From Clostridia bacterium (GTDB lineage Bacteria; Bacillota; Clostridia; Christensenellales; Aristaeellaceae), in assembly GCA_017517465.1 (NCBI GenBank), contig JAFWYZ010000018.1:13704-77703 (forward strand): a stretch of DNA of 64,000 nucleotides, in the 5' to 3' direction. A model generated the notes under the pieces. That model was not told where the DNA came from. It made no database searches and saw nothing but the letters and a program-made list of their open reading frames with translations. Of this stretch, positions 1 through 64,000 are shown one piece after another. The translations under genes were made by a program, and so were the position numbers. The number at the start of each line of letters is the position of its first letter. The first letter of the stretch is position 1.

Positions 1-2528
1 AGGCGCACGTCCACGCCTTCGCGTTCCGCAGCGTCACGGGCAGTGGCATCGGGACGGATATTGAAGCCGATGATGATGGCATTGAAGGCGGAGGCCAGGT
101 TCACGTCGTCCTGGGTGATGGCACCCACGGCGCTGTGCAGCACGCGCACCTTCACTTCGTCGTTGCTCAGCTTTTCCAGGGCCTGCTTCACCGCTTCCAC
201 GGAGCCCTGCACGTCGGCCTTGATGATGATATTCAGGTTGACCACCTTGCCCTCGGCAATGCCGGCAAACAGGTTATCCAGAGACACCTTGGCAGAAGCA
301 GCCACACGGCTGGCCTTCAGCTTATCCTTACGTTCCTGGGCCACCTGACGGGACAGATGGTCGTCCTTGACGGCCAGCATTTCATCGCCGGCAGAAGGCA
401 CTTCGGTGAAACCGGAAATTTCCACAGGCATGGAGGGACCGGCGGTCTGTACACGTTCGCCGCGGTCATTGAGCATAGCGCGCACACGGCCGGAAGCCAT
501 ACCGGCCACGATATTGTCGCCCACCTTCAGGGTACCGTTCTGGATCAGCACGGTAGCCAGAGGACCGCGGGCCTTATCCAGCTTGGCTTCGATGATAACA
601 CCGGTGGCCATACGGTCGGGGTTGGCGCGCAACTGCTGCACGTCTGCCTGGAGCAGGATCATTTCCAGCAGGTCATCCACGCCCTGACCGGTCAATGCGG
701 AAACGGGCACCATAATGGTTTCGCCGCCCCAGTCTTCGGGGATCAGTTCGTACTTGGTCAGATCCTGCATAATGCGGTCGGGGTTGGCAGTGGGCTTATC
801 CATCTTGTTGATGGCCACAATGATGGGCACGCCGGCAGCCTTGGCATGATTGATGGATTCCACAGTCTGGGGCATCACACCGTCATCGGCAGCCACCACC
901 AGGATGGCGATGTCCGTTGCCTGGGTACCGCGCATACGCATGGCGGTGAAGGCTTCGTGGCCGGGGGTATCCAGGAAGGTAATCTGACGGCCGTCCAGGT
1001 TCACGGTATAGGCACCAATGTGCTGGGTAATACCGCCGGCTTCGGTGGTGGTCACATGGGCCTTGCGGATATAGTCCAGCAAGGAGGTCTTGCCGTGGTC
1101 AACGTGGCCCATGATGGTAATAACGGGAGGACGGGACTGAAGATCTTCTTCCTTGTCTTCCACATTGGTGTCGGACAGCACGTCTTCCGCCGTCTTATCC
1201 AGCTTCATTTCCAGTTCCACATCAAATTCGGAGCAGACCAGGGAAGCAGTATCGAAATCCAGTTCGCTGTTGATATTGGCCATGATGCCCAGCATCAGAA
1301 GCTTCTTGAGGATTTCACCGGCGGGCTTACCGATGCGTTCGGTCATGTCCTTGACGGTGATGGTTTCCGCCGTCATATAGGCCTTTTCGATCTTGATGGG
1401 GGCCATCATCTGCTGGGCAGAGGGCTGCTGCTTCTTGCTGGCCCGGGCACGCTTGCCGCCGCGGACGGTTTCATCATCGTAGCCGGTGAAGCTTTCCTTC
1501 TGCAGCTGCTTGCGGTTCTTGGAAACATGTTCCGGGTCATGCTGACGCAGATACTGCTTCTTGTTGGGATCGTAATTGCTGACCCTTTCCTTTTCCACCA
1601 CAGGGGCCAGTTCCGGACCGCGGCTGCGGCCTGCACCGCCCATGGGACGGCCTGCGCCGCCACCCTGCTGGGGACGGGGAGCGCCGCCGGCGGGACGGCC
1701 AAACTGACCGCCACTCTGCTGGCCGGCAGGACGGCCGAACTGCTGTCCGCCCTGAGGATTGGCGGGACGGCCAAACTGCTGCCCACCCTGAGGATTGGCA
1801 GGACGGCCGTAGGGGCCCTGAGGATTGGCAGGACGGCCATAGGGGCCCTGGGGATTGGCAGGACGGCCATAGGGGCCCTGGGGATTGGCGGGACGGCCGT
1901 AGGGGCCCTGGGGATTGGCGGGACGGCCATAGGGACCCTGAGGATTGGCAGGACGGCCATAGGGGCCCTGAGGACGGGCACCCTGCTGCTGGGGAGCAGC
2001 AGGACGGGCCTGGCCCTGCACAGGACGGGCAGGGGCGGCAGGCGCAGCCTGCTGTGCAGCGGGAGCAGCCGGCTTTTCTTCCTTCACAGGGGCAGCCTTT
2101 TCTTCTTTCTTTTCTGCAGCGGGAACAGCAGGCTTTTCGACAGGCTTTTCTTCCTTTGCCGCAGGAGCAGCTTCCTTCTTTGCAGGCTTTTCAACCGGCT
2201 TTTCTTCCTTCACGGGAGCAGCCTTTTCCACAGGCTTTTCGGCCGGCTTTTCTTCTTTCTTTTCGGGGGCAGCTTCCTGCTTGGGCGCTGCTTCCTCTTC
2301 ATCAGGCATGGTCCAGGCCTTCGTATGCTGCTGCGCCAGGATCTTCTGTTCTTCCTGATGCTTGCGGGCCTGTTCTTCTTCCTGTTCGCGCTGGAAGCGG
2401 ACTTCCTGCTTGCGCAAGGACTGCATCAGCGTATCAATATTACGCCGGATATGCGCAGCCTCTTCCAGGATCACGCCGGACTGCTGATTGATTTCTTTTG
2501 TAGCTTCTGCCAGTTTTACCTTGGTCAT
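1..2528 (-). CDS. infB: Translation initiation factor IF-2 (C-terminal end lies beyond the left window edge)
   Basis: The minus-strand frame from ATG at 2528 ([18 protein letters not shown]...) is open to position 1. It carries the G-domain motifs [22 protein letters not shown] and NKMD. It is absent from the ORF track because its stop is outside the window. It is the last gene in the conserved rimP-nusA-ylxR-ylxQ-infB order. Confidence 0.95.
1685..1978 (-). repeat. In-frame tandem repeats inside the infB N-terminal region (degenerate 36-bp units followed by about six 30-bp units)
   Basis: Head-to-tail units of the type cctgaggattggcaggacggccataggggc. They translate on the minus strand to ([10 protein letters not shown])n preceded by [12 protein letters not shown] units. 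Confidence 0.85.
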
Positions 2529-2570
2529 TCGATGCTTGCACCCCCGCCATATCGGCAATAAATTCAGAAT

Positions 2571-2885
2571 TTATGTCAACGGCTCTTCCGTTTGATTGAG
2601 CAACCGCAGGATCTGGTCGCAAATGCCGCCTTTTTTCAGGCAGGCAGCCATACGTCCTTCCCTGCCGCAGGCCCTGTCCAGCAGGCCCGCTTCCATGATA
2701 TGCATGGGCACCCGGCGATAAGCACAGGCGTCCGAAAGCTTCTTTCTGGTGTTTTCGGATGCATCCTGATCCACCAGTACAAGGGCCGCTTTTTGGGCCT
2801 TGATTTCCCGCAGCGCCAGATCTGCGCCTGCCGTCAGCTGCCCGGCCCGCATAGCCAGGCCCAGAAGCCCGTCAATCTTCGCCAT
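2571..2885 (-). CDS. ylxQ: L7Ae/YlxQ-family RNA-binding protein
   Basis: This is the internal part of track ORF 2571..2960. A GGAGGG RBS sits 5 nt upstream of the ATG at 2885 (MAKIDGLLGLAMRAGQLTAG...). It has an L7Ae-like sequence and lies between ylxR and infB. Confidence 0.8.
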   Translation of the reverse strand: MAKIDGLLGLAMRAGQLTAGADLALREIKAQKAALVLVDQDASENTRKKLSDACAYRRVPMHIMEAGLLDRACGREGRMAACLKKGGICDQILRLLNQTEEPLT

Positions 2886-3159
2886 CCTGGCCCTCCAGGC
2901 TTTCCAGCTGAGCAAGCAGCGCGGCATGGGTTTCTTCCCCCAGTGTGCAGGAGAATGCACGCTCCAGCTGCTTTTGCTTCAATGCCTTTTTCAGGCATTC
3001 GGCATTGCGGCACACATAAGCGCCCCGGCCCGGCTTTCTGCCCGTCACATCCATGGACACTGCCCCTTCAGGGGAGCGCACCACACGGATGAGGCTTTTC
3101 TTGGGCTGCATTTCCCGGCACCCCACACACATGCGCATGGGTGTTTTTCTTTCTTTCAT
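2872..3159 (-). CDS. ylxR: YlxR/RnpM family (DUF448) RNA-binding protein
   Basis: 95 aa, with MRMCVGCREMQPKKSLIRVV typical of DUF448. It lies directly downstream of nusA. Confidence 0.85.
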   Translation of the reverse strand: MKERKTPMRMCVGCREMQPKKSLIRVVRSPEGAVSMDVTGRKPGRGAYVCRNAECLKKALKQKQLERAFSCTLGEETHAALLAQLESLEGQDGED

Positions 3160-3184
3160 GGCGCTTTGTCACCTTCTGTTCTGC

Positions 3185-4366
3185 TTATTCGATATCGTCA
3201 TCATCCAGGGGGATATCCAGATAATCGTCTTCGTATTCGTCGGCGATCACCTGACCGTCACCCATCTTCAGCTCGGGCAGTTCCAGCTGCATCAGTTCGG
3301 CAGCCTGGGTCTGGGACTTGATGTCGATCTTCCAGCCGGTCAGCTTGGCCGCCAGACGGGCATTCTGGCCTTCCTTGCCGATGGCCAGGGACAGCTGGTT
3401 ATCCATCACGATCACGCGGCAGATCTTTTCCTTTTCGGACACATACACACTGACCACGTGAGCGGGGTTCAGGGCGTTGGCCACGAATTCGGCAGGATCG
3501 GCGCTCCACTTGATGATGTCGATCTTTTCGTTCTTCAGTTCGCTGACCACCTTGTCCACACGGATACCGCGGGGGCCCACGCAGGCGCCTACGGGATCGA
3601 TGGCGGCATCGGAGGAGGCCACGGCAATCTTGGTACGGCTGCCGGCTTCACGGGCGATGGACTTGATCTGCACGATACCGGTGGCAATTTCCGGCACTTC
3701 CATTTCAAACAGGCGCTTGACCAGGCCGGTATGCACACGGCTGACCGCCACCTGGGGACCGCCGGCTTCACGGCCGGCACGGTACACCTGCAGCACATAC
3801 ACCTTGATATGATCGCCGGGACGGTATTCTTCGCCTGGCATGAATTCGTTCTTGTTCAGGATACCGCGGGTGGTGCCCAGCTCCACATACACGTTTTCTG
3901 CGTCCACACGTTCCACGATACCGGTGAGGATTTCGTTTTCCTTTTCGATGTATTCGTCGTAGATCTTGCCCTTTTCCATGTCGCGCATGCGCTGGAGAAT
4001 GACCTGCTTGGCAGTCTGGGCAGCCACACGGCCAAAGTCCTTGGGGGTCACTTCGATTTCCACGATATCACCCAGTTCGAAATTGGGACGGATGCTGCGG
4101 GCCGCTTCCAGGGAGATCTGCAGATTATCGTCTTCCACCACTTCGGAAACCACCTTGCGGGCAAAGATCTGCACGTCGTGTTCACGGCTGATGACCACGG
4201 ACAGGTTGGAGGAGGTTTCGTTCTGAGCGGCGGTATACTTGGCATACTTGCGGTAAGCAGCCTTGCAGCCGTCTTCCACAGCAGAGCGGATCTGCTCTAC
4301 GGGAATATCCTTGGCCTTGGCCAGATTTTCAATCGCATCATACATTTCGGACTTGCGGTTTGCCAT
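3185..4366 (-). CDS. nusA: Transcription termination/antitermination factor NusA
   Basis: 393 aa. It has an S1 domain and two KH domains (GACVGPRGIRV, AIGKEGQNARLAAKLTGWKIDI). Operon context supports the call. Confidence 0.95.
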   Translation of the reverse strand: MANRKSEMYDAIENLAKAKDIPVEQIRSAVEDGCKAAYRKYAKYTAAQNETSSNLSVVISREHDVQIFARKVVSEVVEDDNLQISLEAARSIRPNFELGDIVEIEVTPKDFGRVAAQTAKQVILQRMRDMEKGKIYDEYIEKENEILTGIVERVDAENVYVELGTTRGILNKNEFMPGEEYRPGDHIKVYVLQVYRAGREAGGPQVAVSRVHTGLVKRLFEMEVPEIATGIVQIKSIAREAGSRTKIAVASSDAAIDPVGACVGPRGIRVDKVVSELKNEKIDIIKWSADPAEFVANALNPAHVVSVYVSEKEKICRVIVMDNQLSLAIGKEGQNARLAAKLTGWKIDIKSQTQAAELMQLELPELKMGDGQVIADEYEDDYLDIPLDDDDIE

Positions 4367-4405
4367 TTTTCTGTAACCTCTGCTTTCTGTTATTTCAAAA
4401 AATCG

Positions 4406-4879
4406 TTATTCTTCTTCGTCCAGCGCACTCAGATCCGGCACCAGCCGCACCTGCGCCACGCTCTTGCGGGGAAGGGCCACTTCCTCTTCACCGGAGAGGA
4501 TCACCACTTCTTCGTCATTCATCCTAACCAGCGCACCCTGCACCGATTTTTGTCCGTTCAGGGGTTTATACAGCTTGGCAGCCACTTCCAGACCGATGGA
4601 AGCGTCAATGTCCCGCTGGTTTTTGATGGGCCGGTCAATACCGGGAGAGCAGACCTCCAGAAAGTCGTAATCGTAATCTTCCAGGGAAGGCTGCACCGCC
4701 CGATGATACTTTTCGCAGTCATCCAGCGTCACACCGCCGTCCTTGTCGATGTAGATCCGCAGGTAGCGGCCGGTAGGTTCTTTTTCCATGGCCACATCGC
4801 ACAGGTAGTATTCCAGTTTTTTGGCAAAACGCTCACAGATCTCCGTGATCCTTTGCATATTTGCGTTTTTCGGGGCCAT
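4406..4879 (-). CDS. rimP: Ribosome maturation factor RimP
   Basis: Track ORF 4406..4885. An AAAGGAGG RBS favours the third codon ATG at 4879. The motif CSPGIDRPIK is present. It is the first gene of the nusA operon. Confidence 0.9.
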   Translation of the reverse strand: MAPKNANMQRITEICERFAKKLEYYLCDVAMEKEPTGRYLRIYIDKDGGVTLDDCEKYHRAVQPSLEDYDYDFLEVCSPGIDRPIKNQRDIDASIGLEVAAKLYKPLNGQKSVQGALVRMNDEEVVILSGEEEVALPRKSVAQVRLVPDLSALDEEE

Positions 4880-4902
4880 ACACATCCTCCTTTACCGCTT
4901 CT

Positions 4903-5004
4903 GAAAATACACAAAGAGTGGGTATCAACTGCAAAAACATGCCTTTTCAGGGCCGCGGAAAAAACCTCCGCACTCCCCTTTGGCACACTGCAGTTCCCAC
5001 TCTT
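4903..5004 (-). promoter_or_regulatory. Structured leader element (long-range helix plus U-rich tail) in the rimP-nusA 5' UTR
   Basis: On the minus strand, AAGAGTGGGAACTGCA (4989-5004) pairs with TGCAGTT-GATA-CCCACTCTT (4914-4933). A U-rich tract follows, about 35 nt before the rimP start. Confidence 0.3.
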
Positions 5005-5086
5005 CGCTAAACCCTTCTTTCTTTCAGGTCACATTGTTCATTTCACTTTTTCCATGCACATGGCCCGATGCGCGGACCACAAAAGC

Positions 5087-5115
5087 AGTATACCACATTT
5101 TCTCTTGAATTACAA
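5087..5115 (-). promoter_or_regulatory. Putative sigma-A promoter of the rimP-nusA-infB operon
   Basis: On the minus strand: TTGTAA, a 17-nt spacer ending in TGG (extended -10), then TATACT. Confidence 0.4.
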
Positions 5116-5293
5116 GCGCATTTTTACCGCTTTCAGCCCGGAAATTCCGCTGTTTTTCGCTCAAAAAGCGGGTTTTTTACCCGTTTTGAAAAAAAGTTCA
5201 TAAAAATATGAAAAAATTATTTTTTTCAGCAGGAAAAAAAGGTTTTGCGGCGAATACATTTACACTCGCTCAAATATGGGGTGGTAAAGAAGG

Positions 5294-7294
5294 ATGCCTT
5301 GTGTGATCGCAGCCCATGCCGGATACTGTGCCGGTGTGAAAAATGCCATGGAGATTGCCTTTCAGGCAGCCCGTGAAGCACAGGAAAAAGGAATCCCCTG
5401 CCATTGCCTGGGTGAAATGATCCACAACCCTCAGGCCACCGGTGCGCTGCATGCCATGGGCGTATGCCGGGCGGACAGGGTAGAGGACGTGAAAAGCGGC
5501 ATTATTCTGCTGCGCAGCCACGGGGTGGCGCCGGACGTGTACACCGCCAGTGAACGGCAGGGCCTGGATGTAAGGGACGGCACCTGTGCCTATGTGAAGG
5601 CACTGCACCGGGTGGTGGCAGAAAGCACATGGCCGGTGCTGCTCATCGGTGAAAAGGATCACCCTGAGGTGCAGGCAACGGCTGCATGGTGCCAAAACGG
5701 CTGCACCGTCATCCAGAGCGAGGAAGATGCCAGGGGTTTGCCGCCCATGGAAGCGGCCCTTTGCGTGTGCCAGACCACCTTCCCCATGGAAAAATGGGAA
5801 AGCATCACACACGTGCTGGAAGAAAAAATCCCGGATCTGAAGAAAAAATGCACCATCTGCCTGGCCACCGCAAAGCGGCAGGAGGCCGCCAGGGAACTGG
5901 CCAAAAAGGCAGATTGCATGATCGTCGTGGGCAGCAGAATGAGCGCCAACACCCGCAAGCTTTACGAAGCCTGCCTGGCCCTTTGCCCGCGCACCAGTTT
6001 GGTGGAACGTGCTGCGGAAATACCGCCGCACTTTGGAAATATCCACACGGAATACATAGGAATAGCCGCCGGCGCATCCACACCGGATTGGTCATTTAAG
6101 GAGGTTGTCACACGCATGAACGACATGGAACACATCGACCAGGAAACCCTTCAGGAGCCCGCCACCAATGATACCCCTGCCTTCACGATGGAAGACATCG
6201 AAAAGACCGTGGTCCGCATTCACAACGGCCAGACGGTCACCGGCACCGTGGTACAGATCACCGAAGACGAAGTATGCGTCAATATTGGCTACAAGTCTGA
6301 TGGGCTCATCAAGAAAGCCGACCTGGTGGACAAGGACGTAAAGATGGGCGACGAAATCGAAGTTGAAGTCGTCAAAGTAAACGATGGTGAAGGCAACGTC
6401 CTGCTTTCTCAGCGCAACATCGTCAACCGCAAGGCTTGGGATGCGCTGATGGTTAAGTTCGAAAACGGCGAATACATCGACGCCGTGGGCAAGGAAGCCG
6501 TCAAGGGCGGCCTGCTCGCCACCATTGAAGGCGGCATCCGCGCCTTCGTGCCCGCTTCTCAGCTGGCCAGCCGCTATGTTGAAAAGATCGCCCAGTTCGT
6601 GGGTCAGGAAATGAAGCTGAAGATCATCGACGTAGACAAGCAGAAGAAGCGCATCGTTGCCAGCCGCAAGCAGGTTGTGGAAGAAGAAAATGCTGCCAAG
6701 AAGGCCGCCGCTTGGGAAAAGCTGGCTGAAGGCGAAACCGTGACCGGTATCGTCCGCCGCTTTGCCGATTTCGGTGCTTTCGTGGATCTGGGCGGCGTGG
6801 ACGGCCTCATCCACATCACCGACCTGGCCTGGAGCCGCGTGGGTCATCCCTCTGACGTGCTGCAGATCAACCAGGAAGTGGAAGTGAAGGTTCTCTCTCT
6901 GGATCGCGAACGCGAACGCATCCAGCTGGGTTACAAGCAGCTCCAGCCCAAGCCCTGGGACAACATTGAAGAAAAGTATCCCATCGGCCTGATCCTGGAA
7001 CGCGAAGTGGTTCGCATTCGTCCCTTCGGCGCTTTCATCGAACTGGAACCCGGTGTTGACGGCCTGGTGCATATTTCCCAGTGCGCCCTCACCCGCGTTG
7101 CCAAGGTGGAAGACGTGCTGACCGTGGGTCAGGTTGTGGCCGTGAAGGTTCTGGCCGTGGATCCCGAAGCCAAGCGCATCAGCCTGAGCATCCGTGAAGC
7201 CCTGGCCGACACCGCTCTGGAAGAAGGCGACGATATGGAAATTCCCGGCGAAGCTGAAGAAGTGTTCGCTGACGAAGCTCCCGTCGAAGAATAA
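5294..7294 (+). CDS. ispH: Bifunctional 4-hydroxy-3-methylbut-2-enyl diphosphate reductase (IspH) / ribosomal protein S1 fusion
   Basis: 666 aa. The N-terminal half is LytB-like (AHAGYCAGVKNAMEIA, GEMIHNPQ, SANTRKLYE). The C-terminal half has four S1 repeats (for example GETVTGIVRRFADFGAFVDLGGVDGLIHITD). The start could instead be the GTG at 5303. Confidence 0.9.
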   Translation: MPCVIAAHAGYCAGVKNAMEIAFQAAREAQEKGIPCHCLGEMIHNPQATGALHAMGVCRADRVEDVKSGIILLRSHGVAPDVYTASERQGLDVRDGTCAYVKALHRVVAESTWPVLLIGEKDHPEVQATAAWCQNGCTVIQSEEDARGLPPMEAALCVCQTTFPMEKWESITHVLEEKIPDLKKKCTICLATAKRQEAARELAKKADCMIVVGSRMSANTRKLYEACLALCPRTSLVERAAEIPPHFGNIHTEYIGIAAGASTPDWSFKEVVTRMNDMEHIDQETLQEPATNDTPAFTMEDIEKTVVRIHNGQTVTGTVVQITEDEVCVNIGYKSDGLIKKADLVDKDVKMGDEIEVEVVKVNDGEGNVLLSQRNIVNRKAWDALMVKFENGEYIDAVGKEAVKGGLLATIEGGIRAFVPASQLASRYVEKIAQFVGQEMKLKIIDVDKQKKRIVASRKQVVEEENAAKKAAAWEKLAEGETVTGIVRRFADFGAFVDLGGVDGLIHITDLAWSRVGHPSDVLQINQEVEVKVLSLDRERERIQLGYKQLQPKPWDNIEEKYPIGLILEREVVRIRPFGAFIELEPGVDGLVHISQCALTRVAKVEDVLTVGQVVAVKVLAVDPEAKRISLSIREALADTALEEGDDMEIPGEAEEVFADEAPVEE

Positions 7295-7317
7295 TCCCAT
7301 CTGAACAAAACAAAAAA

Positions 7318-7367
7318 CAGGGCTGTCACACCGGGCATGCTGTCCGCAGGGGCAGCCCTGTTCTTTT
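7318..7367 (+). terminator. Intrinsic terminator after ispH-rpsA
   Basis: cagggctg...cagccctg stem followed by ttctttt. Confidence 0.6.
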
Positions 7368-7379
7368 CGGAGGAACGGC

Positions 7380-8591
7380 ATGAAGAAGTTCATTCCGCTG
7401 TTTTTATTGCTGCTATGTGTGTGCCTTCCCGCTTTTGCTGAGGAAGCAAGGGATATGACCGCCGATTGCGAGATCACCCTCTCCCCCGGCAAATACAAAA
7501 CCCTTGACCGCATCTGCGACCGGGACTGGCACACCATCTACCTCAGCAACAAAATGAAATCCCCTTCCGTCACCGTAAAAGCCCCCAAGGGGGAGGCCAT
7601 GCAGGGCGTGTACGTGTGCTTCGGGGACAAGCTGGCCCCCTGGCAGGTGCAGGAAAAGCAGGACGGAAAATGGGTGACCGTTTTTGAAAGCGAAGGGCTG
7701 TATGCCCACGAATATGCGCCGGTGAACGGTGCCAGGGAAATCCGCATCCTGCCAAAGAGCACCAAGCAAACCACCCTTTGCATCGGTGAGCTGTTTGTAT
7801 ACGGCGAAGGCGATCTGCCCTCCACCGTGCAGTTCTGGCAGCCTGCCCCGGAAAAGGCGGATATCCTCTTTCTGGCGGCACACCCCGATGATGAGGTGCT
7901 GTTTTTCGGCGGCGCCATCCCCTATTACGCCGGAGAAAAGCAGATGGACGTTGCCGTGGTGTACATGACCTGCAACCTGATGGAACGCAGAAGCGAGCTG
8001 CTCAACGGCCTGTGGACCTGCGGTGTGAAAACCTACCCAGTCGTTGCTGATTTCTGGGATAAATATGCCACCAAGGTGGACAAGATCTATGATGCCTGGG
8101 GCAAAACCGCTTCCCAGAAGTTCATCGTGGAGCAGCTGCGCCGGTTCAAGCCGGAAGTGGTGGTCACCCATGATACCAACGGCGAATACGGCCACGGTGC
8201 ACACAAAACCTGCGCCGATTTGATGCTCAAATGCATCCCCATGGCAGCCGGCACCGCCAAGTTCACCGATTCCCTGAACACCTGGGGTGCATGGGAAGTA
8301 AAGAAGCTGTACCTGCATCTGTATCCCGAAAATGCCATCGAAATGGACTGGGATCAGCCCCTTTCCGCTTTCGACGGCAAAACCGGCTACGAAATGGCCG
8401 TGGAGGGCTACAACTGGCACTTCTCTCAGCATGATCAGGGCCAGAAGAACAAGGAAACCGGAAAATTTGAATATTTCATCGTAGAGCCCAGGGACAGCGA
8501 TTACAGCTGCTACCGCTTCGGCCTTGCCCACACTACTGTGGGCCCCGATGTGGAAAAGAACGATTTCTTTGAGAACATCCCGATGGAATGA
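7380..8591 (+). CDS. Secreted PIG-L/LmbE-family deacetylase
   Basis: 403 aa. It has an N-terminal signal peptide (MKKFIPLFLLLLCVCLPAFA) and the motifs AHPDDEVLFFGG and HDTNGEYGHGAHK. A good RBS is present. Confidence 0.8.
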   Translation: MKKFIPLFLLLLCVCLPAFAEEARDMTADCEITLSPGKYKTLDRICDRDWHTIYLSNKMKSPSVTVKAPKGEAMQGVYVCFGDKLAPWQVQEKQDGKWVTVFESEGLYAHEYAPVNGAREIRILPKSTKQTTLCIGELFVYGEGDLPSTVQFWQPAPEKADILFLAAHPDDEVLFFGGAIPYYAGEKQMDVAVVYMTCNLMERRSELLNGLWTCGVKTYPVVADFWDKYATKVDKIYDAWGKTASQKFIVEQLRRFKPEVVVTHDTNGEYGHGAHKTCADLMLKCIPMAAGTAKFTDSLNTWGAWEVKKLYLHLYPENAIEMDWDQPLSAFDGKTGYEMAVEGYNWHFSQHDQGQKNKETGKFEYFIVEPRDSDYSCYRFGLAHTTVGPDVEKNDFFENIPME

Positions 8592-8738
8592 CGGAGCAGG
8601 GGGGCTCCTCGCCCCCCATACCCCCACCAGGGGCATCGCCCCTGGACCCATTTTGCGACACACAATCGTATTAACCAAAGTATTTTCCGCATGTTGCTTG
8701 GGGGAACGGGAAGAGAGCCCACGGGCGCTATGAAAACG

Positions 8739-8786
8739 AAAAAAAGAGCGGCTGAGAGAATGCGTTCTCTCACCGCTTCTTTTTTG
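8739..8786. terminator. Bidirectional intrinsic terminator inside mosaic copy A
   Basis: An A-run, then the stem agcggctgagaga/tctctcaccgct (one bulge), then a T-run. Confidence 0.55.
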
Positions 8787-8934
8787 TCGTTTTCCCCGGA
8801 TGCAAAGCATCCGGTCGGCGGCATTTTGCCGCCATGCCCGTGTGCGGGCGCCAGTGGCGCACCCAATTCGCAAAAACACATTCGTTCTCTGCAAAAGTAT
8901 GTGTGCATGTTACTTTGTTTCACCGGGACATTGT
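8739..8934 (-). ncRNA. Candidate structured small RNA (copy A): conserved 5' box, four consecutive hairpins, intrinsic terminator
   Basis: On the minus strand: ACAATGTCCCGGTG box, hairpins at 8848-8860, 8836-8849, 8817-8833 and 8796-8814, then the terminator. It is paralogous to 22359-22546 with compensatory stem changes. No expression evidence is available from the sequence alone. Confidence 0.25.
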
Positions 8935-9022
8935 CTGTATGATATGAATTGATGTTTCCGGAGAAAGGGTGCAGGGATGATATCCCTGCTGGGGTGGGGG
9001 CGAAGCCCCGCATCGTCTCTCC

Positions 9023-9526
9023 TCACTCCATCTCCATGGTGTAATAGGTGGCATCAAATGTTTCGCTGCCGTCATAGCGGCTGTACTGACCCAAGTGGCT
9101 GAACTGATAGCCGCATTTCTTCAGCACATTCCCGGATGCCACATTGGCCGTAGCATGGCGAGCCATGAAGCGGCGGGCACCATGCTCATATGCCCATTGC
9201 AGCAGGGCCCTGGCAGCTTCGGTGGCATAGCCCTTGCCCCAACAATCCTTTCGAAGATTGTAACCCACTTCCCAGGCATCAAATTCTTCCCTGTATTTGA
9301 TGGAACCGGCACCGATCAGCTGTCCCGTTTCCTTCTGGCAGAAGCCAAACTCCTCTTCTTTCCCCTGCAGGGAGCGCAGCCAATCTTTTGTTTCTTCCAC
9401 GTTTTTATGCACAGGATAGGGCATATAGCGGTTTACTGCGGGATCACCCGTCCATTGAAACACCGCTTCCCCATCCGCTTCCGTCATAGGCCGCAGGATC
9501 AGCCTTTCTGTTTCGATCAAGCTCAT
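9023..9526 (-). CDS. GNAT family N-acetyltransferase (RimJ/RimL-like)
   Basis: 167 aa, with ERLILRPMTEADGEAVFQW and GKGYATEAARALLQWAY. Confidence 0.85.
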   Translation of the reverse strand: MSLIETERLILRPMTEADGEAVFQWTGDPAVNRYMPYPVHKNVEETKDWLRSLQGKEEEFGFCQKETGQLIGAGSIKYREEFDAWEVGYNLRKDCWGKGYATEAARALLQWAYEHGARRFMARHATANVASGNVLKKCGYQFSHLGQYSRYDGSETFDATYYTMEME

Positions 9527-10122
9527 TTCAGCTGTGCCATGCGCCTTTCCAGCACATCGGGAGCGGCCACGGAATAACCGAAGAAGCCCAGTGCTTCCCC
9601 CAAGCCATAATAGGCACCGTGGTTATAGGCCACCAGATTGGCCTTGTTGTAATCAATGCGTCCTGTTTCATCCAGCAGTTCATCGCTGATGCCCATGGAC
9701 ACAATTTCACCGATGTACATATCATGGCTGCCCAGCCGTTCCACTTTCCTTACCTTACAGGCCAGATAAATGGGGCATTCGGCAATGGCAGGGGCTGCTT
9801 CCATGCCCTCCACAGAAACAGCCGTCAGGCCGCATTCCTTGAACTTGTCAAAGTCCCGGCCGCTCTTGACGCCGCACCAATCGGTGGCCTGCAGGTTTTT
9901 TTCGCCGCACAGATTCACCACAAATTCGCCTGTTTCTTCAATGATATCATGGGAATAGCGTTCCGGCCGCACAGAAACGGACACCATGGGCGGATCGGAA
10001 TTCACCGTACCTGCCCAGGCAATGGTAACCGCATTGGGCTTTTCACCCTTTCTGGCACAGCTGACCAGCACCGCAGGCACAGGGGCCAGCAGGGTGCCGG
10101 GCTTCAGATTCACAAAAGCCAT
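9523..10122 (-). CDS. Flavin reductase family protein (FMN-binding split barrel)
   Basis: 199 aa, with NAVTIAWAGTVNSDPPMVSVSVRPERYSHDII. It has an ATGA overlap with the downstream GNAT gene. Confidence 0.85.
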   Translation of the reverse strand: MAFVNLKPGTLLAPVPAVLVSCARKGEKPNAVTIAWAGTVNSDPPMVSVSVRPERYSHDIIEETGEFVVNLCGEKNLQATDWCGVKSGRDFDKFKECGLTAVSVEGMEAAPAIAECPIYLACKVRKVERLGSHDMYIGEIVSMGISDELLDETGRIDYNKANLVAYNHGAYYGLGEALGFFGYSVAAPDVLERRMAQLK

Positions 10123-10137
10123 TCTGATTTCCTCCTC

Positions 10138-11340
10138 TTATTTCGCTGCCGCCCGTCCGGCCAGCATGCCGGAAGCAAAGGCAAACAGCAGGTTATAGCC
10201 GCCGCAGTCGCCGTCCACGTTCAGCATTTCCCCGGCAGCATACAGCCCCGGAACTTTCTTCGATTGCAGGGTGGCAGCATCAAATTCCGCTGCAGCAATA
10301 CCGCCCCGGGTGACCTGGGCATATTCAAAGCCCCTTACCCCGGTCAGCGGCACCCGGAAGGCACACAGCTTTTCTGCCATTTTTTCCAGCGGCAGCCCCT
10401 GCAGCTTTTCAGCCAGCAGCCTGGGCAGCAGACCGCAAAGCAGATCCTCTTTCGGCAACAAACCAGCCCGTTTTTTCAGGAAAGCAAGCATACGTTCATA
10501 CGCTGCCTTTCCATCCTGTACCGAAACACGCTCATACCGGCAGGGCATCAGCCCCAGCATGGGCGAAAAATCCATCTTCAGTACCGCTTTTTGCAGCCCG
10601 TGCACCTGCGCCGACAGCTGCATGGCACAGATGCCGCTGACCCCATAATCGGTAAACAGTGCTTCCCCGGCAGCCGCTGCCACCGGCCTGTCGCCGTCAC
10701 ACAGGGTCAAAACCGCCGGGAGCCGCAGCCCTGACAGCCCTTTCACTGCGCCCTTCTCCGCCAATAGCGGTACCAGCGCAGGCATGGGCTTTTTCAATGT
10801 ATGCCCCAGCCGGGTCAATAATGCATAGGCCGCACCGTCATGGCCCAGCTTTCCGCCCGCCATGCCGCCACAGGTGACGATCACCTTGCTGCAGGCGTAC
10901 ACCTGCTCCCCGGCAAACACCCGAAAGCCATCCCCGCTTTTTTCAATTTTCTCCGTTCTGGCATCGCAGATGATATCCACCCGGCAGCGTTCCATGGCCC
11001 GGCGCAGCACATCCAGCACAGCCGCAGCCTGGCCGCAGCCAGGGTACACCCTGCCGCCGTCTTCCTCCCTGGTCACCAGGCCCAGATTGTGAAAAAAGGA
11101 CAGCACTTCTTCTTTGCCGCAGTGCTTCAGTACCTCTGTGGCAAAACCGGCTTCTCCATAATAGGGGGCATCCTGCATGTTGATCAGGTTGCACCGGCCG
11201 TTGCCCGTGGCCAGCAGTTTCCTGCCCACCCGGGGGGAAGCCTCCGCAATGGCCACTTTTTTCCCATTTCCGGATGCGGAAAGCGCAGCGGCCATACCCG
11301 CTGCGCCTCCGCCGATGATCAATACATCGTACTTTTTCAT
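10138..11340 (-). CDS. NAD(P)/FAD-dependent oxidoreductase, HI0933/YhiN/BaiN family
   Basis: 400 aa, with DVLIIGGGAAGMAAA, ATGNGRCNLIN and LYAAGEMLNVDGDCGGYNL. Confidence 0.85.
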   Translation of the reverse strand: MKKYDVLIIGGGAAGMAAALSASGNGKKVAIAEASPRVGRKLLATGNGRCNLINMQDAPYYGEAGFATEVLKHCGKEEVLSFFHNLGLVTREEDGGRVYPGCGQAAAVLDVLRRAMERCRVDIICDARTEKIEKSGDGFRVFAGEQVYACSKVIVTCGGMAGGKLGHDGAAYALLTRLGHTLKKPMPALVPLLAEKGAVKGLSGLRLPAVLTLCDGDRPVAAAAGEALFTDYGVSGICAMQLSAQVHGLQKAVLKMDFSPMLGLMPCRYERVSVQDGKAAYERMLAFLKKRAGLLPKEDLLCGLLPRLLAEKLQGLPLEKMAEKLCAFRVPLTGVRGFEYAQVTRGGIAAAEFDAATLQSKKVPGLYAAGEMLNVDGDCGGYNLLFAFASGMLAGRAAAK

Positions 11341-11348
11341 ATCACTGA

Positions 11349-13955
11349 TTATTTCCAGCCGCTCTCGGATGCCTTGTAAGCATCTTCAATGGCGGTCTGA
11401 TGGCCATACCAGCCGTTCTTGGCATTGTCATAGTCCACCTTGGCAGGGTTATCCTTGCTGCCGTGGGTCTTACTGTTGGTGAAGTGGACGCAGAACTGAC
11501 CGTTGTAGTTGTTGTCGGGAATACGGTCGCCGTCAAAGTTATGGGGAATGCCGTACATGGAGCCGCAGAAGGTGCGGCCGGCAATGGTCACCCACAGGGG
11601 ACGGCGGCGGTAGGACTGCAGTTCCGACTCACGGTCGGAGATTTCCTGGGCATTATTGACGCCGTAAATGCGGCAGATGGCCTCGGTATCTTCGGTGGTG
11701 GCAGGCTCAGCGTCAGCGTGGTTATCGCCGTAGAGGCGCTGTGCGCGGAAGGAAATGCCGGTCTTCACATCGGTAATGACAGCCTTGGTGCCAACGGCCC
11801 ACAGGCCGTTCACATCACCGGTCCACCAGTCACTCTTTTCCACAGGATAGAGGATGGGGGTCACGCTGCTGCCGGTGTAATAGCCTTCGGGCACGGTGCC
11901 GAAGAGGGCATGCTGGGTCTGGTCACCGGCCACGCCGTCCACAGCCAGCTTTTTGTCCGTCTGGAAGGCCTTCACGGCTGCCACAGTGGCACTCTGGTAG
12001 GTGCCGGTGGCATCGGCGGCATTCAGATAGCCCTGCTTGACCAGTTCGTCCTGCAGTGCCTTCACATCTTCGCCGCTGTCACCCAGCTCCAGCTTCCGGT
12101 AAGAAGCTTCCGGAGGAGCATCGGGATTGCCGGCCAGCTCCAGCATCTTCTTTTCTTCCACCGTCAGCACGCGCACATAATCGCCGTGCATCCAACCGGA
12201 AAGATTGCCGTACTTCACATTGAACCAGTAGAACTGCTGGCTGACATCCTGGGTATAGTTGCCAAGGTAGGTCAGCTTGGTGCCCTCGTTATAGAACATG
12301 GTCAGTTCACGGGAAGAAGAAGAGGGATTGGCACGCAGCTTCACCTTGGTGGTGTTGGTCATGGCCACATCACTGAAGGTGGAAGGATCGGGCAAGGGAG
12401 TGGCGGTGGGCTTGGGAGTGGGGGTAGGCTGCTGGCCCTGCCACTGGTCATATTCCGCATTGGTCAGCACACGGACGAAGCTGCCGTGCACCCAACCGGC
12501 CTTGTTGCCGATCATAATCTTATACCAGGTAACACCGGATACCTTTTCGGTGTCAAAGAACTCGGTCACATAATCCTTGTCCAGCTGGGTATTGCCGTTG
12601 AGCACGGCAGCCTTCTTGCTGGGCTTTTCACGCACCCACAGATCGTCATCGGTGGTGATGATATAATCACTGTTGCCGGGACGGGGCGTAGCAGGCGCAG
12701 GCGTGGGGGTGGGGCAAGTGCCGTACTGCTTGTAGTAGTCCACCTGCCAGGAAGCCAGTTCCACAATACAGTCGCTGCGGATATAGCCGCGGGTACCGTC
12801 GGCAGTCATCACGGGATACCAGTCATAGGGATCGCCGTCCACCTTGGCGCCGGTCTGGGTCAGCACGGTGTAGGCCTTGGAAATCTTGCCCACAGTGTCA
12901 GCACCGGCCTTGGGAGCATTGCGGATCCATACATAGTCCATGGAGGTGGCCAGATAACCGGTGGTCACAGGGGCCTGGGTGGGAGCGGGGGTGGCACTGC
13001 CGCCGGGGCTTCCGCCTTCGGTAATTTCAGCAAAGGTATTCAGAAGATAGCCGTATTCCTGGCTCTTGGCATCATACACATAGAACCAGACAGACATATC
13101 GTCGGTATCGATCTTGGTGCCGTAGAAGGGGAACACCGTGCCCTTTTCCGCCACACGGCGGATCACGCTTTCCCAGGGTTCCTCACGCAGGTTCACCTGG
13201 CCATGGGTGGTGCGCACATAGCCCATCTGGCCGGGCACGGGAGAAGCGGTGGGAGCAGGGGTAACAATGGGAGCGGAGGGATTGCCCACTTCGTTGCCGT
13301 TTGCATCGCAGTACACATAGCAGTCGCTGCGCACATAACCCACGGTGCCGTTGTAATTCACCAGCACCCAGTTATAGCCGCCGATTTTACCGGTGGGGCC
13401 TTCAAAATATTCCAGCACAGTACCCACGGGCATTTTGGATTCCATGGGGCCCGTCAGCACAGAGCCGTCGGGAGATTTGCGGATGTTCACCCGGTCCTTC
13501 ACCAGCCGCACATACTGGCTGCCGGCAGAAGGGGGTGTGGTGGGTGCCTGGGTGGGAACAGGCGTAACCTGCGCACCGCCGGAAACGTAGGAGGGGAACA
13601 GCTCAGTACCTGCCTGAGCCCATGCATCCACTTCCGCAGTGTTCATTTCATGCAGAAAATCGCCGTGGATATAGCCCAGACGGCCGTCGGACAGACGGGC
13701 CACCTGGTACCACTTCACGCTGTTCTTGGTGGTCGTGCCCAGCACTTCCATCACCAGGCCTTCGGGCAGCCGGGTGATATAATTGGTGGTACCGGGAGAG
13801 GGCCGGAAATTCACCACACGGTTCTGGGAATCGTTGTTGATCACCAGGTAACCGTACTGTGCGCCCTCCGCCTGTGCAGCAGGGAACAAGGCTGCCAGCA
13901 TCACTGTCAGCAGCATCACTGTCATCAGCTTTCCAAGTCCGCCCATTTTCTTCAT
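11349..13955 (-). CDS. Secreted cell-wall-associated protein: about seven SH3b-like repeats, a PG_binding_1 domain and an unassigned C-terminal domain
   Basis: Track ORF 11349..13967. Signal peptide MKKMGGLGKLMTVMLLTVMLAALFPAAQA. Repeated modules of the type VNxRxxPxxx...WYxVxxxxGxxGYIxxDxV are separated by P/T-rich linkers. A PG-binding motif follows (GDSGEDVKALQDELVKQGYL...AVKAFQ...DGVAGDQT). The last approximately 190 aa have no family I can name. Confidence 0.8.
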   Translation of the reverse strand: MKKMGGLGKLMTVMLLTVMLAALFPAAQAEGAQYGYLVINNDSQNRVVNFRPSPGTTNYITRLPEGLVMEVLGTTTKNSVKWYQVARLSDGRLGYIHGDFLHEMNTAEVDAWAQAGTELFPSYVSGGAQVTPVPTQAPTTPPSAGSQYVRLVKDRVNIRKSPDGSVLTGPMESKMPVGTVLEYFEGPTGKIGGYNWVLVNYNGTVGYVRSDCYVYCDANGNEVGNPSAPIVTPAPTASPVPGQMGYVRTTHGQVNLREEPWESVIRRVAEKGTVFPFYGTKIDTDDMSVWFYVYDAKSQEYGYLLNTFAEITEGGSPGGSATPAPTQAPVTTGYLATSMDYVWIRNAPKAGADTVGKISKAYTVLTQTGAKVDGDPYDWYPVMTADGTRGYIRSDCIVELASWQVDYYKQYGTCPTPTPAPATPRPGNSDYIITTDDDLWVREKPSKKAAVLNGNTQLDKDYVTEFFDTEKVSGVTWYKIMIGNKAGWVHGSFVRVLTNAEYDQWQGQQPTPTPKPTATPLPDPSTFSDVAMTNTTKVKLRANPSSSSRELTMFYNEGTKLTYLGNYTQDVSQQFYWFNVKYGNLSGWMHGDYVRVLTVEEKKMLELAGNPDAPPEASYRKLELGDSGEDVKALQDELVKQGYLNAADATGTYQSATVAAVKAFQTDKKLAVDGVAGDQTQHALFGTVPEGYYTGSSVTPILYPVEKSDWWTGDVNGLWAVGTKAVITDVKTGISFRAQRLYGDNHADAEPATTEDTEAICRIYGVNNAQEISDRESELQSYRRRPLWVTIAGRTFCGSMYGIPHNFDGDRIPDNNYNGQFCVHFTNSKTHGSKDNPAKVDYDNAKNGWYGHQTAIEDAYKASESGWK

Positions 13956-14146
13956 AAGAAAGTACACCCCATCCGTTTCCGTTTCGTTATTTGGAATCCA
14001 TTCACGGCGGCATTCTGCGCCGCCTGTCGTTCAAATCAAAGGAAAGGATACAATCCTTCTCATGTATTCTATTACATTTCTGTTACAAGGTCAAGCGTTT
14101 TTTATAAATTTATTACGATTTTTTTCGTTTTTTTGTTTCAGTTTGC

Positions 14147-14175
14147 TTTACGATTGAAACAAAGTATGGTATACT
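14147..14175 (+). promoter_or_regulatory. Putative sigma-A promoter for pdp
   Basis: TTTACG, a 17-nt spacer with TGG (extended -10), then TATACT, in an AT-rich divergent intergenic region. Confidence 0.4.
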
Positions 14176-14234
14176 ACCCTTGGCATATTGTAATAAGGAA
14201 GGGATATACCACAAAGAAGGAAGGAACGATCAAT

Positions 14235-15563
14235 ATGGATATTCTTTCTGTTATCGAACACAAGAAAAAAAACATGGCCCTGACGGAAGAAGAAATCCGC
14301 TTTTTTGCCCAGGGTGCTGCAGACGGCACCATTCCCGATTACCAGCTGGCTGCCCTTCTGATGGCCATCCGCCTCAACGGTATGACCATGCAGGAAACCG
14401 CCTGGCTTACTGACTGCATGGCCCGCAGCGGCGCCATGCTGCAGCCGGACGTGGGCGGCATCCCGCTGGACAAGCACTCCACCGGCGGTGTGGGCGATAC
14501 CACCACGCTGGTGCTGGCACCGCTGGTGGCAGCCTGCGGCGGCAAAGTGTTGAAAATGAGCGGCAGAGGGCTGGGCCACACCGGCGGTACGGTGGATAAG
14601 CTGGAAAGTATCCCCGGCATGCAGGTGGAATTAGATGAAGAAACCTTTGTGGATATTGTGCGGCGCGTGGGCTGCTGCGTGGTGGGCCAAAGCAAAAACC
14701 TGGCCCCGGCAGACAAACGGCTCTATGCTCTGCGGGATGTGACGGGCACGGTGGACTCCGTTCCCCTGATCGCCTCCAGCATCTTAAGCAAGAAATTCGC
14801 CTCCGGTGCCAAGGCCATCGTGCTGGACGTGAAGGTAGGGTCCGGTGCGCTGATGCCCACGTTGGATGACGCCATCCGCCTGGCCAAAACCATGGTGGAA
14901 ATCGGAAAAATCCTGCACCGCCCCGTTTCCTGCGTGATCTCCGGCATGGAAGAGCCGCTGGGCTCCCGTGTGGGCAATGCGCTGGAAGTGAAGGAAGCGG
15001 TGGAAATCCTGCAGGGCAAGGTACAGGGCCCGCTGAAGGATGTTGCCCTGTTCCTTGGCAGCCGGATGCTGCTCAATGCCAGCCTTGCAAAAACAGCCAA
15101 CGAAGCCACGGAAAAGCTGGCCCATGCCATCGAAACCGGGGCCGGGCTGGAAAAACTGAAAGAAATGATCCGGGCCCAGGGCGGTATGCCAGATGTGTGT
15201 GACAACGTGGTCCTCCTGCCCACAGCCCCCTGCATCCGGCCGGTATTGTCCCCGGAAAGCGGCTGGCTTTCCGCCACCGACGGTGTGGCCCTTGGCATGG
15301 CCGCCCAGAAAATGGGGGCCGGGCGCATGACCAAAGATGATGTGATTGACCCCGCTGTGGGCTTTATCATGAAAAAGCGCATTGGAGACTGGGTGGAGAA
15401 AGGCGAAGAAATTGCCATTCTTCATGCCTGCGGTACCGCATCCGCCGATGAAGCGGAAAAGAATATCCTCGCTGCGCTTTCCCTCTCCCCTGTTCCCGCT
15501 CCTCCTTCCCGGCTGATTTACGCCCTGGTGGATGAAAACGGTGTTCAGGAAATCAACTTATAA
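14235..15563 (+). CDS. pdp: Pyrimidine-nucleoside (thymidine) phosphorylase
   Basis: This is the 3' part of the long track ORF 11400..15563. The ATG at 14235 follows a GGAAGGAA RBS. It starts MDILSVIEHKK and carries DKHSTGGVGDTTTLVLAP and SGRGLGHTGGTVDKLESIPG. Confidence 0.9.
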   Translation: MDILSVIEHKKKNMALTEEEIRFFAQGAADGTIPDYQLAALLMAIRLNGMTMQETAWLTDCMARSGAMLQPDVGGIPLDKHSTGGVGDTTTLVLAPLVAACGGKVLKMSGRGLGHTGGTVDKLESIPGMQVELDEETFVDIVRRVGCCVVGQSKNLAPADKRLYALRDVTGTVDSVPLIASSILSKKFASGAKAIVLDVKVGSGALMPTLDDAIRLAKTMVEIGKILHRPVSCVISGMEEPLGSRVGNALEVKEAVEILQGKVQGPLKDVALFLGSRMLLNASLAKTANEATEKLAHAIETGAGLEKLKEMIRAQGGMPDVCDNVVLLPTAPCIRPVLSPESGWLSATDGVALGMAAQKMGAGRMTKDDVIDPAVGFIMKKRIGDWVEKGEEIAILHACGTASADEAEKNILAALSLSPVPAPPSRLIYALVDENGVQEINL

Positions 15564-15576
15564 AAGGAGAACCAAA

Positions 15577-16725
15577 ATGAAAAAAATCTTTGCTTTGCTC
15601 ATTTGCCTGATGATGCTGCTTCCCGCCGCTCTGGCTGCGGAAGTGGAAGAAAGCCCTGCCCTTTCTCTGGAAGAAATGGAAATGTACTATGCTTCGCTTC
15701 TGGAACAGCTGAAAGCGGAAGGCTGCCAGATCACGGAAAACGAACAGGGGGTTTTCACTGCCCAGTCCTCTGCCGGGGATATTTTCCTCTCCCAGCAGAC
15801 CCTCGGCGATGAAACCCATGTGCTGGGTGCCCGCCTGAACGTGGACACAGCTTGCCTGCGCGGCCTGAAGGTGGGCGACACCCTGGATATGATCTTCCAG
15901 CTCTATCCCAACGACAATCCTTCCCTCACCGGCACCTATTACGAAGCCACCCTTTCCTTCCGCGGCGCGGAACCGGAAATCTGCCTGGGCTATGCCCTGC
16001 GTGACGGCCAGCGGGTGCAGGAAGTGACCTATGTGGTGTACAACTGGCAGGCGGACGGCATTCTCAAAGCCGGTATCACCTACACCCTGGATCAGGGTTC
16101 CATCCAGCAGATCTCCCTCTTCACCGCTGACGAACTGCTGACCGCAGAAGAAGCGGAAACCGAAATCAACGATTCCGCCATGATCCAGGAAGCCAGCGAA
16201 TACTTCGCCTATCCTTCCTCCATGAACGGCCTGGAGCTGGACCCCTTCTGCCGGGAAGATTTGCTCTTTGCCGGGCTGGATTTCTACGGCCTCACCCCCG
16301 AAAAGGCCATCACTGTGCTGGGTGCCGCTCCTGTGGATGAATGGACAGAGGACAGCAACGGCGCTTTCCTGCGTCTTCTGCAGTGGGACAGCATTTCCCT
16401 GGTGTGCAGGTATGACAGCAGCAAGCAGTTCCAGTCCGTCTACAGCCTGTCCGTCAATGATGACGTGATGGAAGGCCCCCGGGGTCTGCGCATCGGCGAT
16501 TATCTGGACACCGTGCTCTTCCGCTTCCGTCACAGCGAAGGCAGCCTGATCGAAAACGGCATGCTGCTCTACGGCGACGGCCAGAATGCCCCCTACGGCA
16601 CCGTGACCTACGGCCCCGATGCGGATACCGTGGCCTATGCCGTCAGCCTGGACGGCGAAGTGGTGCTGCTGCGGCTGACCTTCATGGACGATGTGCTGCA
16701 GGAAATGCAGCTGCTCAACCAATAA
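15577..16725 (+). CDS. Secreted hypothetical protein with an internal two-domain duplication
   Basis: An AAAGGAGA RBS precedes the ATG at 15577. Signal peptide MKKIFALLICLMMLLPAALA. Duplicated segments are LRGLKVGDTLDMIFQLY and PRGLRIGDYLDTVLFRF. Confidence 0.7.
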   Translation: MKKIFALLICLMMLLPAALAAEVEESPALSLEEMEMYYASLLEQLKAEGCQITENEQGVFTAQSSAGDIFLSQQTLGDETHVLGARLNVDTACLRGLKVGDTLDMIFQLYPNDNPSLTGTYYEATLSFRGAEPEICLGYALRDGQRVQEVTYVVYNWQADGILKAGITYTLDQGSIQQISLFTADELLTAEEAETEINDSAMIQEASEYFAYPSSMNGLELDPFCREDLLFAGLDFYGLTPEKAITVLGAAPVDEWTEDSNGAFLRLLQWDSISLVCRYDSSKQFQSVYSLSVNDDVMEGPRGLRIGDYLDTVLFRFRHSEGSLIENGMLLYGDGQNAPYGTVTYGPDADTVAYAVSLDGEVVLLRLTFMDDVLQEMQLLNQ

Positions 16726-16783
16726 TCCCCCCAGTACAAAAGATTCCTTCATTTTTCATTGACATTCAGGAGGCGTATCACTC

Positions 16784-19600
16784 ATGCGGATCGACCTGAC
16801 CTGCCCTGTGGAAATGTGGCATTGCAAAATGCCCACCCAGGACTACCCCGTGCTCACCATGGAAATATACAATCTTTCCGAAAAGGATGTAAAAAGCATT
16901 CAGGTGTGTTTGCTTTGCTACGACCGGGAAGGAGAATTGTATGCCCGTCAGGTAGAACGCATTCAGGGCCTGGATGCGCCCTCTCATCATGCCTTTGAAG
17001 CAACCATGGCTGCAGAAGATGCCGTGTATGCCCAGGACATGGAAGTGCTGATCGAAAAGGTATGGTACGAAGACGGCACGGTGTGGCGCCGCGGCGCTTC
17101 TTCCCCCACCGAATTTGTGCCCTCCCCCACCCTGAAGGGCCAGCGGCTGCAGGTGATGCAGCAATTGGCCGGGCATGATGCTTCCTGCTATCCCAGCGAT
17201 CAGGGCAATGTGTGGGTGTGCGTGTGCGGCCGTGCCAATGCCCCCCGGGAGGATGCCTGCCGACGGTGCCACCGGGACAAGCACGATATCTTTACCCAGT
17301 TCAACGAGGCTGCCATTGAAAAGATCATCTTTGAACAGCAAAATGCACTGGAAGAAGAACAGCGCCGGCAGCGGGAAGAGCAAAAGCGGCTCAACGAAGA
17401 AAAGGAAAAGCTTCTGAAGAAAAAGCGCCGCCGCCGCAAGATCATCATCAGCGTCTCTGTTACGGTGCTGCTGCTGGCAGGGCTGGCCTACGGCACTTAC
17501 TTCCACGGCATTCCCTACTATAAATACTACATGGCCAACCGCTCCCTGGACAATGCCCAGTATGAAAGCGCCAAGGAACAGTTCCTGGCCCTGGAAGATT
17601 ACCGGGATGCCGCGGATATGGCCCTGGAATGCGATTACCGCGCTGCTACAGCTGCCCTGAACGGCGGCACCTACACCTCCCTGCGCACCGCTCAGAGTGC
17701 CTTTGATGCCCTGGCCGATTATAAGGACAGCGCCGAAAAGGCCAAGGAATCCCGGTACGTGTATGCCGAAAAGCAGTTTGCTGCCGGCGAATGGGAGCAG
17801 GCCATTGCCTATTACGAGCAAACCCCCGGCTATCAGGAAGCCGATGCCAAGATCACCCTGTGCCACTACAACCGGGCCATGGATCTGATGGAAGCCCAGG
17901 AGTATCAGGAGGCCAGGGAAAAATTCCTGAACCTTGGCAACTATCAGGATTCTGCCACCAACGCTCAGGAATGCCTGTACCAGCCTGCCATGAAGGCCAT
18001 GGAAATGGGTGACAATCTGCTGGCCGTCGATTATTTCAAACAGCTGGGCGAATACCGGGACAGCACGCTGAAGCTGCAGATGGCTTATTATGCTGCTGCA
18101 GACCAGTATTTTGCCGAAGCAGACTATGACACCGCTGCAGAATATTACCTGCTGGCCGGAGACTATTCTGACGCGTTCCGCCGGGCCACCGGGTGCCTGT
18201 ACGCCCCCGCCGTGGATGCTATGGAAGCCGGTGAATATGCCCAGGCCGTGGAAATGTTCAGCAAAATTTCCGCCTATGAGGATGCACAGGAACTGATGGA
18301 AAAGTGCATTTACCTGCAGGGTGAAGCGCTGATGAACGAAGGCGACTATGAAGGTGCGCTTGCCTTCTTCGATCAGGTGCCGGATATGCCCGAAGCACAG
18401 GATGGCCGCCGGGAATGCACCTATCAGCCCGCCATGGCCCTGCTGGAAGAAGGGGACAAGGAAGCTGCGCTGCAGATGCTGCTCACCATCCCCGGCTATA
18501 AAGACGTGGACGACCATACCAATCAGCTGCAGTACGAAAAGGCCATCGGCTATGCCAATGAACGGGATTGGGAAAAAGCCATGCAGCTATTCCAGGCCCT
18601 GCAGGGCTATAAGAACAGCGCCGATGAATTGCAAAATGCCCGTTACGGCTACGCCATTTCCCTCATCGATCAGGCCCAGTACACCGATGCCATCCAGCGG
18701 CTGGAAGAAATGGACGGCTATATGAACAGCGACGAATACATCCTCAAGGCCCAGTACATGATGGCCCTGGATCAGAAGGCCCGGGGTGAACTGGCCCTGG
18801 CCCAGAGCAGCTTTGAACTGCTGGGCGACTATGCCGACAGCAAAGACCAGGCCAAGGACTGCATATACCAGCAGGCCCTGAATCTGGCTGAAGCAGGCAA
18901 AACCAAGGAAGCTACCGACCTGTTCCTCACCGTCTCCGATTATCTGGATGCCAGGGACAGGATCAGCGATTATGCCTATCAGGCAGCGCAGGTGGCCGAA
19001 AATGATGGTGATCTGGCCGAAGCTGCACGGCTGTATGCCCAGGCAGGCGATGTGAAGGATGCCAAGGAAAAGGCCGAAACCTGCGCCGATCTTTATTATG
19101 CTGAAGCCTACCGCATGGCAAAGGCGGCTACGGAAGCAAAGGATTATCAATCTGTTGTGAACATCCTGGCCCCCTTCTGGCAGGATCAGCTGTCCGAAAA
19201 GTATGCCGAGATCCCTGGTCTTTACCGGGAAGCCTGCTACCAGTACGCAAACCAGCTCTATTCCGACGAAAAGAAGCCCTTCGAAGCCCTGAAGTATTAC
19301 AGGCAGATCATGGACTATGCAGACGTGGCCGAAAAGAAAATGGACCGCACCGTCTATAACCTGATGGGCACCTGGAAAACGGACAAGGGCTACACCTTCA
19401 TCTTCCGGGAAGACGGCACCTGCAGCATCGACGGCCGGGAATCCTACTATAACGCTTCCCTTTACGGTCTTTCCATCGGTGACCGGGAAGATGAGCTGAC
19501 CTACACCTACAACGTGATGCGCCTGACAGAAAAAAATGCCACGCTGCTCCACGAAAAGAAGAATACCTACTACCGCCTGACCCGTGTAACGGAAGAATAA
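16784..19600 (+). CDS. Zn-ribbon / single-TM / 14x helical-repeat (TPR-like) membrane protein
   Basis: 938 aa. Features in order: an N-terminal domain, a zinc ribbon (WVCVCGRANAPREDACRRCHRD), a charged coiled segment, a TM helix (IIISVSVTVLLLAGLAYGTYF), then about 14 repeats of the type FxxLGDYxDSxxxxxxCxYxxA, and a small C-terminal beta-rich domain. Confidence 0.75.
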   Translation: MRIDLTCPVEMWHCKMPTQDYPVLTMEIYNLSEKDVKSIQVCLLCYDREGELYARQVERIQGLDAPSHHAFEATMAAEDAVYAQDMEVLIEKVWYEDGTVWRRGASSPTEFVPSPTLKGQRLQVMQQLAGHDASCYPSDQGNVWVCVCGRANAPREDACRRCHRDKHDIFTQFNEAAIEKIIFEQQNALEEEQRRQREEQKRLNEEKEKLLKKKRRRRKIIISVSVTVLLLAGLAYGTYFHGIPYYKYYMANRSLDNAQYESAKEQFLALEDYRDAADMALECDYRAATAALNGGTYTSLRTAQSAFDALADYKDSAEKAKESRYVYAEKQFAAGEWEQAIAYYEQTPGYQEADAKITLCHYNRAMDLMEAQEYQEAREKFLNLGNYQDSATNAQECLYQPAMKAMEMGDNLLAVDYFKQLGEYRDSTLKLQMAYYAAADQYFAEADYDTAAEYYLLAGDYSDAFRRATGCLYAPAVDAMEAGEYAQAVEMFSKISAYEDAQELMEKCIYLQGEALMNEGDYEGALAFFDQVPDMPEAQDGRRECTYQPAMALLEEGDKEAALQMLLTIPGYKDVDDHTNQLQYEKAIGYANERDWEKAMQLFQALQGYKNSADELQNARYGYAISLIDQAQYTDAIQRLEEMDGYMNSDEYILKAQYMMALDQKARGELALAQSSFELLGDYADSKDQAKDCIYQQALNLAEAGKTKEATDLFLTVSDYLDARDRISDYAYQAAQVAENDGDLAEAARLYAQAGDVKDAKEKAETCADLYYAEAYRMAKAATEAKDYQSVVNILAPFWQDQLSEKYAEIPGLYREACYQYANQLYSDEKKPFEALKYYRQIMDYADVAEKKMDRTVYNLMGTWKTDKGYTFIFREDGTCSIDGRESYYNASLYGLSIGDREDELTYTYNVMRLTEKNATLLHEKKNTYYRLTRVTEE

Positions 19601-19610
19601 CAGGCATGAC

Positions 19611-19650
19611 AAAAGGGCATGTGTCCCATCAAGGCGCATGCCCTTTTCCA
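19611..19650 (+). terminator. Putative intrinsic terminator
   Basis: aaaagggcatg ... catgccctttt stem with a T-rich tail. Confidence 0.4.
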
Positions 19651-19678
19651 ATCAAAACAAACAGAAAAGGCAATATCT

Positions 19679-20857
19679 ATGGAAAGAATTCGTTTGCATC
19701 TGGGCAGCTTTTCCCGCCCGGTCGATTCCAAACACCTGGATGTGCTGGATGGCTTCCGGGTGCTTTGTGTGTTCCTGGTGGGATGGTATCACATCTGGCA
19801 GCAGGGCTGGCTCTCCCCCACGCTGTACATCGGAAACTGGGTAAGCAGCCTGGATTTTCTGCTGCGCTCCGGCTACATCTGGGTAGACGGGCTGATGCTG
19901 CTGAGCGGTTTTCTTTTGTATCTGCCCTTTGCCACCGCCAAAAGCACCCTGCAAAGCCCGCTCACCTTCTATAAGAACCGGCTCATCCGTATCCTGCCCA
20001 GCTACCTGCTGTGCATCCTGTTCTTTTTCATTCTGGCATTGGCAGAGCATCGGTACTACACCACCTCCGATGCCGTGAAAGACCTGCTGGCTCACCTCAC
20101 CTTCACCCACACCCTCTTCCCCTTCAGCTATCAGCAAACACCGCTGAACGGCGCTTTATGGACATTGGGCGTGGAAATGCAGTTTTATCTTCTGTTCCCT
20201 CTTCTTGGCCGCTGCTTCCGCAAAAAGCCCGGCATTACCTGGACCGTCATGACCGGCCTTGCCTTTGCCTGGCGGTATGTGGCCTCCACCCTGCCCGACA
20301 ACAGCCTCTACATCAACCAGATGCCCGCTTTTCTGGATGTCTATGCCAACGGCTTTTTGGCCGCTTCCATTTTCGCCGGGCTTCACAAAAAAATGGGCAA
20401 GGATGGCCCGGACAACAAAACAAAGCTGCTTTTTACCGTGGTGTTTGTGCTGTGCGCCTGTCTGGTGGTATCCATTCTGAAAGAACAGGCCGGAGAAAAC
20501 GGCTATGCCAACATCCGTCTGGGGCAATTGCAGCAGCGCTTCCCCTTCTCGGTGGTGCTTGGCGTTGCCATGATCGCCGCCGCCTTCAGCCTGCCCCTGC
20601 TGCGTTTTTTGCTGGGCAACCGGCTGATGGGCTTCCTGTCCGCCATTTCCCTGCAGTTTTATATCTGGCACCAGTTCCTGGCCGTACGCATCAAGGAATG
20701 GGATTTTATCCCCCATCAGATGCAATCTCCATGGATGATGGGCGAATACCCCTGGCAGGTGAAATACACCCTGATCTGCTTCCTGCTGGCCATTGTGCTG
20801 GCCGGGCTGATCACCTACCTCTTCGAAAAGCCCCTCACCCGAAAACTGCGCAAATGA
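19679..20857 (+). CDS. Acyltransferase family 3 (OafA/YrhL-like) membrane protein
   Basis: Internal ATG of track ORF 19619..20857. It contains LDVLDGFRVLCVFLVGWYHIWQQ and has about 10 hydrophobic segments. Confidence 0.85.
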   Translation: MERIRLHLGSFSRPVDSKHLDVLDGFRVLCVFLVGWYHIWQQGWLSPTLYIGNWVSSLDFLLRSGYIWVDGLMLLSGFLLYLPFATAKSTLQSPLTFYKNRLIRILPSYLLCILFFFILALAEHRYYTTSDAVKDLLAHLTFTHTLFPFSYQQTPLNGALWTLGVEMQFYLLFPLLGRCFRKKPGITWTVMTGLAFAWRYVASTLPDNSLYINQMPAFLDVYANGFLAASIFAGLHKKMGKDGPDNKTKLLFTVVFVLCACLVVSILKEQAGENGYANIRLGQLQQRFPFSVVLGVAMIAAAFSLPLLRFLLGNRLMGFLSAISLQFYIWHQFLAVRIKEWDFIPHQMQSPWMMGEYPWQVKYTLICFLLAIVLAGLITYLFEKPLTRKLRK

Positions 20858-20873
20858 TCCAGCGGCGGATGCT

Positions 20874-22139
20874 TCACGCATCTGCCGTTTTTTGATGCAT
20901 CAGAAAGGAAATCAGGCACACAACCAGCGTTACCACATGCCCCACCATATGGGCATAGCCTGCACCGAAAATGCCCTGTTCTTTGGTCCACAGCCAGGTG
21001 AGCCCCAAGGTCACCCCCGCCCCCATCAGCCCGGCATAAAAGCTTTTCCTTTGCAGGCCCAGCCCGGCCATGATGCCGGACAGCACCTGCTGCACCGGCA
21101 AAAAGGCTGCCAGCGGGCTCATCACCTGTAACAGATTTCCCACCTCCGGCAATCCATACAGCCTTTCCCCGATCCAGAACGCAAACCCATACAGCACCCC
21201 GGCGCAAATACAGCCCGCCAGTGCCGCCGTCAGCAAAAGCCGCTCCGTCATCCTGCGCTGCCGGGCACAGGAGGTGCATCCAGCCACCGCCGGTGTGCTT
21301 ACCGTGCCCAGTGCACCAGAAAAAATGCCGGGCAGAAAAATCATGGGCATCACCATGCCGTTGAGCATGCCCATCCGGCTGATGGCCTCTGCATGGCTCA
21401 GCCCAGAAGCGCACAGCCGCAGGGGGATCATCACGCTGCATATGGTGCGCAGCAGGGTGTGGCTCAGCCGGTTCAGGGTGATGGGCAGTGCCTGGCGGAA
21501 CAATTGCTTCTCCACCGGCGCTTTTTCCTTTTCCCCAGGCCTCAGCCACAAGGCGATCAGGCAAAGCCCCATGCCCTCCCCCAGCACCGTGGCAAATGCC
21601 GCCACCGCTGCCCGCCAGCCCACCGTCAGCCGGGAAACCAGCACACCTGCCCCCAGCACAACCGTCAGCCGCACCATCTGCTCTGTCATTTCGCAGAATG
21701 CCGGCGGCCAGGCATTACCCCGGCCCAGGCTGTACCCCCGATATACACCGGACAGGCCAATCAGCAGCACACAGGGGGCATACATGAACAGGGAGGGCAA
21801 TATCCGCTCATCCCCCATCAGCCTTGCAATCACCGGAGCAAATACCAGCAGCCCACCGCCCATCAAAAGCCCCAGCCGCAGTGCCATTTTTCGGGCTGCC
21901 AGCAGGACCCCTTCCTTGTTTTCCGTCTGTGCCGTCATCCGGCTCACGGCCGTGGGCAGCCCTGCCGCAGCCGGTGTCAGGGCCAGCATATGCGCCTGCC
22001 CTGCCAGCTCCATCACGCCCACCGCTTCCGGCCCCAGCAGCCGGGCTGTGATCAGCCGCAGCACAAACCCCAGCCCGCGGATGCCCACATTGCATGCTGC
22101 CATCACCGCCGTCTGTTTCTTCAGGCTCTGTTTCTTCAT
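20874..22139 (-). CDS. MOP-superfamily polysaccharide/lipid-II-type flippase (SpoVB/MurJ/Wzx-like)
   Basis: A GGAGGG RBS favours the ATG at 22139 (MKKQSLKKQTAVMAACNVGIRGLGFVLRLITARLLGPEAVG). It is a polytopic membrane protein. Confidence 0.75.
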   Translation of the reverse strand: MKKQSLKKQTAVMAACNVGIRGLGFVLRLITARLLGPEAVGVMELAGQAHMLALTPAAAGLPTAVSRMTAQTENKEGVLLAARKMALRLGLLMGGGLLVFAPVIARLMGDERILPSLFMYAPCVLLIGLSGVYRGYSLGRGNAWPPAFCEMTEQMVRLTVVLGAGVLVSRLTVGWRAAVAAFATVLGEGMGLCLIALWLRPGEKEKAPVEKQLFRQALPITLNRLSHTLLRTICSVMIPLRLCASGLSHAEAISRMGMLNGMVMPMIFLPGIFSGALGTVSTPAVAGCTSCARQRRMTERLLLTAALAGCICAGVLYGFAFWIGERLYGLPEVGNLLQVMSPLAAFLPVQQVLSGIMAGLGLQRKSFYAGLMGAGVTLGLTWLWTKEQGIFGAGYAHMVGHVVTLVVCLISFLMHQKTADA

Positions 22140-22358
22140 GCCCATCCCTCCCCGGCACAATCTATGCCGGTTTTATAGATAGCATGACAAAGGACCAGAG
22201 GCATCGCCCCTGAACCCTTTCTCCGGATATTGCAGTTTATATCACGCAAACAATTTCCCGGTGGAATTTGAAGAGACCAGGGGGGCTTCGCCCCTCCACC
22301 CCAGCAGGGACACTGTCCCTGCACCCAGTACCTAAAGCAACTTGGCTCTATCTTCCAA

Positions 22359-22546
22359 ACAATGTCCCGGTGCAACAAAGCACCACGCAGAAATCCATTC
22401 GCAGAGGAAGATTGTTTTTTTGAATCGGCTGCGGCACTGCCGCCCACGGGCTGGCGGTGTGAAACACCGCCGACCGGATGCTGTGCATCCGGGGAAAATG
22501 AGAAAAAACCGGCAGGAAAGTTCACTTTCCTGACCGGCTTTTTTCT
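22359..22546 (+). ncRNA. Candidate structured small RNA (copy B): conserved 5' box, hairpins, intrinsic terminator
   Basis: ACAATGTCCCGGTG box, hairpins at 22431-22443, 22442-22451, 22453-22471 and 22474-22492, then the terminator ccggcaggaaagt/actttcctgaccgg plus a T-run at 22503-22546. No expression evidence is available from the sequence. Confidence 0.25.
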
Positions 22547-22576
22547 ACATTTTCATTGCGCCCGTGGGCACTCTTT

Positions 22577-22928
22577 CCGTTTCCCTCAAGCAACATACGG
22601 AAAACAGATTGTGGATCAGTTTTGTTCTTCGAAGAACGGGTGCAGGGCCGATGGCCCTGCCGTGGGGGTACGGGGGGTGAGGAGCCCCCTGCTCCGTTTC
22701 CCCAAGCAACATGCGGAAGATGTTTGAAGAAGCAGTCTTCTGCATCGCAGAACGGGTGCAGGGCCGATGGCCCTGCCGTGGGGGGTACGGGGGGCGAGGA
22801 GCCCCCTGCTCCGTTTCCCCAGGCAACATGCGGAAAGAAGAATGGAAAAGCAGACTTCTGCGTCGCAGAACGGGTCCAGGGGCAATGCCCCCGGTGCGGG
22901 GGTGTGGGGGGCTGAGCAGGCCCCCGAA
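22577..22928 (+). repeat. Three tandem 117-bp units
   Basis: The motif ccgtttccc(c) recurs at 22577, 22694 and 22811. Each unit has CCGTTTCCCCAAGCAACATGCGGAA, a variable hairpin, GAACGGGTGCAGGGCCGATGGCCCTGCCGTGGGG and GGGGGGYGAGGAGCCCCC. Confidence 0.85.
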
Positions 22929-22951
22929 GGTGCCCCCTGCCCCGTTATTCC

Positions 22952-24922
22952 TTAAGCCTGACGGCCGATGGTAGCCTTGATGCGGCGCACACCGGCGGAA
23001 GAGGATTCTTCCTTCTGGATCTTGAAGGACACCAGATCGCCGGTATTGGACGCATGGGGGCCGCCGCAGATTTCCTTGGAATATTCACCCATGGTGTACA
23101 CCTTCACGCGTTCGCCGTACTTGCTTTCGAACAGGCCCATAGCGCCCTGTTCCTTGGCTTCGGCAACGGTCATTTCTTCCAGGGTGACGGGCACCTTGGC
23201 TTCGATGGCCACGTTCACCAGCCGTTCCACTTCCTTCACTTCTTCGGGGGTCATTTTCCGGCCGAAGGTAAAGTCAAAGCGGAGACGTTCGGCAGTGATA
23301 TTGGAGCCCTTCTGGTGCACTTCGTCACCCAGCACTTTCCGCAGGGCAGCCTGCAGAAGGTGGGTAGCGGTATGCAGGCAGGCCGTCTGTTCGCTGTTAT
23401 CGGCCAGACCGCCCTTGAACTTCTGTTCAGCGCCCTGATGACTCTTTTCCTGATGCTGCTTGAAGCGTTCGTCAAAGTCCGCCTTATCCACGGAGAGACC
23501 CTTTTCGGCAGCCAGTTCCATGGTCATTTCAATGGGGAAGCCGAAGGTGTCATACAGCTTGAACGCGCTGCGGCCATCCAGCACGGTGAGGGAAGCCATG
23601 CGGGCTTCCACAGCGGCAACCAGCGCATTTTCATCACCGGCATTGGCAGCTTCGATGATGGGCATCATGTCGGGAGAGGGGCGCAGCTTCTTGATCTTGG
23701 CCATTTCCTGGGCAAAGGCCACCTTGTTTTCGTTGGCCAGAATGCTTTCCAGCAGGGCCTTGGTATTCATGGTGTTGTTGTACACCTTTTCGAATTCCTT
23801 TTCACCCTGCTTCAGGGTACGGGCAAAGCGTTCTTCTTCCAGCTTCAGCTGTTCCAGCACGAAAGCGCTGTTGTCCTTCAGTTCGGGGTACACTTCGCAG
23901 TACTGGTCAATGATCACCTTAGCCAGTTCGCAGGTGAAACCGTCCTGCAGGCCCAGGCTCATGCCATAGCGCACGGCACGGCGGATAAGACGGCGCAGGA
24001 TGTAGCCCTGGTCCACATTGGAGGGGGATACACCGCGGGGGTCACCCAGGATGAAGGTGGAGGTACGCATATGGTCGGCAATGATGCGGAAAGCCTTGGT
24101 GTTTTCATCACCGGGGATGTACTTCTTGCCGCTCAGCTCTTCAATGCGGCCCAGGATGTGGGCAAAGATTTCGGTTTCATACACGCTCTTCACGCCGTTG
24201 AGCACGCAGATGGTGCGTTCCAGGCCCATGCCGGTGTCCACGTTCTGCTGAGCCAGGGGAATGAAGGTGCCATCCTGCTGCTTGTTGTACTGCATGAACA
24301 CGTCGTTCCAGATTTCCAGATAAGCGCCGCACTTGCAGGCAGGAGAGCAATTGGGGCCGCAGGGCTCCTTGGTGATGATGAACATTTCGGTATCGGGACC
24401 GCAGGGGCCGGTCACACCGGCAGGGCCCCACCAGTTGTGTTCCTTGGGCAGGTAGAACAGATGGTCTTCCTTCACACCGCAGGCGCGCCAGAGATTGGCC
24501 GCTTCTTCATCCCGGGGGCAGTCTTCATCGCCTTCGAAAACGGTGAAGGCCAGCTTGTCGGGATCAATGCCCAGCCATTCCTTGCCGGTGAGGAATTCCC
24601 AGCTCCAGGGGATCATTTCCTTCTTGAAATAATCGCCCAGGCTCCAGTTGCCCAGCATTTCGAAGAAGGTCAGGTGGGAAGGATCGCCCACGTCATCGAT
24701 GTCACCGGTGCGGATACACTTTTGCACGTCGGTAAGCCTCGTGCCGGCAGGATGCTTCTGGCCCAGCAGATAGGGAACCAGGGGATGCATACCGGCGGTG
24801 GTGAAAAGCACGGTGGGATCGTTTTCGGGGATCAGGGAAGCAGAGGGGATCAGCTGATGGCCCTTTTCCTGGAAGAAACGCAGGAACAGCGCACGCAGCT
24901 CATTGGCGGTCAAGGCTTTCAT
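22952..24922 (-). CDS. alaS: Alanine--tRNA ligase, short form (catalytic, tRNA-recognition and editing domains; no C-Ala domain)
   Basis: 656 aa, with FTTAGMHPLVPY, QKCIRTGDIDDVG and HLTFFEMLGNWSLGDYFK. The editing-site motifs HTATHLLQ and CGGPHASNTGD are present. The protein ends about 30 aa after the editing domain. Confidence 0.9.
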   Translation of the reverse strand: MKALTANELRALFLRFFQEKGHQLIPSASLIPENDPTVLFTTAGMHPLVPYLLGQKHPAGTRLTDVQKCIRTGDIDDVGDPSHLTFFEMLGNWSLGDYFKKEMIPWSWEFLTGKEWLGIDPDKLAFTVFEGDEDCPRDEEAANLWRACGVKEDHLFYLPKEHNWWGPAGVTGPCGPDTEMFIITKEPCGPNCSPACKCGAYLEIWNDVFMQYNKQQDGTFIPLAQQNVDTGMGLERTICVLNGVKSVYETEIFAHILGRIEELSGKKYIPGDENTKAFRIIADHMRTSTFILGDPRGVSPSNVDQGYILRRLIRRAVRYGMSLGLQDGFTCELAKVIIDQYCEVYPELKDNSAFVLEQLKLEEERFARTLKQGEKEFEKVYNNTMNTKALLESILANENKVAFAQEMAKIKKLRPSPDMMPIIEAANAGDENALVAAVEARMASLTVLDGRSAFKLYDTFGFPIEMTMELAAEKGLSVDKADFDERFKQHQEKSHQGAEQKFKGGLADNSEQTACLHTATHLLQAALRKVLGDEVHQKGSNITAERLRFDFTFGRKMTPEEVKEVERLVNVAIEAKVPVTLEEMTVAEAKEQGAMGLFESKYGERVKVYTMGEYSKEICGGPHASNTGDLVSFKIQKEESSSAGVRRIKATIGRQA

Positions 24923-25200
24923 TTCTTTTCAGCTCCTTTGAAAAAATAAAAGTGTGTCTTTTCGCTGAAGACGAACAGACACACTGTATTCGCGGTACCA
25001 CTTCAATTGGTGCATTGCGCACCCACCTCAATGCTGATAACGGCAGCAACCGAATCGCCTTGGGCAGCCTTTGAAGCTGTGTTCGGCGTTTGGCTCCGCA
25101 GCGGCAACATGCCTTGCTTTCCACCGGGCTTACACCATCCCCGGCTCGCTGGCGAAAACGAATGGACACGCTTTCTGCATCAAAGCCATATTCAATTACA
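24923..25200 (-). promoter_or_regulatory. T-box riboswitch leader of alaS
   Basis: On the minus strand, the T-box sequence AATTGAAGTGGTACCGCG lies at 24991-25008. The terminator gtgtgtct/agacacac plus a U-run lies at 24941-24986. Stem I has the distal motif AGCGAGCCGGGGATGGTGTAAGCCCGG. Ala codons (GCA, GCC, GCU) sit in the 3' strand of stem I. Confidence 0.85.
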
Positions 25201-25204
25201 AATG

Positions 25205-25233
25205 AGTATACCCTCATTTTCCTTTCCTGTCAA
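25205..25233 (-). promoter_or_regulatory. Sigma-A promoter of the alaS T-box leader
   Basis: On the minus strand: TTGACA, a 17-nt spacer, then TATACT. Confidence 0.6.
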
Positions 25234-25469
25234 GGGAAAACTCTTGTTTTTCACCCGGCACGGTACTACAATTCTTTCTTATAAAATTTGGGAAAAGTTG
25301 CAAGAAAACCCTGCCTTATTCCGTTACATTGTTGGAAAGAAAATGGAGACCAACACACATGAAAAACATGCTCTGAATCTGGTTTTTTCACCCTTTCCCA
25401 CACCCAGCATATCTTGCAGCCAAAGAATGACAGCACATTAACATTGCAATCATTAGATAAGGATAACAT

Positions 25470-26471
25470 ATGAAAACAAATAAAGACATTGACTATTACA
25501 ATCTACCCATAGGAACAAAGCATGGTTGCTATACGATTGTTGCAGGGTTTGATGCATATCACGAAGAAAACGGAAAAAGGGAAATTGCTGAACTTGAAAA
25601 TGAAAAACAAAAATTCATCGCTGGTATAAAGAATAATCGATATGCTATTACTGATATCGAGAGTTTCGACCAACGTATAGAAAATGAAAAAAGTAAAAAG
25701 TATTATAAGGTGCAATGTAGATGTGGAAAGACATCTTTTATGTCTATATCTGAGTTGTTCTGTAAGCAATGGAGAGATTGTGGTGAAGATTGTGGAATTT
25801 ATCGAGCATCATACCCCAGAGTAAAAGCAGATGACTACGATATAGAATTTGTTAATAATACCCATGAATCTCTAGAAATAATCAGATGTATCGATGACCA
25901 CGTTGAAGGTTCTAGCATTGTACAAGTTAGACGCAGAAAAGGCGCTGGGATAGTTATGTTACATAAAAGATTCCATTGCAAATGCTACTTGTGCGGAAAA
26001 GAATACGAATTCTTATCTAAAGATTTCAAAATAAATAACGATGCATATGGCTCACGTGCAGCATGGGGATATTATTGTGAAGCTTGCTGTGATTGTCATA
26101 GCATCTCATCATTTCAATGGAGAACAATAAAAATTCTACATGATCATCGAATTCCTTATCGTGTTGAGGTTTCATATCCCGATCTGTTGAGTGATGCCGG
26201 CAATCCGCTTAGATATGATTTCTTAATCTACAACGATGATGGAAGTACGAAATGTTTGATAGAATGCCAAGGAAAACAGCATTCCCAAATTGGTGGGGGC
26301 TACGGCGGCTATTCCGATTTAAGAATGAGACAAGAAAGAGATTCTCGAAAACGAAAGTACGCTGAAAAACACAATCTTGTTCTTATTGAAATTCCTCATA
26401 CTATCAAGACATATGATAAAGAAACAGCCTTCTTAGTTAAAGCTGGAGTGATTCCAAAGCAAGAAAAATAG
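25470..26471 (+). CDS. Cys-rich protein with a C-terminal Vsr/DUF559-like PD-(D/E)xK endonuclease fold (AT-rich, probably horizontally acquired)
   Basis: 333 aa. There is an AAGGA RBS. It is the only long ORF in a stretch of about 33-40% GC. Cys pairs are QCRCGKTSF, HCKCYLCGKEYEF and CEACCDCH. The C-terminus reads RYDFLIY..STKCLIECQGKQH...RDSRKRKYAEKHNLVLIEIPH. The coding call is more confident than the functional call. Confidence 0.7.
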   Translation: MKTNKDIDYYNLPIGTKHGCYTIVAGFDAYHEENGKREIAELENEKQKFIAGIKNNRYAITDIESFDQRIENEKSKKYYKVQCRCGKTSFMSISELFCKQWRDCGEDCGIYRASYPRVKADDYDIEFVNNTHESLEIIRCIDDHVEGSSIVQVRRRKGAGIVMLHKRFHCKCYLCGKEYEFLSKDFKINNDAYGSRAAWGYYCEACCDCHSISSFQWRTIKILHDHRIPYRVEVSYPDLLSDAGNPLRYDFLIYNDDGSTKCLIECQGKQHSQIGGGYGGYSDLRMRQERDSRKRKYAEKHNLVLIEIPHTIKTYDKETAFLVKAGVIPKQEK

Positions 26472-26537
26472 TCCGCACAAACCAAACAGAAAGACGAGCA
26501 TTTTCAGAGGTTTTGCATCTGGGGAACATAGCAAAAA

Positions 26538-26580
26538 GGCGCGGGTGGAAACTTGTTTCCGCTCACGCCTTTATGTTTTC
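26538..26580 (+). terminator. Putative intrinsic terminator after the AT-rich gene
   Basis: ggcgcgggtggaaac / gtttccgctcacgcc imperfect stem followed by tttatgtttt. Confidence 0.45.
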
Positions 26581-26707
26581 TTGTTCCCATGACTATACTT
26601 ATTTCTCTCCTCATCTTTCAAACGGAAACAATTGTGTTCGTCAAATTGTCTATCCGTTCTAAGTCCAGGGACGAAGTCTATTGCAAGGTCAGGGGCAATG
26701 TGCCTGT

Positions 26708-28066
26708 TTATTTCACCTTTTTCCACCGGCCGGAAATGAAATACACCATGCCGATCACAAAGGGCATCCAGCCTGCCAGCGCATCGCCGTACCAGAAGCC
26801 CTGACAGCCCATGCCAAGGCCAAAGCCCAGCAGCGCCGCAATGCCCACACGGCTGCACATGCCGTCAATGATGGCAATAGCAAAGTTCAGCCGGGTGTTG
26901 CCGCTGCCGTTGATGAGGGAAAAGGCCACGGCCCGGGTAGCCGCACCGAAGAAATTGATGATGGTGGGGGCAATGATCACTGCCGATACCGCCAGCACCG
27001 ATGCATCGGTGGTAAACATGGCGAAGATGGTTTTGGAGAAGAACAGCACCGCCACCGTGCAGATGCCGCTGACGATCATCCCGCACACCAGCACCGTACG
27101 CATGATTTTCGGCACTCGTTCGTATTTCTGGGCCCCCAGGTTCTGCCCCACCATGCTGGCACCGGCGGTGGTAAAGGAATTGGACACGATACCGATCATC
27201 ATGCCCACCTTATTGTAAATGCCGCTGAGGGCAGAATAGGTAACGCCGGAGAGGTTGATCCAGCTGGTGAGGACGATCTTGGAAATATTGATGGATGCAG
27301 ACTGGATGGCCATGGGCACCCCCAGGGATACCAGGGGCTTGAGCGCTTCCCGGTCAATCCGGAAGCTCTGGAGCTTGAAATCAAAGCCAAAGCTTTCCCG
27401 GCTGCGGTACAGGTATACCAGCGCCACAATGAAGCTGAAGGCCTGGCTGATGACGGTGGCCAGCGCGGCGCCGAACACCTCCATCTCCATGCCGTAAACA
27501 AACACCAGGTCCAGAATAATATTCATCACAGCGGCAATGGCCACAAACACAAAGGGCCGCTTGCTGTCCCCCATGCCGCGGAGGATGGCGCTGATGATGT
27601 TATAGCCGTAAATAAACACCAAGCCCACAATACAGGTGACCGTATAATCCATGGTGTACTGATAGGACTCCGCAGGTGTATTGAGCATGTCCAGCATCCA
27701 CAAGCGCAGGAAATAGCAGCCCACACTCATGATCAACGCAATGCCCAGCAGGAAGGTGAACATGGTGCCGATGGTTTTCTTCACCTTTTCCATCCGTCCG
27801 GCGCCCACGTCCCTGGCGATCAGCACTTGTCCGGCGGAGGAAAAGCCCATGGCCAGGAAGGTAAGCAGATGCAGCACATCACCGCCAATGGAAACGGCGC
27901 TCATGCCGGCGCCGCCCATCTTCTGCCCCACCACCACCATGTCCACAATGTTGTAGATGGCCTGCAGGGCATTGGAAATAAACAGCGGGAAGGCAAAGCT
28001 GAGCAGCAGCTTCGCCACACTGCCTTCTGTCAGGTCCCGCACCATGGATTTCTTTTGCTGTTGCAT
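26708..28066 (-). CDS. MATE family efflux transporter
   Basis: Track ORF 26708..28075. RBS spacing favours the ATG at 28066. It contains LLSFAFPLFISNALQAIYNIVDMVVVGQ and has 12 TM-like segments. Confidence 0.9.
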   Translation of the reverse strand: MQQQKKSMVRDLTEGSVAKLLLSFAFPLFISNALQAIYNIVDMVVVGQKMGGAGMSAVSIGGDVLHLLTFLAMGFSSAGQVLIARDVGAGRMEKVKKTIGTMFTFLLGIALIMSVGCYFLRLWMLDMLNTPAESYQYTMDYTVTCIVGLVFIYGYNIISAILRGMGDSKRPFVFVAIAAVMNIILDLVFVYGMEMEVFGAALATVISQAFSFIVALVYLYRSRESFGFDFKLQSFRIDREALKPLVSLGVPMAIQSASINISKIVLTSWINLSGVTYSALSGIYNKVGMMIGIVSNSFTTAGASMVGQNLGAQKYERVPKIMRTVLVCGMIVSGICTVAVLFFSKTIFAMFTTDASVLAVSAVIIAPTIINFFGAATRAVAFSLINGSGNTRLNFAIAIIDGMCSRVGIAALLGFGLGMGCQGFWYGDALAGWMPFVIGMVYFISGRWKKVK

Positions 28067-28177
28067 GTAAAACATCCTCTTTCTGAAATAACACAGTTTT
28101 CATTGTAACAAAGAAACAGTCCCGGTGCAAGAAAATTCCTGCCCATTTTTGCGCAAAAAAGAGCCTGTTTTCTACAG

Positions 28178-28202
28178 CAAAAGGGAGGGGCAAGCCCCTC
28201 CC
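28178..28202 (-). terminator. Intrinsic terminator downstream of kduD
   Basis: On the minus strand: gggagggg-cttg-cccctccc followed by tttt. Confidence 0.55.
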
Positions 28203-28235
28203 GCGCAATTTTTCTTTCTGAATCCTTGATTTTCT

Positions 28236-29039
28236 TCAGGGCTGGCGGCCGATATAAGCGAGGATACCGCCGTCCACATACAGCACCTGGCCGTTGACGA
28301 AGTCGCTGGCATCGGAAGCCAGGAACAGCGCCGGGCCCATCAGGTCTTCCGGGGTGCCCCAGCGTTCGGCAGGGGTCTTGGCACAGATAAACTGGTCAAA
28401 GGGATGACGGCTGCCATCGGGCTGACGTTCCCGCAGGGGGGCCGTCTGGGGCGTTTCGATATAGCCCGGGCCCAGGCCGTTGCACTGGATGTTGTACTGG
28501 CCGTATTCGGAGCAGATGTTGCGGGTGAGCATCTTCAGGCCACCCTTGGCAGCAGCATAAGCAGACACGGTTTCCCGGCCCAGCTCGCTCATCATGGAGC
28601 AGATGTTGATGATCTTGCCATGGCCCTTTTCCATCATGCCGGGAATGACGGCCTTGGCAACGATATAGGGGGCCACCAGGTCCACGTCGATGACCTTGCG
28701 GAAATCCCGGCTTTCCATTTCGATCATGGGGATGCGGCGGATAATGCCGGCATTGTTCACCAGAATATCCACAACGCCCACTTCCGCGGCGATCTTTTTC
28801 ACCATGTCCTGCACAGCATCTTCATCCGTCACGTCGCACACATAGCCGTATGCCTTGATGCCTTCGGCTTCATAGGCGCTCAGGCCCTTGTCCACCAGTT
28901 CCTGGTTGATGTCGTTGAACACCACCGTAGCGCCGGCCACGGCCAGGCCCTTGGCGATGGCAAAACCGATGCCGTAGCTGCCGCCGGTGACCAGGGCTAC
29001 CTTGCCCTGCAGGGAAAACTTGCTCATATCAAATGCCAT
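28236..29039 (-). CDS. kduD: SDR oxidoreductase, 2-dehydro-3-deoxy-D-gluconate 5-dehydrogenase / gluconate 5-dehydrogenase type
   Basis: 267 aa, with TGGSYGIGFAIA and YAAAKGGLKMLT. It lies immediately downstream of kduI. Confidence 0.8.
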   Translation of the reverse strand: MAFDMSKFSLQGKVALVTGGSYGIGFAIAKGLAVAGATVVFNDINQELVDKGLSAYEAEGIKAYGYVCDVTDEDAVQDMVKKIAAEVGVVDILVNNAGIIRRIPMIEMESRDFRKVIDVDLVAPYIVAKAVIPGMMEKGHGKIINICSMMSELGRETVSAYAAAKGGLKMLTRNICSEYGQYNIQCNGLGPGYIETPQTAPLRERQPDGSRHPFDQFICAKTPAERWGTPEDLMGPALFLASDASDFVNGQVLYVDGGILAYIGRQP

Positions 29040-29050
29040 ATTCGTTTACC

Positions 29051-29893
29051 TCACTTCATGTCGGTGGGCTGGAAGGAGTCCATATCGTCAAAGGCCTGGT
29101 TTTCGCCGCACATGGCCCAGATGAAGGTATAGTTGCTGGTGCCGCAGCCGCTGTGGATGGACCAGGAGGGAGAAATGACCGCGTCAAAATTGTTCATCAC
29201 GATGTGGCGGGTTTCCTGGGGCTGACCCATGAAATGCATGACCACCTGGTTTTCGGGAATTTCGAAATAGGTGTATACTTCCATGCGGCGTTCATGGGTG
29301 TGGCTGGGCATGGTGTTCCACACGCTGCCGGGGGCCAGCTGGGTAAGACCCATCAGCAGCTGGCAGGTTTCCAGCACGGCAGGATGGATGAACTGATTGA
29401 TGACACGCTTGTTGGACAGCTTGTCTTCACCAAGGGGCCGCTTCTGGGCTTCGGCAAAGGAAATGAAGGTGGTCTTGCAGGCCCGGTGAGCGGGAGAAGA
29501 GCACAGGTAGAACTTGGCAGGGTTTTCCTTGTCCTTGCTGCCGAACTTCACTTCCTTGGTGCCCATGGTGATGTACAGGCAGTCTTCAAACGTCATGTCA
29601 AAGCGCTGGCCGTCGGCCTCGATATAGCCGTCGCCGCCCAGGTTAAAGACACCTGCTTCACGGCGTTCCAGAAAATACTGGGTGCCGAAATTGGCCCAGA
29701 TATCGATGCCCTTGTCCACAGACACCACTTCGTCCACAGGCATAATGCCCATCACCACCATGCGGTCCACATGGGAATAGGTGGCCTGAACGGTGTCTTT
29801 CTGGTAAAGATCAGTGATCAGGAATTCCTTGCGCAGCTCTTCTGTGGTGTAGCGGCGCACATCCTGAGGATTGGCAGAATAACGAATATCCAT
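29051..29893 (-). CDS. kduI: 5-dehydro-4-deoxy-D-glucuronate isomerase
   Basis: 280 aa. It is KduI-like throughout (MDIRYSANPQDVRRYTTEELRKEFLI...) and sits in a pectin-locus context. Confidence 0.9.
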   Translation of the reverse strand: MDIRYSANPQDVRRYTTEELRKEFLITDLYQKDTVQATYSHVDRMVVMGIMPVDEVVSVDKGIDIWANFGTQYFLERREAGVFNLGGDGYIEADGQRFDMTFEDCLYITMGTKEVKFGSKDKENPAKFYLCSSPAHRACKTTFISFAEAQKRPLGEDKLSNKRVINQFIHPAVLETCQLLMGLTQLAPGSVWNTMPSHTHERRMEVYTYFEIPENQVVMHFMGQPQETRHIVMNNFDAVISPSWSIHSGCGTSNYTFIWAMCGENQAFDDMDSFQPTDMK

Positions 29894-29907
29894 GATTGTT
29901 CCTCCAA

Positions 29908-30987
29908 TTACATAATAACTTTTTCGGTATCGCCGTCAAAAAGATACACATTTTCCACCGGAATGAAGAACCGGATTTCCTCATCCATTGCCGGTATCTC
30001 ATGGGGCGTTACTTTCAGAATGGATTTATCCTGAGCAATATCCACATACACATTGGCATTATCGCCCAGCATTTCCGTCAGCTCCACCATGCCCTGAAGG
30101 GCATAGGCATTCTCCTGCTCATGCAGGGTGATGGCCTCGGGACGGAAACCGAACACAATCTCTTTCCCTTCGTATTCCTTCACCTTTTCCCCCATCTTCA
30201 GGGAAAGATCCAGCTGGCTTTCGCCCACCTGAATGCAGCCGTTTTCCACCTTGCGGCGGATGAAATTCATGGGCGGCTCCCCGATGAACCCAGCCACAAA
30301 CATGTTCACGGGATTGAAATACACATCCCGGGGGGTACCGATCTGCTGCACATAGCCATCCTTCATCACCACGATCCGGTCCGCCATGGTCATGGCCTCG
30401 GTCTGGTCATGGGTCACATAGATGGTGGTGGCGCCGGTTTCCCGGTGGATCTGGGTGATCTCGGAGCGCATGGTAACACGCTGTTTGGCGTCCAGGTTGG
30501 ACAGCGGTTCGTCCATCAGAAACACGCCCACCTTGCGGATGATGGAGCGGCCCACCGCCACACGCTGGCGCTGACCGCCGGACAGGGCACGGGGCATGCG
30601 GTCCAGATAATCGGTGAGACCCAGGATCTTAGCCGTTTTCTGCACGCGCTCGTCAATCACGTCTTCGTCCACCCCCTGCAGGGACAGGCCGAAGGCCAGA
30701 TTGTCATACACCGTCATGTTGGGGTAAAGGGCATAGCTCTGGAACACCATGGCCACTTCCCTTTCCCGGGGCCCCCACTGATTGGCCACTTCCCCATTGA
30801 TGAGGAATTCACCCTTGCTGATGTCCTCCAGCCCGGCGATCATCCGCAGCGTGGTGGATTTGCCGCAGCCGGAAGGGCCAACGAACACGATAAACTCACC
30901 CTTTTCCGCTTCCAGGTTGAAATCGTGCACCGCATGGAAACCGTTGGGGTAGATTTTGTTGATGTCTTTGAGCGTCAGATATGCCAT
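29908..30987 (-). CDS. Carbohydrate ABC transporter ATP-binding protein (MalK/MsmX/UgpC type), copy 1
   Basis: Walker A GPSGCGKST, signature LSGGQRQRVA, Walker B FLMDEPLSNLD. RBS spacing favours the ATG at 30987 over 30993. Confidence 0.9.
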   Translation of the reverse strand: MAYLTLKDINKIYPNGFHAVHDFNLEAEKGEFIVFVGPSGCGKSTTLRMIAGLEDISKGEFLINGEVANQWGPREREVAMVFQSYALYPNMTVYDNLAFGLSLQGVDEDVIDERVQKTAKILGLTDYLDRMPRALSGGQRQRVAVGRSIIRKVGVFLMDEPLSNLDAKQRVTMRSEITQIHRETGATTIYVTHDQTEAMTMADRIVVMKDGYVQQIGTPRDVYFNPVNMFVAGFIGEPPMNFIRRKVENGCIQVGESQLDLSLKMGEKVKEYEGKEIVFGFRPEAITLHEQENAYALQGMVELTEMLGDNANVYVDIAQDKSILKVTPHEIPAMDEEIRFFIPVENVYLFDGDTEKVIM

Positions 30988-31105
30988 GTTCATACGCTCC
31001 CTTTCTTGAATTTAGAAACAGGCTTTTTTCCGGGGATGGACAAAACGCCTTTGATTTGATACAATAAATGAAAGCTTCATTCCGAATCATGCATGAGGTG
31101 ATCCG

Positions 31106-31900
31106 ATGAACGATATTATTTTTGCCGGCAAGCACTTTCTTACCTACAGCGTCAGCCGGCACAAGCATGACAGCTGGGAGTTGGTGTACTGCACAAGGGA
31201 CTGCGGCACCTTTGTTTTTGATGCCCTGCGCATTTCCTACGGTGTGGGGGATATTGTGGTCATTCCTCCGGGGATCCCCCACGAAAACGTGAGCGAAACC
31301 GGCTTTACCAACATCCACCTGAACATCAGCGATGCGTCTCTTCCCTTCCGGGAACCCGTTGTCATCCATGACGATGCCAACCATTCCATCCTGCACCTGT
31401 TTTCCGACAGCTATTATCATTACAACAGCGATCAGGAAAGGCGCACCCTGTTGCTTCCCGCTTATGGCAATCTGATCGCCAAATCCATTACGGCCAATCA
31501 GTCCGCCCATCCAAAGAACAAAGTGGCGGAAGAGATTGAGCGGAGCATTGTGCAAAACTATGCCAATGCCAATTACGAACTGGATGCTTTCCTGCATACC
31601 CTGCCCTACTGCTACGACCATCTGTGCAAGATTTTCCGCAAAGAGCTGGGCATGACCCCTCATAAGTACCTGACCAACCTGCGGCTGCAGGCAGCGGCGG
31701 AGCTTTTATGTTCCGCTCACAACAGCGGCAACATCACAGAGGTTTCCCTGCTGTGCGGCTTCAAAAACCCGCTGTACTTCTCCCGGCTGTTCAAAAAGAA
31801 ATACGATGTATCTCCCAAGGAATATTACCGGCGCAAGCTGGAAGCCAAACAGCTGCGGGACATGGATTCGGACAGCCAGAAGATCATTCTGGAGGATTGA
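31106..31900 (+). CDS. AraC family transcriptional regulator (cupin sensor plus HTH)
   Basis: 264 aa. The C-terminal HTH_18 region reads YCYDHLCKIFRKELGMTPHKYLTNLRLQAAAELL. Its 3' end overlaps the convergent GH105 gene by 17 nt. Confidence 0.85.
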   Translation: MNDIIFAGKHFLTYSVSRHKHDSWELVYCTRDCGTFVFDALRISYGVGDIVVIPPGIPHENVSETGFTNIHLNISDASLPFREPVVIHDDANHSILHLFSDSYYHYNSDQERRTLLLPAYGNLIAKSITANQSAHPKNKVAEEIERSIVQNYANANYELDAFLHTLPYCYDHLCKIFRKELGMTPHKYLTNLRLQAAAELLCSAHNSGNITEVSLLCGFKNPLYFSRLFKKKYDVSPKEYYRRKLEAKQLRDMDSDSQKIILED

Positions 31901-33020
31901 GCCGCATCACTTCCGTATAGCACATCACAAAGGGTGCTGCGCCCTTGGCATCGTTTTGCACCACCGGCTCGGAAATGTAATAGGCATAGGTGCCGTCCCG
32001 GCGCCGGTCCTTTTCCGGGCCCAGGCCTGCCACCAGGCAAATGCCATCCAGCACCAGGTTTTCCCCTTCAAAAGAAAGATAACGGTCCATTATGCCGTGG
32101 AAGGCTTTCAGCCCTTCTGCGGCATATTTTTGTTCCAGAATGCCAAGGCGAACCCCCTTGAGCATGGCATAGGCCATCATGCTGGAGCCGCTGGTTTCCA
32201 GGTAATTGCCATCCCGGCCCCCCTGATCCACCACCTGCCAGAACATACCCGTCTCTTCATCGGCATAGGGCAGCAGCCCGTCCATCATTTCCCGAAGCAG
32301 GGAGGATACATAGTCCTTTTCTTCCCCATCCGGAAAAATACCGGCCAGGTCCACCAGCGCCGTGGCAAACCAGCCCTGGGCCCGCAGCCAGAAGGACTTG
32401 GACAGCCCCGTTACGGGATCCGCCCAGAAGACGGTGCGGCTCTGGTCATAGCCGTGGTAATACAGCCGCTTTTCTTCGTCAAACATCTTTTCCCGCACAA
32501 TGCGCAGCTGTTTCACGATATCTGTGTAATCACCGCTTCCCATGTGCTTTTCATACAAAGCGGCAAACACCTGGGCCATATAAATGCCATCCAGCCATAC
32601 CTGGTTGGGGTAGATTTTTTTATGCCAGAAGCTGCCCTCTGCGGTTCTGGGCTGATCATCCAGCGCTTTTTTCATCACCTGAATGGCTCTGCGGTATTTT
32701 TGCTTGCCCGTCATCCGGTACAAGGGGAACAGTACCCGGCCTTCATTAATGTCATCCAGCGTCTGCTTTTCCGGCTGGAAGGTGCGGATGGCGCCATCCT
32801 CGGAAACAAAGCTGTCAATGAACCCTTCCACAAATGCCGAAAACCGTCCATCGCCGGTGATTTGTGCCATTTCCAGCAGCGCACCCAGCATGCACCCGTC
32901 AATATAGTTCCAGGTGGCAGGCAGGCCCTGCCGGGCACGCTCAATATTCCAGGCTGTTTTTTCCGGAGAGGATGTGCGGATCAGATGCAGCACGTAATCA
33001 TTGATTTTCTGATACATCAT
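31884..33020 (-). CDS. Unsaturated rhamnogalacturonyl hydrolase (GH105, YteR/YesR-like)
   Basis: 378 aa, with WNYIDGCMLGALLE, RLYYHGYD and FWLRAQGW. It has an ATGA overlap with the GH28 gene. Confidence 0.85.
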   Translation of the reverse strand: MMYQKINDYVLHLIRTSSPEKTAWNIERARQGLPATWNYIDGCMLGALLEMAQITGDGRFSAFVEGFIDSFVSEDGAIRTFQPEKQTLDDINEGRVLFPLYRMTGKQKYRRAIQVMKKALDDQPRTAEGSFWHKKIYPNQVWLDGIYMAQVFAALYEKHMGSGDYTDIVKQLRIVREKMFDEEKRLYYHGYDQSRTVFWADPVTGLSKSFWLRAQGWFATALVDLAGIFPDGEEKDYVSSLLREMMDGLLPYADEETGMFWQVVDQGGRDGNYLETSGSSMMAYAMLKGVRLGILEQKYAAEGLKAFHGIMDRYLSFEGENLVLDGICLVAGLGPEKDRRRDGTYAYYISEPVVQNDAKGAAPFVMCYTEVMRLNPPE

Positions 33021-34585
33021 TCCACCTCACGCAGGGCAAATGCCTCTACCTCGCCGCAGTTTTCCGCAACGAGGATATCCCCTTGCACCCCCTGAACCAC
33101 CACATCGTCCATGCTGACCTTTTTCACATTGTTCAGGTACAGCCCCAGCTTGCAGCGCTTGACAGCATCGTTTTGCATGGCAGGCGTAAAGGGCCGTGCA
33201 TCCTCTGCAAAAGCAATGCGCACCCGGGAGAAGGTCACCTGATCAATGGGCGCTTCAGGCAGGCCGTCAATATAGCAGGCCGCCGCTTCCGCACCGGTGC
33301 AGGTGATATCCCGGAAGGTGAAGGTGCCAAGATGCGGGGTTCTTTCATCCACGGGCAGGGGGGTGCGGCATTTCACATAATCGGAAAACCGGTCCGGGTC
33401 GCAGCAGTTATACCACATGTTCACCACAAAGGGGGTGATCACGTTTTCCATACGGATATTGTCAAACACAATGCCGGTGATATTGCAATCCTTGCCGCGG
33501 CCACGGCGGGTTTTGATCCGCAGGCCCCGGTCCGTCTGCTTGAAGAAGCAGCGGGTCACCGTCAGTTCCTTCACCCCGCAGGCCGTTTCACTGCCAAGGG
33601 TCACTGCGCCGTGGCCAAAGGCCATCAGGCAGTTGCGGATCACATGCCGGCTGGCAGGCTGGCACCGCTCCCGGCACAGTTCGATCTTGCCGGATTTGAT
33701 GGCAATACAGTCATCCCCCACGCTCAGCCGGCAGCCAATGATATTCACACCCTTGCAGGCTTCCGGGTCAATGGCATCGGTATTGGGGCTGTTCTTGGGT
33801 GCCTCCACTGCAATATCATAAAAAGAAACGTTTTCGCTGTAGAAGGGATGCATGTTCCAGGAGGCGCCGTTTTTGGCCGTGATGCCATGGACGGTCACAT
33901 CTTTACAGTTGCAAAAGAACATCAGCCGGGGCCGGGCGGTTTCGAAGTTTTTATACTCCGTCCAGAAATCGCTGCTTGGGGCATTGCCGTCCACCGTGCC
34001 TTCACCGCAGATCACAATATCCTCGCAATATTCGGCATGGATCAGGCTTTGATACATGGGCCGGGTCAGCCCTTCAAAGCAGCCCACCATGATGTTTTTG
34101 CCGCCGTTCATGTCCGGCACCAGGCCGGGCAGGATGGGATACTGCTGCCTGTCCGGGCAGCCGAGGATCACCGCACCCCTGGCCAGATCCAGGATCAGAT
34201 GGCTGCGCAGCGCCAGAGGCCGGCAAAGGTAGGTGCCCGCCGGGAAATGGATGCGCACCCCGGGAGGGGTGAAATGGATAGCCGCCTGTACGGCATCGGT
34301 ATCATCGTGGATACCGTCCCCCACCGCGCCAAAGCTGCGCACATCCACTGCGCCGTTTTCTTTTTCGGTACGAAAGGAAATTTCATGTTTTTCTTCGCCA
34401 TACACCACCGCAACCGTATATTCGGTATCCGGCTGTAGGCCAAACAGGGAAAACACATTGGTATCCGCTTCCAGCTTCTTTTCGCCGTTCAGATACACAG
34501 AATAAACCCCGGGCGCATAATAGGGGGTCAGATGATTCAGTTCAAAGCAGCAGCTCACTGCGCCTGTGTAAATCAGGTGGATCAT
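33017..34585 (-). CDS. GH28 (exo-)polygalacturonase with an N-terminal Fn3-like domain
   Basis: 522 aa. The four canonical GH28 motifs are present: NSPNTDAIDPE, GDDCIAIKSG, GHGAVTLGSE and RIKT. Confidence 0.9.
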   Translation of the reverse strand: MIHLIYTGAVSCCFELNHLTPYYAPGVYSVYLNGEKKLEADTNVFSLFGLQPDTEYTVAVVYGEEKHEISFRTEKENGAVDVRSFGAVGDGIHDDTDAVQAAIHFTPPGVRIHFPAGTYLCRPLALRSHLILDLARGAVILGCPDRQQYPILPGLVPDMNGGKNIMVGCFEGLTRPMYQSLIHAEYCEDIVICGEGTVDGNAPSSDFWTEYKNFETARPRLMFFCNCKDVTVHGITAKNGASWNMHPFYSENVSFYDIAVEAPKNSPNTDAIDPEACKGVNIIGCRLSVGDDCIAIKSGKIELCRERCQPASRHVIRNCLMAFGHGAVTLGSETACGVKELTVTRCFFKQTDRGLRIKTRRGRGKDCNITGIVFDNIRMENVITPFVVNMWYNCCDPDRFSDYVKCRTPLPVDERTPHLGTFTFRDITCTGAEAAACYIDGLPEAPIDQVTFSRVRIAFAEDARPFTPAMQNDAVKRCKLGLYLNNVKKVSMDDVVVQGVQGDILVAENCGEVEAFALREVE

Positions 34586-34597
34586 TTTCTGTCCCCC

Positions 34598-35209
34598 TTA
34601 TTTTTTCTTGGCATCTTCCACAATGCTGATGAAGGTGCGCTTCACCAGAATCAGCAGCATATCGACAGCCACAACAAAAACACCGAACAAAATGGGCTCC
34701 ACGCCCAGCACCTGCCGGGCACCGAAAACGGAAATCAGCGCCATATTGACCAGATTATAGCAAAGCACCACACCGGCCATCAGCAAAAACCCGTACAGCA
34801 GGTTCATGAAAAAGCCAATGGCACCGCGCCTGGTGACCATCATCCACCGCCGGCTGCCGCCTTCCATCTTTTCGGTAAAGCGGAGGAAATGGTTGATCAG
34901 CAGGTCCGTCACCATTCCCAGCGCCACCGCGCCGATGAACAGCATGTCCCACTGGTTTTGCACATAGGTGCCCAGCCCCATGAACACGAAAAAGCATACC
35001 GCGCCGTAAAACCAGAACTTGATCAGCAGAACTTTGGCCACTTCCGGCAGTTTCCATTTCGTCTTGCCGGAACGGTATTTATTCAGCTCCGCCTCGGAAT
35101 AATGGGGCACATTTTCCTTATCCGCGGAAACCAGGTCCTCCACCGCACCGGTATGCAGCTGATAATAGGAAGCCGTATCCCGGGGCTGTTGCTTGTTATC
35201 CTTGGCCAT
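34598..35209 (-). CDS. Uncharacterised 4-TM membrane protein (small membrane protein 4 of the ATPase-centred cluster)
   Basis: 203 aa, GAGGA RBS, hydrophilic N-terminus of about 55 aa followed by four hydrophobic segments. It is tightly packed with its neighbours. Confidence 0.7.
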   Translation of the reverse strand: MAKDNKQQPRDTASYYQLHTGAVEDLVSADKENVPHYSEAELNKYRSGKTKWKLPEVAKVLLIKFWFYGAVCFFVFMGLGTYVQNQWDMLFIGAVALGMVTDLLINHFLRFTEKMEGGSRRWMMVTRRGAIGFFMNLLYGFLLMAGVVLCYNLVNMALISVFGARQVLGVEPILFGVFVVAVDMLLILVKRTFISIVEDAKKK

Positions 35210-35211
35210 TC

Positions 35212-35778
35212 TCAGTCCTCAGACAGGATAATATCCTGCATATTGCCGTTTTCTTCCACGTCCAGGGAGGTGTTCATCTTTCTGAACAGCTTGCGCATCA
35301 CCGGCACCAGCAGCGTCAGCACCGCACCCAGGGCAATGATGATCCGGTGGGTGTTCAGCACGTCCTTGGCCTGGCCGATATAGGCAGTGCCCGCATCGAT
35401 GGTAATGGGGTTTTCCGGCCGGGTAAGGGCCCGGGTGATACCGCCCAGATAATGGGTATCGCAATAGACAATGATCCCCAGCATCACAAACATGATCACC
35501 AGCATGGGCACATTGGTCTTTTTCCGATGGGGGTAGGCGTTGATGAAGCACACAAAGGACAACAGAGAAAACAGCATGATGCAAAAGCCGCTCAGGCCCA
35601 TGCCGCTGCCCTGAATCTTGGCCGTGGTATCGGAAATATGGGTCAGATTCAAAGAGTAAAACAGGAATGCCGCCGCCAGCACCAGCATGGGGATCATCTG
35701 GGGCTTACGCTTGAGGGACACCTTCATCTTGCGGATGAATTCCTTCACACCGCCCGGTGTTTTTTTGCTTCTTGCCAT
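35212..35778 (-). CDS. Uncharacterised 4-TM membrane protein (small membrane protein 3)
   Basis: 188 aa, GAGGAGGG RBS, basic N-terminus MARSKKTPGGVKEFIRKMKVSLKRKP followed by four hydrophobic segments. Confidence 0.7.
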   Translation of the reverse strand: MARSKKTPGGVKEFIRKMKVSLKRKPQMIPMLVLAAAFLFYSLNLTHISDTTAKIQGSGMGLSGFCIMLFSLLSFVCFINAYPHRKKTNVPMLVIMFVMLGIIVYCDTHYLGGITRALTRPENPITIDAGTAYIGQAKDVLNTHRIIIALGAVLTLLVPVMRKLFRKMNTSLDVEENGNMQDIILSED

Positions 35779-35792
35779 GGATTACCCTCCTC

Positions 35793-36866
35793 TTATCTGA
35801 TGGCATTGGTGGTTTCCCGGTCGAAGAAATGCCGCTTTACAAACTGCACCTTCACCGTATCACCGGCCTTATAATCACACCAGCCCCGCAGCTTGCAGGT
35901 GATGGCAGCATCGGCGGCATGGGCATTATTCAGCCGGCCGTGCACCAGGGTGTTCATGCCCAGGTTTTCATTGGAATACACACAAACGGATATATCCCCG
36001 CCTTCGTCCACATCTTCGGGACGCACACCCAGGGTTACTTCCTTGCCTTCATAGCCCGCCAGCAGTTCCCGTTCCTTTTCCGTCAGCGCAACGGAGAAAT
36101 ACTGGTTCACTGCCTTGCCGTTTGCTATATTCACATTGAAGAAATTCATGGGCGGCAGGCCGATGAAGCTGGCCACAAACAGATTGGCAGGGGTATCATA
36201 CAACTCCAGCGGCGTGCCCACCTGCTGCACCCGGCCCATGGACATGCACACAATCCGGTCTGCCAGGGTGAGAGCCTCCGTCTGGTCATGGGTCACATAG
36301 AGCATGGTGGCATGCATGCGCTTGTGCAAAAGCAGAATTTCACGGCGGGTGGCACCGCGCAGCTTGGCATCCAGGTTGGACAGGGGTTCGTCAAAGAGGA
36401 ACACCTTGGGGTTGCGCACAATGGCACGGCCCATGGCCACGCGCTGGCGCTGACCGCCGGACAGCTGCTTGGGCTTTTTGTTCAATTGATCCGTCAGGCC
36501 CAGAATTTCTGCCGCAGCCAGCACTTTTTTATGGATCACATTGGGGTCTTCCTTACGCAGTGTCAGGGAAAATGCCATGTTTTCATACACCGTCATATGG
36601 CCGTACAAGGCGTAATTCTGGAACACCATGGCCATATCGCGATCCTTGGCCGGAGCGGTGGTGATATCCTTTCCATCCAGCAAAAGACGGCCGGCGGAGA
36701 TATCTTCCAGCCCGGCCACCATGCGCAGCGTGGTGCTCTTTCCGCAGCCGGAAGGCCCCACCAGCACAATAAATTCGCCGTCCTTCACTTCCAGATTGAA
36801 GTCAAACACAGCCTGTACTTTATTATCGTAAATCTTATCCAGATGCTGTAAGCTGATATTGGCCAT
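35793..36866 (-). CDS. Carbohydrate ABC transporter ATP-binding protein (MalK/MsmX type), copy 2
   Basis: 357 aa, with GPSGCGKST, LSGGQRQRVAMGRA and FLFDEPLSNLD. A C-terminal MalK-like regulatory domain is present. Confidence 0.9.
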   Translation of the reverse strand: MANISLQHLDKIYDNKVQAVFDFNLEVKDGEFIVLVGPSGCGKSTTLRMVAGLEDISAGRLLLDGKDITTAPAKDRDMAMVFQNYALYGHMTVYENMAFSLTLRKEDPNVIHKKVLAAAEILGLTDQLNKKPKQLSGGQRQRVAMGRAIVRNPKVFLFDEPLSNLDAKLRGATRREILLLHKRMHATMLYVTHDQTEALTLADRIVCMSMGRVQQVGTPLELYDTPANLFVASFIGLPPMNFFNVNIANGKAVNQYFSVALTEKERELLAGYEGKEVTLGVRPEDVDEGGDISVCVYSNENLGMNTLVHGRLNNAHAADAAITCKLRGWCDYKAGDTVKVQFVKRHFFDRETTNAIR

Positions 36867-36878
36867 AAGGCATCTCCT

Positions 36879-37397
36879 TTACTTGACAGCTGCCAGAGCA
36901 GCGTGATAGGCCAGCAGTTTCCGGCTGCGCACCAGGGCAATGCCCCCTGCTGCCAGGCAGCACAGCGCCGACAGCACCAGGCACACCACCGCAAAGATAA
37001 ACTGGCCGTCTTCCATCACCGGCACTTCCAGAACCTTCTTGAGCACCGGGTCACTGCGCTTGGTCAATGCGGTATGGGCCATCATAGGCAGAATGAAGAT
37101 CCGCACGATCTGGCCGATTCCCAAGGCGCCCAGCACCCAGCCGTAGCCCATCTTATAGTTCTTCACGCCTTCGGAGGACAGGAAGGACACCAGCATAAAT
37201 ACCAGGTTATACACGATGGAAATGCCGATCAGGGCACTGTAATACCAGTTGCCCACGTCGGATTCGTACACGCTGACAAAGTACAGCACGTCAAACAGAA
37301 TCGCCAGGTACACCAGCCGGGAGGAAAGGATATTTTTGGTGTAGCGCATCCGGTCCAGCCGGATCTGTTTGGGATCTTCCATGTTATTGAAGGTCAT
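36879..37397 (-). CDS. Uncharacterised 4-TM membrane protein (small membrane protein 2)
   Basis: 172 aa with four hydrophobic segments. Its start overlaps the stop of the upstream gene (ATGA). Confidence 0.7.
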   Translation of the reverse strand: MTFNNMEDPKQIRLDRMRYTKNILSSRLVYLAILFDVLYFVSVYESDVGNWYYSALIGISIVYNLVFMLVSFLSSEGVKNYKMGYGWVLGALGIGQIVRIFILPMMAHTALTKRSDPVLKKVLEVPVMEDGQFIFAVVCLVLSALCCLAAGGIALVRSRKLLAYHAALAAVK

Positions 37398-37990
37398 TTC
37401 ACCGCGCCCCTTCCTTCTTCAATCAGCCGCTTTTCAGCGTTCATCAGGTGTTTTTTCCACAGGAAATTGGCAATCAGGGCTACGCTGACCACAACCAGCA
37501 GCCCCACCACCAGCCAGTGGGCATCGAACCAGAAGGTGGAATCGATATATTCCTTTCTTCTGCGCTTGGCATATTTTTCGTAAGCTTCAAAATCGATCTG
37601 CAAAAACTGGGCTTTGAATTTTTCCACCTGCAGGTGCATCCATATGGCCATGCCGATGCCGGCCCCTGCAAACACAAACGTGCTCACCGCATTGCCGATG
37701 TAATACTTGCGACGGTTATGGGTATTGGTCATGAACAGCAGGCAGGAAAGCAGCAGCAGCACAATGGAGCTGTTCAAAAGCTGCTTGTTGAAGGGCTGGA
37801 TATGGTAATACACCTCTGCCCCGGGCACATTCACCTTGGACGTTTCCAGCTTTGCCTCTTCCGGCAGCGCATAGAACAGCCCGTCATACAAATCGGTGGA
37901 CAAGCCCAGCGAATACAAAAACATCACCCCGCACACCGCAATGGCCGCGAAGCAAAGGATTTTCTGCCAGGTCAACTGCTTTTTGTACAT
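37394..37990 (-). CDS. Uncharacterised 4-TM membrane protein (small membrane protein 1)
   Basis: Internal ATG at 37990 of track ORF 37394..38110, preceded by AGGAGG. It is 198 aa (MYKKQLTWQKILCFAAIAVCGVMFLYSL...). Confidence 0.7.
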   Translation of the reverse strand: MYKKQLTWQKILCFAAIAVCGVMFLYSLGLSTDLYDGLFYALPEEAKLETSKVNVPGAEVYYHIQPFNKQLLNSSIVLLLLSCLLFMTNTHNRRKYYIGNAVSTFVFAGAGIGMAIWMHLQVEKFKAQFLQIDFEAYEKYAKRRRKEYIDSTFWFDAHWLVVGLLVVVSVALIANFLWKKHLMNAEKRLIEEGRGAVK

Positions 37991-38127
37991 GCCATTTTCC
38001 TCCTGTATCCACACGCAGGAATGCATCCTGCTGAAAAAAATTCCCGTTCCCATCAGTCTCCGCAGCACGGGGACTGATGGGAACCCATGACGGGGCTTGC
38101 GCCCCGCCATGGATAAAAGGTTGAATC

Positions 38128-40203
38128 TTACTTGCTCAGTTCGGCATAGTAGGTCTGGAGACGATCCCAGGCTTCCTGCTTGAGGTACAGGTAGTCGGCG
38201 CCGCCCATGCCGTCGGCGATGGAGGCAACAGCTTCGTCAGCGGAGAACATGCCTTCCAGGGTGAAGCCGTTCACGATCAGGTCAACGAAAGCGTTGGCGC
38301 CGCCCTTGGCAGCGTTGAACTTTTCGGACAGAGCGGAATAGCTCTTGAGGGTTTCGTTTTCGTTCTTGGTGTTGGGCAGCACGGTGGGTACGGAGGTGTA
38401 CCATGCATTTTCGGTGATAGCCAGTTCGGGGTGCTTAATGGTGCCCAGGGCGATAGCCACGGAGATCTTGCCGGCGCCTTCCTTACCAACTTCGTGAGTG
38501 CACTGATATTCGAATGCCTGGCTCTTGGCGAAGGACAGGGTGGAGCCCAGGAACTGACGGGCATAGTTGGTGTAGTTGCCGGAAGCCTTTTCCCACAGTT
38601 CAGCGTAGGTGGCATCGGCGATCACGGGCATTTCGGTGCCGTTGAAGTTGAAGGTGACGAAAGAGCCGTCTTCATTCTGCTTGATGAATTCCTTGGGGCC
38701 GTAGCTCATCAGGATCATGCCTTCGGGGCTGTAAGCATAGTCGATCAGCTTCAGGGCGGCATTCAGCTTGTCAGCATTGCCTTCCACACCAGCCACGGAG
38801 ATGCCCCAACCGTCGGTCTTCACAGAGCGCCAGGATTCGGTGAAGCGCATGAACACGCCGTCTTCGCTGGTGCCGTCATACCACTTGGCAACGGGAACCA
38901 TCACGGCCATGTACTTTTCGCCGTCCTGCAGCTTGGTCTGGTTGTAAACGGTCTGGGTCTGGTTGTAGTCATAGTGCATGAAGCCCAGGTCATTTTCCAG
39001 GTAGGTGGCGGTGGATTCTTCGGCGGTTTCCATGAAAGCCTTGGAGATCAGGCCTTCCTGAGCCATTTCGTTCATCTTGGCCATGGCATTGTAGGCATCC
39101 AGTTCCTGACGGGCGTCACGGAGGAAGCCATCCTGGTCAACCCACAGGAAGTCCTGACGGGATTCCAGACCGCGCACACCGAACAGGGTGCCGGCAAAGC
39201 GGAACATGTCAACACGACGCTGGTTGTTGTTGTCTTCGCGGGAGAACAGGCCCTGCACGGTATCGGTGCCGTTGAGGGTCTGGGGATTGGCGACCACGCA
39301 GCGCAGCAGGGCGACCAGTTCGTCAGCATCCCAGGCAGCGTTCTGGCCAATGAACAGGTTGGAACGTTCGGTGCCATAGTAGCCGGCATAAGCTTCGTCG
39401 ATGTAAGCACGCAGCATATTCACGGCGGCAACGCCATCCAGTTCACCGGCGGCATTCATCTTTTCCACGATGTTGCCGGCGGCGTCATAGTTCTTGGTGA
39501 TCTTTTCCACGGCAGTGCCTTCCAGGTTGACAACGTCAATTTCAACGGCACCGGCGGTGGGCATGTAGGGGGTGTACACGGCAGCAGCCAGCTTGTTGGA
39601 AGCTTCGGCAGCAAATTCGCCTTCGCCGTCCAGCAGCTTCTGCACCCAGTCAGCACGCATCAGGGGCATACGTTCGATGTCGTTCACACCGTCGAAGTAG
39701 GGGGAGAAGTAGATGGCGCCGGTTTCGGTGTTACCGGTGATGGACAGGCGCACGATGGGGTTCTGGTCCAGGTAAGCCTTGAAGTTGGGCATCTGGTCCA
39801 GGTATTCGGCGATGTTCACGATGGAGCCGGCTTCGCCGTATTCGGACAGCTTGGCAGCGGTACCGCTGAGCATATCCACTTCGTCCAGACGATCCTTCCA
39901 GAAGTCAAATTCCTTGGAGGCAGAGTTGCCCTGGTACTGGTTTTCGAAAACCACGCCCAGCACGTTCTGCACTTCCACCCAGGTGGGCTTCAGGTCGCCG
40001 GCCAGGTAGGTCTTGCCGTCGGCCAGGGTGACGCCTTCGCCGGCCACGCCTGCATCAAAGAACAGGCCGGTCTTGGCATTGTTGTAGCCGGTGGCCATGC
40101 GAAGAACGGTGCCTTCGGCATAGGTCAGTTCGGCAGAGGCGGGGACAGCAAACAGGGAAATGAGCATAACGATTGCTGCCAGCAGGGAAAGAGTACGCTT
40201 CAT
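38128..40203 (-). CDS. Large extracellular solute-binding protein of a carbohydrate ABC transporter
   Basis: The ATG at 40203 follows an AGGAGG RBS. Signal peptide MKRTLSLLAAIVMLISLFAVPASA. It is 691 aa and lies downstream of the two permease genes. Confidence 0.8.
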   Translation of the reverse strand: MKRTLSLLAAIVMLISLFAVPASAELTYAEGTVLRMATGYNNAKTGLFFDAGVAGEGVTLADGKTYLAGDLKPTWVEVQNVLGVVFENQYQGNSASKEFDFWKDRLDEVDMLSGTAAKLSEYGEAGSIVNIAEYLDQMPNFKAYLDQNPIVRLSITGNTETGAIYFSPYFDGVNDIERMPLMRADWVQKLLDGEGEFAAEASNKLAAAVYTPYMPTAGAVEIDVVNLEGTAVEKITKNYDAAGNIVEKMNAAGELDGVAAVNMLRAYIDEAYAGYYGTERSNLFIGQNAAWDADELVALLRCVVANPQTLNGTDTVQGLFSREDNNNQRRVDMFRFAGTLFGVRGLESRQDFLWVDQDGFLRDARQELDAYNAMAKMNEMAQEGLISKAFMETAEESTATYLENDLGFMHYDYNQTQTVYNQTKLQDGEKYMAVMVPVAKWYDGTSEDGVFMRFTESWRSVKTDGWGISVAGVEGNADKLNAALKLIDYAYSPEGMILMSYGPKEFIKQNEDGSFVTFNFNGTEMPVIADATYAELWEKASGNYTNYARQFLGSTLSFAKSQAFEYQCTHEVGKEGAGKISVAIALGTIKHPELAITENAWYTSVPTVLPNTKNENETLKSYSALSEKFNAAKGGANAFVDLIVNGFTLEGMFSADEAVASIADGMGGADYLYLKQEAWDRLQTYYAELSK

Positions 40204-40298
40204 ATTGGTTTTCCTCCTTTTTTTGTCACCGGTCTTTTTGCGCCGGTGCATAAGCCTTTTTTATGTTCAGCCGGGTGCACTCCGGCAAAACATCTGTG

Positions 40299-41189
40299 TT
40301 ATTCCTTCACACCGCCGGCATTGACGCCCTTGGCGAAGTATTTCTGAATGAAGGGATAGATGATGAGGATGGGCACGATGGAGCATACGATCAGGGCATA
40401 GATGACGGAGTCGGAAGAGAATACTTCGTTCCAGCCGGCCATCTGTTCAGGGTCCGTATATTCTTCCAGACGAAGACGGATGAACACCTGCAGGGGATGC
40501 TCGTTGGAGTTGGAGATCATCTGCCTTGCCCAGAAATAGCCGTTCCAGCGGGACAGGGCAAAGAACAAGGTAACGGTGGCGATGGTGGATTTGCACATGG
40601 GAATGTACACTTTTCTCAGCACCTGGAATTCGGTGGCGCCGTCCACAATAGCCGCTTCTTCGATTTCACTGGGCACGCCTTCAAAGGCATTGCGCAAAAG
40701 AATGATGTTCATGGCCGCCATACCCATGGCGATGACCACCAGCCATTTATCGTCAGTGATGCCCATGGCATTGAACACATCCTTGGTGGCCAGGTAATTC
40801 AGATACTGGGGAACCAGACCCGCAGAGAACAGCATGGTGAACACCAGGAAGAAGTTGAATGCCCGGCGGAAAAGCAGCCGCTTCTTGGACAGGGCATAGG
40901 CGCCCAGAATGGCCACAAACAGGGCCCATACAGTACCGTAGAAGGTAAGGAACAATGTGTTGGAATAGGAATTCCAGAACATATTGTCGTTAAACATCCG
41001 GGCAAACGCATCAAACTGGATATCCTTGGGGAACAGCACCACTTCGCAATAGTCCACCGCATGGGCCCCGGAAATGGAGGCGGACACGGCATACAGGAAG
41101 GGGTACAGGCAGGCCAGGGCAAACAGGCACAGGAAGGTGTAGCTGATCACCTTAAAGATGCGTTCGGAAATTTCAAGCTTTCTTTTCAT
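40299..41189 (-). CDS. Carbohydrate ABC transporter permease (LplC/YtcP-like)
   Basis: Internal ATG at 41189 with a GAGGAGGGG RBS. It is 296 aa with six TM segments. The EAA-loop region reads NAFEGVPSEIEEAAIVDGA. Confidence 0.85.
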   Translation of the reverse strand: MKRKLEISERIFKVISYTFLCLFALACLYPFLYAVSASISGAHAVDYCEVVLFPKDIQFDAFARMFNDNMFWNSYSNTLFLTFYGTVWALFVAILGAYALSKKRLLFRRAFNFFLVFTMLFSAGLVPQYLNYLATKDVFNAMGITDDKWLVVIAMGMAAMNIILLRNAFEGVPSEIEEAAIVDGATEFQVLRKVYIPMCKSTIATVTLFFALSRWNGYFWARQMISNSNEHPLQVFIRLRLEEYTDPEQMAGWNEVFSSDSVIYALIVCSIVPILIIYPFIQKYFAKGVNAGGVKE

Positions 41190-41202
41190 CTTGCTCCCCT
41201 CC

Positions 41203-42249
41203 TCAGTACAGCGAAGTATCGGAGGCCTTGCGGGCAATGGTGTTGGCACTGATCACCAGCAGCATGCTGATCACATTGTTCATCATTTCAGCAGCGGATG
41301 CCAGGCCCTTCTGGCCGCCCACAATGCCCTTGCGCTGGGCAAAGGTGGATACCACGTCGGCAGTAACGTAGGTGTTGGTGTTATACAGAAGCAGTACCTT
41401 TTCGTAGCCGATGTTCAAAAGGGCGCCGATACGGGTGATGAGCATGATGACCACCGTGGACAAAATGCCCGGCAGCACCACATAGCGCATCTGGCTCATC
41501 TTGCCGGCACCGTCAATCTGGGCCGCTTCATAGCTGGTGGGAGAAATGGCGATGATGGCGGCAAAGTACACAATGCTGTCATAGCCTGCGCCTTCCCAGA
41601 TACCGGAGATCTGATAGATCAGACGGAAGAAATCCGGGTTATTGAGCAGGCCCTTGTAGGCCACGTCCTGGCTGATGATCCCCAGCGCTTCCAATGCCTG
41701 GCTGACAATACCGTAACCGCTGGTCAGTGCCCCCTGCTTCACCAGCATGGTGACCAGGGAGGTCATCACAACCGTGGACATGAACTTGGGCAGGTAAGTG
41801 AGCACCTGGCAGGTGGAGCGAACGATATTGGAGCGGATTTCATTGAAGAACAGGGCCAGAATGATGGGCATGGGGAAACCAAAACACAGCCCATAGAAGC
41901 TGAGCAGGAAGGTATTGCGCAGTGCGCGCCAGAATTCCACCGCATCACTGCCCGCCAGCAGGCTCTTGAAATAAGAGAAGCCGGAGAAATACTGTTCCGC
42001 CACCGGTTTCACTTCGTCCGGCACCTTAAAGCAGCCCAGCAGTTCATACATGGGCAGATAGCGCCAGAACAAAAATACCAGCAGCATGGGCACCAGCATC
42101 ACATACAGCCGCCAGTCCTTGAGAATGGTCAAGCACACATGTTTCCAATAATGCTTTTCCACATCGTCGCGAACGATCTGTTCCGGATTTTCGGTATATA
42201 TGCCACGGGCTTCATCATAGATGAGAAAATCCGCTGCTTTCGTCGCCAT
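41203..42249 (-). CDS. Carbohydrate ABC transporter permease (LplB/YteP-like)
   Basis: 348 aa. The EAA-loop region reads ISPTSYEAAQIDGAGKMSQMRYVVLP. Confidence 0.85.
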   Translation of the reverse strand: MATKAADFLIYDEARGIYTENPEQIVRDDVEKHYWKHVCLTILKDWRLYVMLVPMLLVFLFWRYLPMYELLGCFKVPDEVKPVAEQYFSGFSYFKSLLAGSDAVEFWRALRNTFLLSFYGLCFGFPMPIILALFFNEIRSNIVRSTCQVLTYLPKFMSTVVMTSLVTMLVKQGALTSGYGIVSQALEALGIISQDVAYKGLLNNPDFFRLIYQISGIWEGAGYDSIVYFAAIIAISPTSYEAAQIDGAGKMSQMRYVVLPGILSTVVIMLITRIGALLNIGYEKVLLLYNTNTYVTADVVSTFAQRKGIVGGQKGLASAAEMMNNVISMLLVISANTIARKASDTSLY

Positions 42250-42291
42250 GGAATCCGTCCCCCTTGCAATACATTCTGAAAAAGGAAAGTA

Positions 42292-42867
42292 TCAGTATCC
42301 TTGTTTGTTTTCTTCCTGGATCCGTTTCAAATAATGCCGCTGCTCTTCCAGCATACCGTCCAGCCTCTTGGCAATCCACACCAGCAGCACACTAAACAGC
42401 GTGGAAAGAATATCCGTTGTAAAGAAACCGGCGCACACCTGCAGGCTATTGCCCAGTACCAGTGCCACCGCAGCCCGGCCCAGCTGCATCAGCAGCGCCG
42501 CGCACAGCCCGTAGCCCAGCAGCCACAGCACATTTCCGTGCAGGCTTTCCCAGCCCTTCTTTTTCAGCACCGGCACCATCACAAGCCCCAGCATGCTGCC
42601 CGCCGCGTAAATGATCCACTGGACAGGTGCCGCATGGGACACCAGACAAAATGCGATGCTGCCTGCCGCCATGGGCACGGCCGCCCACCAGCCCCAGCGC
42701 ACCATCACAATGGCGGCAACGGCACAGGAAAGGGACACCGTATAGGGCTCCCCGGGAAACCAGACCGTGGCCCCCAGGGTGATCAGCACCTCACTGATGA
42801 CCAAGATCAGCGAGAAAAAGAATAAATCCATGGTGCGGTATTGCCTGAAAGTGATCTGTTTTTGCAC
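42292..42867 (-). CDS. Uncharacterised polytopic membrane protein heading the transporter operon
   Basis: 191 aa, GTG start with a GGAGGA RBS, five to six hydrophobic segments. I cannot assign a family. Confidence 0.6.
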   Translation of the reverse strand: MQKQITFRQYRTMDLFFFSLILVISEVLITLGATVWFPGEPYTVSLSCAVAAIVMVRWGWWAAVPMAAGSIAFCLVSHAAPVQWIIYAAGSMLGLVMVPVLKKKGWESLHGNVLWLLGYGLCAALLMQLGRAAVALVLGNSLQVCAGFFTTDILSTLFSVLLVWIAKRLDGMLEEQRHYLKRIQEENKQGY

Positions 42868-43131
42868 CGCAATCCTCCATCATATTCGAAAAAAGCGACT
42901 ATTTTCGACCGGCAACTTCATGCGTTTTTCGCATTTTATCGATTAAATGGCAAATTTGCACGATCTTTCGACCTTATTGTACATCTTTTCTTCCGTGCAG
43001 TACATATCCAAAAGGAAACTATTTATGTACAAAACCGATTTATTCCGTCCTTTTCTTTGCCATTTTCGTCCCTTTTGTGGTATATATATGATAGAAAGAA
43101 AGCAACATGCGAGAAAAAGGAGGCATTTTTC

Positions 43132-44016
43132 ATGTCCAATCTTCTTTTCCTCACCCCGGAACATGACCTGCAGCAGCAATTTGATGCTGCTGCGCCCGGC
43201 ACCCACATCCGTCTGGCCTTGGGCGAATACCGCCAGAAGGTGCTCATCCGCACCCCCGGCCTCATCATCGATGGGGAGGATATGCACAAAACCGTCATCG
43301 TATGGGATGACTATGCCAACAAGCTGGATGAAAATGGGGTGGAATACAACACATTCCGCACATGGACGGTGGCCGTCTGCGCCCCCCACATCACCATGCG
43401 GAACCTGACTGTCAGAAACGATGCCCTGCAGCCCGAAACCAAGGGCCAGGAAGTGGCCCTTTCTGTGCTGGGGGATGATTTCAAAATGGTGCATTGCCGC
43501 CTGTCATCCACCCAGGATACCCTCTTTGCCGGTCCCCTGCCTGCGGATCTGATTGAACGGTATCAGGGCTTTCACCGGGCAGAGCTGCTCTCCCCCACCC
43601 CTTCCCGTCAGGTGTATGAAGAGTGCCTGATCGAGGGATCGGTGGATTTCATCTTCGGCTGCGCAGATGCGCTGTTTGACCGTTGTGAGATCCGCAATGT
43701 GTATGACGTGCGGCAGGTGGGGTATGTGGCTGCCCCTGCCCATGCATTGGAGCAAGAGGAAGGCTTTCTTTTCCGGTATTGCCGCTTCACCAGTGATGCG
43801 CGGGTCAGGCGCCATTCCATTTATCTGGCCCGGCCATGGCGGGACTGGGGGCTGTGCCGGTTTGTCAATTGCACACTGGAAGACCATATCCACCCCCTGG
43901 GCTACGACAAATGGAGCGGCACCGAAAGAAACAAAACCGCCCGTTTTCATGAATATCCGCCTGTTTCCGGCCGGGTGGACTGGGTAAAACAGGTGGAAGA
44001 AAAGTATCTTCCCTGA
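43132..44016 (+). CDS. Pectinesterase (carbohydrate esterase family 8)
   Basis: Internal ATG at 43132 after an AAAGGAGG RBS. Motifs TQDTLF, GSVDFIFG and YLARPW are present. No signal peptide is seen. Confidence 0.85.
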   Translation: MSNLLFLTPEHDLQQQFDAAAPGTHIRLALGEYRQKVLIRTPGLIIDGEDMHKTVIVWDDYANKLDENGVEYNTFRTWTVAVCAPHITMRNLTVRNDALQPETKGQEVALSVLGDDFKMVHCRLSSTQDTLFAGPLPADLIERYQGFHRAELLSPTPSRQVYEECLIEGSVDFIFGCADALFDRCEIRNVYDVRQVGYVAAPAHALEQEEGFLFRYCRFTSDARVRRHSIYLARPWRDWGLCRFVNCTLEDHIHPLGYDKWSGTERNKTARFHEYPPVSGRVDWVKQVEEKYLP

Positions 44017-44104
44017 TTTTCTTCCCTTGCGCAACCCCGGTAAACAGGCTATAATGAATGTATGCAAAGAGAACTGAGAATTTTCATATACAGGAGGTTT
44101 TTCC

Positions 44105-45526
44105 ATGCGGAAAACAAAAATTGTATGCACGCTGGGCCCTGCCAGCCAGGATCCTGCCATTATTGCTGAAATGCTGAAAGCGGGGCTGAACGTGGCCCGG
44201 CTCAATTTCTCCCACGGCACCCATGAAGGCCACAAAAAAATGATCGAAACCTTCCGTGCCGTCCGGAATGAAATAGGTGTGCCGGCTGCCATCATGCTGG
44301 ACACCAAGGGCCCGGAGATCCGTACGGGGCTGTTTTCCGCAGGCCCGGTACAGCTCAAGCCCGGCCAGACCTTTACCCTCTATGCCAAAGAGCAGGACGG
44401 CAATGAAACGGGCTGCTCTGTTTCCTATCCCGATCTGCCCCGGCAGCTGAAAAAGGGGCACACCGTGCTCATCGATGACGGCCGCATTCACCTGCGTGTG
44501 GAAGAAGCCGATGAAAAAAAAGCCGTGTGCACCGTGCTGAACCAGGGCACTGTGTCCAACCGCAAGGGCATCAATATCCCCCGCGTCTCCATCGACATGC
44601 CCTACCTCAGCGACCGGGACAAGGCGGACCTGATTTTCGGTGTGGAGCACAAGGTGGATTTCATTGCCGCATCCTTTGTGCGCCGCAAGGAAGACGTGAT
44701 TGCCCTGCGCAAATTCGTCAATTATCACGGCGGCCATGACATCAAGATCATTTCCAAGATCGAAAACCTGGAAGGCATCGAAAATTTTGACGAAATTCTG
44801 CAGCACTCCGACGGCATCATGGTGGCCCGCGGCGACATGGGTGTGGAAGTGGAATACGAAAAGCTGCCCGGCCTGCAGAAGCGGTTCATCCGTGCCTGCT
44901 TTGCCGCCGGCAAAATGGCCATCACCGCCACCCAGATGCTGGACAGCATGATGCACTCCCCCATGCCCACCCGTGCCGAAATCACAGACGTGGCCAATGC
45001 CGTTTTTGACGGCACCTCCGCTGTGATGCTTTCCGGTGAAAGCGCCGCCGGTGAATACCCGGTGGAATCTGTACGCACCATGGCCCGGATCGCAGAGCAG
45101 GCAGAAAAGGATGCCTTCGAAATGGGTGTGTATAAATCCATGCTCTTTGATGCCATGTTCAACGATACCACCAATGCCATCTGCGATGCCGCCTGCACCA
45201 CTGCCCGTGACGTAAAAGCCAAGGCCATCATTGCCGTCACCCTCCACGGCCAGACAGCCCGGGGCATCAGCAAATACCGTCCCTTCGAGCCCATCGTGGC
45301 CGCAACCCCCGTGGAAAAGGCTTATCATCAGCTGGCGCTTTCCTGGGGCGTGTACCCGGTATTGGCCCTGAACCAGAACAACACCGATGATCTGTTCCTC
45401 CATGCGGTGGACTGCGCCCGGAACCTGGATCTGGTGCAGACCGGCGATCTGGTGGTCATTACCGCCGGTGTGCCCCTGTCCGTATCCGGCACCACCAATC
45501 TGCTGAAGGTGCAGACGGTAGGCTGA
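44105..45526 (+). CDS. pyk: Pyruvate kinase
   Basis: 473 aa, MRKTKIVCTLGPAS..., with a typical PK barrel and C-terminal domain. Confidence 0.95.
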   Translation: MRKTKIVCTLGPASQDPAIIAEMLKAGLNVARLNFSHGTHEGHKKMIETFRAVRNEIGVPAAIMLDTKGPEIRTGLFSAGPVQLKPGQTFTLYAKEQDGNETGCSVSYPDLPRQLKKGHTVLIDDGRIHLRVEEADEKKAVCTVLNQGTVSNRKGINIPRVSIDMPYLSDRDKADLIFGVEHKVDFIAASFVRRKEDVIALRKFVNYHGGHDIKIISKIENLEGIENFDEILQHSDGIMVARGDMGVEVEYEKLPGLQKRFIRACFAAGKMAITATQMLDSMMHSPMPTRAEITDVANAVFDGTSAVMLSGESAAGEYPVESVRTMARIAEQAEKDAFEMGVYKSMLFDAMFNDTTNAICDAACTTARDVKAKAIIAVTLHGQTARGISKYRPFEPIVAATPVEKAYHQLALSWGVYPVLALNQNNTDDLFLHAVDCARNLDLVQTGDLVVITAGVPLSVSGTTNLLKVQTVG

Positions 45527-45536
45527 CAAAAACATG

Positions 45537-45566
45537 AAAGGATGCCTCTTTTGCATCCTTTTTCTG
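45537..45566 (+). terminator. Intrinsic terminator after pyk
   Basis: aaaggatgc-ctctttt-gcatccttt followed by ttctg. Confidence 0.5.
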
Positions 45567-45595
45567 TCAAATACATGAAAAAGGAGCGTTTTTCC

Positions 45596-47632
45596 ATGGC
45601 TTTTCAGTGGGAGAATTACACTGCAGGTGTGTGCTATTACCCCGAGCACTGGCCGGAAGAACTTTGGGCCGGTGACCTGGACAGGATGCTGCAAAACGGC
45701 ATCACCGTTGTCCGGGTGGCGGAATTTGCCTGGAACAAGTGCGAACCGGAAGAAGGGGTATTCACCTATGATTTCTGGCAGCGCTTTTTGGATCTGTGCA
45801 GCGAAAAGGGCATGCAGGTCATTTTCGGCACCCCCACCGCCACACCCCCTGCATGGATAACGGAAAAATATCCGGAGGTGCTCAACTGCAGCCGTGAGGG
45901 CATTCCCTACCGTCACGGATGCAGACGGCATTACAACTACAACTCCCCCGTGTACAGAAAGCTGTGCAGCCGCATTGTGGAAAAAATTGCCCAGGCCTAC
46001 GCAAAGCACCCTGCTGTCATCGGCTGGCAGATCGACAACGAACTGAACTGCGAAACGGACGAGTTTTATTCCGATGCGGATTCCCAGGCCTTCCGCGCCT
46101 ATCTGCAGCAGAAATTCGGCACGCTGGAAAAGCTGAACGAAGCGTTAGGCACCGTTTTCTGGAACCAGACCTATACCGACTGGAGTCAGATTTATGTGCC
46201 CCGTCCCCTGCTCCATGGGGGCTATAACCCCCACCTGATGCTGGAATGGCGCCGGTTTATTTCCGAAAGCTGCCTCAGTTTCTGTGAAATGCAGGCCGCC
46301 ATCCTGCGCCGCCATAAAAAGCCGGGAGATTTCATCACCACCAACGGCCTTTTTGCCGGTATGGACAATCACCGCATGACAAGGGAATCGCTGGATACCT
46401 ATGCCTTCGACTTCTATCCCAATTTTGCCTATGCCCTCAATAACGCAAGCCCCGACACCTCCCTGCGGGACCGCTGGGCCTCCCTGAACCTGATCAATGC
46501 CCGCTCCGTCTGCCCTCATTTTTCCATTATGGAGCAGCAGTCCGGCGCCAACGGCTGGGCCAACCGGCTGGAGGCCTGTGCCCCCCGCCCGGGCCAGCTG
46601 ACCCTGTGGGCCATGCAGGGCATTGCCCACGGTGCGGATTTTATCTCCTTCTTCCGCTGGCGCACCTGCCGTATCGGCACGGAAATCTACTGGCATGGCA
46701 TTCTGGATTACGACAACCGGGAAAACCGCAAGCTGCGGGAGGTGAGGGGCTTCACCGAAAAAATGAAGAAAATTGCCCCTGTTTGCGGCGCTGCGTTCAA
46801 GGCTTCCTTTGCCCTGCTGAGGGACTACGACAACGAATACGATGCCCGGTTTGATACCTGGCACCGCAGGGTATTGCAGCCCAGCCATGACGGCATTTTT
46901 GAAGCCGCAGCCAGGGCACACCTCCCCTATGACATCATCTTTATCGATCAGCCCGATGCTGCCGAAAAAATCGCCCAGTTCCCGGTGCTCATTTATCCCC
47001 ATCCTGTGATTACGGATGAAAAAAGGGTGGACCTGCTGAAGACATACGTGGAAAATGGCGGCACCCTCATCCTTGGCTGCCGCACCGGCTACAAGGACAT
47101 GCAGGGCCAGTGCCCCATGCTGCCCCAGCCCGGGCTTTTTGCCCCCCTCACCGGCACCGATGTGCAGGACTTCACCTTCACCACCTTTGCCGAGCCGGAC
47201 AGCTGGGCCGATATGGACGGCACTGCGCTGGACACCCCCATCTTCAACGACATCATCACCCCGCTCCCCGGCACCCGGGTGCTGGCCCGGTATCAGGAAA
47301 GCTATTACAAGGGCGAAGCGGCACTGACGGAAAACACCGTGGGCAAGGGAAAGGTGATGCACTTTGGCAGCGTCTTCACCAAGGACAATACCCTGCCCAT
47401 CCTGCGCCATACCGGTGTGAAGAACCTCTTTTCAGACATCTGCACCGCCCCGGAAACGGTGGAAATGGTGCTGCGGGAAAAGGAGGGAAAGCAGTATCTG
47501 TTCCTGCTGAATTTCCCCAACCGGGAAGCGGAAATCACCCTTCACATCCCCTGCAAGTGCCTCTATACGGGAGACACCCTGCAAGGTCCCGTCACCTTGT
47601 CCCCCTTCGGCACGCTGGTACTGGAGCTGTAA
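45596..47632 (+). CDS. GH42 beta-galactosidase
   Basis: Internal ATG at 45596 after an AAAGGAG RBS. Motifs YYPEHWPEELW and WQIDNELN are present. It is about 678 aa. Confidence 0.9.
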   Translation: MAFQWENYTAGVCYYPEHWPEELWAGDLDRMLQNGITVVRVAEFAWNKCEPEEGVFTYDFWQRFLDLCSEKGMQVIFGTPTATPPAWITEKYPEVLNCSREGIPYRHGCRRHYNYNSPVYRKLCSRIVEKIAQAYAKHPAVIGWQIDNELNCETDEFYSDADSQAFRAYLQQKFGTLEKLNEALGTVFWNQTYTDWSQIYVPRPLLHGGYNPHLMLEWRRFISESCLSFCEMQAAILRRHKKPGDFITTNGLFAGMDNHRMTRESLDTYAFDFYPNFAYALNNASPDTSLRDRWASLNLINARSVCPHFSIMEQQSGANGWANRLEACAPRPGQLTLWAMQGIAHGADFISFFRWRTCRIGTEIYWHGILDYDNRENRKLREVRGFTEKMKKIAPVCGAAFKASFALLRDYDNEYDARFDTWHRRVLQPSHDGIFEAAARAHLPYDIIFIDQPDAAEKIAQFPVLIYPHPVITDEKRVDLLKTYVENGGTLILGCRTGYKDMQGQCPMLPQPGLFAPLTGTDVQDFTFTTFAEPDSWADMDGTALDTPIFNDIITPLPGTRVLARYQESYYKGEAALTENTVGKGKVMHFGSVFTKDNTLPILRHTGVKNLFSDICTAPETVEMVLREKEGKQYLFLLNFPNREAEITLHIPCKCLYTGDTLQGPVTLSPFGTLVLEL

Positions 47633-47654
47633 AACACATACAAAACAATAAAAG

Positions 47655-47700
47655 AGCCGGCAGAAAAGCATGCTTTTCCACCGGCTTTTTCTGTTGCGTT
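47655..47700. terminator. Bidirectional terminator between the GH42 gene and glnN
   Basis: agccggcagaaaagc/gcttttccaccggct stem flanked by A- and T-runs. Confidence 0.6.
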
Positions 47701-49788
<2,088 letters not shown>

Positions 49789-49807
49789 CGTTACTCCTCC
49801 TTTGAAT

Positions 49808-49840
49808 GAAAAACGCTGCGTCACCGTCTGTTACGCAGCG
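49808..49840 (-). promoter_or_regulatory. Terminator-like hairpin in the glnN 5' leader (possible attenuator)
   Basis: On the minus strand: cgctgcgt-aacagacggtg-acgcagcg followed by tttttca, ending about 15 nt before the RBS. Confidence 0.45.
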
Positions 49841-49860
49841 CACAATTTTCTTGCGTTCGA

Positions 49861-49889
49861 ATTATAGGCTTGCCGCGGTGAAATGTCAA
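49861..49889 (-). promoter_or_regulatory. Consensus sigma-A promoter of glnN
   Basis: On the minus strand: TTGACA, a 17-nt spacer, then TATAAT. The -35 element overlaps the stop codon of the upstream PAP2 gene. Confidence 0.6.
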
Positions 49890-50557
49890 GTTTTTTTTGC
49901 GTTCTGCTTTTGCCGCCCGATCTGCAGCATGGACACATAGCCGGAAAGCAGGGCAGCGCTGAGCAGCACGGCACCCACAATATCCGTCAGCCAATGGACC
50001 CCGGAAAGCAGACGGCCCACCACGGAAATCACCGCCAGCACACCGGCAGCCGTCCGAACAAGGGAAAGCTGCTTTTCACTGAACAGTTCCGGATAAGGCA
50101 CCATCATGGCGCCAAATACACAAAGAGCCAGCAGCGTATGGGAGGAAGGATAGCTGGCCTCCAGCCCCCCATCCAGGATCACAGGCCGGTAATTGATCAC
50201 CAGCTTTTCAAACAGCACATAGCAGAAAATCACCAGCACAAAGAAAATCCCCAGGGAAATCAGCTGGCTGTCCACCTTTTTCAGGCTGCGCCGCTTCATC
50301 AGCTGCCACACCCCGACAGCACCGTAGCCCAGCACCGCAAGCAGCGCCAGATAGCCAAGGAACGTGGTCAGCTTATAGAACAGGTCATTCACCGGCAGGG
50401 CGTCATGCACCGGGCTGTTCACAAAGGCAAAGCCCACTTCACTGCCCTGGGGGCCGATTTTCTGCACGTCCACATTGATGACCGCCAGGGTAAACATAAT
50501 AAACAAAAGCGCCAACAGGCTGGTACGCACAATGCCGTTTTTCTTCATCCGGCTCAT
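49886..50557 (-). CDS. PAP2-family phosphatase (membrane)
   Basis: Motifs SYPSSHT and SGVHWLTD are present. The start may instead be the ATG at 50548. Confidence 0.85.
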   Translation of the reverse strand: MSRMKKNGIVRTSLLALLFIMFTLAVINVDVQKIGPQGSEVGFAFVNSPVHDALPVNDLFYKLTTFLGYLALLAVLGYGAVGVWQLMKRRSLKKVDSQLISLGIFFVLVIFCYVLFEKLVINYRPVILDGGLEASYPSSHTLLALCVFGAMMVPYPELFSEKQLSLVRTAAGVLAVISVVGRLLSGVHWLTDIVGAVLLSAALLSGYVSMLQIGRQKQNAKKT

Positions 50558-50640
50558 CTCCCCTCACGCTGGAAAATCAAATCCTGAAAAGTATACCACA
50601 AATTGCCCGCAACCACAACAGCCAATGCAAAAGCAGTACA

Positions 50641-51507
50641 TCATTCCTTTTCGTTCAGGCTGCGGAACCCTTCCCCCAAGGTTTCGTGGGTATCGGTGAT
50701 AAACATAAACGCCCGTGCATCCGCTTCCCTTACGATCCTCTTGACGGCAAGAACCTCCTTTTGATCCACCACGCTGATCAAGGCCTTTGTTTCCTTGCCG
50801 GTGTAGCCGCCGACAGCCGGAAGCAGGGTGACCCCTCTGTCCAGTTCCTTCATAATGCAGCTGGCAATTTCTGCACTTTGGGCACTCACCACAAAGCACA
50901 TCTTGGCCGAGCCAAACCCTGCCAGCACCAGGTCAATCACCTTGGAGCTGACAAAAATGCAGATCAGGGAATAGAGCGCAGCCCTGGTGCTCATGGTAAA
51001 AGCCGCCAGCGCAATGACCGTGCAGTCCACAAACAGCAGGATCATCCCCACCGAAACAAAGGACATTCTGTGGTGCACCAGCTTTGCGATCATATCCGAT
51101 CCGCCGGTGGTGGCGCCGCCGCGGAGGATCAGCCCCAGCCCCACCCCCAGCAAAATGGCGCCGTATACGCTGGCCAGCAGCACATCATCCGTCAGCGCAG
51201 GAAAGCGGAACAGGTCAATCAGCAGGGAAAACAGCACCGTGGCGATCATGGACCGGAACGCAAAGCTGCCCCCCATCAGCTTATAGCCCATCAGAAACAG
51301 GGGCACGTTCATCAGCAGGCTGGTCACGCCCACCGGTGCGCCAAACAGATAATTGAGCACCGTAGCCACACCTGTCAATCCCCCGGGGGCAATACCGTTG
51401 GGCACCAGAAACAACGGATAAGCCGCACCGCCCACAATGCAGCCCAATACGATATACACATACCCGATCACCGGTTCTTTATTTTTGATTTTCTTCAAAA
51501 ATTCCAT
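50641..51507 (-). CDS. YitT family membrane protein (DUF2179 C-terminal domain)
   Basis: 288 aa, with PNGIAPGGLTGVATVLNY. The C-terminal soluble domain reads VTLLPAVGGYTGKETKALISVV. Confidence 0.85.
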   Translation of the reverse strand: MEFLKKIKNKEPVIGYVYIVLGCIVGGAAYPLFLVPNGIAPGGLTGVATVLNYLFGAPVGVTSLLMNVPLFLMGYKLMGGSFAFRSMIATVLFSLLIDLFRFPALTDDVLLASVYGAILLGVGLGLILRGGATTGGSDMIAKLVHHRMSFVSVGMILLFVDCTVIALAAFTMSTRAALYSLICIFVSSKVIDLVLAGFGSAKMCFVVSAQSAEIASCIMKELDRGVTLLPAVGGYTGKETKALISVVDQKEVLAVKRIVREADARAFMFITDTHETLGEGFRSLNEKE

Positions 51508-51600
51508 GGTTTTCCCTCCTCAGGAACAGTATGAACCGCCTAAAGAGGAAAATTCTATTCCAAAAATCAAAATCCTGCCAGCATCTGAAAAAATGTTTTT

Positions 51601-52716
51601 TTATTGTATTTTAAGGACAGCATCCGCCAATGCATCCATTTCCTTCTCCGTGTTGTACAGTCCGGGGCTGACCCGCACAGCCCCCCGGGTACCGTGAAAC
51701 GCATGGATGGAAGGGGCACAGTGCATCCCTCCCCGCAGGGCAAAGCCTGCCTTCACCAGTGTGTCTGTTGCTTCGGAGGGGTCCATTCCCCGGATGTTGA
51801 AGCTGATAATGGCCGCCTTTTCCACATGCTCCGCCCCCATCACCTGTACATGGGCCATGTTCCGCAGCTTTTCCTCCAGCCGTCTGGCCAGCGCCCGTTC
51901 GTATGCCCGAATTTCTTCCCTGAAACCCTGCACAAATTTGATGCCCTGGCAAAGGCCTGCGATGCCCGGCAGGTTGTGGGTGCCGCTTTCCAGCAAATCC
52001 GGCATCAATGTGGGCTGGCGAAGGCTTTCGGAAGCAGAGCCTGTGCCCCCTTCCCGCACCGGATGCATATCCAGATGGGGGGAAACGTACAAAAGCCCGG
52101 TGCCCATGGGCCCCAATAGCCCTTTGTGCCCCGGCATGGCCACCATATCCGCCTGCAGAAGGGACAATTCCTCTACTCCCGCTGTCTGTGCCGCATCCAC
52201 AAGCACCGGAATGCCCATGCCATGAGCGGCAGCTGTCAGCGACGCAACCGGCTGAATGCAACCGGTCACGTTGCTGGCATGGTTCAATACCACCAGCGCC
52301 GTTTTGCCGTTGACAAGGGATGTGATGCTCCTTTGGGAAAGCACCCCATCGGCATCCGGCTCCGCCATCCGCACCCGGATCTGTCCCCGGTCCTGCAGCC
52401 CCATCAGCGGCCGCATCACCGCATTGTGCTCCTGATGGGACACGATCACCTCATCCCCCTGATGCAGAAAGCCCTTCAGGGCAATGTTCAGGGCATCGGT
52501 GCCGTTGAGGGCAAAAATGATACTTTCCGTGCTGTCCGCCCCCAGCAGCATCGCCGCCTCTTCCCGGCACCTTTCCAGAATCCGTCCTCCGGCCAGAGCC
52601 CCGGGATGGCCGCCCCTTCCCGGGTTTCCCCCGATCTTCTCCATCACGCCTTTCACGGCCTGTACCACCTCCGGCGGCTTGGGAAAGCTGGTGGCCGCAT
52701 TATCCAGATAGATCAT
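51601..52716 (-). CDS. Aminotransferase class V / cysteine desulfurase-like protein
   Basis: Internal ATG at 52716 after an AGGAGGAG RBS. It starts MIYLDNAATSFPKP, and the PLP-lysine region reads MPGHKGLLGP. The 83-aa N-terminal extension in the track ORF is rejected. Confidence 0.85.
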   Translation of the reverse strand: MIYLDNAATSFPKPPEVVQAVKGVMEKIGGNPGRGGHPGALAGGRILERCREEAAMLLGADSTESIIFALNGTDALNIALKGFLHQGDEVIVSHQEHNAVMRPLMGLQDRGQIRVRMAEPDADGVLSQRSITSLVNGKTALVVLNHASNVTGCIQPVASLTAAAHGMGIPVLVDAAQTAGVEELSLLQADMVAMPGHKGLLGPMGTGLLYVSPHLDMHPVREGGTGSASESLRQPTLMPDLLESGTHNLPGIAGLCQGIKFVQGFREEIRAYERALARRLEEKLRNMAHVQVMGAEHVEKAAIISFNIRGMDPSEATDTLVKAGFALRGGMHCAPSIHAFHGTRGAVRVSPGLYNTEKEMDALADAVLKIQ

Positions 52717-52786
52717 TTGCTCCTCCTGCACCTTGCGTTTCTTTTCTCCATAGAATGTATGAGAAAGAAAGGAGGCTGATAACCCC

Positions 52787-53047
52787 ATGGACGAAACATT
52801 CGGCATTGCCGCCTTCCGCTCCCGGCAGCAGGTATTCCGCTTTGACAGTGCCCTGCGCCGCAGCGGCATCAACGGCCGCATTATTTCCACCCCCCGGGAG
52901 ATACAGGTGGGCTGCGGTTTATCCGTACAGTTTGACGTGAGGGACCTGCCCCGGGCCATGGACATTTACCGCCGCCACAACCCGGGCAACCTCATCGGCT
53001 TTTACCGCTTCACTCCCTCCGCCATCCCCCGCATAACCCCTGCCTGA
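52787..53047 (+). CDS. DUF3343-like small protein (putative S/Se carrier-associated)
   Basis: 86 aa, AGGAGG RBS, with STPREIQVGCGLSVQF typical of DUF3343. It is divergent from the desulfurase gene. Confidence 0.65.
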   Translation: MDETFGIAAFRSRQQVFRFDSALRRSGINGRIISTPREIQVGCGLSVQFDVRDLPRAMDIYRRHNPGNLIGFYRFTPSAIPRITPA

Positions 53048-53082
53048 ACGGCGCACACTAAAGAAAAACAGGGAGGTACCCG

Positions 53083-53646
53083 ATGAAGAAGATCCGATTG
53101 TTCTTTCACAGCGCCGGGCACTATGTGCTGGCGCTTTTTTGCGGCATGGTGATCCTTTTGTCCGCCGTCTGGACCAAGCAAACCCCGTCCCCTGCCGCAT
53201 CCCCTGCCCAGATGAATCAAAGCCAGCGCTTGTCCGAAATCACCCCCTCCCCGGCACCGGAATTGTTCCAAAGACCGGTTGGAGGCCCCTGCATCCGCCC
53301 CTTTTTGGATGATCCTGTTTATTTTCCGGAGTACAAACGCTATGCCTTCCATCCCTCTGCCGATTTTTCCGTTACAGAAGGGGAAAAAATCTATGCTGCC
53401 TTTGACGGCACCCTGCGCCTGGAGGATGAAGCGCTCTATCTGGAATACGATGCTTTTTCCCTGCGCTATCGGGGCATCACCCCCGAAAAATCTTCTGACG
53501 GTAAGCAAGTAAGAAAAGGGGCTTTGCTGGGCACTGCCACCGGCTTCGTTCCCTATGAGGGGCAAAACATCCTTTGCCTTACCCTGTATCAAAACAGCAC
53601 ACCGGTGGATATTTCCCCCTTCTTTGCAGCAAAAAAGGAACGGTGA
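53083..53646 (+). CDS. Membrane-anchored LytM/M23-like domain protein (possibly degenerate)
   Basis: 187 aa with an N-terminal TM segment. HPSADFSVTEGEKIYAAFDGTL resembles the M23 core, but the metal ligands are not all recognisable. Confidence 0.5.
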   Translation: MKKIRLFFHSAGHYVLALFCGMVILLSAVWTKQTPSPAASPAQMNQSQRLSEITPSPAPELFQRPVGGPCIRPFLDDPVYFPEYKRYAFHPSADFSVTEGEKIYAAFDGTLRLEDEALYLEYDAFSLRYRGITPEKSSDGKQVRKGALLGTATGFVPYEGQNILCLTLYQNSTPVDISPFFAAKKER

Positions 53647-53673
53647 TCCGTTCCTTTTCTTTTTCCTTTTTGC

Positions 53674-54327
53674 TTAATCCGGCACCTGTGCCTCTTCTTC
53701 CGGCCAGGGGTAATGCAGCACATCATCGGGCAGGTAATCCAGCCTGCCGTCGCACAGGGTGTTCAGCTTTTCGATCACTGCATCCACGTCTTTCACCCGC
53801 ACCAATAGCGTTACGGAAACAGAAGCGCCGAATTCCGTGCTCTCGGTGATCTGGGGCAGGGACTGCAGATGGTAATTGATCTTATCCCACATAGGATACG
53901 GAATATCCAGCAGGATGCGCTGGCTTTCCTCCATAGTCACCACCTGCGCCGCATTCAGCGCCACCACGCACCCTTTGGTGTATGCCCGCACCAATCCGCC
54001 GGCACCAAGCAATATGCCGCCAAAATAACGGGTGACCACCACGCAGCAGTTTACCACCCCCCGGGCTTTCATCACCTCAATGATGGGCATGCCGGCAGTG
54101 CCGCCGGGCTCACCGTCATCGCTGTAGCGCATGATGCCCGCATTCTGGCCGATGATATAGGCATAACAGTTGTGGGTGGCATCCTTATGTTTTTCCCGGA
54201 TGGAACGCAAAAAGGCCAGCGCCGCCTCCTCGCTTTCGCAGGGGGCGGCGTAGCCAATGAAGCGGCTTTTGTTCACGATAAACTGATCATTGGCCGCCTG
54301 TTTTAAGGTTTTGTAATCGCCGGGCAT
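53674..54327 (-). CDS. yigZ: YigZ/IMPACT family protein (UPF0029)
   Basis: 217 aa, with IVNKSRFIGYAAPCESEEAALAFL. Its start overlaps the tyrS stop (TAATG). Confidence 0.85.
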   Translation of the reverse strand: MPGDYKTLKQAANDQFIVNKSRFIGYAAPCESEEAALAFLRSIREKHKDATHNCYAYIIGQNAGIMRYSDDGEPGGTAGMPIIEVMKARGVVNCCVVVTRYFGGILLGAGGLVRAYTKGCVVALNAAQVVTMEESQRILLDIPYPMWDKINYHLQSLPQITESTEFGASVSVTLLVRVKDVDAVIEKLNTLCDGRLDYLPDDVLHYPWPEEEAQVPD

Positions 54328-55550
54328 TACTTCAACACCACGCGGCAGTAGTTCTTCTTGCCCTTGCGAAGCAGAACACCGTCGGTGGGGATCATATCGG
54401 CAGTCACCACGGCGTTGATGTCGGTCACCTTGCTGTCCGCCATCACCACAGCACCCTGCTGGATCTGCTTGCGGGCATCGCCCTTACTCTGGCACAGGCC
54501 GCACAGGTGGAGCAGGGTGGTAAGGCGGTTATCCGCTTCCATGTCACACTGCTTCCATTCGTAGGTGGGCACGTCCGCCGCTGCGCCGCCGCCAAAGAGA
54601 GCCGCCGCCGCCATCTGGGCCTTCTGGGCTTCTTCTTCGCCGTGGACCAGCTTGGTGCATTCGTAGGCAAGCACGGTCTTGGCTTCGTTGATGGCGCTGC
54701 CTTCCAGCTTGGCCAGCTTATTGATTTCTTCCATGGGCAGGAAGGTGAGCAGCTTCAGGCACTTTTCCACGTCGGCATCGGCGATATTGCGCCAGTACTG
54801 GAAGAATTCGTAGGGGGTGCAAAGAGAAGGATCCAGCCACAGGGCACCCTTTTCGGTTTTGCCCATCTTCTTGCCTTCGTGGTTCATCAGCAGCTTGAAG
54901 GTGCAGGCGAAAGCAGGCTCCTGTTCCTTGCGGCGGATCAGGTCCGCGCCGGCCAGCATGTTGCTCCACTGGTCGTCGCCGCCCATCTGCAGCCGGCAGC
55001 CGTGGTTCTTGAACAGCTGCAGGAAGTCATAAGCCTGCATCACCATGTAGTTGAACTCAAGCAGGGTCAGGCCCCGTTCCATGCGCTGCTTGTAGCATTC
55101 GGCAGCCAGCATGCGGTTCACGGAGAAGAGGGAACCCACATCCCGCAAAAAATCCATGTAGCTGAGCTTTCTGATCCAGTCGGCATTGTTGACGATCATG
55201 GCCTTGCCTTCACCGAATTCGATGAAGCGTTCCATCTGCTTTTTGATGCAGGACACGTTATGGTCGATGGTTTCCACGGTCATCATCTTGCGCATATCGG
55301 TTTTGCCGGAGGGGTCGCCGATCATGGCCGTGCCGCCGCCAACCAGGGCAATCGGAATATGGCCGGCACGCTGCATGTGGGCCATGGCAATGATCGGAAT
55401 GAAGTGGCCGAAATGCAGGGAGGTGGCGGTGGGGTCAAAGCCCACATAGAAAGTAGTGGGTTCTTTTTCCAGCTGCTTGTAGAGTTCGTCTTCGAAAGTG
55501 ATCTGAGCCAGGAATCCGCGTTCCCGGAGGGTATCAAGTACATGTGCCAT
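54327..55550 (-). CDS. tyrS: Tyrosine--tRNA ligase
   Basis: HIGH motif (HFGHF) and KMSKS motif (KMGKT) are present. The ATG at 55550 lies 10 nt after GGAG. The track start at 55559 is a TTG too close to the RBS. Confidence 0.95.
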
Positions 55551-55569
55551 TTTGTTCAATCTCCTTTAT

Positions 55570-56067
55570 TTATGTTCTTTCCACAATTTTTTCATACAGT
55601 TCCAATACAACACCGGGGTCTGTTTCCTGTTTTATGCCGGTGGGGCGGTACCCGGCCCCGGCATAGCAGCGGCGGTTTTTCTCCAGCACATCGGGAAAAT
55701 CCACATAGTATTTTACGGCGTCCGGGAATTGCTGTTCGCAAAGCAGAATGGCCTGCTTTGCAAGACCTTTTCCCTGTCTGTCCGGCCGGATGAACACCCG
55801 GCCCAGATAATATTCATGGGGTTTCAGTTCGCACAGAAGCAGCTTTCTGTTCCGTATATACCAGATACCGCCCACGATGCAGCCGTCCTCTTCGATGGTG
55901 AAGGGATGAATGCAGGGGTTATCCAGCCGCCGCTCAATATCCTCCCGACCCCGCAGATGGGGATTGGAAGGATCGTGAAATTTTTGATAGAGGGGTGCAA
56001 ATGCATCTTTCTGGATTTGAGTCAGGATATCCACATCCGCCCATTCCATTTTTCTGACAGTTAGCAC
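55570..56067 (-). CDS. GNAT family N-acetyltransferase
   Basis: RBS spacing favours the GTG at 56067 (V/MLTVRKMEWADVDIL). It contains RQGKGLAKQAILLCEQ. Confidence 0.75.
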   Translation of the reverse strand: MLTVRKMEWADVDILTQIQKDAFAPLYQKFHDPSNPHLRGREDIERRLDNPCIHPFTIEEDGCIVGGIWYIRNRKLLLCELKPHEYYLGRVFIRPDRQGKGLAKQAILLCEQQFPDAVKYYVDFPDVLEKNRRCYAGAGYRPTGIKQETDPGVVLELYEKIVERT

Positions 56068-56082
56068 GCTGACCAACTCCTT

Positions 56083-57264
56083 TTATTTGGTAAAGACGTC
56101 GTTCAGCTTTTCCATGCCGATTTTGATCTGCTCCACGCTGGGCATGGAGAAGTTGAGACGGAAGGTATTGTCATGTCCGCCGTTTGAGTAGAAGTGGGTG
56201 CCGGGGACGTAGGCCACGCCCTTATCCACTGCCTTCTTCAGCAGGGCCGTGGCATCCTGGCCTTCTTCCAGTTCGCAGAAGATGAACAGGCCGCCCTCCG
56301 GCCGGGTATATCGGGCCACTCCGCCGCATTTGGACAGCATATCCAGCATGGTGCTCATTTTTTCGCCGTAGGCTTTGCGGATGGTTTCCACATGGGACAT
56401 CAGCAGGTCATTGCGCAGGTAATGGTCCACCACCGCCTGATTGACCAGCGCCGTGTGCACGTCGGAAGACTGTTTGCCGATGGTGCACTTGCGCAGGATG
56501 GAAGGATGGGCCACCAGGTACCCAACCCGCAGGCCGGGGGAAATGACCTTGGAGAAGCTGCCCATGAAAGCCACCCAGCCTTCCTGATCGAAGGACTTGA
56601 TGGAGGGCAGTTCCTGGCCGGTATAGCGCAGGTCCCGGTAGGGATCGTCTTCCGCTACCACCACGCCGTATTCGCTGGCCAGCTGAGCAATGCGCTTTCT
56701 GCGTTCCAGGGACAGGGTGCGGCCGGTGGGGTTCTGGAAGGTGGGGATGATGTAGAGCATTTTGGGGTGCTCGGTTTTGAATACTTCTTCCAGCCGATCC
56801 ACGTCAATGCCGTCGTCATCGCTGGCCACGGGGATCAGGTTTGCCTGATACAGGTTCAGGCACTGCATGTTGCCAAGGAAGGTGGGGCTTTCCACCACCA
56901 CCTTGTCGCCGGGGTTGAGCAGGGCCTTGCACAGCAGATCCATAGCCTGGGTGGAGCCGGTGACGGGCAGGATTTCTTCTGCGGTGCAGGTGAAGGAAAA
57001 GCGGTCCTTCAGGTAGGAAACCAGGCTTTCCTTCAGGGGGGCATATCCTTCCGTGGCACCGTACTGCAGAAGCACTTTGCCCTTTTCCTGCAAAAGGGCA
57101 TTTGCAATTTCGCCCACCTTTTCCCCGGGCAGGGAATCGGGGGAGGGATTGCCGCCGGCAAAGGAGATCATACCGGGGACAGCCAGCAGCTTAAAAATCT
57201 CGCGGATGGCGCTGCCGGAAATGCCGTTGAAGCGATCGGCAAAACGGATGGAATCAATGTTCAT
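56083..57264 (-). CDS. PLP-dependent aminotransferase class I/II (aromatic / 2-aminoadipate type)
   Basis: Internal ATG at 57264 after an AGGAGG RBS. It starts MNIDSIRFADRFNGISGSAIREI and carries SFSKVISPGLRVGY. It is the first gene behind a Tyr T-box. Confidence 0.85.
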   Translation of the reverse strand: MNIDSIRFADRFNGISGSAIREIFKLLAVPGMISFAGGNPSPDSLPGEKVGEIANALLQEKGKVLLQYGATEGYAPLKESLVSYLKDRFSFTCTAEEILPVTGSTQAMDLLCKALLNPGDKVVVESPTFLGNMQCLNLYQANLIPVASDDDGIDVDRLEEVFKTEHPKMLYIIPTFQNPTGRTLSLERRKRIAQLASEYGVVVAEDDPYRDLRYTGQELPSIKSFDQEGWVAFMGSFSKVISPGLRVGYLVAHPSILRKCTIGKQSSDVHTALVNQAVVDHYLRNDLLMSHVETIRKAYGEKMSTMLDMLSKCGGVARYTRPEGGLFIFCELEEGQDATALLKKAVDKGVAYVPGTHFYSNGGHDNTFRLNFSMPSVEQIKIGMEKLNDVFTK

Positions 57265-57515
57265 AAAAAACCTCCTGAAAATAAAAAAGCCCGTCCCCCA
57301 AGGGAAGGCGAATGAGCGCGGTACCACTTCCGTTCGGCACAGGCATTCCTGTGCCCTCTTCACGCTGTAACCGGCGCACCGGCGATAGCCTACTGAAATG
57401 ATTGTTCGGTATCGGGCTCCGGGATGTATTCGCTTCGGGCACCGCTGCCTTCTTCCACCAGCCGAAGGCTCTCTTCAAACGCATGCACCGGGCTACTTCT
57501 TCCCATCAAGGCCAT
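57265..57515 (-). promoter_or_regulatory. T-box riboswitch leader with a tyrosine (UAC) specifier
   Basis: On the minus strand: GCGAA-UAC-A specifier context, T-box AACGGAAGTGGTACCGCG (plus 57316-57333), and a terminator hairpin plus U-run at 57281-57310. Confidence 0.85.
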
Positions 57516-57521
57516 GTGGGC

Positions 57522-57550
57522 ATTATAAAGGAAATATCTTTTCCTGTCAA
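57522..57550 (-). promoter_or_regulatory. Consensus sigma-A promoter of the Tyr T-box operon
   Basis: On the minus strand: TTGACA, a 17-nt spacer, then TATAAT. Confidence 0.65.
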
Positions 57551-57572
57551 GGCAAAAATGGGAAGGAAAGGC

Positions 57573-57600
57573 TTGAAAAAATCTATTTTTTTGCTACACT
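57573..57600 (+). promoter_or_regulatory. Putative promoter of glpK
   Basis: TTGAAA, a 16-nt spacer, then TACACT, about 45 nt upstream of the glpK start. Confidence 0.4.
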
Positions 57601-57645
57601 GTATACAGAAGAAAATCTGTATCTGTACATAAGGAGGCAAAGCCT

Positions 57646-59147
<1,502 letters not shown>

Positions 59148-59151
<4 letters not shown>

Positions 59152-59561
59152 GCGAAAAAATCATTGAAGTGGTGGCCGCCCTGATCTGGAAAAACGGAAA
59201 GTTCTTCGCCTGTCAGCGGCCGGAGCACAAAGCCCGGGGCGGATTATGGGAGTTTGTGGGCGGCAAGGTGGAACAAGGAGAAAGCAAAGAAGCGGCCCTC
59301 ATCCGGGAATGCCGTGAAGAACTGGGGGTGCCCGTTGCGGTGGATGATGTATTCATGGACGTGACCCACCCCTACCCCGATATCACCGTGCACCTGACCC
59401 TTTTCAATGCCCGCTTTACAGGGGAAGCGCCGAAAATGCTGGAGCATCAGGCCTTTATGTGGGTGAAGCCGGAAGAAGCGGATGCCGCCATTTTCTGCCC
59501 GGCGGATGTGGAGATTTTATCGGAAATCAAAAGGAGGTTTGCAAACAATGAAGCTGAATGA
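59148..59561 (+). CDS. NUDIX hydrolase, MutT / (d)CTP pyrophosphatase-like
   Basis: 137 aa, Nudix box GLWEFVGGKVEQGESKEAALIRECREELG. Confidence 0.85.
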
Positions 59562-59970
59562 GAAAACCAATGCCCTGCTGGAAAGCCGCTTTGGCAAAGA
59601 CAGCCTGATGGCCCTGGCTACTTGCGTGAACAATATCCCTTCCGTCCGCACGGTGGATGCCTGCTACCGGGACGGTGCCTTTTATGTGATCACCTATGCC
59701 CTCTCCGGCAAGATGCAGCAAATCAGCCTCAACCCCTGTGTGGCCCTCAGCGGAGAATGGTTCACCGCTCAGGGAATGGCCGAAAATATGGGTTATGTGG
59801 GCAAACCTGAAAATGCCGGGACAGTGCAGTGGCTGAAGGAACAATTCGCTGCCTGGATCAATAACGGCCACACCGATTTTCAGGATGAAAACACGGTACT
59901 TTTGAAAATTCGGCTGACAAGCGGCGTTCTGTTTGCCGACGGAACACGCTATGAAATCGATTTTACCTGA
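59548..59970 (+). CDS. Pyridoxamine 5'-phosphate oxidase-like FMN-binding family protein
   Basis: Internal ATG at 59548 after an AAGGAGG RBS. It is 140 aa with split-barrel-like sequence (SVRTVDACYRDGAFYVITY). Confidence 0.6.
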   Translation: MKLNEKTNALLESRFGKDSLMALATCVNNIPSVRTVDACYRDGAFYVITYALSGKMQQISLNPCVALSGEWFTAQGMAENMGYVGKPENAGTVQWLKEQFAAWINNGHTDFQDENTVLLKIRLTSGVLFADGTRYEIDFT

Positions 59971-59982
59971 AGGAGATTCACT

Positions 59983-60717
59983 ATGATTCTTTTCCTCACC
60001 AGCCATATGGGCGGCAATCGCTTTCCCCCTCAGGATCCTCAGCCAAAGCCGGTGCTGCAGGAAAACCGGTTCACCGAAAACCTGAAAAAATTCTGGCCGG
60101 AAAGGGCAAAAGTGCTGCTCATTGCCTCCGACCCCTGCGAGCACACCATCCTCTCTTCCATTGCAGACGATTTTTCAAAAACCCTGCCCATGGCGGGGCT
60201 GCCGGTGGAATATGTTTTGCCTCTGGATGACCGGAACGAAGCGGCAGCGGATAACCTTTCCCAATATGATGTGATCATCCATGCCGGCGGCCATGTGCCC
60301 ACCCAGAATGCATTTTTTCAAAAGATCCGTCTGAAGGAAAAATACGAAGGCTGGCACGGCATTGTGATCGGCATCAGCGCCGGCACCATGAACTGCGCTT
60401 CCACCGTCTATGCCCATCCGGAGCTGGACGGCGAAGCTGTTGACCCGAATTACCGGCGCTTCATTCCCGGGCTGGGGCTGTGCGAGCATCAGATCCTCCC
60501 CCATTTCCAGTACATCCGCACTCTGACCCTGGATGGCATGCGGGCCATTGACGAAATTGCCGCTTCCGACAGCCGGGGCCGGTGTTTCCTCTGCCTCAAT
60601 GACGGCGCCTATGCCCTGCAAAAGGATGGAAAAACCACCGTGTACGGCGAAGCGTATCTGCTGAAAGACGGTGTGCTGACCCAAATCTGCAGGGATAACG
60701 AAAGTACGCTGCTGTAA
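59983..60717 (+). CDS. Peptidase S51 (peptidase E-like) / type 1 glutamine amidotransferase-like protein
   Basis: 244 aa, with the GISAGTMN nucleophile-elbow-like motif. Confidence 0.65.
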   Translation: MILFLTSHMGGNRFPPQDPQPKPVLQENRFTENLKKFWPERAKVLLIASDPCEHTILSSIADDFSKTLPMAGLPVEYVLPLDDRNEAAADNLSQYDVIIHAGGHVPTQNAFFQKIRLKEKYEGWHGIVIGISAGTMNCASTVYAHPELDGEAVDPNYRRFIPGLGLCEHQILPHFQYIRTLTLDGMRAIDEIAASDSRGRCFLCLNDGAYALQKDGKTTVYGEAYLLKDGVLTQICRDNESTLL

Positions 60718-60729
60718 AGGAAGGTTCAA

Positions 60730-61080
60730 ATGAAAGTAGGCGAAATTTGTTTCCTGACAAACGATGTGCTGCAGCTGTCCGCTTTTTACAGCCGGCTGCT
60801 GGGCATTGAAAACCACAGCAGTGATCCTGTCCACCAGACCCTCATTTCCGAAGAAACCATGCTCACCATCTTCAACGACGGTTCCCTGAAAGAGAACAAC
60901 AACCGCAACATGTGCATTGCCTTTACCGTGGAAAACATGGATGAGGCATATCAGCAGGTGCTTTCCACGGGGGCGCAGGTTCTTCAGCCCCCTGCCCGAC
61001 AGCCCTGGGGCACCGTCAACATGTGCCTTCTGGATCCCGACAACAACCAGGTATACCTGCGCTGCTTTCCGAAGGAGTAA
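60730..61080 (+). CDS. VOC (glyoxalase/bleomycin-resistance) family protein
   Basis: 116 aa, of small VOC-like size and pattern (QPWGTVNMCLLDPDNNQVYL). Confidence 0.6.
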   Translation: MKVGEICFLTNDVLQLSAFYSRLLGIENHSSDPVHQTLISEETMLTIFNDGSLKENNNRNMCIAFTVENMDEAYQQVLSTGAQVLQPPARQPWGTVNMCLLDPDNNQVYLRCFPKE

Positions 61081-61086
61081 GAAAAA

Positions 61087-61620
61087 ATGAAGCTTCTTTT
61101 CACCATCGATAAAAAGAACTACAAAGAGGGGGGCACCACTTTTGTCCGGCCCTCCGTTCGCGGGATTATTCAGAAAAATGGCTTGATCGCCATGATACAC
61201 AGCCTGAAATATGGTTATTACAAGCTGCCCGGCGGCGGCATGGAAAAAGGGGAAACCTACGAGGAAACCCTCGTGCGTGAAGTGGCGGAGGAAAGCGGAT
61301 TGCAGGTGCTCCCTTCCTCCATCCGTCCCTTCGGCTATGTGAAGCGCATGGAAAAAGGCAGCATAGATGACATTTTCATTCAGGAAAATTTCTATTTTTT
61401 CTGCGACGCAAAGGAGGTTCTTTTGCCCCAGCGGCTGGATGCCTACGAAGCGCAGGAGCGCTTTACGCTCGCCTTTGTTGCGCCCGATCATGCCATTTTG
61501 GCCAACCGGCTGGCCATGGAAAAGGTGGCGGGTGAAAAGCCTTTGTATGTCACCATGCTGGAGAGAGAAAACAGAATTCTGCAAATGATCAAAAACAACG
61601 AGAAAGGAGATCACACATGA
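61087..61620 (+). CDS. NUDIX hydrolase
   Basis: 177 aa, Nudix box KLPGGGMEKGETYEETLVREVAEESG. Confidence 0.85.
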   Translation: MKLLFTIDKKNYKEGGTTFVRPSVRGIIQKNGLIAMIHSLKYGYYKLPGGGMEKGETYEETLVREVAEESGLQVLPSSIRPFGYVKRMEKGSIDDIFIQENFYFFCDAKEVLLPQRLDAYEAQERFTLAFVAPDHAILANRLAMEKVAGEKPLYVTMLERENRILQMIKNNEKGDHT

Positions 61621-61844
61621 AATGCCCTTATTGTGAGCAGGAAATGCGCCTTGGCACCCTCAGCGGTGACGGCCGGAAAATGCTTCATTGGAAAGAAGGC
61701 GGCAAAAAAGCTTCCTTCGGGGATTTGATTGCCGGTGTCGGCAAGGTCAGGGGGGTCAGATACAGCCTGGCTTCCTTTAAAATTGACGCATGGTATTGCA
61801 AAGGATGCCGGAAAATCATCATGGATGCCGAAGTGGATGAATAA
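61617..61844 (+). CDS. Small zinc-ribbon protein
   Basis: 75 aa, with CPYC...CKGC Cys pairs. It has an ATGA overlap with the upstream gene. Confidence 0.6.
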   Translation: MKCPYCEQEMRLGTLSGDGRKMLHWKEGGKKASFGDLIAGVGKVRGVRYSLASFKIDAWYCKGCRKIIMDAEVDE

Positions 61845-61877
61845 AAAAGCCTGAGGAAAATCCTCAGGCTTTCTGTT
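61843..61877. terminator. Bidirectional intrinsic terminator
   Basis: aaaaaagcctgagga-aaa-tcctcaggctttctgttt. Confidence 0.65.
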
Positions 61878-62425
61878 TACTTTTCTTCTTTCCGGGGTTT
61901 GAAGCCCACCAGGGCACCGCAGAACAGGTTTTTGCGGCAGCTGACGGCAGTGAAACCCGTTTCCTGCATCAGCCGCATCATTTCCCGGCGGGAAAGGCCG
62001 TTTTCGCTGAGCTGCATGTGGCTGGAGGCCATCACAAACTGCCCTCCCTGATGCAGCACCCGGTATGCCTCTTCGATGGCCCGGCGCGCCGCATCCCCCT
62101 TTACACAGGCGGGCAGCAGCACAATGTCAAAGCTGTCATCCCGCCAGGGAATATCATCCACCCGGCCGGAAATCACATCCGCATCGTCCAGCATTTCCCG
62201 CACAGCCCTTGCCTGCTCCGGCTGTTCACACAATCCGCACAGGGTGAGCCGCATTTTTTCATTCAGGCTGTTCAGAAGGGCCCCGTCGCCGCAGCACATA
62301 TCCAGTATCTTATCATGCTCTTCCAGCATCGCCCAGCTGGCACAGGCACGCATGGGGGCCGTCAATCTTTTCTTCATCCCCAGCGCAGCCTGATAGCTGT
62401 TCAGCGTGGTGGTCTTGGTCAGCAT
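61877..62425 (-). CDS. Class I SAM-dependent methyltransferase
   Basis: 182 aa, motif I ILDMCCGDGALL. Confidence 0.8.
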   Translation of the reverse strand: MLTKTTTLNSYQAALGMKKRLTAPMRACASWAMLEEHDKILDMCCGDGALLNSLNEKMRLTLCGLCEQPEQARAVREMLDDADVISGRVDDIPWRDDSFDIVLLPACVKGDAARRAIEEAYRVLHQGGQFVMASSHMQLSENGLSRREMMRLMQETGFTAVSCRKNLFCGALVGFKPRKEEK

Positions 62426-62677
62426 GGCATTTCCTCCCTGAAAAAGGGGGCAAAAACCCCTTGTTTTTCTCTCGCTTCATGATTATAACACAAAAGAGAA
62501 ATGAATGTAAACAGATTTTGTAATATTTTCTTAAAACTTTTTATCTTTTAGAAATTATTCAGGCATTCAACACATAAGAAAGCGCCCAAACCCCTATGGT
62601 TCAGGCGCCTTTTTCTTTAATTCGTTACAGTTTTGTTCCTGATGAACAGGATATTCCTTTTTGATATGAACGGTTTT

Positions 62678-63943
62678 TCACCCATTTCCTTCGCTGATGT
62701 AGATCACTTGACCGCTGACTGCATCAATCTCCACCACATATTTCGGGTTCAGCAAAACCTCTCCCTCATCACGCCATAATATTTCAAAAAATGAAACATT
62801 GTATTCCGCACCGTCAGCATCTGCAGGGGACCACGCAATGACGGGGTACAAATCCGTCACATCGGTTTGTCTGTCTTTCATTGCCTTGTATGCAATGGAC
62901 AAAGCCTTTTCTTCCTCCATCCAATCGGCACCGGGAGTTTTCCACTGGCCGATACCAAATTTGATCCTGTCCTGCATGGGCCACAGATCGTTATTTTGAA
63001 CACAGGCGCAGCAAGGTGTATACAAATGAAATACCTCGCTGTCAATTTCCAGTTTGGCAAGCGGCAGATGATTGGCAGATACCCGGGGGCAATCCTGCAG
63101 GAAATGATAGTTCTTTCCACCCGCCGGGTTATAATACACAGCATCCTGTGCTTCCAGGCGCATCCTTGCTGTGTTCTCCCATTCGTTTACGTTATTCGCC
63201 TGCGGTGTATTCTGCTTTTCTCGACGCAGCTTTTCATGCTCCGGTGTCCATACCCCCAGGCTTTCCGGGTCTTCCGTCACTTCGCCTTCTCTTGTCAGCA
63301 AAACACTGTATTTTGTTGACCATACGTTTTCATCCATGTACAGGTTAACCATCCAGCGGGGAATCGGATAGTCTTCGGTAACAAAAAAGGCAACATCTCC
63401 ATGCAAATGAGCCAGCGTTTCTTCAGAAAGGCCAAACACTTCAGCCACGGCCTGCTTTGCGATGTTTTCCGCCTGTTCCTGGGTCATATCTCCCTCTTCC
63501 GGCAAAAGATCAATCCAGAAATCATCCCCCAGCAAGCCTTTTTCCCGTTGCATCTTATAGAACCAATGACGCTGTTCCAAATTCCATGTTTGCGGTTCCC
63601 CCCACTCAACAGTTGCCATCGTATAATAATACAAATATTCCTTGTCTCCATAGTAACCGGTAAGAATCTCATCCGCCAGCGCATGTTTTTCCTGTTCATT
63701 CAGCTGGTTGCCCTGCAATGACTGCCATTCCTTTTCGTCAATTTCCAGACCATCTGCCTCCATGGAAGCAATCAGCCTCATTTTTGCCTCCAGCGTCCAC
63801 TGGTCGTAATATCCGTATTCCACGGCAAAATCCATCGATTGCTCAATGTGCCCCCACCCCATCATCGCTGCAAAGGCCACAGTAGCACTTAAAATCAAAA
63901 AAACAAGCAGAAATACCAAACCACCAGACAGTTTCTTTTTCAC
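62678..63943 (-). CDS. Membrane-anchored hypothetical protein with a PepSY-like C-terminal domain
   Basis: The track ORF runs to the window edge, but AAGGAGG followed by a GTG at 63943 gives VKKKLSGGLVFLLVFLILSATVAFA (signal/anchor). The C-terminus EVLLNPKYVVEIDAVSGQVIYI is PepSY-like. Confidence 0.65.
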   Translation of the reverse strand: MKKKLSGGLVFLLVFLILSATVAFAAMMGWGHIEQSMDFAVEYGYYDQWTLEAKMRLIASMEADGLEIDEKEWQSLQGNQLNEQEKHALADEILTGYYGDKEYLYYYTMATVEWGEPQTWNLEQRHWFYKMQREKGLLGDDFWIDLLPEEGDMTQEQAENIAKQAVAEVFGLSEETLAHLHGDVAFFVTEDYPIPRWMVNLYMDENVWSTKYSVLLTREGEVTEDPESLGVWTPEHEKLRREKQNTPQANNVNEWENTARMRLEAQDAVYYNPAGGKNYHFLQDCPRVSANHLPLAKLEIDSEVFHLYTPCCACVQNNDLWPMQDRIKFGIGQWKTPGADWMEEEKALSIAYKAMKDRQTDVTDLYPVIAWSPADADGAEYNVSFFEILWRDEGEVLLNPKYVVEIDAVSGQVIYISEGNG

Positions 63944-64000
63944 AATGAATCCTCCTTTTCCCTGCGTTTCGTGCGCCTTTCGGAGCACACGCTGCGCCAT

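Follow-up and report, generated by a model that had tools for sequence, protein, structure and literature searches.

An undescribed intergenic mosaic repeat with a compound palindromic core in a lineage of uncultured Clostridia

The window analysed here, a stretch of 64,000 nucleotides, contains two similar intergenic sequences on opposite strands, which we call copy A and copy B. Both consist of hairpins that are kept while their sequences change, and they raise the question whether such conservation reflects an RNA gene or the DNA itself. The original prediction favoured a small RNA of about 190 nt with its own promoter, a DNA hairpin being the alternative. We show below that copies A and B are two members of an undescribed, lineage-restricted, non-coding intergenic mosaic repeat that resembles REP, BIME and MITE elements. 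Most likely it is selfish DNA that also stops transcription in both directions, and is not a small-RNA gene; a stand-alone small RNA is unlikely.

Anatomy of the repeat

The individual sequence features on which the prediction was based were all found. The shared box, ACAATGTCCCGGTG, begins at 22359 (plus strand) in copy B and at 8934 (minus strand) in copy A, with a -10-like hexamer just upstream (TATCTT and TATCAT, respectively); TATCTT of copy B ends 4 nt before the box. Paired changes distinguish hairpin P2 (GGCGGTG/CACCGCC in copy B versus GGCGGCA/TGCCGCC in copy A) and hairpin P0 (GCGGC/GCCGC versus GCGCC/GGCGC). Hairpin P3, CCGGATGC-nnn-GCATCCGG, has an invariant stem and a variable loop in the two copies, and the terminator-like hairpins have unrelated stem sequences, one bulged base each and a T-run behind them. 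With folding z-scores of -7.1 to -8.2 on either strand, the structure is far beyond chance.

The assumption of a single pair of copies did not survive. In the assembly to which the window belongs (2.46 Mb, 317 contigs, 54% G+C, 95% complete) blastn gave 57 matches to the element. An iterated nhmmer profile gave 65 core-containing matches, of which 40 have the core in full and 21 are interrupted where a contig ends. The family size in this assembly is therefore about 50-65 copies. Approximately 10% of the contig ends fall inside a module of the repeat, and together with the 21 interrupted cores this explains the poor assembly of these rumen and gut MAGs.

The similarity also exceeds the limits first drawn. 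The hairpins lie where they were reported, but loci A and B are about 80% alike over about 400 nt rather than 190, and in blastn every part of both mosaics has roughly 40 to over 100 genome matches, the match depth dropping to 0 at both edges of the locus B mosaic. Repeated DNA spans 22194-22925 and 8585-9020, so the entire gaps between the neighbouring genes are made of repeats. The features of the two loci are:

Locus A
7380-8591, plus strand: PIG-L-family gene (Pfam), convergent with the GNAT gene
8585-9020, no strand: whole mosaic between the PIG-L-family and GNAT genes (depth profile, Pfam)
8717-8845, minus strand: core of copy A, four-way junction (covariance-model match, 130.5 bits; fold), co-directional with the GNAT gene
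9023-9526, minus strand: GNAT gene (Pfam)

Locus B
20874-22160, minus strand: Polysacc_synt/flippase-like gene (Pfam)
22194-22925, no strand: whole repeat mosaic between alaS and the flippase-like gene (blastn depth, Pfam)
22194-22217: half copy of module M1
22240-22265: second, diverged copy of the 5' box
22275-22327, minus strand: module M1, a GC-rich double hairpin, inverted; upstream terminal inverted repeat of the composite (106 genome matches)
22345-22372, plus strand: 5' box (TATCTTCCAAACAATGTCCCGGTG), conserved in the 38-copy alignment
22383-22441, plus strand: one sub-repeat unit of about 65 nt, ending in P0 (94 units in the genome)
22429-22441: P0, hairpin GCGGC-ACT-GCCGC
22442-22569, plus strand: core of copy B, four-way junction (covariance-model match, 130.6 bits; minimum-energy fold on both strands)
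22442-22451 with 22560-22569: P1, 10-bp closing helix
22453-22471: P2, short hairpin GGCGGTG/CACCGCC
22474-22492: P3, short hairpin CCGGATGC/GCATCCGG
22494-22554, either strand: P4, long hairpin GAAAATG...CATTTTC with a GC-rich apical stem between an A-tract and a T-tract
22570-22606, plus strand: tail module TTCCG-TTTCCCTCAAGCAACATA-CGGAA, conserved in alignments, opening each 117-nt unit
22577-22928, plus strand: three tandem 117-nt units of tail, spacer and M1 (repeat families D3 and D8; depth about 80 to over 100)
22952-24922, minus strand: alaS (Pfam)

The consecutive hairpins described before are present, but the helix that encloses them had been missed. Alignment of 38 full copies, folded with RNAalifold, revealed the long-range helix P1 (GCCCACGGGC ... 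GCCCGTGGGC) around P2, P3 and P4, making the core a 128-nt compound palindrome. As P1 closes P2-P4, the two strands can adopt an identical four-way junction, in DNA as well as in RNA. This junction is the minimum-energy fold of both the plus and the minus strand of copy B, and copy A also folds in this way. P4 has the general form of a base GAAAAYG/CRTTTTC, an A-tract that pairs with a T-tract, and a GC-rich, variable apex.

Around the core the modules recur in a common arrangement. The 65-nt sub-repeats occur in tandem runs of 1-4, with P0 in three covarying versions, and the tail of the mosaics is generally TTCCG...CAAGCAACATGCGGAA. Among the 26 loci having both unique flanks, most composites start with a reverse M1 and end with a forward M1, at boundaries that are approximate as they were set by blast depth. 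The composites are 320-810 nt long and non-coding. Coding potential was considered and rejected: the ATG in the box of copy A reaches a stop after 3 codons, copy B has a stop 3 codons into the antisense open reading frame that copy A has at 8691-8942, and the indels between copies are not multiples of three. No tRNA or tmRNA was found in the 64-kb window.

Covariation and equivalence of the strands

The original prediction held that structure rather than sequence is conserved, and proposed testing covariation on more copies. This claim was strongly upheld. In an alignment of 60 copies from 5 species, all of them related copies, 94.4% of the cells pair, compared with 42-49% when the partners are slid, and 203 cells carry a double change versus 72 in shuffles, a value that 0 of 500 shuffles reach. 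Covariance model R1 gave 82 strong matches in loci from about 17 rumen and gut MAGs; in these likewise related copies, aligned by fitting to the model and in many loci found with P3 as the search pattern, 96.6% of the cells pair and 28 of the 41 base pairs change on both sides (shuffle mean 17; equalled in 0 of 500).

Every helix of the core covaries. The outer stem of P4 alternates between UA and CG, and in a large subfamily P1 reads GCUUCUGGCC/GGCCAGAAGC instead of GCCCACGGGC/GCCCGUGGGC, both arms having changed together. In one species P3 is CCGGAGGG/CCCUCCGG.

The pairs themselves show little sign of a preferred strand. Watson-Crick pairs make up 97% of the paired cells and G:U pairs 1.2%; G:U (43 cells) is hardly commoner than A:C (28 cells). 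Sense and antisense strand fold equally well. In addition, the hairpin loops of P2, P3 and P4 occur as reverse-complement pairs, while the simple reverse or complement is absent or rare:

P3 loops: AAA in 32, TTT in 30
P2 loops: GAA in 68, TTC in 13
P4 centre loops: TC in 29, GA in 12; TT in 26, AA in 12; GT in 8, AC in 7

The scarcity of G:U, the equal folding of the strands and the flipped loops speak for the DNA level, or at any rate for strand equivalence, and the DNA hairpin that had been named as an alternative fits better than a small RNA. The excess of G:U over A:C tilts slightly towards a strand-specific fold.

Template switching between the arms of an inverted repeat is described as homogenising the arms and inverting the spacer (PMC8604942), and by another account it can give rise to perfectly paired hairpins and preserve them by changes that look compensatory (PMC8794818). 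Since the process can mimic compensatory change, the covariation, though real, is by itself no proof of selection on RNA. We propose two causes for the retained pairing. The hairpins would be needed for termination, for protection of 3' ends and probably for spread, and template switching would homogenise the palindrome arms, thereby maintaining them at the DNA level and also flipping the loops. The repeat is a warning for covariation-based discovery of non-coding RNA: it has textbook compensatory changes in every helix, yet the signs point to DNA. The loop flips, the near-absence of wobble pairs and the strand equivalence argue for palindrome dynamics and terminator use rather than for a dedicated RNA gene.

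Terminator-like arm and gene context

The hairpin at the end of each copy had been read as an intrinsic terminator of one strand. A hairpin with a T-run is indeed there, but the A-run in front of it pairs with the T-run, so the hairpin is terminator-like on both strands. On the sense strand the stem of P4, with one bulge, is followed by CTTTTTT or CTCTTTTTTT, and a consensus scan calls a terminator-like P4 site on the antisense strand of copies A and B. At the sequence level, each strand thus has a GC-rich hairpin directly followed by a T-run. We read P4, whose GC-rich stem has an A-tract on one side and a T-tract on the other, as a predicted bidirectional intrinsic (Rho-independent) terminator. 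It shares with such terminators its build, its location between convergent genes and its presence at sites where relatives have a plain terminator, but differs in being embedded in a conserved three-helix junction that occurs in about 65 copies with shared flanking modules.

No -35/-10 pair or sigma-70-like site was found by consensus scan at loci A and B. On the minus strand, which carries both neighbours of locus B, the locus follows alaS and precedes the flippase-like gene; copy B is thus antisense to all transcription nearby. A census of 83 copies, using genes from a codon-based home-made caller that was retrained and checked against alaS and Pfam, placed 35 copies in convergent-gene gaps (11.9 expected, about threefold enrichment), 42 in co-directional gaps (59.6 expected) and 6 in divergent-gene gaps (11.5 expected); these orientation counts are approximate because the caller misses some short genes, for example the GNAT gene at 9023-9526. 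Across the 83 copies there was no strand preference relative to the neighbouring genes, the co-directional copies being 19 sense and 23 antisense (p = 0.64). The convergent enrichment, the lack of strand bias and the lack of a promoter argue for an element of 3' ends and terminator regions that works either way, and not for a promoter-driven small RNA.

These results bear directly on the reading as multicopy, stand-alone small RNAs, each about 190 nt long. Their promoter would lie immediately before ACAATGTCCCGGTG, and P4 would terminate them. The conserved 5' box with TATCWT upstream would suit such a transcript, as would the very stable covarying fold that closes with a hairpin and a T-run, and the slight G:U excess on the sense strand. 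However, the scan found no -35/-10 pair, and the box is missing from many copies, which begin with additional sub-repeats. The even orientation, the preference for convergent gaps, the antisense fold of equal quality and the reverse-complemented loops also speak against it, no Rfam relative was found, and the element is one building block of a mosaic that occurs in high copy between genes. We regard this reading as quite improbable, and the claim of a small RNA with its own promoter is not sustained.

Indifference to orientation would also be expected of a protein-binding or architectural DNA site, comparable to the sites of gyrase on BIMEs or of IHF. A host protein might bind P3 (CCGGATGC-N3-GCATCCGG), P2 and the 65-nt sub-repeats, or a junction-binding protein might bind the extruded cruciform. 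P3 and P2 are perfect dyads of conserved sequence with free spacers, and the sub-repeats stand in tandem like iterons. No candidate protein was identified, though, and binding of a dimer does not explain the covariation of P1 and P4. Some species of the genus appear to be without the element, which argues against an essential architectural role. In our view such a site is very unlikely.

It is on balance probable that the repeat is selfish or domesticated intergenic DNA that replaces ordinary terminators and is transcribed only passively. According to this model the core, a compound DNA palindrome in which hairpins P2, P3 and P4 are closed by the 10-bp inverted repeat P1, would move within larger mosaics composed of the 5' box, 1-4 tandem 65-nt sub-repeats, the core, the tail and an inverted M1 at both ends. 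The mosaics would settle at the 3' ends of genes, foremost between convergent genes, and displace the ordinary terminators there; their transcription would be purely passive and in either orientation, in the form of the 3' ends of mRNAs from adjacent genes. If P4 terminates as predicted, a sizeable share of the convergent gene pairs depends on a selfish repeat as terminator.

Some observations count against the reading as selfish DNA with a terminator function. A terminator role explains P4 and not the tight preservation of P1-P3 and the junction, and in one orthologous pair the core is identical while the flanks have diverged. The four-way junction might instead be what a new structure-specific system of mobilisation or maintenance acts on. 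Such a system could be an enzyme that would recognise the folded, cloverleaf-like single strand in the way that IS200/IS605 TnpA or integron integrases recognise hairpins; or the junction might be an RNA domain functional at mRNA 3' ends. We consider this unlikely; if true, uncultured rumen Clostridia would harbour a structured mobile element of a new class.

Distribution, relatives and mobility

Blastn found the element in 16 of the 24 other species of the genus that were searched, and the model added one species that blastn had missed. Outside the genus, the 150 genomes of the family yielded single copies in two other genera, and among 150 genomes of the order no match was found in the 145 genomes from the other 41 families. 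The carriers are MAGs of uncultured Clostridiales, Clostridia and Christensenellaceae from the guts of cattle, goat, sheep and deer. Copy number is patchy among close species of the one genus, from none found by blastn or model in G006 (98% complete, 40 contigs) to about 65. We found no paper on repeats of Christensenellaceae-like rumen bacteria.

Searches of phage and plasmid collections with blastn gave no match to the element. One IMG/VR contig of 4.3 kb (IMGVR_UViG_3300028591_007245, our locus L224) carries an intergenic copy with a full core of the GCUUCUGGCC subfamily at 1962-2088 (minus strand; 121 bits with covariance model R2), and on the same contig lies a weak phage-capsid-like open reading frame (2695-3981, minus strand). 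This combination indicates that a (pro)phage can carry the repeat.

Comparison of orthologous sites revealed both presence and absence. Behind alaS, the site contains a plain terminator in two congeners, and a small gene plus a terminator in a third; more distant relatives from metagenomes have a plain terminator or other sequence there, free of mosaic modules. In the closest species (locus L189, G011:C89, 3440-3745) a small gene stands in place of the mosaic behind alaS; it encodes a glycine-rich membrane protein of about 80 aa and has a plain terminator after it. A 35-mer from the 3' end of alaS had no metagenome match, and a degenerate pattern retrieved relatives, four of them about 81-82% identical over this end of alaS, none with core or M1 downstream. 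Strain-level empty sites of locus A were sought by exact-protein look-ups of both flanking genes, which found nothing.

The related species G010 has 12 copies in 400 kb, several of them orthologous to copies in the window's own genome (G000) at 83-96% identity. At G010:C58:19091 a degenerate element is present where contig C113 of G000 has only a bidirectional terminator, AAGCACCGG-cat-CCGGTGCTTTTTT, and at G010:C69:76197 a full mosaic stands in place of 222 unrelated bases between flanks that are 97% identical. Orthologous copies differ by blocks, showing block-wise exchange of modules, and internal modules recombine freely. In one orthologous pair the 5' half is identical over about 190 nt and P4 has been exchanged, with compensatory differences in its outer stem. 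The similarity of locus A to its 'orthologous' copy in G010 is as low as 61%, a sign that the repeat may have been rearranged or replaced. The synteny of the two genomes breaks exactly at the locus A mosaic (8585-9020 in the window versus G010:C58:65668-71905), one flank matching contig C160 and the other contig C165 of G000.

The mosaic has much in common with REP and BIME sequences of Enterobacteria and Pseudomonas. These are likewise high-copy, GC-rich extragenic palindromes that are clustered in both orientations, joined by conserved linker motifs into mosaics, and sited at gene 3' ends and between convergent genes, with proposed roles in termination and in protection of mRNA 3' ends; here the extragenic palindromes in alternating orientation number 65 cores and 106 M1. 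Unlike REP sequences, however, the repeat resides in a genome in which no RAYT/Y1 gene was found, has no GTAG/CGTC tag (no GTAG is visible in M1 or the core), belongs to a Firmicutes-type Clostridia lineage and shows no sequence similarity to them, and where REP has a hairpin of 20-40 nt its core forms a four-way junction of 128 nt with a terminator-like arm. BIME-like mosaic repeats are hereby extended to an uncultured Firmicutes-type lineage, in which the multibranch core is unusually elaborate.

Modular, non-coding intergenic elements of about 100-800 nt are also known as BOX (Streptococcus pneumoniae, boxA-boxB(n)-boxC), RUP, Correia/NEMIS, ERIC and bcr1 (Bacillus cereus group). The present repeat shares with them an internal module in variable tandem number, here the 65-nt sub-repeat in 1-4 units, and very stable predicted folds. 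Its sequence is unrelated, its set of modules is different, and it has a covarying multibranch core and a built-in bidirectional terminator-like arm. Correia and RUP elements have a target-site duplication, whereas none was seen for this repeat, neither in the comparison of orthologous sites nor at the boundaries of the composites. The inverted M1 modules provide the terminal inverted repeats of a MITE, but this missing duplication and the lack of a related autonomous IS with matching ends set the repeat apart from that class.

Rfam 15 contained no family at gathering threshold on the element, and a permissive scan (22100-23000, E up to 10) gave sub-threshold matches only. The best of these, wcaG RNA (22236-22330, minus strand, 24.5 bits versus a threshold of 42, E = 0.033), lies on M1 and not on the core, and is most likely a chance resemblance between two GC hairpins. 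The possibility, raised with the prediction, that the element belongs to a described REP, MITE or Rfam family was borne out in its behaviour, which is REP/MITE-like, but no described family and no Rfam model was matched. Covariance model R2 can be used to mask or annotate about 1% of the genome.

In search of a mobilising partner we found no match to Y1/RAYT (PF01797) in the window's own 95%-complete genome, nor to reverse transcriptase (PF00078) or IS110 transposase (PF01548), and the assembly contained no multi-copy coding element and no autonomous IS with ends like those of the repeat. MAG assemblies often lose IS copies, so the absence of a parent IS is not proven. In the genus, Y1 genes are present in 15 of the 39 genomes, uncorrelated with the element, and the two Y1 loci that were inspected resemble ordinary IS200-type elements. 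As these Y1 genes do not track the element, it is solely the patchy distribution and the presence or absence at orthologous sites that suggest mobility.

At one locus in G010 (L233, G010:C74:20376-23732, at about 1430-2860) an IS200-like Y1 gene and an AT-rich open reading frame of about 257 aa abut a truncated core, which keeps only TTTCATTGTGCCCGTGG, the tail and M1. Upstream of this tnpA is a perfect 32-nt palindrome, CAGCGCATGTTGCATA|TATGCAACATGCGCTG. The 10-mer GCAACATGCG is common to the tail motif of the mosaic and this palindrome; a second occurrence of GCAACATGCG near a Y1 gene lies inside a coding region. The 10-mer may tie the IS200-like tnpA to the mosaic, a connection that we regard as unproven.

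A rival reading is that of a non-autonomous transposon, in which an enzyme provided in trans would recognise either the inverted M1 ends or the folded junction, the latter as RNA or single-stranded DNA, with the terminator arm as incidental cargo or a device for target choice. That inverted M1 modules bound the composites is in line with this, and so are the range of copy numbers within the genus, from none found in the 98%-complete G006 to about 65, and the copy on the IMG/VR contig beside the capsid-like open reading frame. The stem of P3 is nearly invariant, as for a protein recognition site, and P1 differs between subfamilies on both arms together, like terminal inverted repeats. Nevertheless, target-site duplications and a multi-copy coding element are missing, Y1, reverse transcriptase and IS110 genes were not found in the genome, and Y1 in the genus is uncorrelated with the element. 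Many copies occupy orthologous sites in two species at 83-96% identity, arguing that transposition is not recent or frequent. We therefore consider a transposon of this kind doubtful.

An orphan scaffold of a transposon guide RNA (TnpB/IscB omega-RNA or IS110 bridge RNA) or a retron-like non-coding RNA is hardly credible. The element is multi-stemmed, multicopy and 130-260 nt long, with variable sequence just downstream, as such a scaffold would be. Its strands are equivalent, though, no HEARO, omega-RNA or other Rfam model matched, IS110 and reverse transcriptase genes were absent from the searches of the genome, and no cognate nuclease, recombinase or reverse transcriptase lies adjacent. The sole TnpB-like gene, the single PF07282 match, was rejected as a partner: it is Cas12f-like, belongs to a small CRISPR locus on another contig (C67), and no copy of the element is present there.

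That locus (G000 contig C67:4756-7512, our L214) contains a frame of 553 aa with a Cas12f1-like/TnpB zinc-ribbon domain (PF07282, 84 bits) and, about 220 nt past the domain match, five copies of a repeat of about 32 nt spaced about 66 nt apart. It is probably a compact type V CRISPR-Cas locus.

Three further features of the window were recorded. A T-box leader (RF00230, 57301-57518, minus strand, 105.3 bits) is the sole Rfam family at gathering score in the window. Tandem repeats of 30, 36 and 48 nt are present at 1689-2277, among them seven copies of the 30-nt period at 1756-2025; the periods are in-frame, so these repeats probably code for a repetitive low-complexity protein segment. The stretches 30238-30936 and 36117-36815 resemble each other at 71-78%, the distance between matching positions being 5879 nt throughout.

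Follow-up and report, generated by a model that had tools for sequence, protein, structure and literature searches.

The prototype of the EDxHD homing endonucleases is I-Bth0305I (PDB 3R3P; PMC3239194), which is encoded in an intron of a phage recA gene. Moreover, intron-encoded homing endonuclease genes (HEGs) of the phages AR9, PBS1, MarsHill and S6, in which zinc-binding modules precede a C-terminal EDxHD/Vsr-like domain, were described in 2025 as an "outgroup of EDxHD/Vsr HEGs" with thousands of unannotated relatives, free-standing ones being common (PMC12350094). Dassa et al. found an invariant Glu at the position of Vsr F62 (PMC2677866), and DUF2726 (PF10881), which has no assigned function in Pfam, has been grouped with VSR, DUF559 and I-Bth0305I in group 58 of the PD-(D/E)xK nucleases (PMC3424549). 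Stand-alone nuclease genes are also known from T4-type phages, where the Seg and Mob genes are reported to lie between or beside conserved genes and to spread with their flanks by break repair (PMC2790892, PMC2330249).

The gene described here lies within the window, i.e., the whole 64,000-nucleotide stretch of DNA analysed, and encodes a protein of 333 aa. With moderate confidence, it is predicted to be a free-standing gene of the homing-endonuclease type, acquired horizontally as a self-contained nuclease cassette. Its product shares with the outgroup HEGs the Cys-rich N-terminal modules, a C-terminal nuclease of ~110 aa and the residues D250, E265, G268, H271, D291 and K294, and hhalign comparison of the nuclease domain to the AR9 and MarsHill proteins gives probabilities of 95.3% (E 2.3e-8) and 95.6% (E 1.2e-8), respectively. 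The architecture matches that of the outgroup HEGs and, therefore, the gene is of a kind already known. However, those HEGs are intron-encoded in phages, whereas the window gene stands by itself on the chromosome of a bacterium; they contain three to five CapR/DUF4379/DUF723-like modules of ~60 aa, whereas the N-terminus has no Pfam match here; and their motif E-x-D-G-x-Q-H is replaced by E-x-Q-G-x-Q-H.

The resemblance to I-Bth0305I consists of a C-terminal Vsr-related catalytic domain preceded by N-terminal DNA-binding modules, presumed in the case of the window protein, and D196, H213 and D222 of I-Bth0305I correspond to D250, H271 and D291. Unlike the Cys-rich half considered here, the modules of I-Bth0305I are of the NUMOD/HTH type and lack zinc, its first Glu (E170) is replaced by Gln216 and, in contrast to its gene, the window gene is not intron-borne. 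The sequence link is, moreover, undetectable by profile search, since the family profile had no match at E<=10 among all PDB sequences and thus none to 3R3P, which was also absent among the top 50 Foldseek matches of the model. As for Seg and Mob, their catalytic families (GIY-YIG, HNH) are unrelated to this nuclease and they act during phage co-infection, whereas the window gene sits in a bacterial chromosome.

Among annotated proteins, the nearest homologues of the nuclease domain come from the terL region of Herelleviridae, namely, WZP34863.1 of Enterococcus phage vB_Efs8_KEN04 (34% identity, E 6e-19) and ATN94528.1 of Bacillus phage BSP9 (30% identity, E 2e-13). They carry the same E-x-Q-G-x-Q-H variant but have N-terminal modules of a different, repeated C..C type. 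These phage homologues are positioned between pieces of split terL genes, around which Rfam detected no intron RNA.

Composition and surroundings of the gene

The features of the locus are as follows, lineage B being a related lineage represented by the contigs L123 and L124.

24964–25192, minus strand: T-box leader of alaS, a neighbour outside the insert (Rfam RF00230, full-length model match)
25205–25233, minus strand: alaS promoter, TTGACA-17-TATACT, 11 of 12 consensus matches (TTGACA at 25233, TATACT ending at 25205)
25241–25415, plus strand: remnant of a native 254-aa gene (alignment with L123 and L124)
25416–25469, plus strand: foreign 5' leader with the RBS AAGGA at 25460–25464 (GC 0.35; lineage-B homology fades at ~25415)
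25470–26471, plus strand: nuclease gene with zinc modules and a Vsr/DUF2726-like domain, predicted homing-endonuclease type, 333 aa (ORF, conservation, models, profile matches)
26472–26513, plus strand: foreign 3' tail, reaching from the stop codon to where lineage-B homology begins
26514–26707, no strand assigned: retained native intergenic DNA with a hairpin (local alignments to the lineage-B locus L124)
26708–28075, minus strand: MATE transporter gene (ORF and Pfam), with the stop codon of which the polymorphic unit ends on the right

The composition of the nuclease ORF is foreign to the host. Its GC content is 36% vs 55–57% in the surroundings and its GC3 is 0.27 vs 0.73–0.78; 300-nt windows give GC values of 0.33–0.40 over 25250–26600 and of 0.52–0.65 in the flanks and, in 1-kb steps over the whole 64 kb, GC falls below 0.48 only at 25001–27000. 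The codons AGA, ATA and TTA occur at 36, 30 and 15 per 1000, respectively, and are all missing (0/0/0) from the neighbouring alaS, MATE, SDR and KduI genes. Both the 33–40% GC inside the ORF and the codons avoided by its neighbours had been pointed out in an initial annotation, made from the sequence alone, and are borne out by these figures; all the peptide motifs quoted there are present in the translation. The same annotation proposed an island of 1.37 kb, which holds as an AT-rich span but not as the extent of foreign DNA. Thus, the compositional island (25241–26707) is wider than the foreign DNA, since 25241–25415 and 26514–26707 align with native DNA of the related lineage, and the foreign part is about 1.1 kb (about 25416–26513, 36% GC), with an uncertainty of ~50 nt in its left limit.

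The T-box and the promoter of alaS beside the island, also noted at the outset, are real, the T-box scoring 85.5 bits (E 1.3e-18), just below the Rfam gathering score of 93. A bidirectional terminator-like hairpin was likewise confirmed (26522–26588, dG -36.6 kcal/mol, z -6.6) but, instead of being the island's own end as originally supposed, it lies in native DNA. In agreement with the initial description, the 64-kb window has no tRNA, no direct or inverted repeat flanks the island beyond chance, and no methyltransferase, integrase or transposase is found among the Pfam-marked neighbours on near-identical contigs. In an Rfam scan of 24800–26750 at E<=1, the T-box was the sole credible match, two others (E 0.68 and 0.94) being at chance level; the nuclease gene is, accordingly, intergenic and outside any group I or group II intron. 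The possibility that the left island edge holds a second copy of the MATE 3' end was rejected, as 147 of 1000 shuffles scored equally well.

The predicted nuclease and its Cys-rich N-terminal half

25470–26105, plus strand: N-terminal region, aa 1–212, with a long helix (27–50) followed by two beta-hairpin modules (model, conservation)
26106–26468, plus strand: predicted C-terminal nuclease domain, aa 213–333 (conservation, Foldseek, hhalign, register with E. coli Vsr)
26217–26351, plus strand: candidate active site, Q216 and E233 upstream of this span, D250 (26217–26219), E265-C-Q267-G-K-Q-H271 (26262–26282), D291 (26340–26342) and K294 (26349–26351) (conservation)

On the basis of conservation and modelling, residues ~213–333 are a predicted PD-(D/E)xK nuclease domain of the Vsr/DUF2726 type. 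The AlphaFold2 model of the 333-aa protein has a pLDDT of 90.5, and its best PDB matches in Foldseek are all PD-(D/E)xK nucleases, namely, the DrdV nuclease domain at the top, TnsA and Vsr (1vsr; prob 0.94, TMt 0.50); their E-values (0.04–0.1) are weak. There are also 113 viral structure matches at E<=1e-3, many of them named VSR/homing endonuclease, DUF2726 or treble-clef zinc finger and several auto-named "Restriction enzyme". DUF2726 is reached in Pfam by 19 of 56 relatives (best 1.2e-6), and the motif spacing of the DUF2726, VSR and DUF559 families, D ... E-x-(D/Q)-G-x-x-H ... D-x-x-K, is like that of the window protein, which is itself below detection by the DUF2726 model and, in full length, has no Pfam match at E<=10. 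The Vsr/DUF559-like C-terminus recognised in the initial annotation is thus supported by the Foldseek matches, weak as their E-values are, and by the DUF2726 relatives. The statement that the architecture belongs to no named family has to be withdrawn, given the DUF2726 relatives, the outgroup HEGs and the matches of the window protein to PHROGs 559, "HNH endonuclease" (7e-22), and PHROGs 9084, "homing endonuclease" (4e-17). Scans of the protein with Pfam, NCBIfam and PADLOC and a sequence search of the PDB returned nothing significant; a cytochrome c1 match (E 0.025) was dismissed, as it covers only a CxxCH-like stretch.

The putative catalytic residues are conserved. All of 56 homologues have D250, E265, G268, H271, D291 and K294, and Q267 is nearly invariant; D250, H271 and D291 are invariant also in six phage relatives, and D250, E265, H271, D291 and K294 are kept in the intron-encoded ones. 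E265, which with E233 makes up the other conserved acidic residues of the domain, corresponds to the Glu at the Vsr F62 position. At the position of Vsr E25 and I-Bth0305I E170, no less than 90% of the subfamily has Gln (Gln216), whereas the phage relatives have Glu. When compared by hhalign with the single sequence of Vsr from E. coli, the family gave no significant score (P 0.13); the alignment fixes D250 = Vsr D51 and reaches only G268 = Vsr G65, so that the equivalences H271 = Vsr H69 and D291 = Vsr D97, which lie outside it, come from motif spacing and published alignments.

The N-terminal half contains two groups of invariant Cys residues, C83/C85/C104/C108 (25716–25793) and C172/C175/C207/C209 (25983–26096), which are consistent with two Cys4 sites that would bind zinc, and this half is presumed to be a zinc-stabilised DNA-recognition part. 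Within the "CEACCDCH" cluster initially described, C203 and C206 are unconserved. Two models cover the region (pLDDT 90.5 and 87.7). Modelled alone, it has no significant PDB fold match. Among the viral structure matches described above, long alignments (250–326 columns, TM 0.3–0.4) extend to proteins named "treble clef zinc finger". DUF4379 is found by Pfam in 10 of 56 relatives, one copy each, within an extra N-terminal extension.

Allelic states of the locus

Three allelic states occur at this one locus: a gene of ancestral type encoding 254 aa, the nuclease gene replacing it and an empty site. They bound the foreign DNA to ~50 nt and offer candidate cleavage substrates. The occupied alleles are those of the window and of six further contigs (L001–L006), with the gene intact and 100% identical in seven contigs. 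L094, of the same lineage (98.3–98.7% identical), and L121, of a sister lineage, both carry an empty allele with a common junction, CCTGTCAAGGGAAAAACGGCTTATTTCACCTTTTTCC; homology to both stops at 25240, 7 nt past the alaS promoter, which is the left limit of the polymorphic unit. Hence, the nuclease gene shows presence/absence polymorphism within the same species; the empty alleles may have arisen by deletion. In keeping with the acquisition proposed initially, the gene does not sit at this locus in all relatives, being absent from L094 and L121, and an intact native 254-aa gene occupies its position in lineage B. L094 was recognised as an empty site only through DNA alignment, a metagenome scan with MATE having seemed free of empty sites. 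A genome scan with alaS covered 80 related species, none of which had the nuclease gene or MATE adjoining alaS, and yielded no empty site because synteny is lost; exact look-ups of the alaS and MATE proteins of the window returned no record.

The native remnant at 25241–25415 holds a promoter-like TTGTTT-17-TACAAT (25244–25272), an RBS, an ATG at 25359 and a frameshifted signal-peptide stub. Homology of the window to L123 continues in blastn to 25408, and local alignments of 26514–26707 to L124 at 5893–5947 and 6155–6303 score 31 and 60, shuffles giving 18 +/- 2; the stretch 26514–26654 is inverted relative to lineage B. According to these alignments, the foreign DNA replaced the body of the native gene, keeping its promoter stub and terminator region, and the nuclease gene is probably transcribed from the retained native promoter.

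Comparison of the occupied with the empty alleles revealed no conversion tract, the mismatches being evenly spread and not clustered at the junction. The P0067 loci were uninformative on mosaicism, because all of them are ~100% identical and leave nothing to compare. In contig L002, an A-type core of alaS, nuclease gene and MATE is joined to lineage-B flanks. This contig may be an assembly chimera, as its coverage is 3.8x and its junctions, at the alaS 3' end and at the SDR YAAAKGG motif, both fall within conserved sequence. For these reasons, and because it was found via look-up of the gene itself and native lineage B lacks MATE-SDR at the nuclease-gene locus, a first reading, in which L002 recorded co-conversion around the gene at its centre, was downgraded.

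Proposed homing and the rival explanations

In the favoured explanation, the gene belongs to a large superfamily that combines zinc-binding modules with a C-terminal Vsr/DUF2726-like (EDxHD-related) nuclease and whose phage members lie within introns of essential genes. The N-terminal half, with its two presumed Cys4 zinc sites, would read a long DNA target site, which the C-terminal domain would cleave with Mg2+ via D250, E265, Q267 (= Vsr H64), H271 and D291, with K294 nearby. A break in a gene-less allele would be repaired by recombination from a gene-bearing one and, thus, the gene would spread by homing together with its flanks. Here, ~1.1 kb of foreign DNA took the place of the native gene body beside the alaS promoter, and the gene probably uses the native promoter and terminator region. 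Homing in bacteria requires cell-to-cell DNA transfer. Composition, fold, PHROGs matches, the DUF2726 and DUF4379 relatives, the invariant residues, phage terL homologues, the hhalign scores of 95%, the empty alleles, the lineage-B gene, a second AT-rich island with a relative, the broken plasmid copies and the lack of a recurring partner gene in seven sampled contexts point to the homing type, and homology thereby narrows the three roles initially envisaged (homing, orphan restriction, anti-phage) in its favour. Against it stand the replacement of a native gene instead of a clean insertion, the absence of a conversion tract with L002 being ambiguous, the non-significant links to Vsr and to PDB sequences, and the location of full-length relatives, which are found on chromosomes, plasmids or prophages, with no phage record covering at least 80% of the window protein.

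An unlikely alternative is a domesticated or defensive nuclease that attacks the DNA of invading phages or plasmids, for instance at a conserved gene of the kind targeted by its intron-borne phage cousins, and is kept for protecting the host or a resident element. The accessory contexts of relatives (a prophage end beside recombinases, the neighbourhood of an LXG/SUKH toxin-immunity cluster, a transposase-rich megaplasmid and a site near an integrase) would suit such a role, as would the intact, identical gene. An intron endonuclease is also reported to serve interference competition when phages infect the same cell (PMC11620839). However, PADLOC-DB v2 has no matching model even at E<=10, neither a sensor nor an ATPase nor a partner gene is present, and the nearest characterised context of the nuclease domain is intron homing. 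That the gene is a stranded passenger, landed from a phage or plasmid by illegitimate recombination, targetless here and so far undegraded, seems improbable. The replaced native gene, the missing conversion signal, a composition still distant from the host's and the decaying copies on Bacillus plasmids would agree with it, but the ORF is undisrupted, has all the conserved residues, is identical across samples and is preceded by a retained promoter and RBS, and the subfamily is kept full-length in ~60 clusters at 50% identity.

Vsr-like domains are found in the PvuRts1I/AbaSI family and the fold is common to restriction enzymes, the DrdV domain being the top PDB match and several viral relatives bearing the name "Restriction enzyme". 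An orphan enzyme of this type, either modification-dependent and type IV-like or solitary and type II-like, is nevertheless very improbable, as neither a methyltransferase nearby nor a modified-base reader such as SRA is seen (the full-length Pfam scan being empty) and the lytic-phage homologues lie in split essential genes, not in a restriction context. Vsr itself is among the best structural matches, but a mismatch-repair endonuclease of the Vsr type is disfavoured to the point of being barely credible: there is no dcm partner gene, the intercalating F67/W68 of Vsr have no counterpart (QGKQH here vs HGCFWH), the composition is foreign and the gene is absent in close relatives, and a 333-aa protein with a 210-aa extra N-terminal region differs from the stand-alone Vsr of ~150 aa.

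The locus provides a clean, if fairly ordinary, natural case of an apparently selfish Vsr-like nuclease gene standing alone in the chromosome of a rumen/gut Clostridia bacterium, clean because the species includes strains that carry the gene and strains that lack it. Active chromosomal homing between diverged rumen/gut Clostridia lineages, with L002 as a true recombinant, or a domesticated anti-phage nuclease cutting a conserved phage gene is a distinctly doubtful proposition; if either were true, the biology of homing endonucleases, so far one of phage and organelle introns, would come to include bacterial chromosomes. The N-terminal half might provide a new zinc-module scaffold for DNA recognition. 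The full-length architecture is present in ~60 clusters at 50% identity, an uncharacterised subfamily inside a nuclease superfamily of 23,141 cluster representatives, a number that fits the thousands of unannotated relatives reported for the outgroup HEGs (PMC12350094); identification of the target, and of homing or defence as the function, would supply an annotation for thousands of proteins now labelled "hypothetical" or DUF2726. Three of eight plasmid copies are broken, which fits the decay phase expected of a selfish nuclease gene. In a Ruminococcaceae MAG, a 44%-identical relative is the lone gene of an AT-rich island (GC 32% vs 51–52%) among housekeeping genes.

Composition and surroundings of the reading frame

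The peptides quoted in the initial annotation are all found in one open reading frame identified in the window, 25470-26471 (+), which encodes a protein of 333 aa. The AT-rich island proposed around it is equally evident, with a GC content of 0.33-0.40 across 25250-26600 versus 0.52-0.65 on either side (300-nt windows), and 25001-27000 is the sole part of the 64 kb with GC below 0.48 (1-kb steps). Codon usage switches as described, AGA, ATA and TTA reaching 36, 30 and 15 per 1000 codons in the reading frame and zero in alaS, MATE, SDR and KduI, and GC3 is 0.27 versus 0.73-0.78 in these four genes. The alaS T-box promoter, with TTGACA at 25233, agrees with the consensus at 11 of 12 positions, and its leader is recognizable:

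24964-25192, minus strand: T-box leader of alaS; full-length Rfam match of 85.5 bits (gathering score 93), E 1.3e-18

Since this score lies below the gathering score, a default Rfam scan overlooks the alaS T-box. The terminator-like hairpin occupies 26522-26588 and is very stable (-36.6 kcal/mol, z -6.6). No tRNA was found within the window, no flanking repeats above chance around the island, and no methyltransferase, integrase or transposase near the reading frame, as had been noted, and the observation is confirmed overall.

The alaS gene itself (22952-24922, minus strand) is a short, 656-aa form whose only Pfam domains are tRNA-synt_2c and tRNA_SAD; this form is typical of the clade, because the match extends over about 652-656 residues in 80 of 80 related loci. 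The spacer between its 3' end and a flippase-like gene (22208-22925) holds a tandem array of three 117-nt units at 22576-22925 and, when inverted, shares 75-80% identity with window 8591-9020. A related stretch lies upstream of a MATE orthologue in L095. The sequence resembles a dispersed repeat of intergenic regions; the spacer in lineage-B loci is far shorter and holds an 80-aa reading frame instead.

Allelic states and limits of the foreign DNA

A protein identical to the window protein is encoded on seven contigs, and alaS, the nuclease gene and MATE follow one another in that order in all six listed, while neither the nuclease gene nor MATE lies beside alaS in any of 80 representatives of related species, whose alaS is 56-86% identical. 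The locus exists in three states, and the presence of the nuclease gene varies within one species-level lineage:

Allelic states of the alaS locus
Occupied; window and L001-L006, 99.5-99.9% identity: from the alaS promoter upstream, a stub of a 254-aa-protein gene, nuclease gene, hairpin region, MATE
Empty; L121, sister lineage, flanks about 85-91% identical to the window: MATE 4 nt from the alaS promoter
Empty; L094, the window's own lineage, 98.3-98.7% identity: MATE 5 nt from the alaS promoter
Native gene; L123 and L124, lineage B, alaS 92-97% identity: intact gene for a 254-aa secreted repeat protein, then unrelated genes

Relatives thus lack the gene at this locus, as expected of an acquired island, either through the empty alleles or through the native gene of lineage B, which lacks both MATE and the nuclease gene there. 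Homology of L121 to the window ends at 25240 and restarts at 26708, and the empty junctions match (L094, GGGAAAA-ACGGC-TTATTTCACC; L121, GGGAAAA-ACGG-TTATTTGATC). These alleles may represent the ancestral state or deletions of the whole unit.

The window shares homology from 25241 to about 25415 with the promoter, RBS, ATG (25359) and first codons of the 254-aa gene, frameshifted in the window, and over 26514-26707, hairpin included, with DNA downstream of that gene (local alignments score 60 and 31 vs. 18 +/- 2 for shuffles). Here, a 140-nt hairpin-containing segment (26514-26654) is inverted relative to L124 6155-6303, and the adjoining 55 nt are colinear. Because both stretches are homologous to native lineage-B DNA, the foreign DNA is about 25416-26513, roughly 1.1 kb of 36% GC comprising the reading frame plus about 50 nt per side. 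Thus, of the island drawn at 25234-26600, the foreign composition stands but the limits contract, the hairpin being native by its lineage-B homology. Horizontal acquisition of the nuclease gene is the best-supported reading; the foreign DNA has taken the place of the native gene body, with a promoter stub and the terminator region retained, and the nuclease gene is probably expressed from the captured host promoter. The three-state locus, although unsurprising to a specialist, offers a useful and testable natural experiment.

The native gene (L123 125-889, L124 6409-7173) encodes a protein with a hydrophobic, signal-peptide-like N-terminus and three ~80-aa repeats (…YGYCYQYDQPSS.TG.NLGR…GYIRK), whose sole Pfam mark is a faint Phage_T4_Gp30_7 match.

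Contig L002 (ERZ1767641 NODE_6556), equivalent to window 20881-28849, is a mosaic. Its flippase gene and spacer are of lineage-B type, with 96-100% identity to L123 as far as about 23030; its alaS-nuclease-MATE core is of the window's (A) type, 98-100% identical to 28562 and 100% over 24066-27371, and its SDR gene turns divergent (60-70% identity) exactly at the YAAAKGG motif. The contig may reflect genuine recombination between lineages or a chimeric assembly at low coverage and is suggestive only; recombination is weakened by its retrieval via the nuclease gene itself, by both junctions lying in conserved sequence, by a coverage of 3.8x, and by the lack of MATE-SDR at the alaS locus of native lineage B.

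Protein family, fold and conserved residues

The window protein has no match in Pfam or NCBIfam, but PHROGs assigns residues 54-318 to phrog_559 ('HNH endonuclease', 7e-22) and 206-325 to phrog_9084 ('homing endonuclease', 4e-17). A search of 5.8 billion proteins yielded 113 homologues, one identical (a Clostridia bacterium MAG) and the others at most 62% identical; the main sources of the latter are the Bacillus cereus group, other Bacillaceae, Clostridium and gut MAGs, and they are annotated as 'hypothetical' or 'DUF2726 domain-containing'. Scanned one by one, 19 of 56 aligned homologues reach Pfam DUF2726 (best 1.2e-6), and 10 of the 56, all longer proteins, carry an additional N-terminal DUF4379 treble-clef finger. 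At E<=1e-3, an exhaustive HMM search gave 23,141 cluster representatives, of which no more than about 60 share the full-length architecture; the remainder match the nuclease domain and repeated zinc modules. No phage record covers at least 80% of the window protein.

Eight Cys residues are invariant among the 56 homologues (C83, C85, C104, C108, C172, C175, C207 and C209), consistent with two Cys4 sites predicted to bind zinc, each of which would pair a beta-hairpin knuckle with a downstream Cys pair. Within the 'CEACCDCH' cluster singled out earlier, C207 and C209 belong to this set but C203 and C206 are not conserved. D250, E265, C266, G268, H271, D291 and K294 are also invariant, and conservation reaches at least 90% at Q267, Q270, E233, Q216 and H210.

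AlphaFold2 models the protein with confidence (pLDDT 90.5), and the nuclease fold anticipated for the C-terminus is recovered: the best PDB matches are all PD-(D/E)xK nucleases, though with weak E-values (0.04-0.1), namely the DrdV nuclease domain, E. coli Vsr (1vsr, probability 0.94, TM 0.50 on target) and TnsA. Predicted viral structures gave 113 matches at E<=1e-3, with names including 'Group I intron-associated VSR homing endonuclease', 'Homing endonuclease', 'DUF2726' and 'Treble clef zinc finger'. The N-terminal half modelled separately (pLDDT 87.7) has no match among solved structures (best E-value 0.58), showing only a faint local likeness to the NrdR zinc ribbon and small SH3/OB-like modules. 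The subfamily is distinct, mostly cellular, and has N-terminal modules without a matching model or solved structure.

The initial annotation did not recognize the architecture as a named family, yet the kind is already known (Dassa 2009; Taylor 2011; Merk and Eddy 2025; Pfam DUF2726; PHROGs 559/9084), and what is new here is an additional uncharacterised member. VSR, DUF559, DUF2726 and 3r3p form one group (PMC3424549). Intron homing endonuclease genes (HEGs) of phages AR9, PBS1, MarsHill and S6 combine 3-5 CapR/DUF4379/DUF723-like modules with a C-terminal EDxHD/Vsr-like domain and represent 'a large unrecognized outgroup' whose unannotated relatives number in the thousands (PMC12350094, 2025). 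Compared with the family profile, the AR9 and MarsHill HEG proteins match at probabilities of 95.3% and 95.6% (E about 1e-8), and the profile reached no PDB sequence, 3R3P included; D250, E265, G268, H271, D291 and K294 are invariant in 10 of 10 aligned sequences.

Proposed homing and alternative roles

The nuclease gene is probably a free-standing gene of homing-endonuclease type, from the superfamily joining zinc modules to a Vsr/DUF2726-like nuclease, and its product would bind zinc, cleave DNA at a target site and promote homing. Phage homologues occupy classic homing contexts: those of Enterococcus phage KEN04 (E 6e-19) and Bacillus phage BSP9 (E 2e-13) lie between pieces of a split terminase large-subunit gene, where Rfam detected no intron RNA. 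Several features of its distribution are in keeping with a selfish or accessory nuclease gene. Its presence varies within a species-level lineage, and a relative of 44% identity stands by itself in another AT-rich island, surrounded by housekeeping genes of a Ruminococcaceae MAG (32% vs. 51-52% GC). Further relatives reside near an integrase, next to a toxin-immunity cluster, at the end of a prophage and on Bacillus plasmids, where 3 of 8 copies are broken, and the sampled contexts show no recurring partner gene. A point calling for some caution is that mismatches between empty and occupied alleles are spread evenly, just 1 of them falling within the nearest 400 nt of the junction, and that no conversion tract can be seen.

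A nuclease that has been domesticated or serves in defence is unlikely; PADLOC gave no match to the protein. That the gene is a stranded passenger, currently functionless, seems quite doubtful. An orphan restriction-type enzyme is very improbable, and a Vsr-type repair enzyme scarcely credible.

What defines the Vsr-like 'EDxHD' family is a set of residues, E170/D196/N208/H213/D222 in I-Bth0305I, that corresponds to E25/D51/H64/H69/D97 in Vsr (PMC3239194), with an invariant Glu also at the Vsr F62 position (PMC2677866). Alignment of the window family to single-sequence Vsr is not significant (P 0.13), although its register is as expected (Q216=E25, E233=Q42, D250=D51, E265=F62, Q267=H64); whereas the family has Glu at the first position, the window protein has Q216.

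Plasmid homologues H33, H37 and H38 (B. cereus G9842, B. pseudomycoides) are full-length but split into two pieces and two annotated ORFs, so some family copies are decaying. The longest phage match is a 464-aa 'hypothetical protein' of Lachnospiraceae phage NatCom_43249 (L114 2805-4199; 57% coverage, 34% identity, second Cys module included), encoded in a replication-gene region beside a MazF-like gene and an HNH gene, and not in a split gene. The 425-aa relative P0078 (L112 7001-8278), which has an extra DUF4379 finger, ends a prophage-like block (holin, amidase, two serine recombinases), and its gene is followed by a Mg-chelatase/ComM-like fragment, suggesting that the element integrated in comM.

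Follow-up and report, generated by a model that had tools for sequence, protein, structure and literature searches.

The window analyzed here, a 64,000-nucleotide stretch of DNA that appears to come from a gut or rumen bacterium, holds a string of nine genes on the minus strand in the order U-pB-pC-S-A-B-N-C-D, a putative operon for the import of pectin fragments (Table 1). The five co-directional reading frames A, B, N, C and D lie on the minus strand where the preliminary description of this DNA had placed them. They are packed very tightly: A and B overlap by 4 nt, the B-N, N-C and C-D junctions measure 12, 14 and 2 nt, respectively, and the GH28 gene, which follows D in most loci, begins 12 nt after it. 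The 4-nt overlap had been read correctly before, and the largest spacing is corrected from 13 to the 14 nt of the N-C junction. Each of the five genes has its own GGAGG-like ribosome-binding site 6–10 nt upstream; for the small proteins, strong sites had already been described. In most loci, the largest gap of the block is the one between S and A, which in the window contains two hairpins with a folding energy of -72 kcal/mol (z -7.2, RNA folding against shuffles). The preliminary description had overlooked U, a fifth co-conserved membrane protein.

Table 1. Genes and features of the putative pectin-fragment import locus (positions in the window).
Feature	Position	Strand	Description
Pectinesterase	43132..44016	+	Divergent transcription; Pfam Pectinesterase; without signal peptide
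U	42292..42867	-	191-aa polytopic membrane protein; operon head; matches no known family
pB	41203..42249	-	LplB/YteP-like type I ABC permease; BPD_transp_1 match
pC	40299..41249	-	LplC/YtcP-like type I ABC permease; BPD_transp_1 match
S	38128..40251	-	Giant divergent extracellular binding protein (putative)
Two strong RNA hairpins	38046..38112	-	Between S and A; followed by U tract 38034-38040
A	37394..37990	-	198 aa, 4-TM
B	36879..37397	-	172 aa, 4-TM
N	35793..36866	-	357 aa, MsmX/MalK-type ABC ATPase with C-terminal OB/TOBE regulatory domain
C	35212..35778	-	188 aa, 4-TM
D	34598..35209	-	203 aa, 4-TM
GH28 polygalacturonase	33017..34585	-	Glyco_hydro_28 match; without signal peptide
GH105/GH88-type unsaturated uronyl hydrolase	31884..33020	-	Glyco_hydro_88, E 9e-82
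AraC-family regulator	31106..31900	+	HTH_18 and AraC_binding matches
n	29908..30993	-	Second MsmX-type ATPase; first gene of n-kduI-kduD operon
kduI	29051-29893	-	Pfam KduI
kduD-like short-chain dehydrogenase	28236-29039	-	Pfam adh_short_C2

Permeases, putative binding protein and ATPase

Both permeases match PF00528 and carry an EAA loop, which reads EAAQIDGAGKMSQMRYVVLP in pB and EAAIVDGATEFQVLRKVYIP in pC, and the motif was found in 67/67 and 58/62 members of the two families, respectively. The real start of pC is probably an internal ATG near 41189, and pC orthologues are 289–296 aa long. S, of about 700 aa, has a signal peptide (its probable real start is MKRTLSLL near 40203) and takes the binding-protein position in the operon; the Pfam scan gave no match for it, and among family-1 solute-binding proteins in the PDB it showed only a weak match (5GX8, E 1e-5). 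In the window's clade, no lipobox cysteine follows the signal peptide of S. The lipobox is kept in many other lineages with the same block, and the idea that A–D tether an unanchored binding protein is therefore rejected in general.

N matches the ABC_tran and OB_MalK models of Pfam and the UgpC/MalK models of NCBIfam, and its best PDB match is MsmX of B. subtilis (6YIR, E 3e-107), with about 60% identity over the helical subdomain, where the coupling groove lies. The Walker A/B, LSGGQ signature and H motifs are all intact, and N is thus a MalK/MsmX-type ATPase, as originally proposed. The permeases and binding protein had been thought to have no ATPase of their own; this does not hold, as the gene string that contains them also includes N, 1.3 kb further downstream. 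Judged from the sequences of its permeases and ATPase, the whole system is a type I (CUT1, LplABC-like) importer, and the adjoining genes for GH28, GH105, KduI, KduD and pectinesterase point to oligogalacturonides as the likely substrate. The host genome encodes four MsmX-like paralogues, two of them besides N and n, and about ten CUT1 permease pairs, and its other LplBC-like systems are without the small membrane proteins.

Small membrane proteins outside known families

Hydropathy analysis confirmed four hydrophobic segments in each of A, B, C and D, and the AlphaFold2 models of C (pLDDT 86.6) and D (pLDDT 85.7) each have four long helices. The conserved parts differ from protein to protein. 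A has two conserved extracellular loops of ~38 aa each and an invariant cytoplasmic RRxYY motif, and in B the conserved elements are DRMRYTK, at the cytoplasmic N-terminus, and an SEGVK loop. The alignment of the A family is highly variable. In C, conservation is highest in the cytoplasmic parts (the N-terminal helix, the P.RKK loop and the C-terminal KInTS..vE tail), while the outer loop tolerates hundreds of inserted residues, and the family amounts to 402 clusters at 50% identity. The N-terminal ~55 aa of D form a cytoplasmic domain, and its membrane helices contain conserved polar residues, of which D102, N106, N136, Y151, N155 and E171 are near-invariant in the pectin type of the block; every one of its 2785 homologues is named 'hypothetical'. 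Three D homologues carry the precomputed label PF27763.1, an entry that was not part of the Pfam set scanned.

None of the five proteins could be placed in a known family. Pfam and NCBIfam scans gave nothing above noise for A, B, C, D and U of the window, no Pfam match was obtained at E<=1 for A–D or for 51 relatives of U, and profile searches of the PDB with the five families found no match. When the models of C and D were compared with the PDB by Foldseek, nothing significant was returned, and C resembled only generic four-helix bundles. By hhalign, the five families are unrelated to each other, save for a weak hint between B and C (probability 21%). The EAA motif was detected in 0/335 members of the A–D families, and its absence from the small proteins and presence in the permeases hold as previously stated. 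A–D do not have the marks of type I permease domains, as BPD_transp_1 homology, an EAA loop and any PDB profile match are all lacking. They also do not correspond to the 4-TM partners of the MacB/FtsX type, as no FtsX or MacB match was found in Pfam, in PDB profiles or, for C and D, by Foldseek; the outer loops of A–D are 4–38 aa long, whereas the MacB/FtsX type has a large extracytoplasmic domain between TM1 and TM2. A DUF624/YesL identity, already doubted in the preliminary description, was rejected as well, with no DUF624 match for U, A, B, C and D of the window or for the 51 U relatives. All five proteins are under purifying selection (dN/dS 0.12–0.27; 0.18–0.27 for U), and they evolve about 2.5–3 times faster than the permeases.

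Conserved gene order and the second ATPase

The order [U]-pB-pC-S-A-B-N-C-D is unbroken in the window and in 88/88 further loci (8 distant and 80 closer), as far as the contigs reach, with U in first position wherever the locus extends that far. The order is retained even where the identity of the small proteins falls to 27% (27–35% in some loci), so that the arrangement of two membrane proteins, ATPase and two membrane proteins, which had been offered for checking, is strictly conserved. The ATPase gene is embedded in all loci surveyed, and A–D were never found there without pB, pC and S. Relatives of D occur in 486 species genomes, with none outside the window's order in class-level and phylum-level genome samples, and of 301 genomes sampled from this order, only those that also have the cassette contain the S family. 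Because A–D are conserved, carry invariant motifs, are under purifying selection and keep a fixed order in the 88 other loci, the cassette is not a product of chance, and the strictness of the arrangement implies that A–D are functionally tied to the ATPase and the importer.

A diverged cassette, A'-B'-N'-C'-D', occupies the equivalent position in a paralogous importer that adjoins genes for DUF4962 and heparinase II/III-like lyases. Three such heparinase-type loci were found, with U undetected in one of them, and a word-based search with the heparinase-type D' gave only 14 relatives. N' is the sole ATPase gene in the 16–20 kb fetched around this block. Both block types adjoin genes for uronate-containing substrates. 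Among the 150 best representatives of the C family, no Rosetta-stone fusions to D, N, a permease or any NBD were found, and the long members of the family owe their length to insertions in loops or to extended N-termini. An analysis of evolutionary rate covariation (35 taxa, fixed tree) detected no coupling of A–D with N, pB or pC and gave no informative signal.

These data bear on the view that A–D and U are functionally linked to the importer and not physically attached to it, serving as a cation/proton pathway, in by-product export or in membrane sensing of pectin fragments. The near-invariant polar residues within the helices of pectin-type D, the uronate-containing substrates common to both block types and the absent rate covariation with the importer core would agree with it. 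However, an order interleaved with the ATPase gene and combined with translational coupling is unusual for mere co-regulation, several of the polar residues are not kept in D', and the searches revealed no resemblance to any channel or sensor family. We consider such a detached role unlikely, if still worth weighing.

The second MalK-type ATPase gene reported earlier beside kduI was confirmed, and its linkage to the pectin-type block, as it appears from the genomes compared, is new here. n is 50% identical to N, and the two form separate clades with parallel tree topologies. In 59/59 loci whose flanking sequence reaches 6 kb or more, n is encoded downstream of D, and it is linked or present in distant pectin-type genomes; no orthologue was found in a heparinase-type genome. 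N and n are distinguished by 43 clade-fixed differences, many of them within the helical subdomain. The Walker A/B, signature and H motifs are intact in both, their evolutionary rates are similar, and rate covariation between them was not seen (35 taxa).

Two ATPases of this kind could sit on pB and pC as an NBD heterodimer, with A–D as assembly or specificity factors that hold the dedicated pair on its own permeases in genomes with several interchangeable MsmX paralogues. The intact motifs, similar rates and parallel trees are compatible with this arrangement, as are the restriction of n to genomes with the pectin-type block and the number of MsmX-like paralogues and CUT1 permease pairs in the host. 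It seems improbable to us, since n sits in another operon with kduI and kduD, the heparinase-type cassette has A'-D' and yet one NBD, N and n do not covary in rate, and homodimeric NBDs are known from CUT1 importers.

Alternatively, A-B-N-C-D could be a self-contained second machine, in which N2 serves the four 4-TM proteins, U may act in substrate capture, and pB-pC-S is energized by n or by a borrowed MsmX paralogue, which would place a new ABC membrane architecture beside the importer. In line with this, N always lies between the small genes and never beside the permeases, the largest gap of the block, with its strong hairpins, splits S from A, and n co-diversifies with the block to which it is linked. 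The clade-fixed differences between N and n, the conserved cytoplasmic helices and loops of B, C and D, which could serve as coupling elements, and the two further MsmX paralogues that could be borrowed also fit. But A–D lack the EAA motif and resemble no ABC membrane domain, N conforms to the canonical MsmX-type NBD, and the cassette was never found apart from pB-pC-S. In addition, fusions of A–D to an NBD are missing among the C-family representatives examined, and the heparinase-type block has no second ATPase in its 16–20 kb, with one such genome lacking an n orthologue. Taken together, a second machine is rather unlikely. The proposal that A–D, with or without U, make up the membrane domain of a new MsmX/MalK-driven ABC machine without EAA loops, working in tandem with the canonical importer (energized by n or a borrowed MsmX) in the uptake of long polyanionic uronate chains, is very unlikely. 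The preliminary description had suggested a second non-canonical module driven by N, and no positive evidence was obtained for it: N is an ordinary NBD of its type, EAA loops occur only in the two permeases of the same operon, and A–D do not occur without these permeases and the binding protein. Of the grounds named there for abandoning the proposal, the two that sequence comparison addresses were not found: no profile search placed A–D in a well-characterized unrelated family, and the linkage of their homologues to an ATPase is conserved in the loci surveyed.

A candidate importer with putative additional membrane partners

The explanation that we prefer, tentatively, is that the nine genes encode one oligogalacturonide uptake system, of which A–D and U would be the extra membrane partners. 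The close resemblance of N to MsmX and the occurrence of EAA loops in the two permeases only are the basis for reading A–D and U as partners of one importer. In the proposed system, pB and pC would form the canonical type I permease pair and S, unusual in its size, would serve as the binding protein; N would be the system's own MsmX-type ATPase and dock on the EAA loops of these permeases. A–D and U, co-produced with N, would be extra subunits or tightly associated modulators: the conserved extracellular loops of A would face the side where the binding protein docks, and the conserved cytoplasmic segments of B, C and D would face that of N. As a candidate role, A–D and U could fit the importer for uronate chains that are long and polyanionic, acting for example in its assembly, its gating or the handling of charge. 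From the observed gene content, conservation, co-inheritance and topology, together with the canonical N and permeases, we infer both the physical association of A–D and U with the importer and any specific role.

Several lines of evidence argue for a single importer. First, the order is unbroken in the distant as well as the closer loci in spite of small-protein identities down to 27%, and the junctions are tight or overlapping. Second, a diverged cassette sits at the equivalent position of a paralogous importer, where N' is the only ATPase gene in the surrounding 16–20 kb, and the S family is found only with the cassette. Third, the dN/dS values, the identity of N with MsmX at the helical subdomain and the mainly cytoplasmic conservation of C point the same way, and YtcQP-YteP and YesOPQ of B. 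subtilis are a functional precedent. On the other side stand the null rate covariation of A–D with N, pB and pC, the faster evolution of A–D and U, and the host's other LplBC-like systems without small proteins, and the S-A hairpins and the linked n also fit a separate A-B-N-C-D unit. TogMNAB, AlgM1M2SS and YtcQP-YteP import acidic oligosaccharides without such proteins, which also counts against a single importer with extra partners.

Comparison with known systems shows which features are shared. YtcQP-YteP and YesOPQ are galacturonide importers of B. subtilis that depend on the multitask ATPase MsmX (PMC5730181). Like them, the system described here has an LplB/LplC-type permease pair with EAA loops, a putative extracellular binding protein and an MsmX-type ATPase, and its pectin locus encodes GH105 and GH28 enzymes that would act in the cytoplasm. 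Unlike them, it has a putative binding protein of ~700 aa that Pfam does not recognize and two dedicated MsmX-type genes linked to the locus, N and n, whereas the Bacillus operons encode neither a dedicated ATPase nor A–D or U. A likeness also exists to AlgM1M2SS-AlgQ1/Q2 of Sphingomonas sp. A1 (PDB 4TQU), a type I importer for long acidic oligo- and polysaccharides, whose ATPase AlgS is structurally close to N (E 6e-97). The 4TQU complex consists of two permeases, two AlgS and a binding protein, without extra membrane subunits. Small polytopic membrane proteins inside sugar-ABC or pectin loci are familiar from the DUF624 proteins (YesL/YesV/YteU) of Bacillus pectin loci; unlike A–D and U, these neither form a fixed five-member set nor have genes interleaved with that of an ATPase, and the two groups showed no relationship in sequence.

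ECF transporters likewise have several small membrane proteins around ATPase genes, and two different ATPases as in the pectin type, but N and n are of the MalK/MsmX type and not of the CbiO/EcfA type. ECF membership was rejected, with no CbiQ/EcfT match for A–D and no S-component match for U by sequence; the host genome has a separate EcfT module elsewhere (contig C175) and at least three S components. KdpF, AcrZ and MgtS, among others, set a precedent for the tuning of a transporter by a small membrane protein bound to it (PMC10710835). These are single proteins with one TM helix, usually of <50 aa, in contrast to the fixed set of five 4–6-TM proteins of 170–200 aa described here. A literature search found no published description of such an architecture.

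In conclusion, the textbook type I ABC sugar importer is a fixed set of a binding protein, two permeases and two ATPases. Here, an importer of this class is inherited together with five membrane proteins that match no known family, their genes keeping a constant, interleaved order in at least 486 species of gut and rumen Clostridia, and a diverged version accompanies a second importer tied to uronate lyases. On the basis of these sequence comparisons, A–D and U probably belong to the transporter. Should they prove to be subunits, a major class of transporters would have a richer make-up than assumed, and the uptake of acidic plant-fiber fragments in herbivore and human guts would need parts that have not been studied. 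If instead they form a machine of their own with the embedded ATPase, a new architecture would be added to those of ABC systems. Either way, there is now a functional setting in which five large orphan families can be tested.

Gene arrangement and its conservation

A single tight minus-strand gene string in the window has the order U-pB-pC-S-A-B-N-C-D-GH28-GH105, in which four small membrane protein genes (A to D) surround the gene of an MsmX-type ATPase (N). A divergent AraC regulator gene also lies beyond GH105, and a pectinesterase gene is divergent from U. The A-B-N-C-D-GH28 junctions measure -4, 12, 14, 2 and 12 nt, and a GGAGG-type ribosome-binding site lies ahead of each of A, B, N, C and D; therefore, the gene coordinates and spacing reported in the preliminary description are correct, except that the largest gap is 14 nt and not 13 nt, which is trivial. 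For pC and S, the longest ORFs (starting with GTG at 41249 and ATG at 40251, respectively) probably extend the genes too far at their 5' ends, and internal ATGs near 41189 and 40203, respectively, are favoured because of orthologue lengths and ribosome-binding sites.

Positions of the genes in the window and of related loci in other genomes (own coordinates)
Feature	Positions	Strand
U, membrane protein at operon head	42292-42867	minus
pB, LplB/YteP-like permease	41203-42249	minus
pC, LplC/YtcP-like permease	40299-41249	minus
S, putative binding protein (~700 aa)	38128-40251	minus
A, small membrane protein	37394-37990	minus
B, small membrane protein	36879-37397	minus
N, ATPase	35793-36866	minus
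C, small membrane protein	35212-35778	minus
D, small membrane protein	34598-35209	minus
GH28, polygalacturonase	33017-34585	minus
GH105, unsaturated uronyl hydrolase	31884-33020	minus
n-kduI-kduD operon, beyond GH105	28236-30993	
n, second MsmX-type ATPase	29908-30993	
Heparinase-type block, diverged A'-D' around single ATPase, L101	1746-8842	
Heparinase-type block, diverged A'-D' around single ATPase, L102	6067-13757	
Heparinase-type block, diverged A'-D' around single ATPase, L103	5458-13322	
Orphan S paralogue, L104	9190-11214	
Orphan S paralogue, L105	9123-11141	

The arrangement of two small proteins, ATPase and two small proteins was found to be conserved elsewhere. A is present in 10 of 301 sampled genomes of the window's order (8 genera), and in all eight fetched 20-kb loci U-pB-pC-S-A-B-N-C-D followed by pectin enzymes is intact (GH28 is absent from one), with small-protein identities to the window copies of merely 27-40%. 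When one genome per species was scanned, D relatives were detected in 486 species; the block is unbroken in 80/80 listed loci, as far as contigs reach, and the 80 listed D-carrying species all derive from gut, rumen or faecal MAGs. No D relative turned up in ~376 genomes sampled from the remaining orders of the class or in 400 further genomes of the phylum, and within the genome samples searched the D family was found only in the window's order. In the window's genome, A, B, C, D and U are all single-copy, and the other LplBC-like systems are without these five proteins.

Five orphan membrane-protein families

Four hydrophobic segments are found in each of A, B, C and D, for which the positive-inside rule gives an N-in/C-in topology, and AlphaFold2 with family alignments confidently modelled both D (pLDDT 85.7) and C (pLDDT 86.6) as four-helix proteins. 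That the four fit no known family, as first suggested from the sequence, was borne out: Pfam and NCBIfam scans of A-D and U gave zero matches, nothing was found when PDB sequences were compared with the five family profiles, and Foldseek searches of the PDB returned no significant match for D (best E 0.95) or C (best E 0.04, generic helical bundles). By profile-profile comparison the five families are unrelated, with a weak B-C hint, and all homologues of D (2785) and U (1213) in a 5.8-billion-protein collection are named 'hypothetical'. A precomputed label, PF27763.1, is carried by the D homologues P0085, P0094 and P0102; since this accession is absent from the Pfam copy searched, part of the D family may already belong to a newly added Pfam entry.

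The small membrane proteins are under purifying selection (pairwise dN/dS 0.12-0.27), comparable to S and the enzymes, and the permeases (0.06-0.10) and ATPases (0.08-0.12) are held more tightly. On a fixed 35-taxon tree, A-D and U evolve at 1.3-1.7 times the concatenate rate, the permeases at 0.45-0.58 times and N and n at 0.9 times; rate covariation on this tree was non-discriminating, with correlations near zero for all family pairs. Across 120 divergent representatives of C, the cytoplasmic segments are most conserved, namely the amphipathic helix at the N-terminus (kE..RK..V.LKR.P), the loop between TM2 and TM3 (P.RKK) and the tail at the C-terminus (KInTS..vE), and variation is greatest in the extracellular loop between TM3 and TM4. 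In A, two extracellular loops (~38 aa) are conserved and a cytoplasmic RRxYY motif is invariant, and pectin-type D has nearly invariant polar residues within its helices; when the heparinase-type D' is included, W66, G69, G78, G98, Y151, N155 and P172 alone are retained. These patterns in A, C and D would fit partners on both membrane faces and do not themselves give the partners' identity. No fusion to an NBD or a permease was found among the 150 best C-family representatives. A function of the small membrane proteins that is linked to the importer and physically unattached appears unlikely.

In some C-family members (P0134, P0136, P0137, P0139, P0141, P0146, P0147, P0167, P0173 and P0176), the TM3-TM4 loop is enlarged by Ala/Glu-rich coiled-coil or repeat inserts 150 to ~650 residues long, with repeats of roughly 60-70 residues in P0167, and others (P0124, P0126, P0130 and P0202) have three or four additional N-terminal membrane helices.

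ATPases and putative binding protein

N has all catalytic motifs and is an entirely canonical NBD of the MsmX/MalK type. Among solved structures, B. subtilis MsmX (6YIR, E 3e-107) is the closest to N and the alginate-importer ATPase AlgS comes next; the helical subdomain that makes up the coupling groove closely resembles that of MsmX. MsmX energises YtcP-YteP in B. subtilis (PMC5730181). The EAA coupling loop is present in 67/67 pB and 58/62 pC family members, whereas it occurs in 0/335 sequences of the A-D families, in agreement with the preliminary description. Because N is canonical, EAA loops occur only in pB and pC, and N' is the sole ATPase gene of the heparinase-type block within the fetched region, the simplest reading is that N would energise pB-pC, as MsmX does YtcP-YteP, with A-D and U as additional partners. 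We tentatively lean towards A-D and U being extra partners of one importer. The window's genome has a separate ECF module (EcfT and at least three S components).

Three observations speak against N serving pB-pC and favour a separate machine of A-D and N, a reading we consider distinctly unlikely. First, N is always embedded among the four small genes and never adjoins the permeases. Second, the S-A gap is the largest of the block in most loci, and in the window it contains two strong hairpins and a U tract directly after S (38034-38112, minus strand; dG -72 kcal/mol, z -7.2); these are probably a partial terminator or RNA-stabilising element, setting the binding-protein level above that of downstream A-D and N. 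Third, the second ATPase n accompanies every pectin-type block examined, which is a new finding here.

N and n are 50% identical and fall into two separate, well-supported clades (~78% identity within each), with 43 clade-fixed differing positions and parallel internal topologies. In 59/59 loci with at least 6 kb of flank, n is encoded downstream of D, and where it stands with respect to GH28 and GH105 varies; distant pectin-type genomes have it upstream of U or in another part of the genome, and no orthologue was found in the one heparinase-type genome tested. n may pair with N, or it may serve pB-pC or a different system. A reading in which N and n form a heterodimer and A-D act in its specificity or assembly is very unlikely in our view. 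Because the window's genome encodes another two MsmX paralogues, n is not simply its only shared ATPase. In the window, n is the first gene of its operon, ahead of kduI and a kduD-like dehydrogenase gene, and no permease genes of its own are nearby.

S has no Pfam SBP match, and its residues 323-519 weakly match (E 1e-5) family-1 solute-binding proteins (5GX8, 5GUB and 5XS8); S would thus represent a separate, highly divergent family of binding proteins. In the window's clade, its N-terminus (40110-40251 in the window) carries a signal peptide ending ..VPASA/ELTYAEG, without lipobox cysteine or linker, and in many other block-bearing lineages a classic L-x-G/A-C lipobox precedes a long Pro/Thr/Ser-rich linker. 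S of the window's clade would be an unanchored binding protein at a Gram-positive surface.

A paralogous block and the importer subfamily

The S family occurs in 12/301 genomes of the order, nine of which also carry A, and the remaining three have a paralogous block, pB-pC-S-A'-B'-N'-C'-D' (U detected in two), whose A'-D' are recognisable by profile only (E 1e-5 to 1e-24). This block adjoins genes for DUF4962 and heparinase II/III-like lyases, a short-chain dehydrogenase and an IclR regulator, and it probably serves another uronate-containing glycan. Two genomes with this block also hold orphan S paralogues (L104 and L105; 27-29% identity), and no permease or cassette genes were detected in their fetched flanks.

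In conclusion, the interleaving of five orphan membrane-protein families with a dedicated MsmX-type ATPase in a predicted pectin-fragment ABC importer operon is real and strongly conserved, and such an operon is apparently undescribed. Since the S-family genomes carry either A or the paralogous A'-D' block, the A-B-N-C-D cassette sets apart one subfamily among the LplABC-like importers, and the two versions found are predicted from their neighbouring genes to serve uronate-type substrates.
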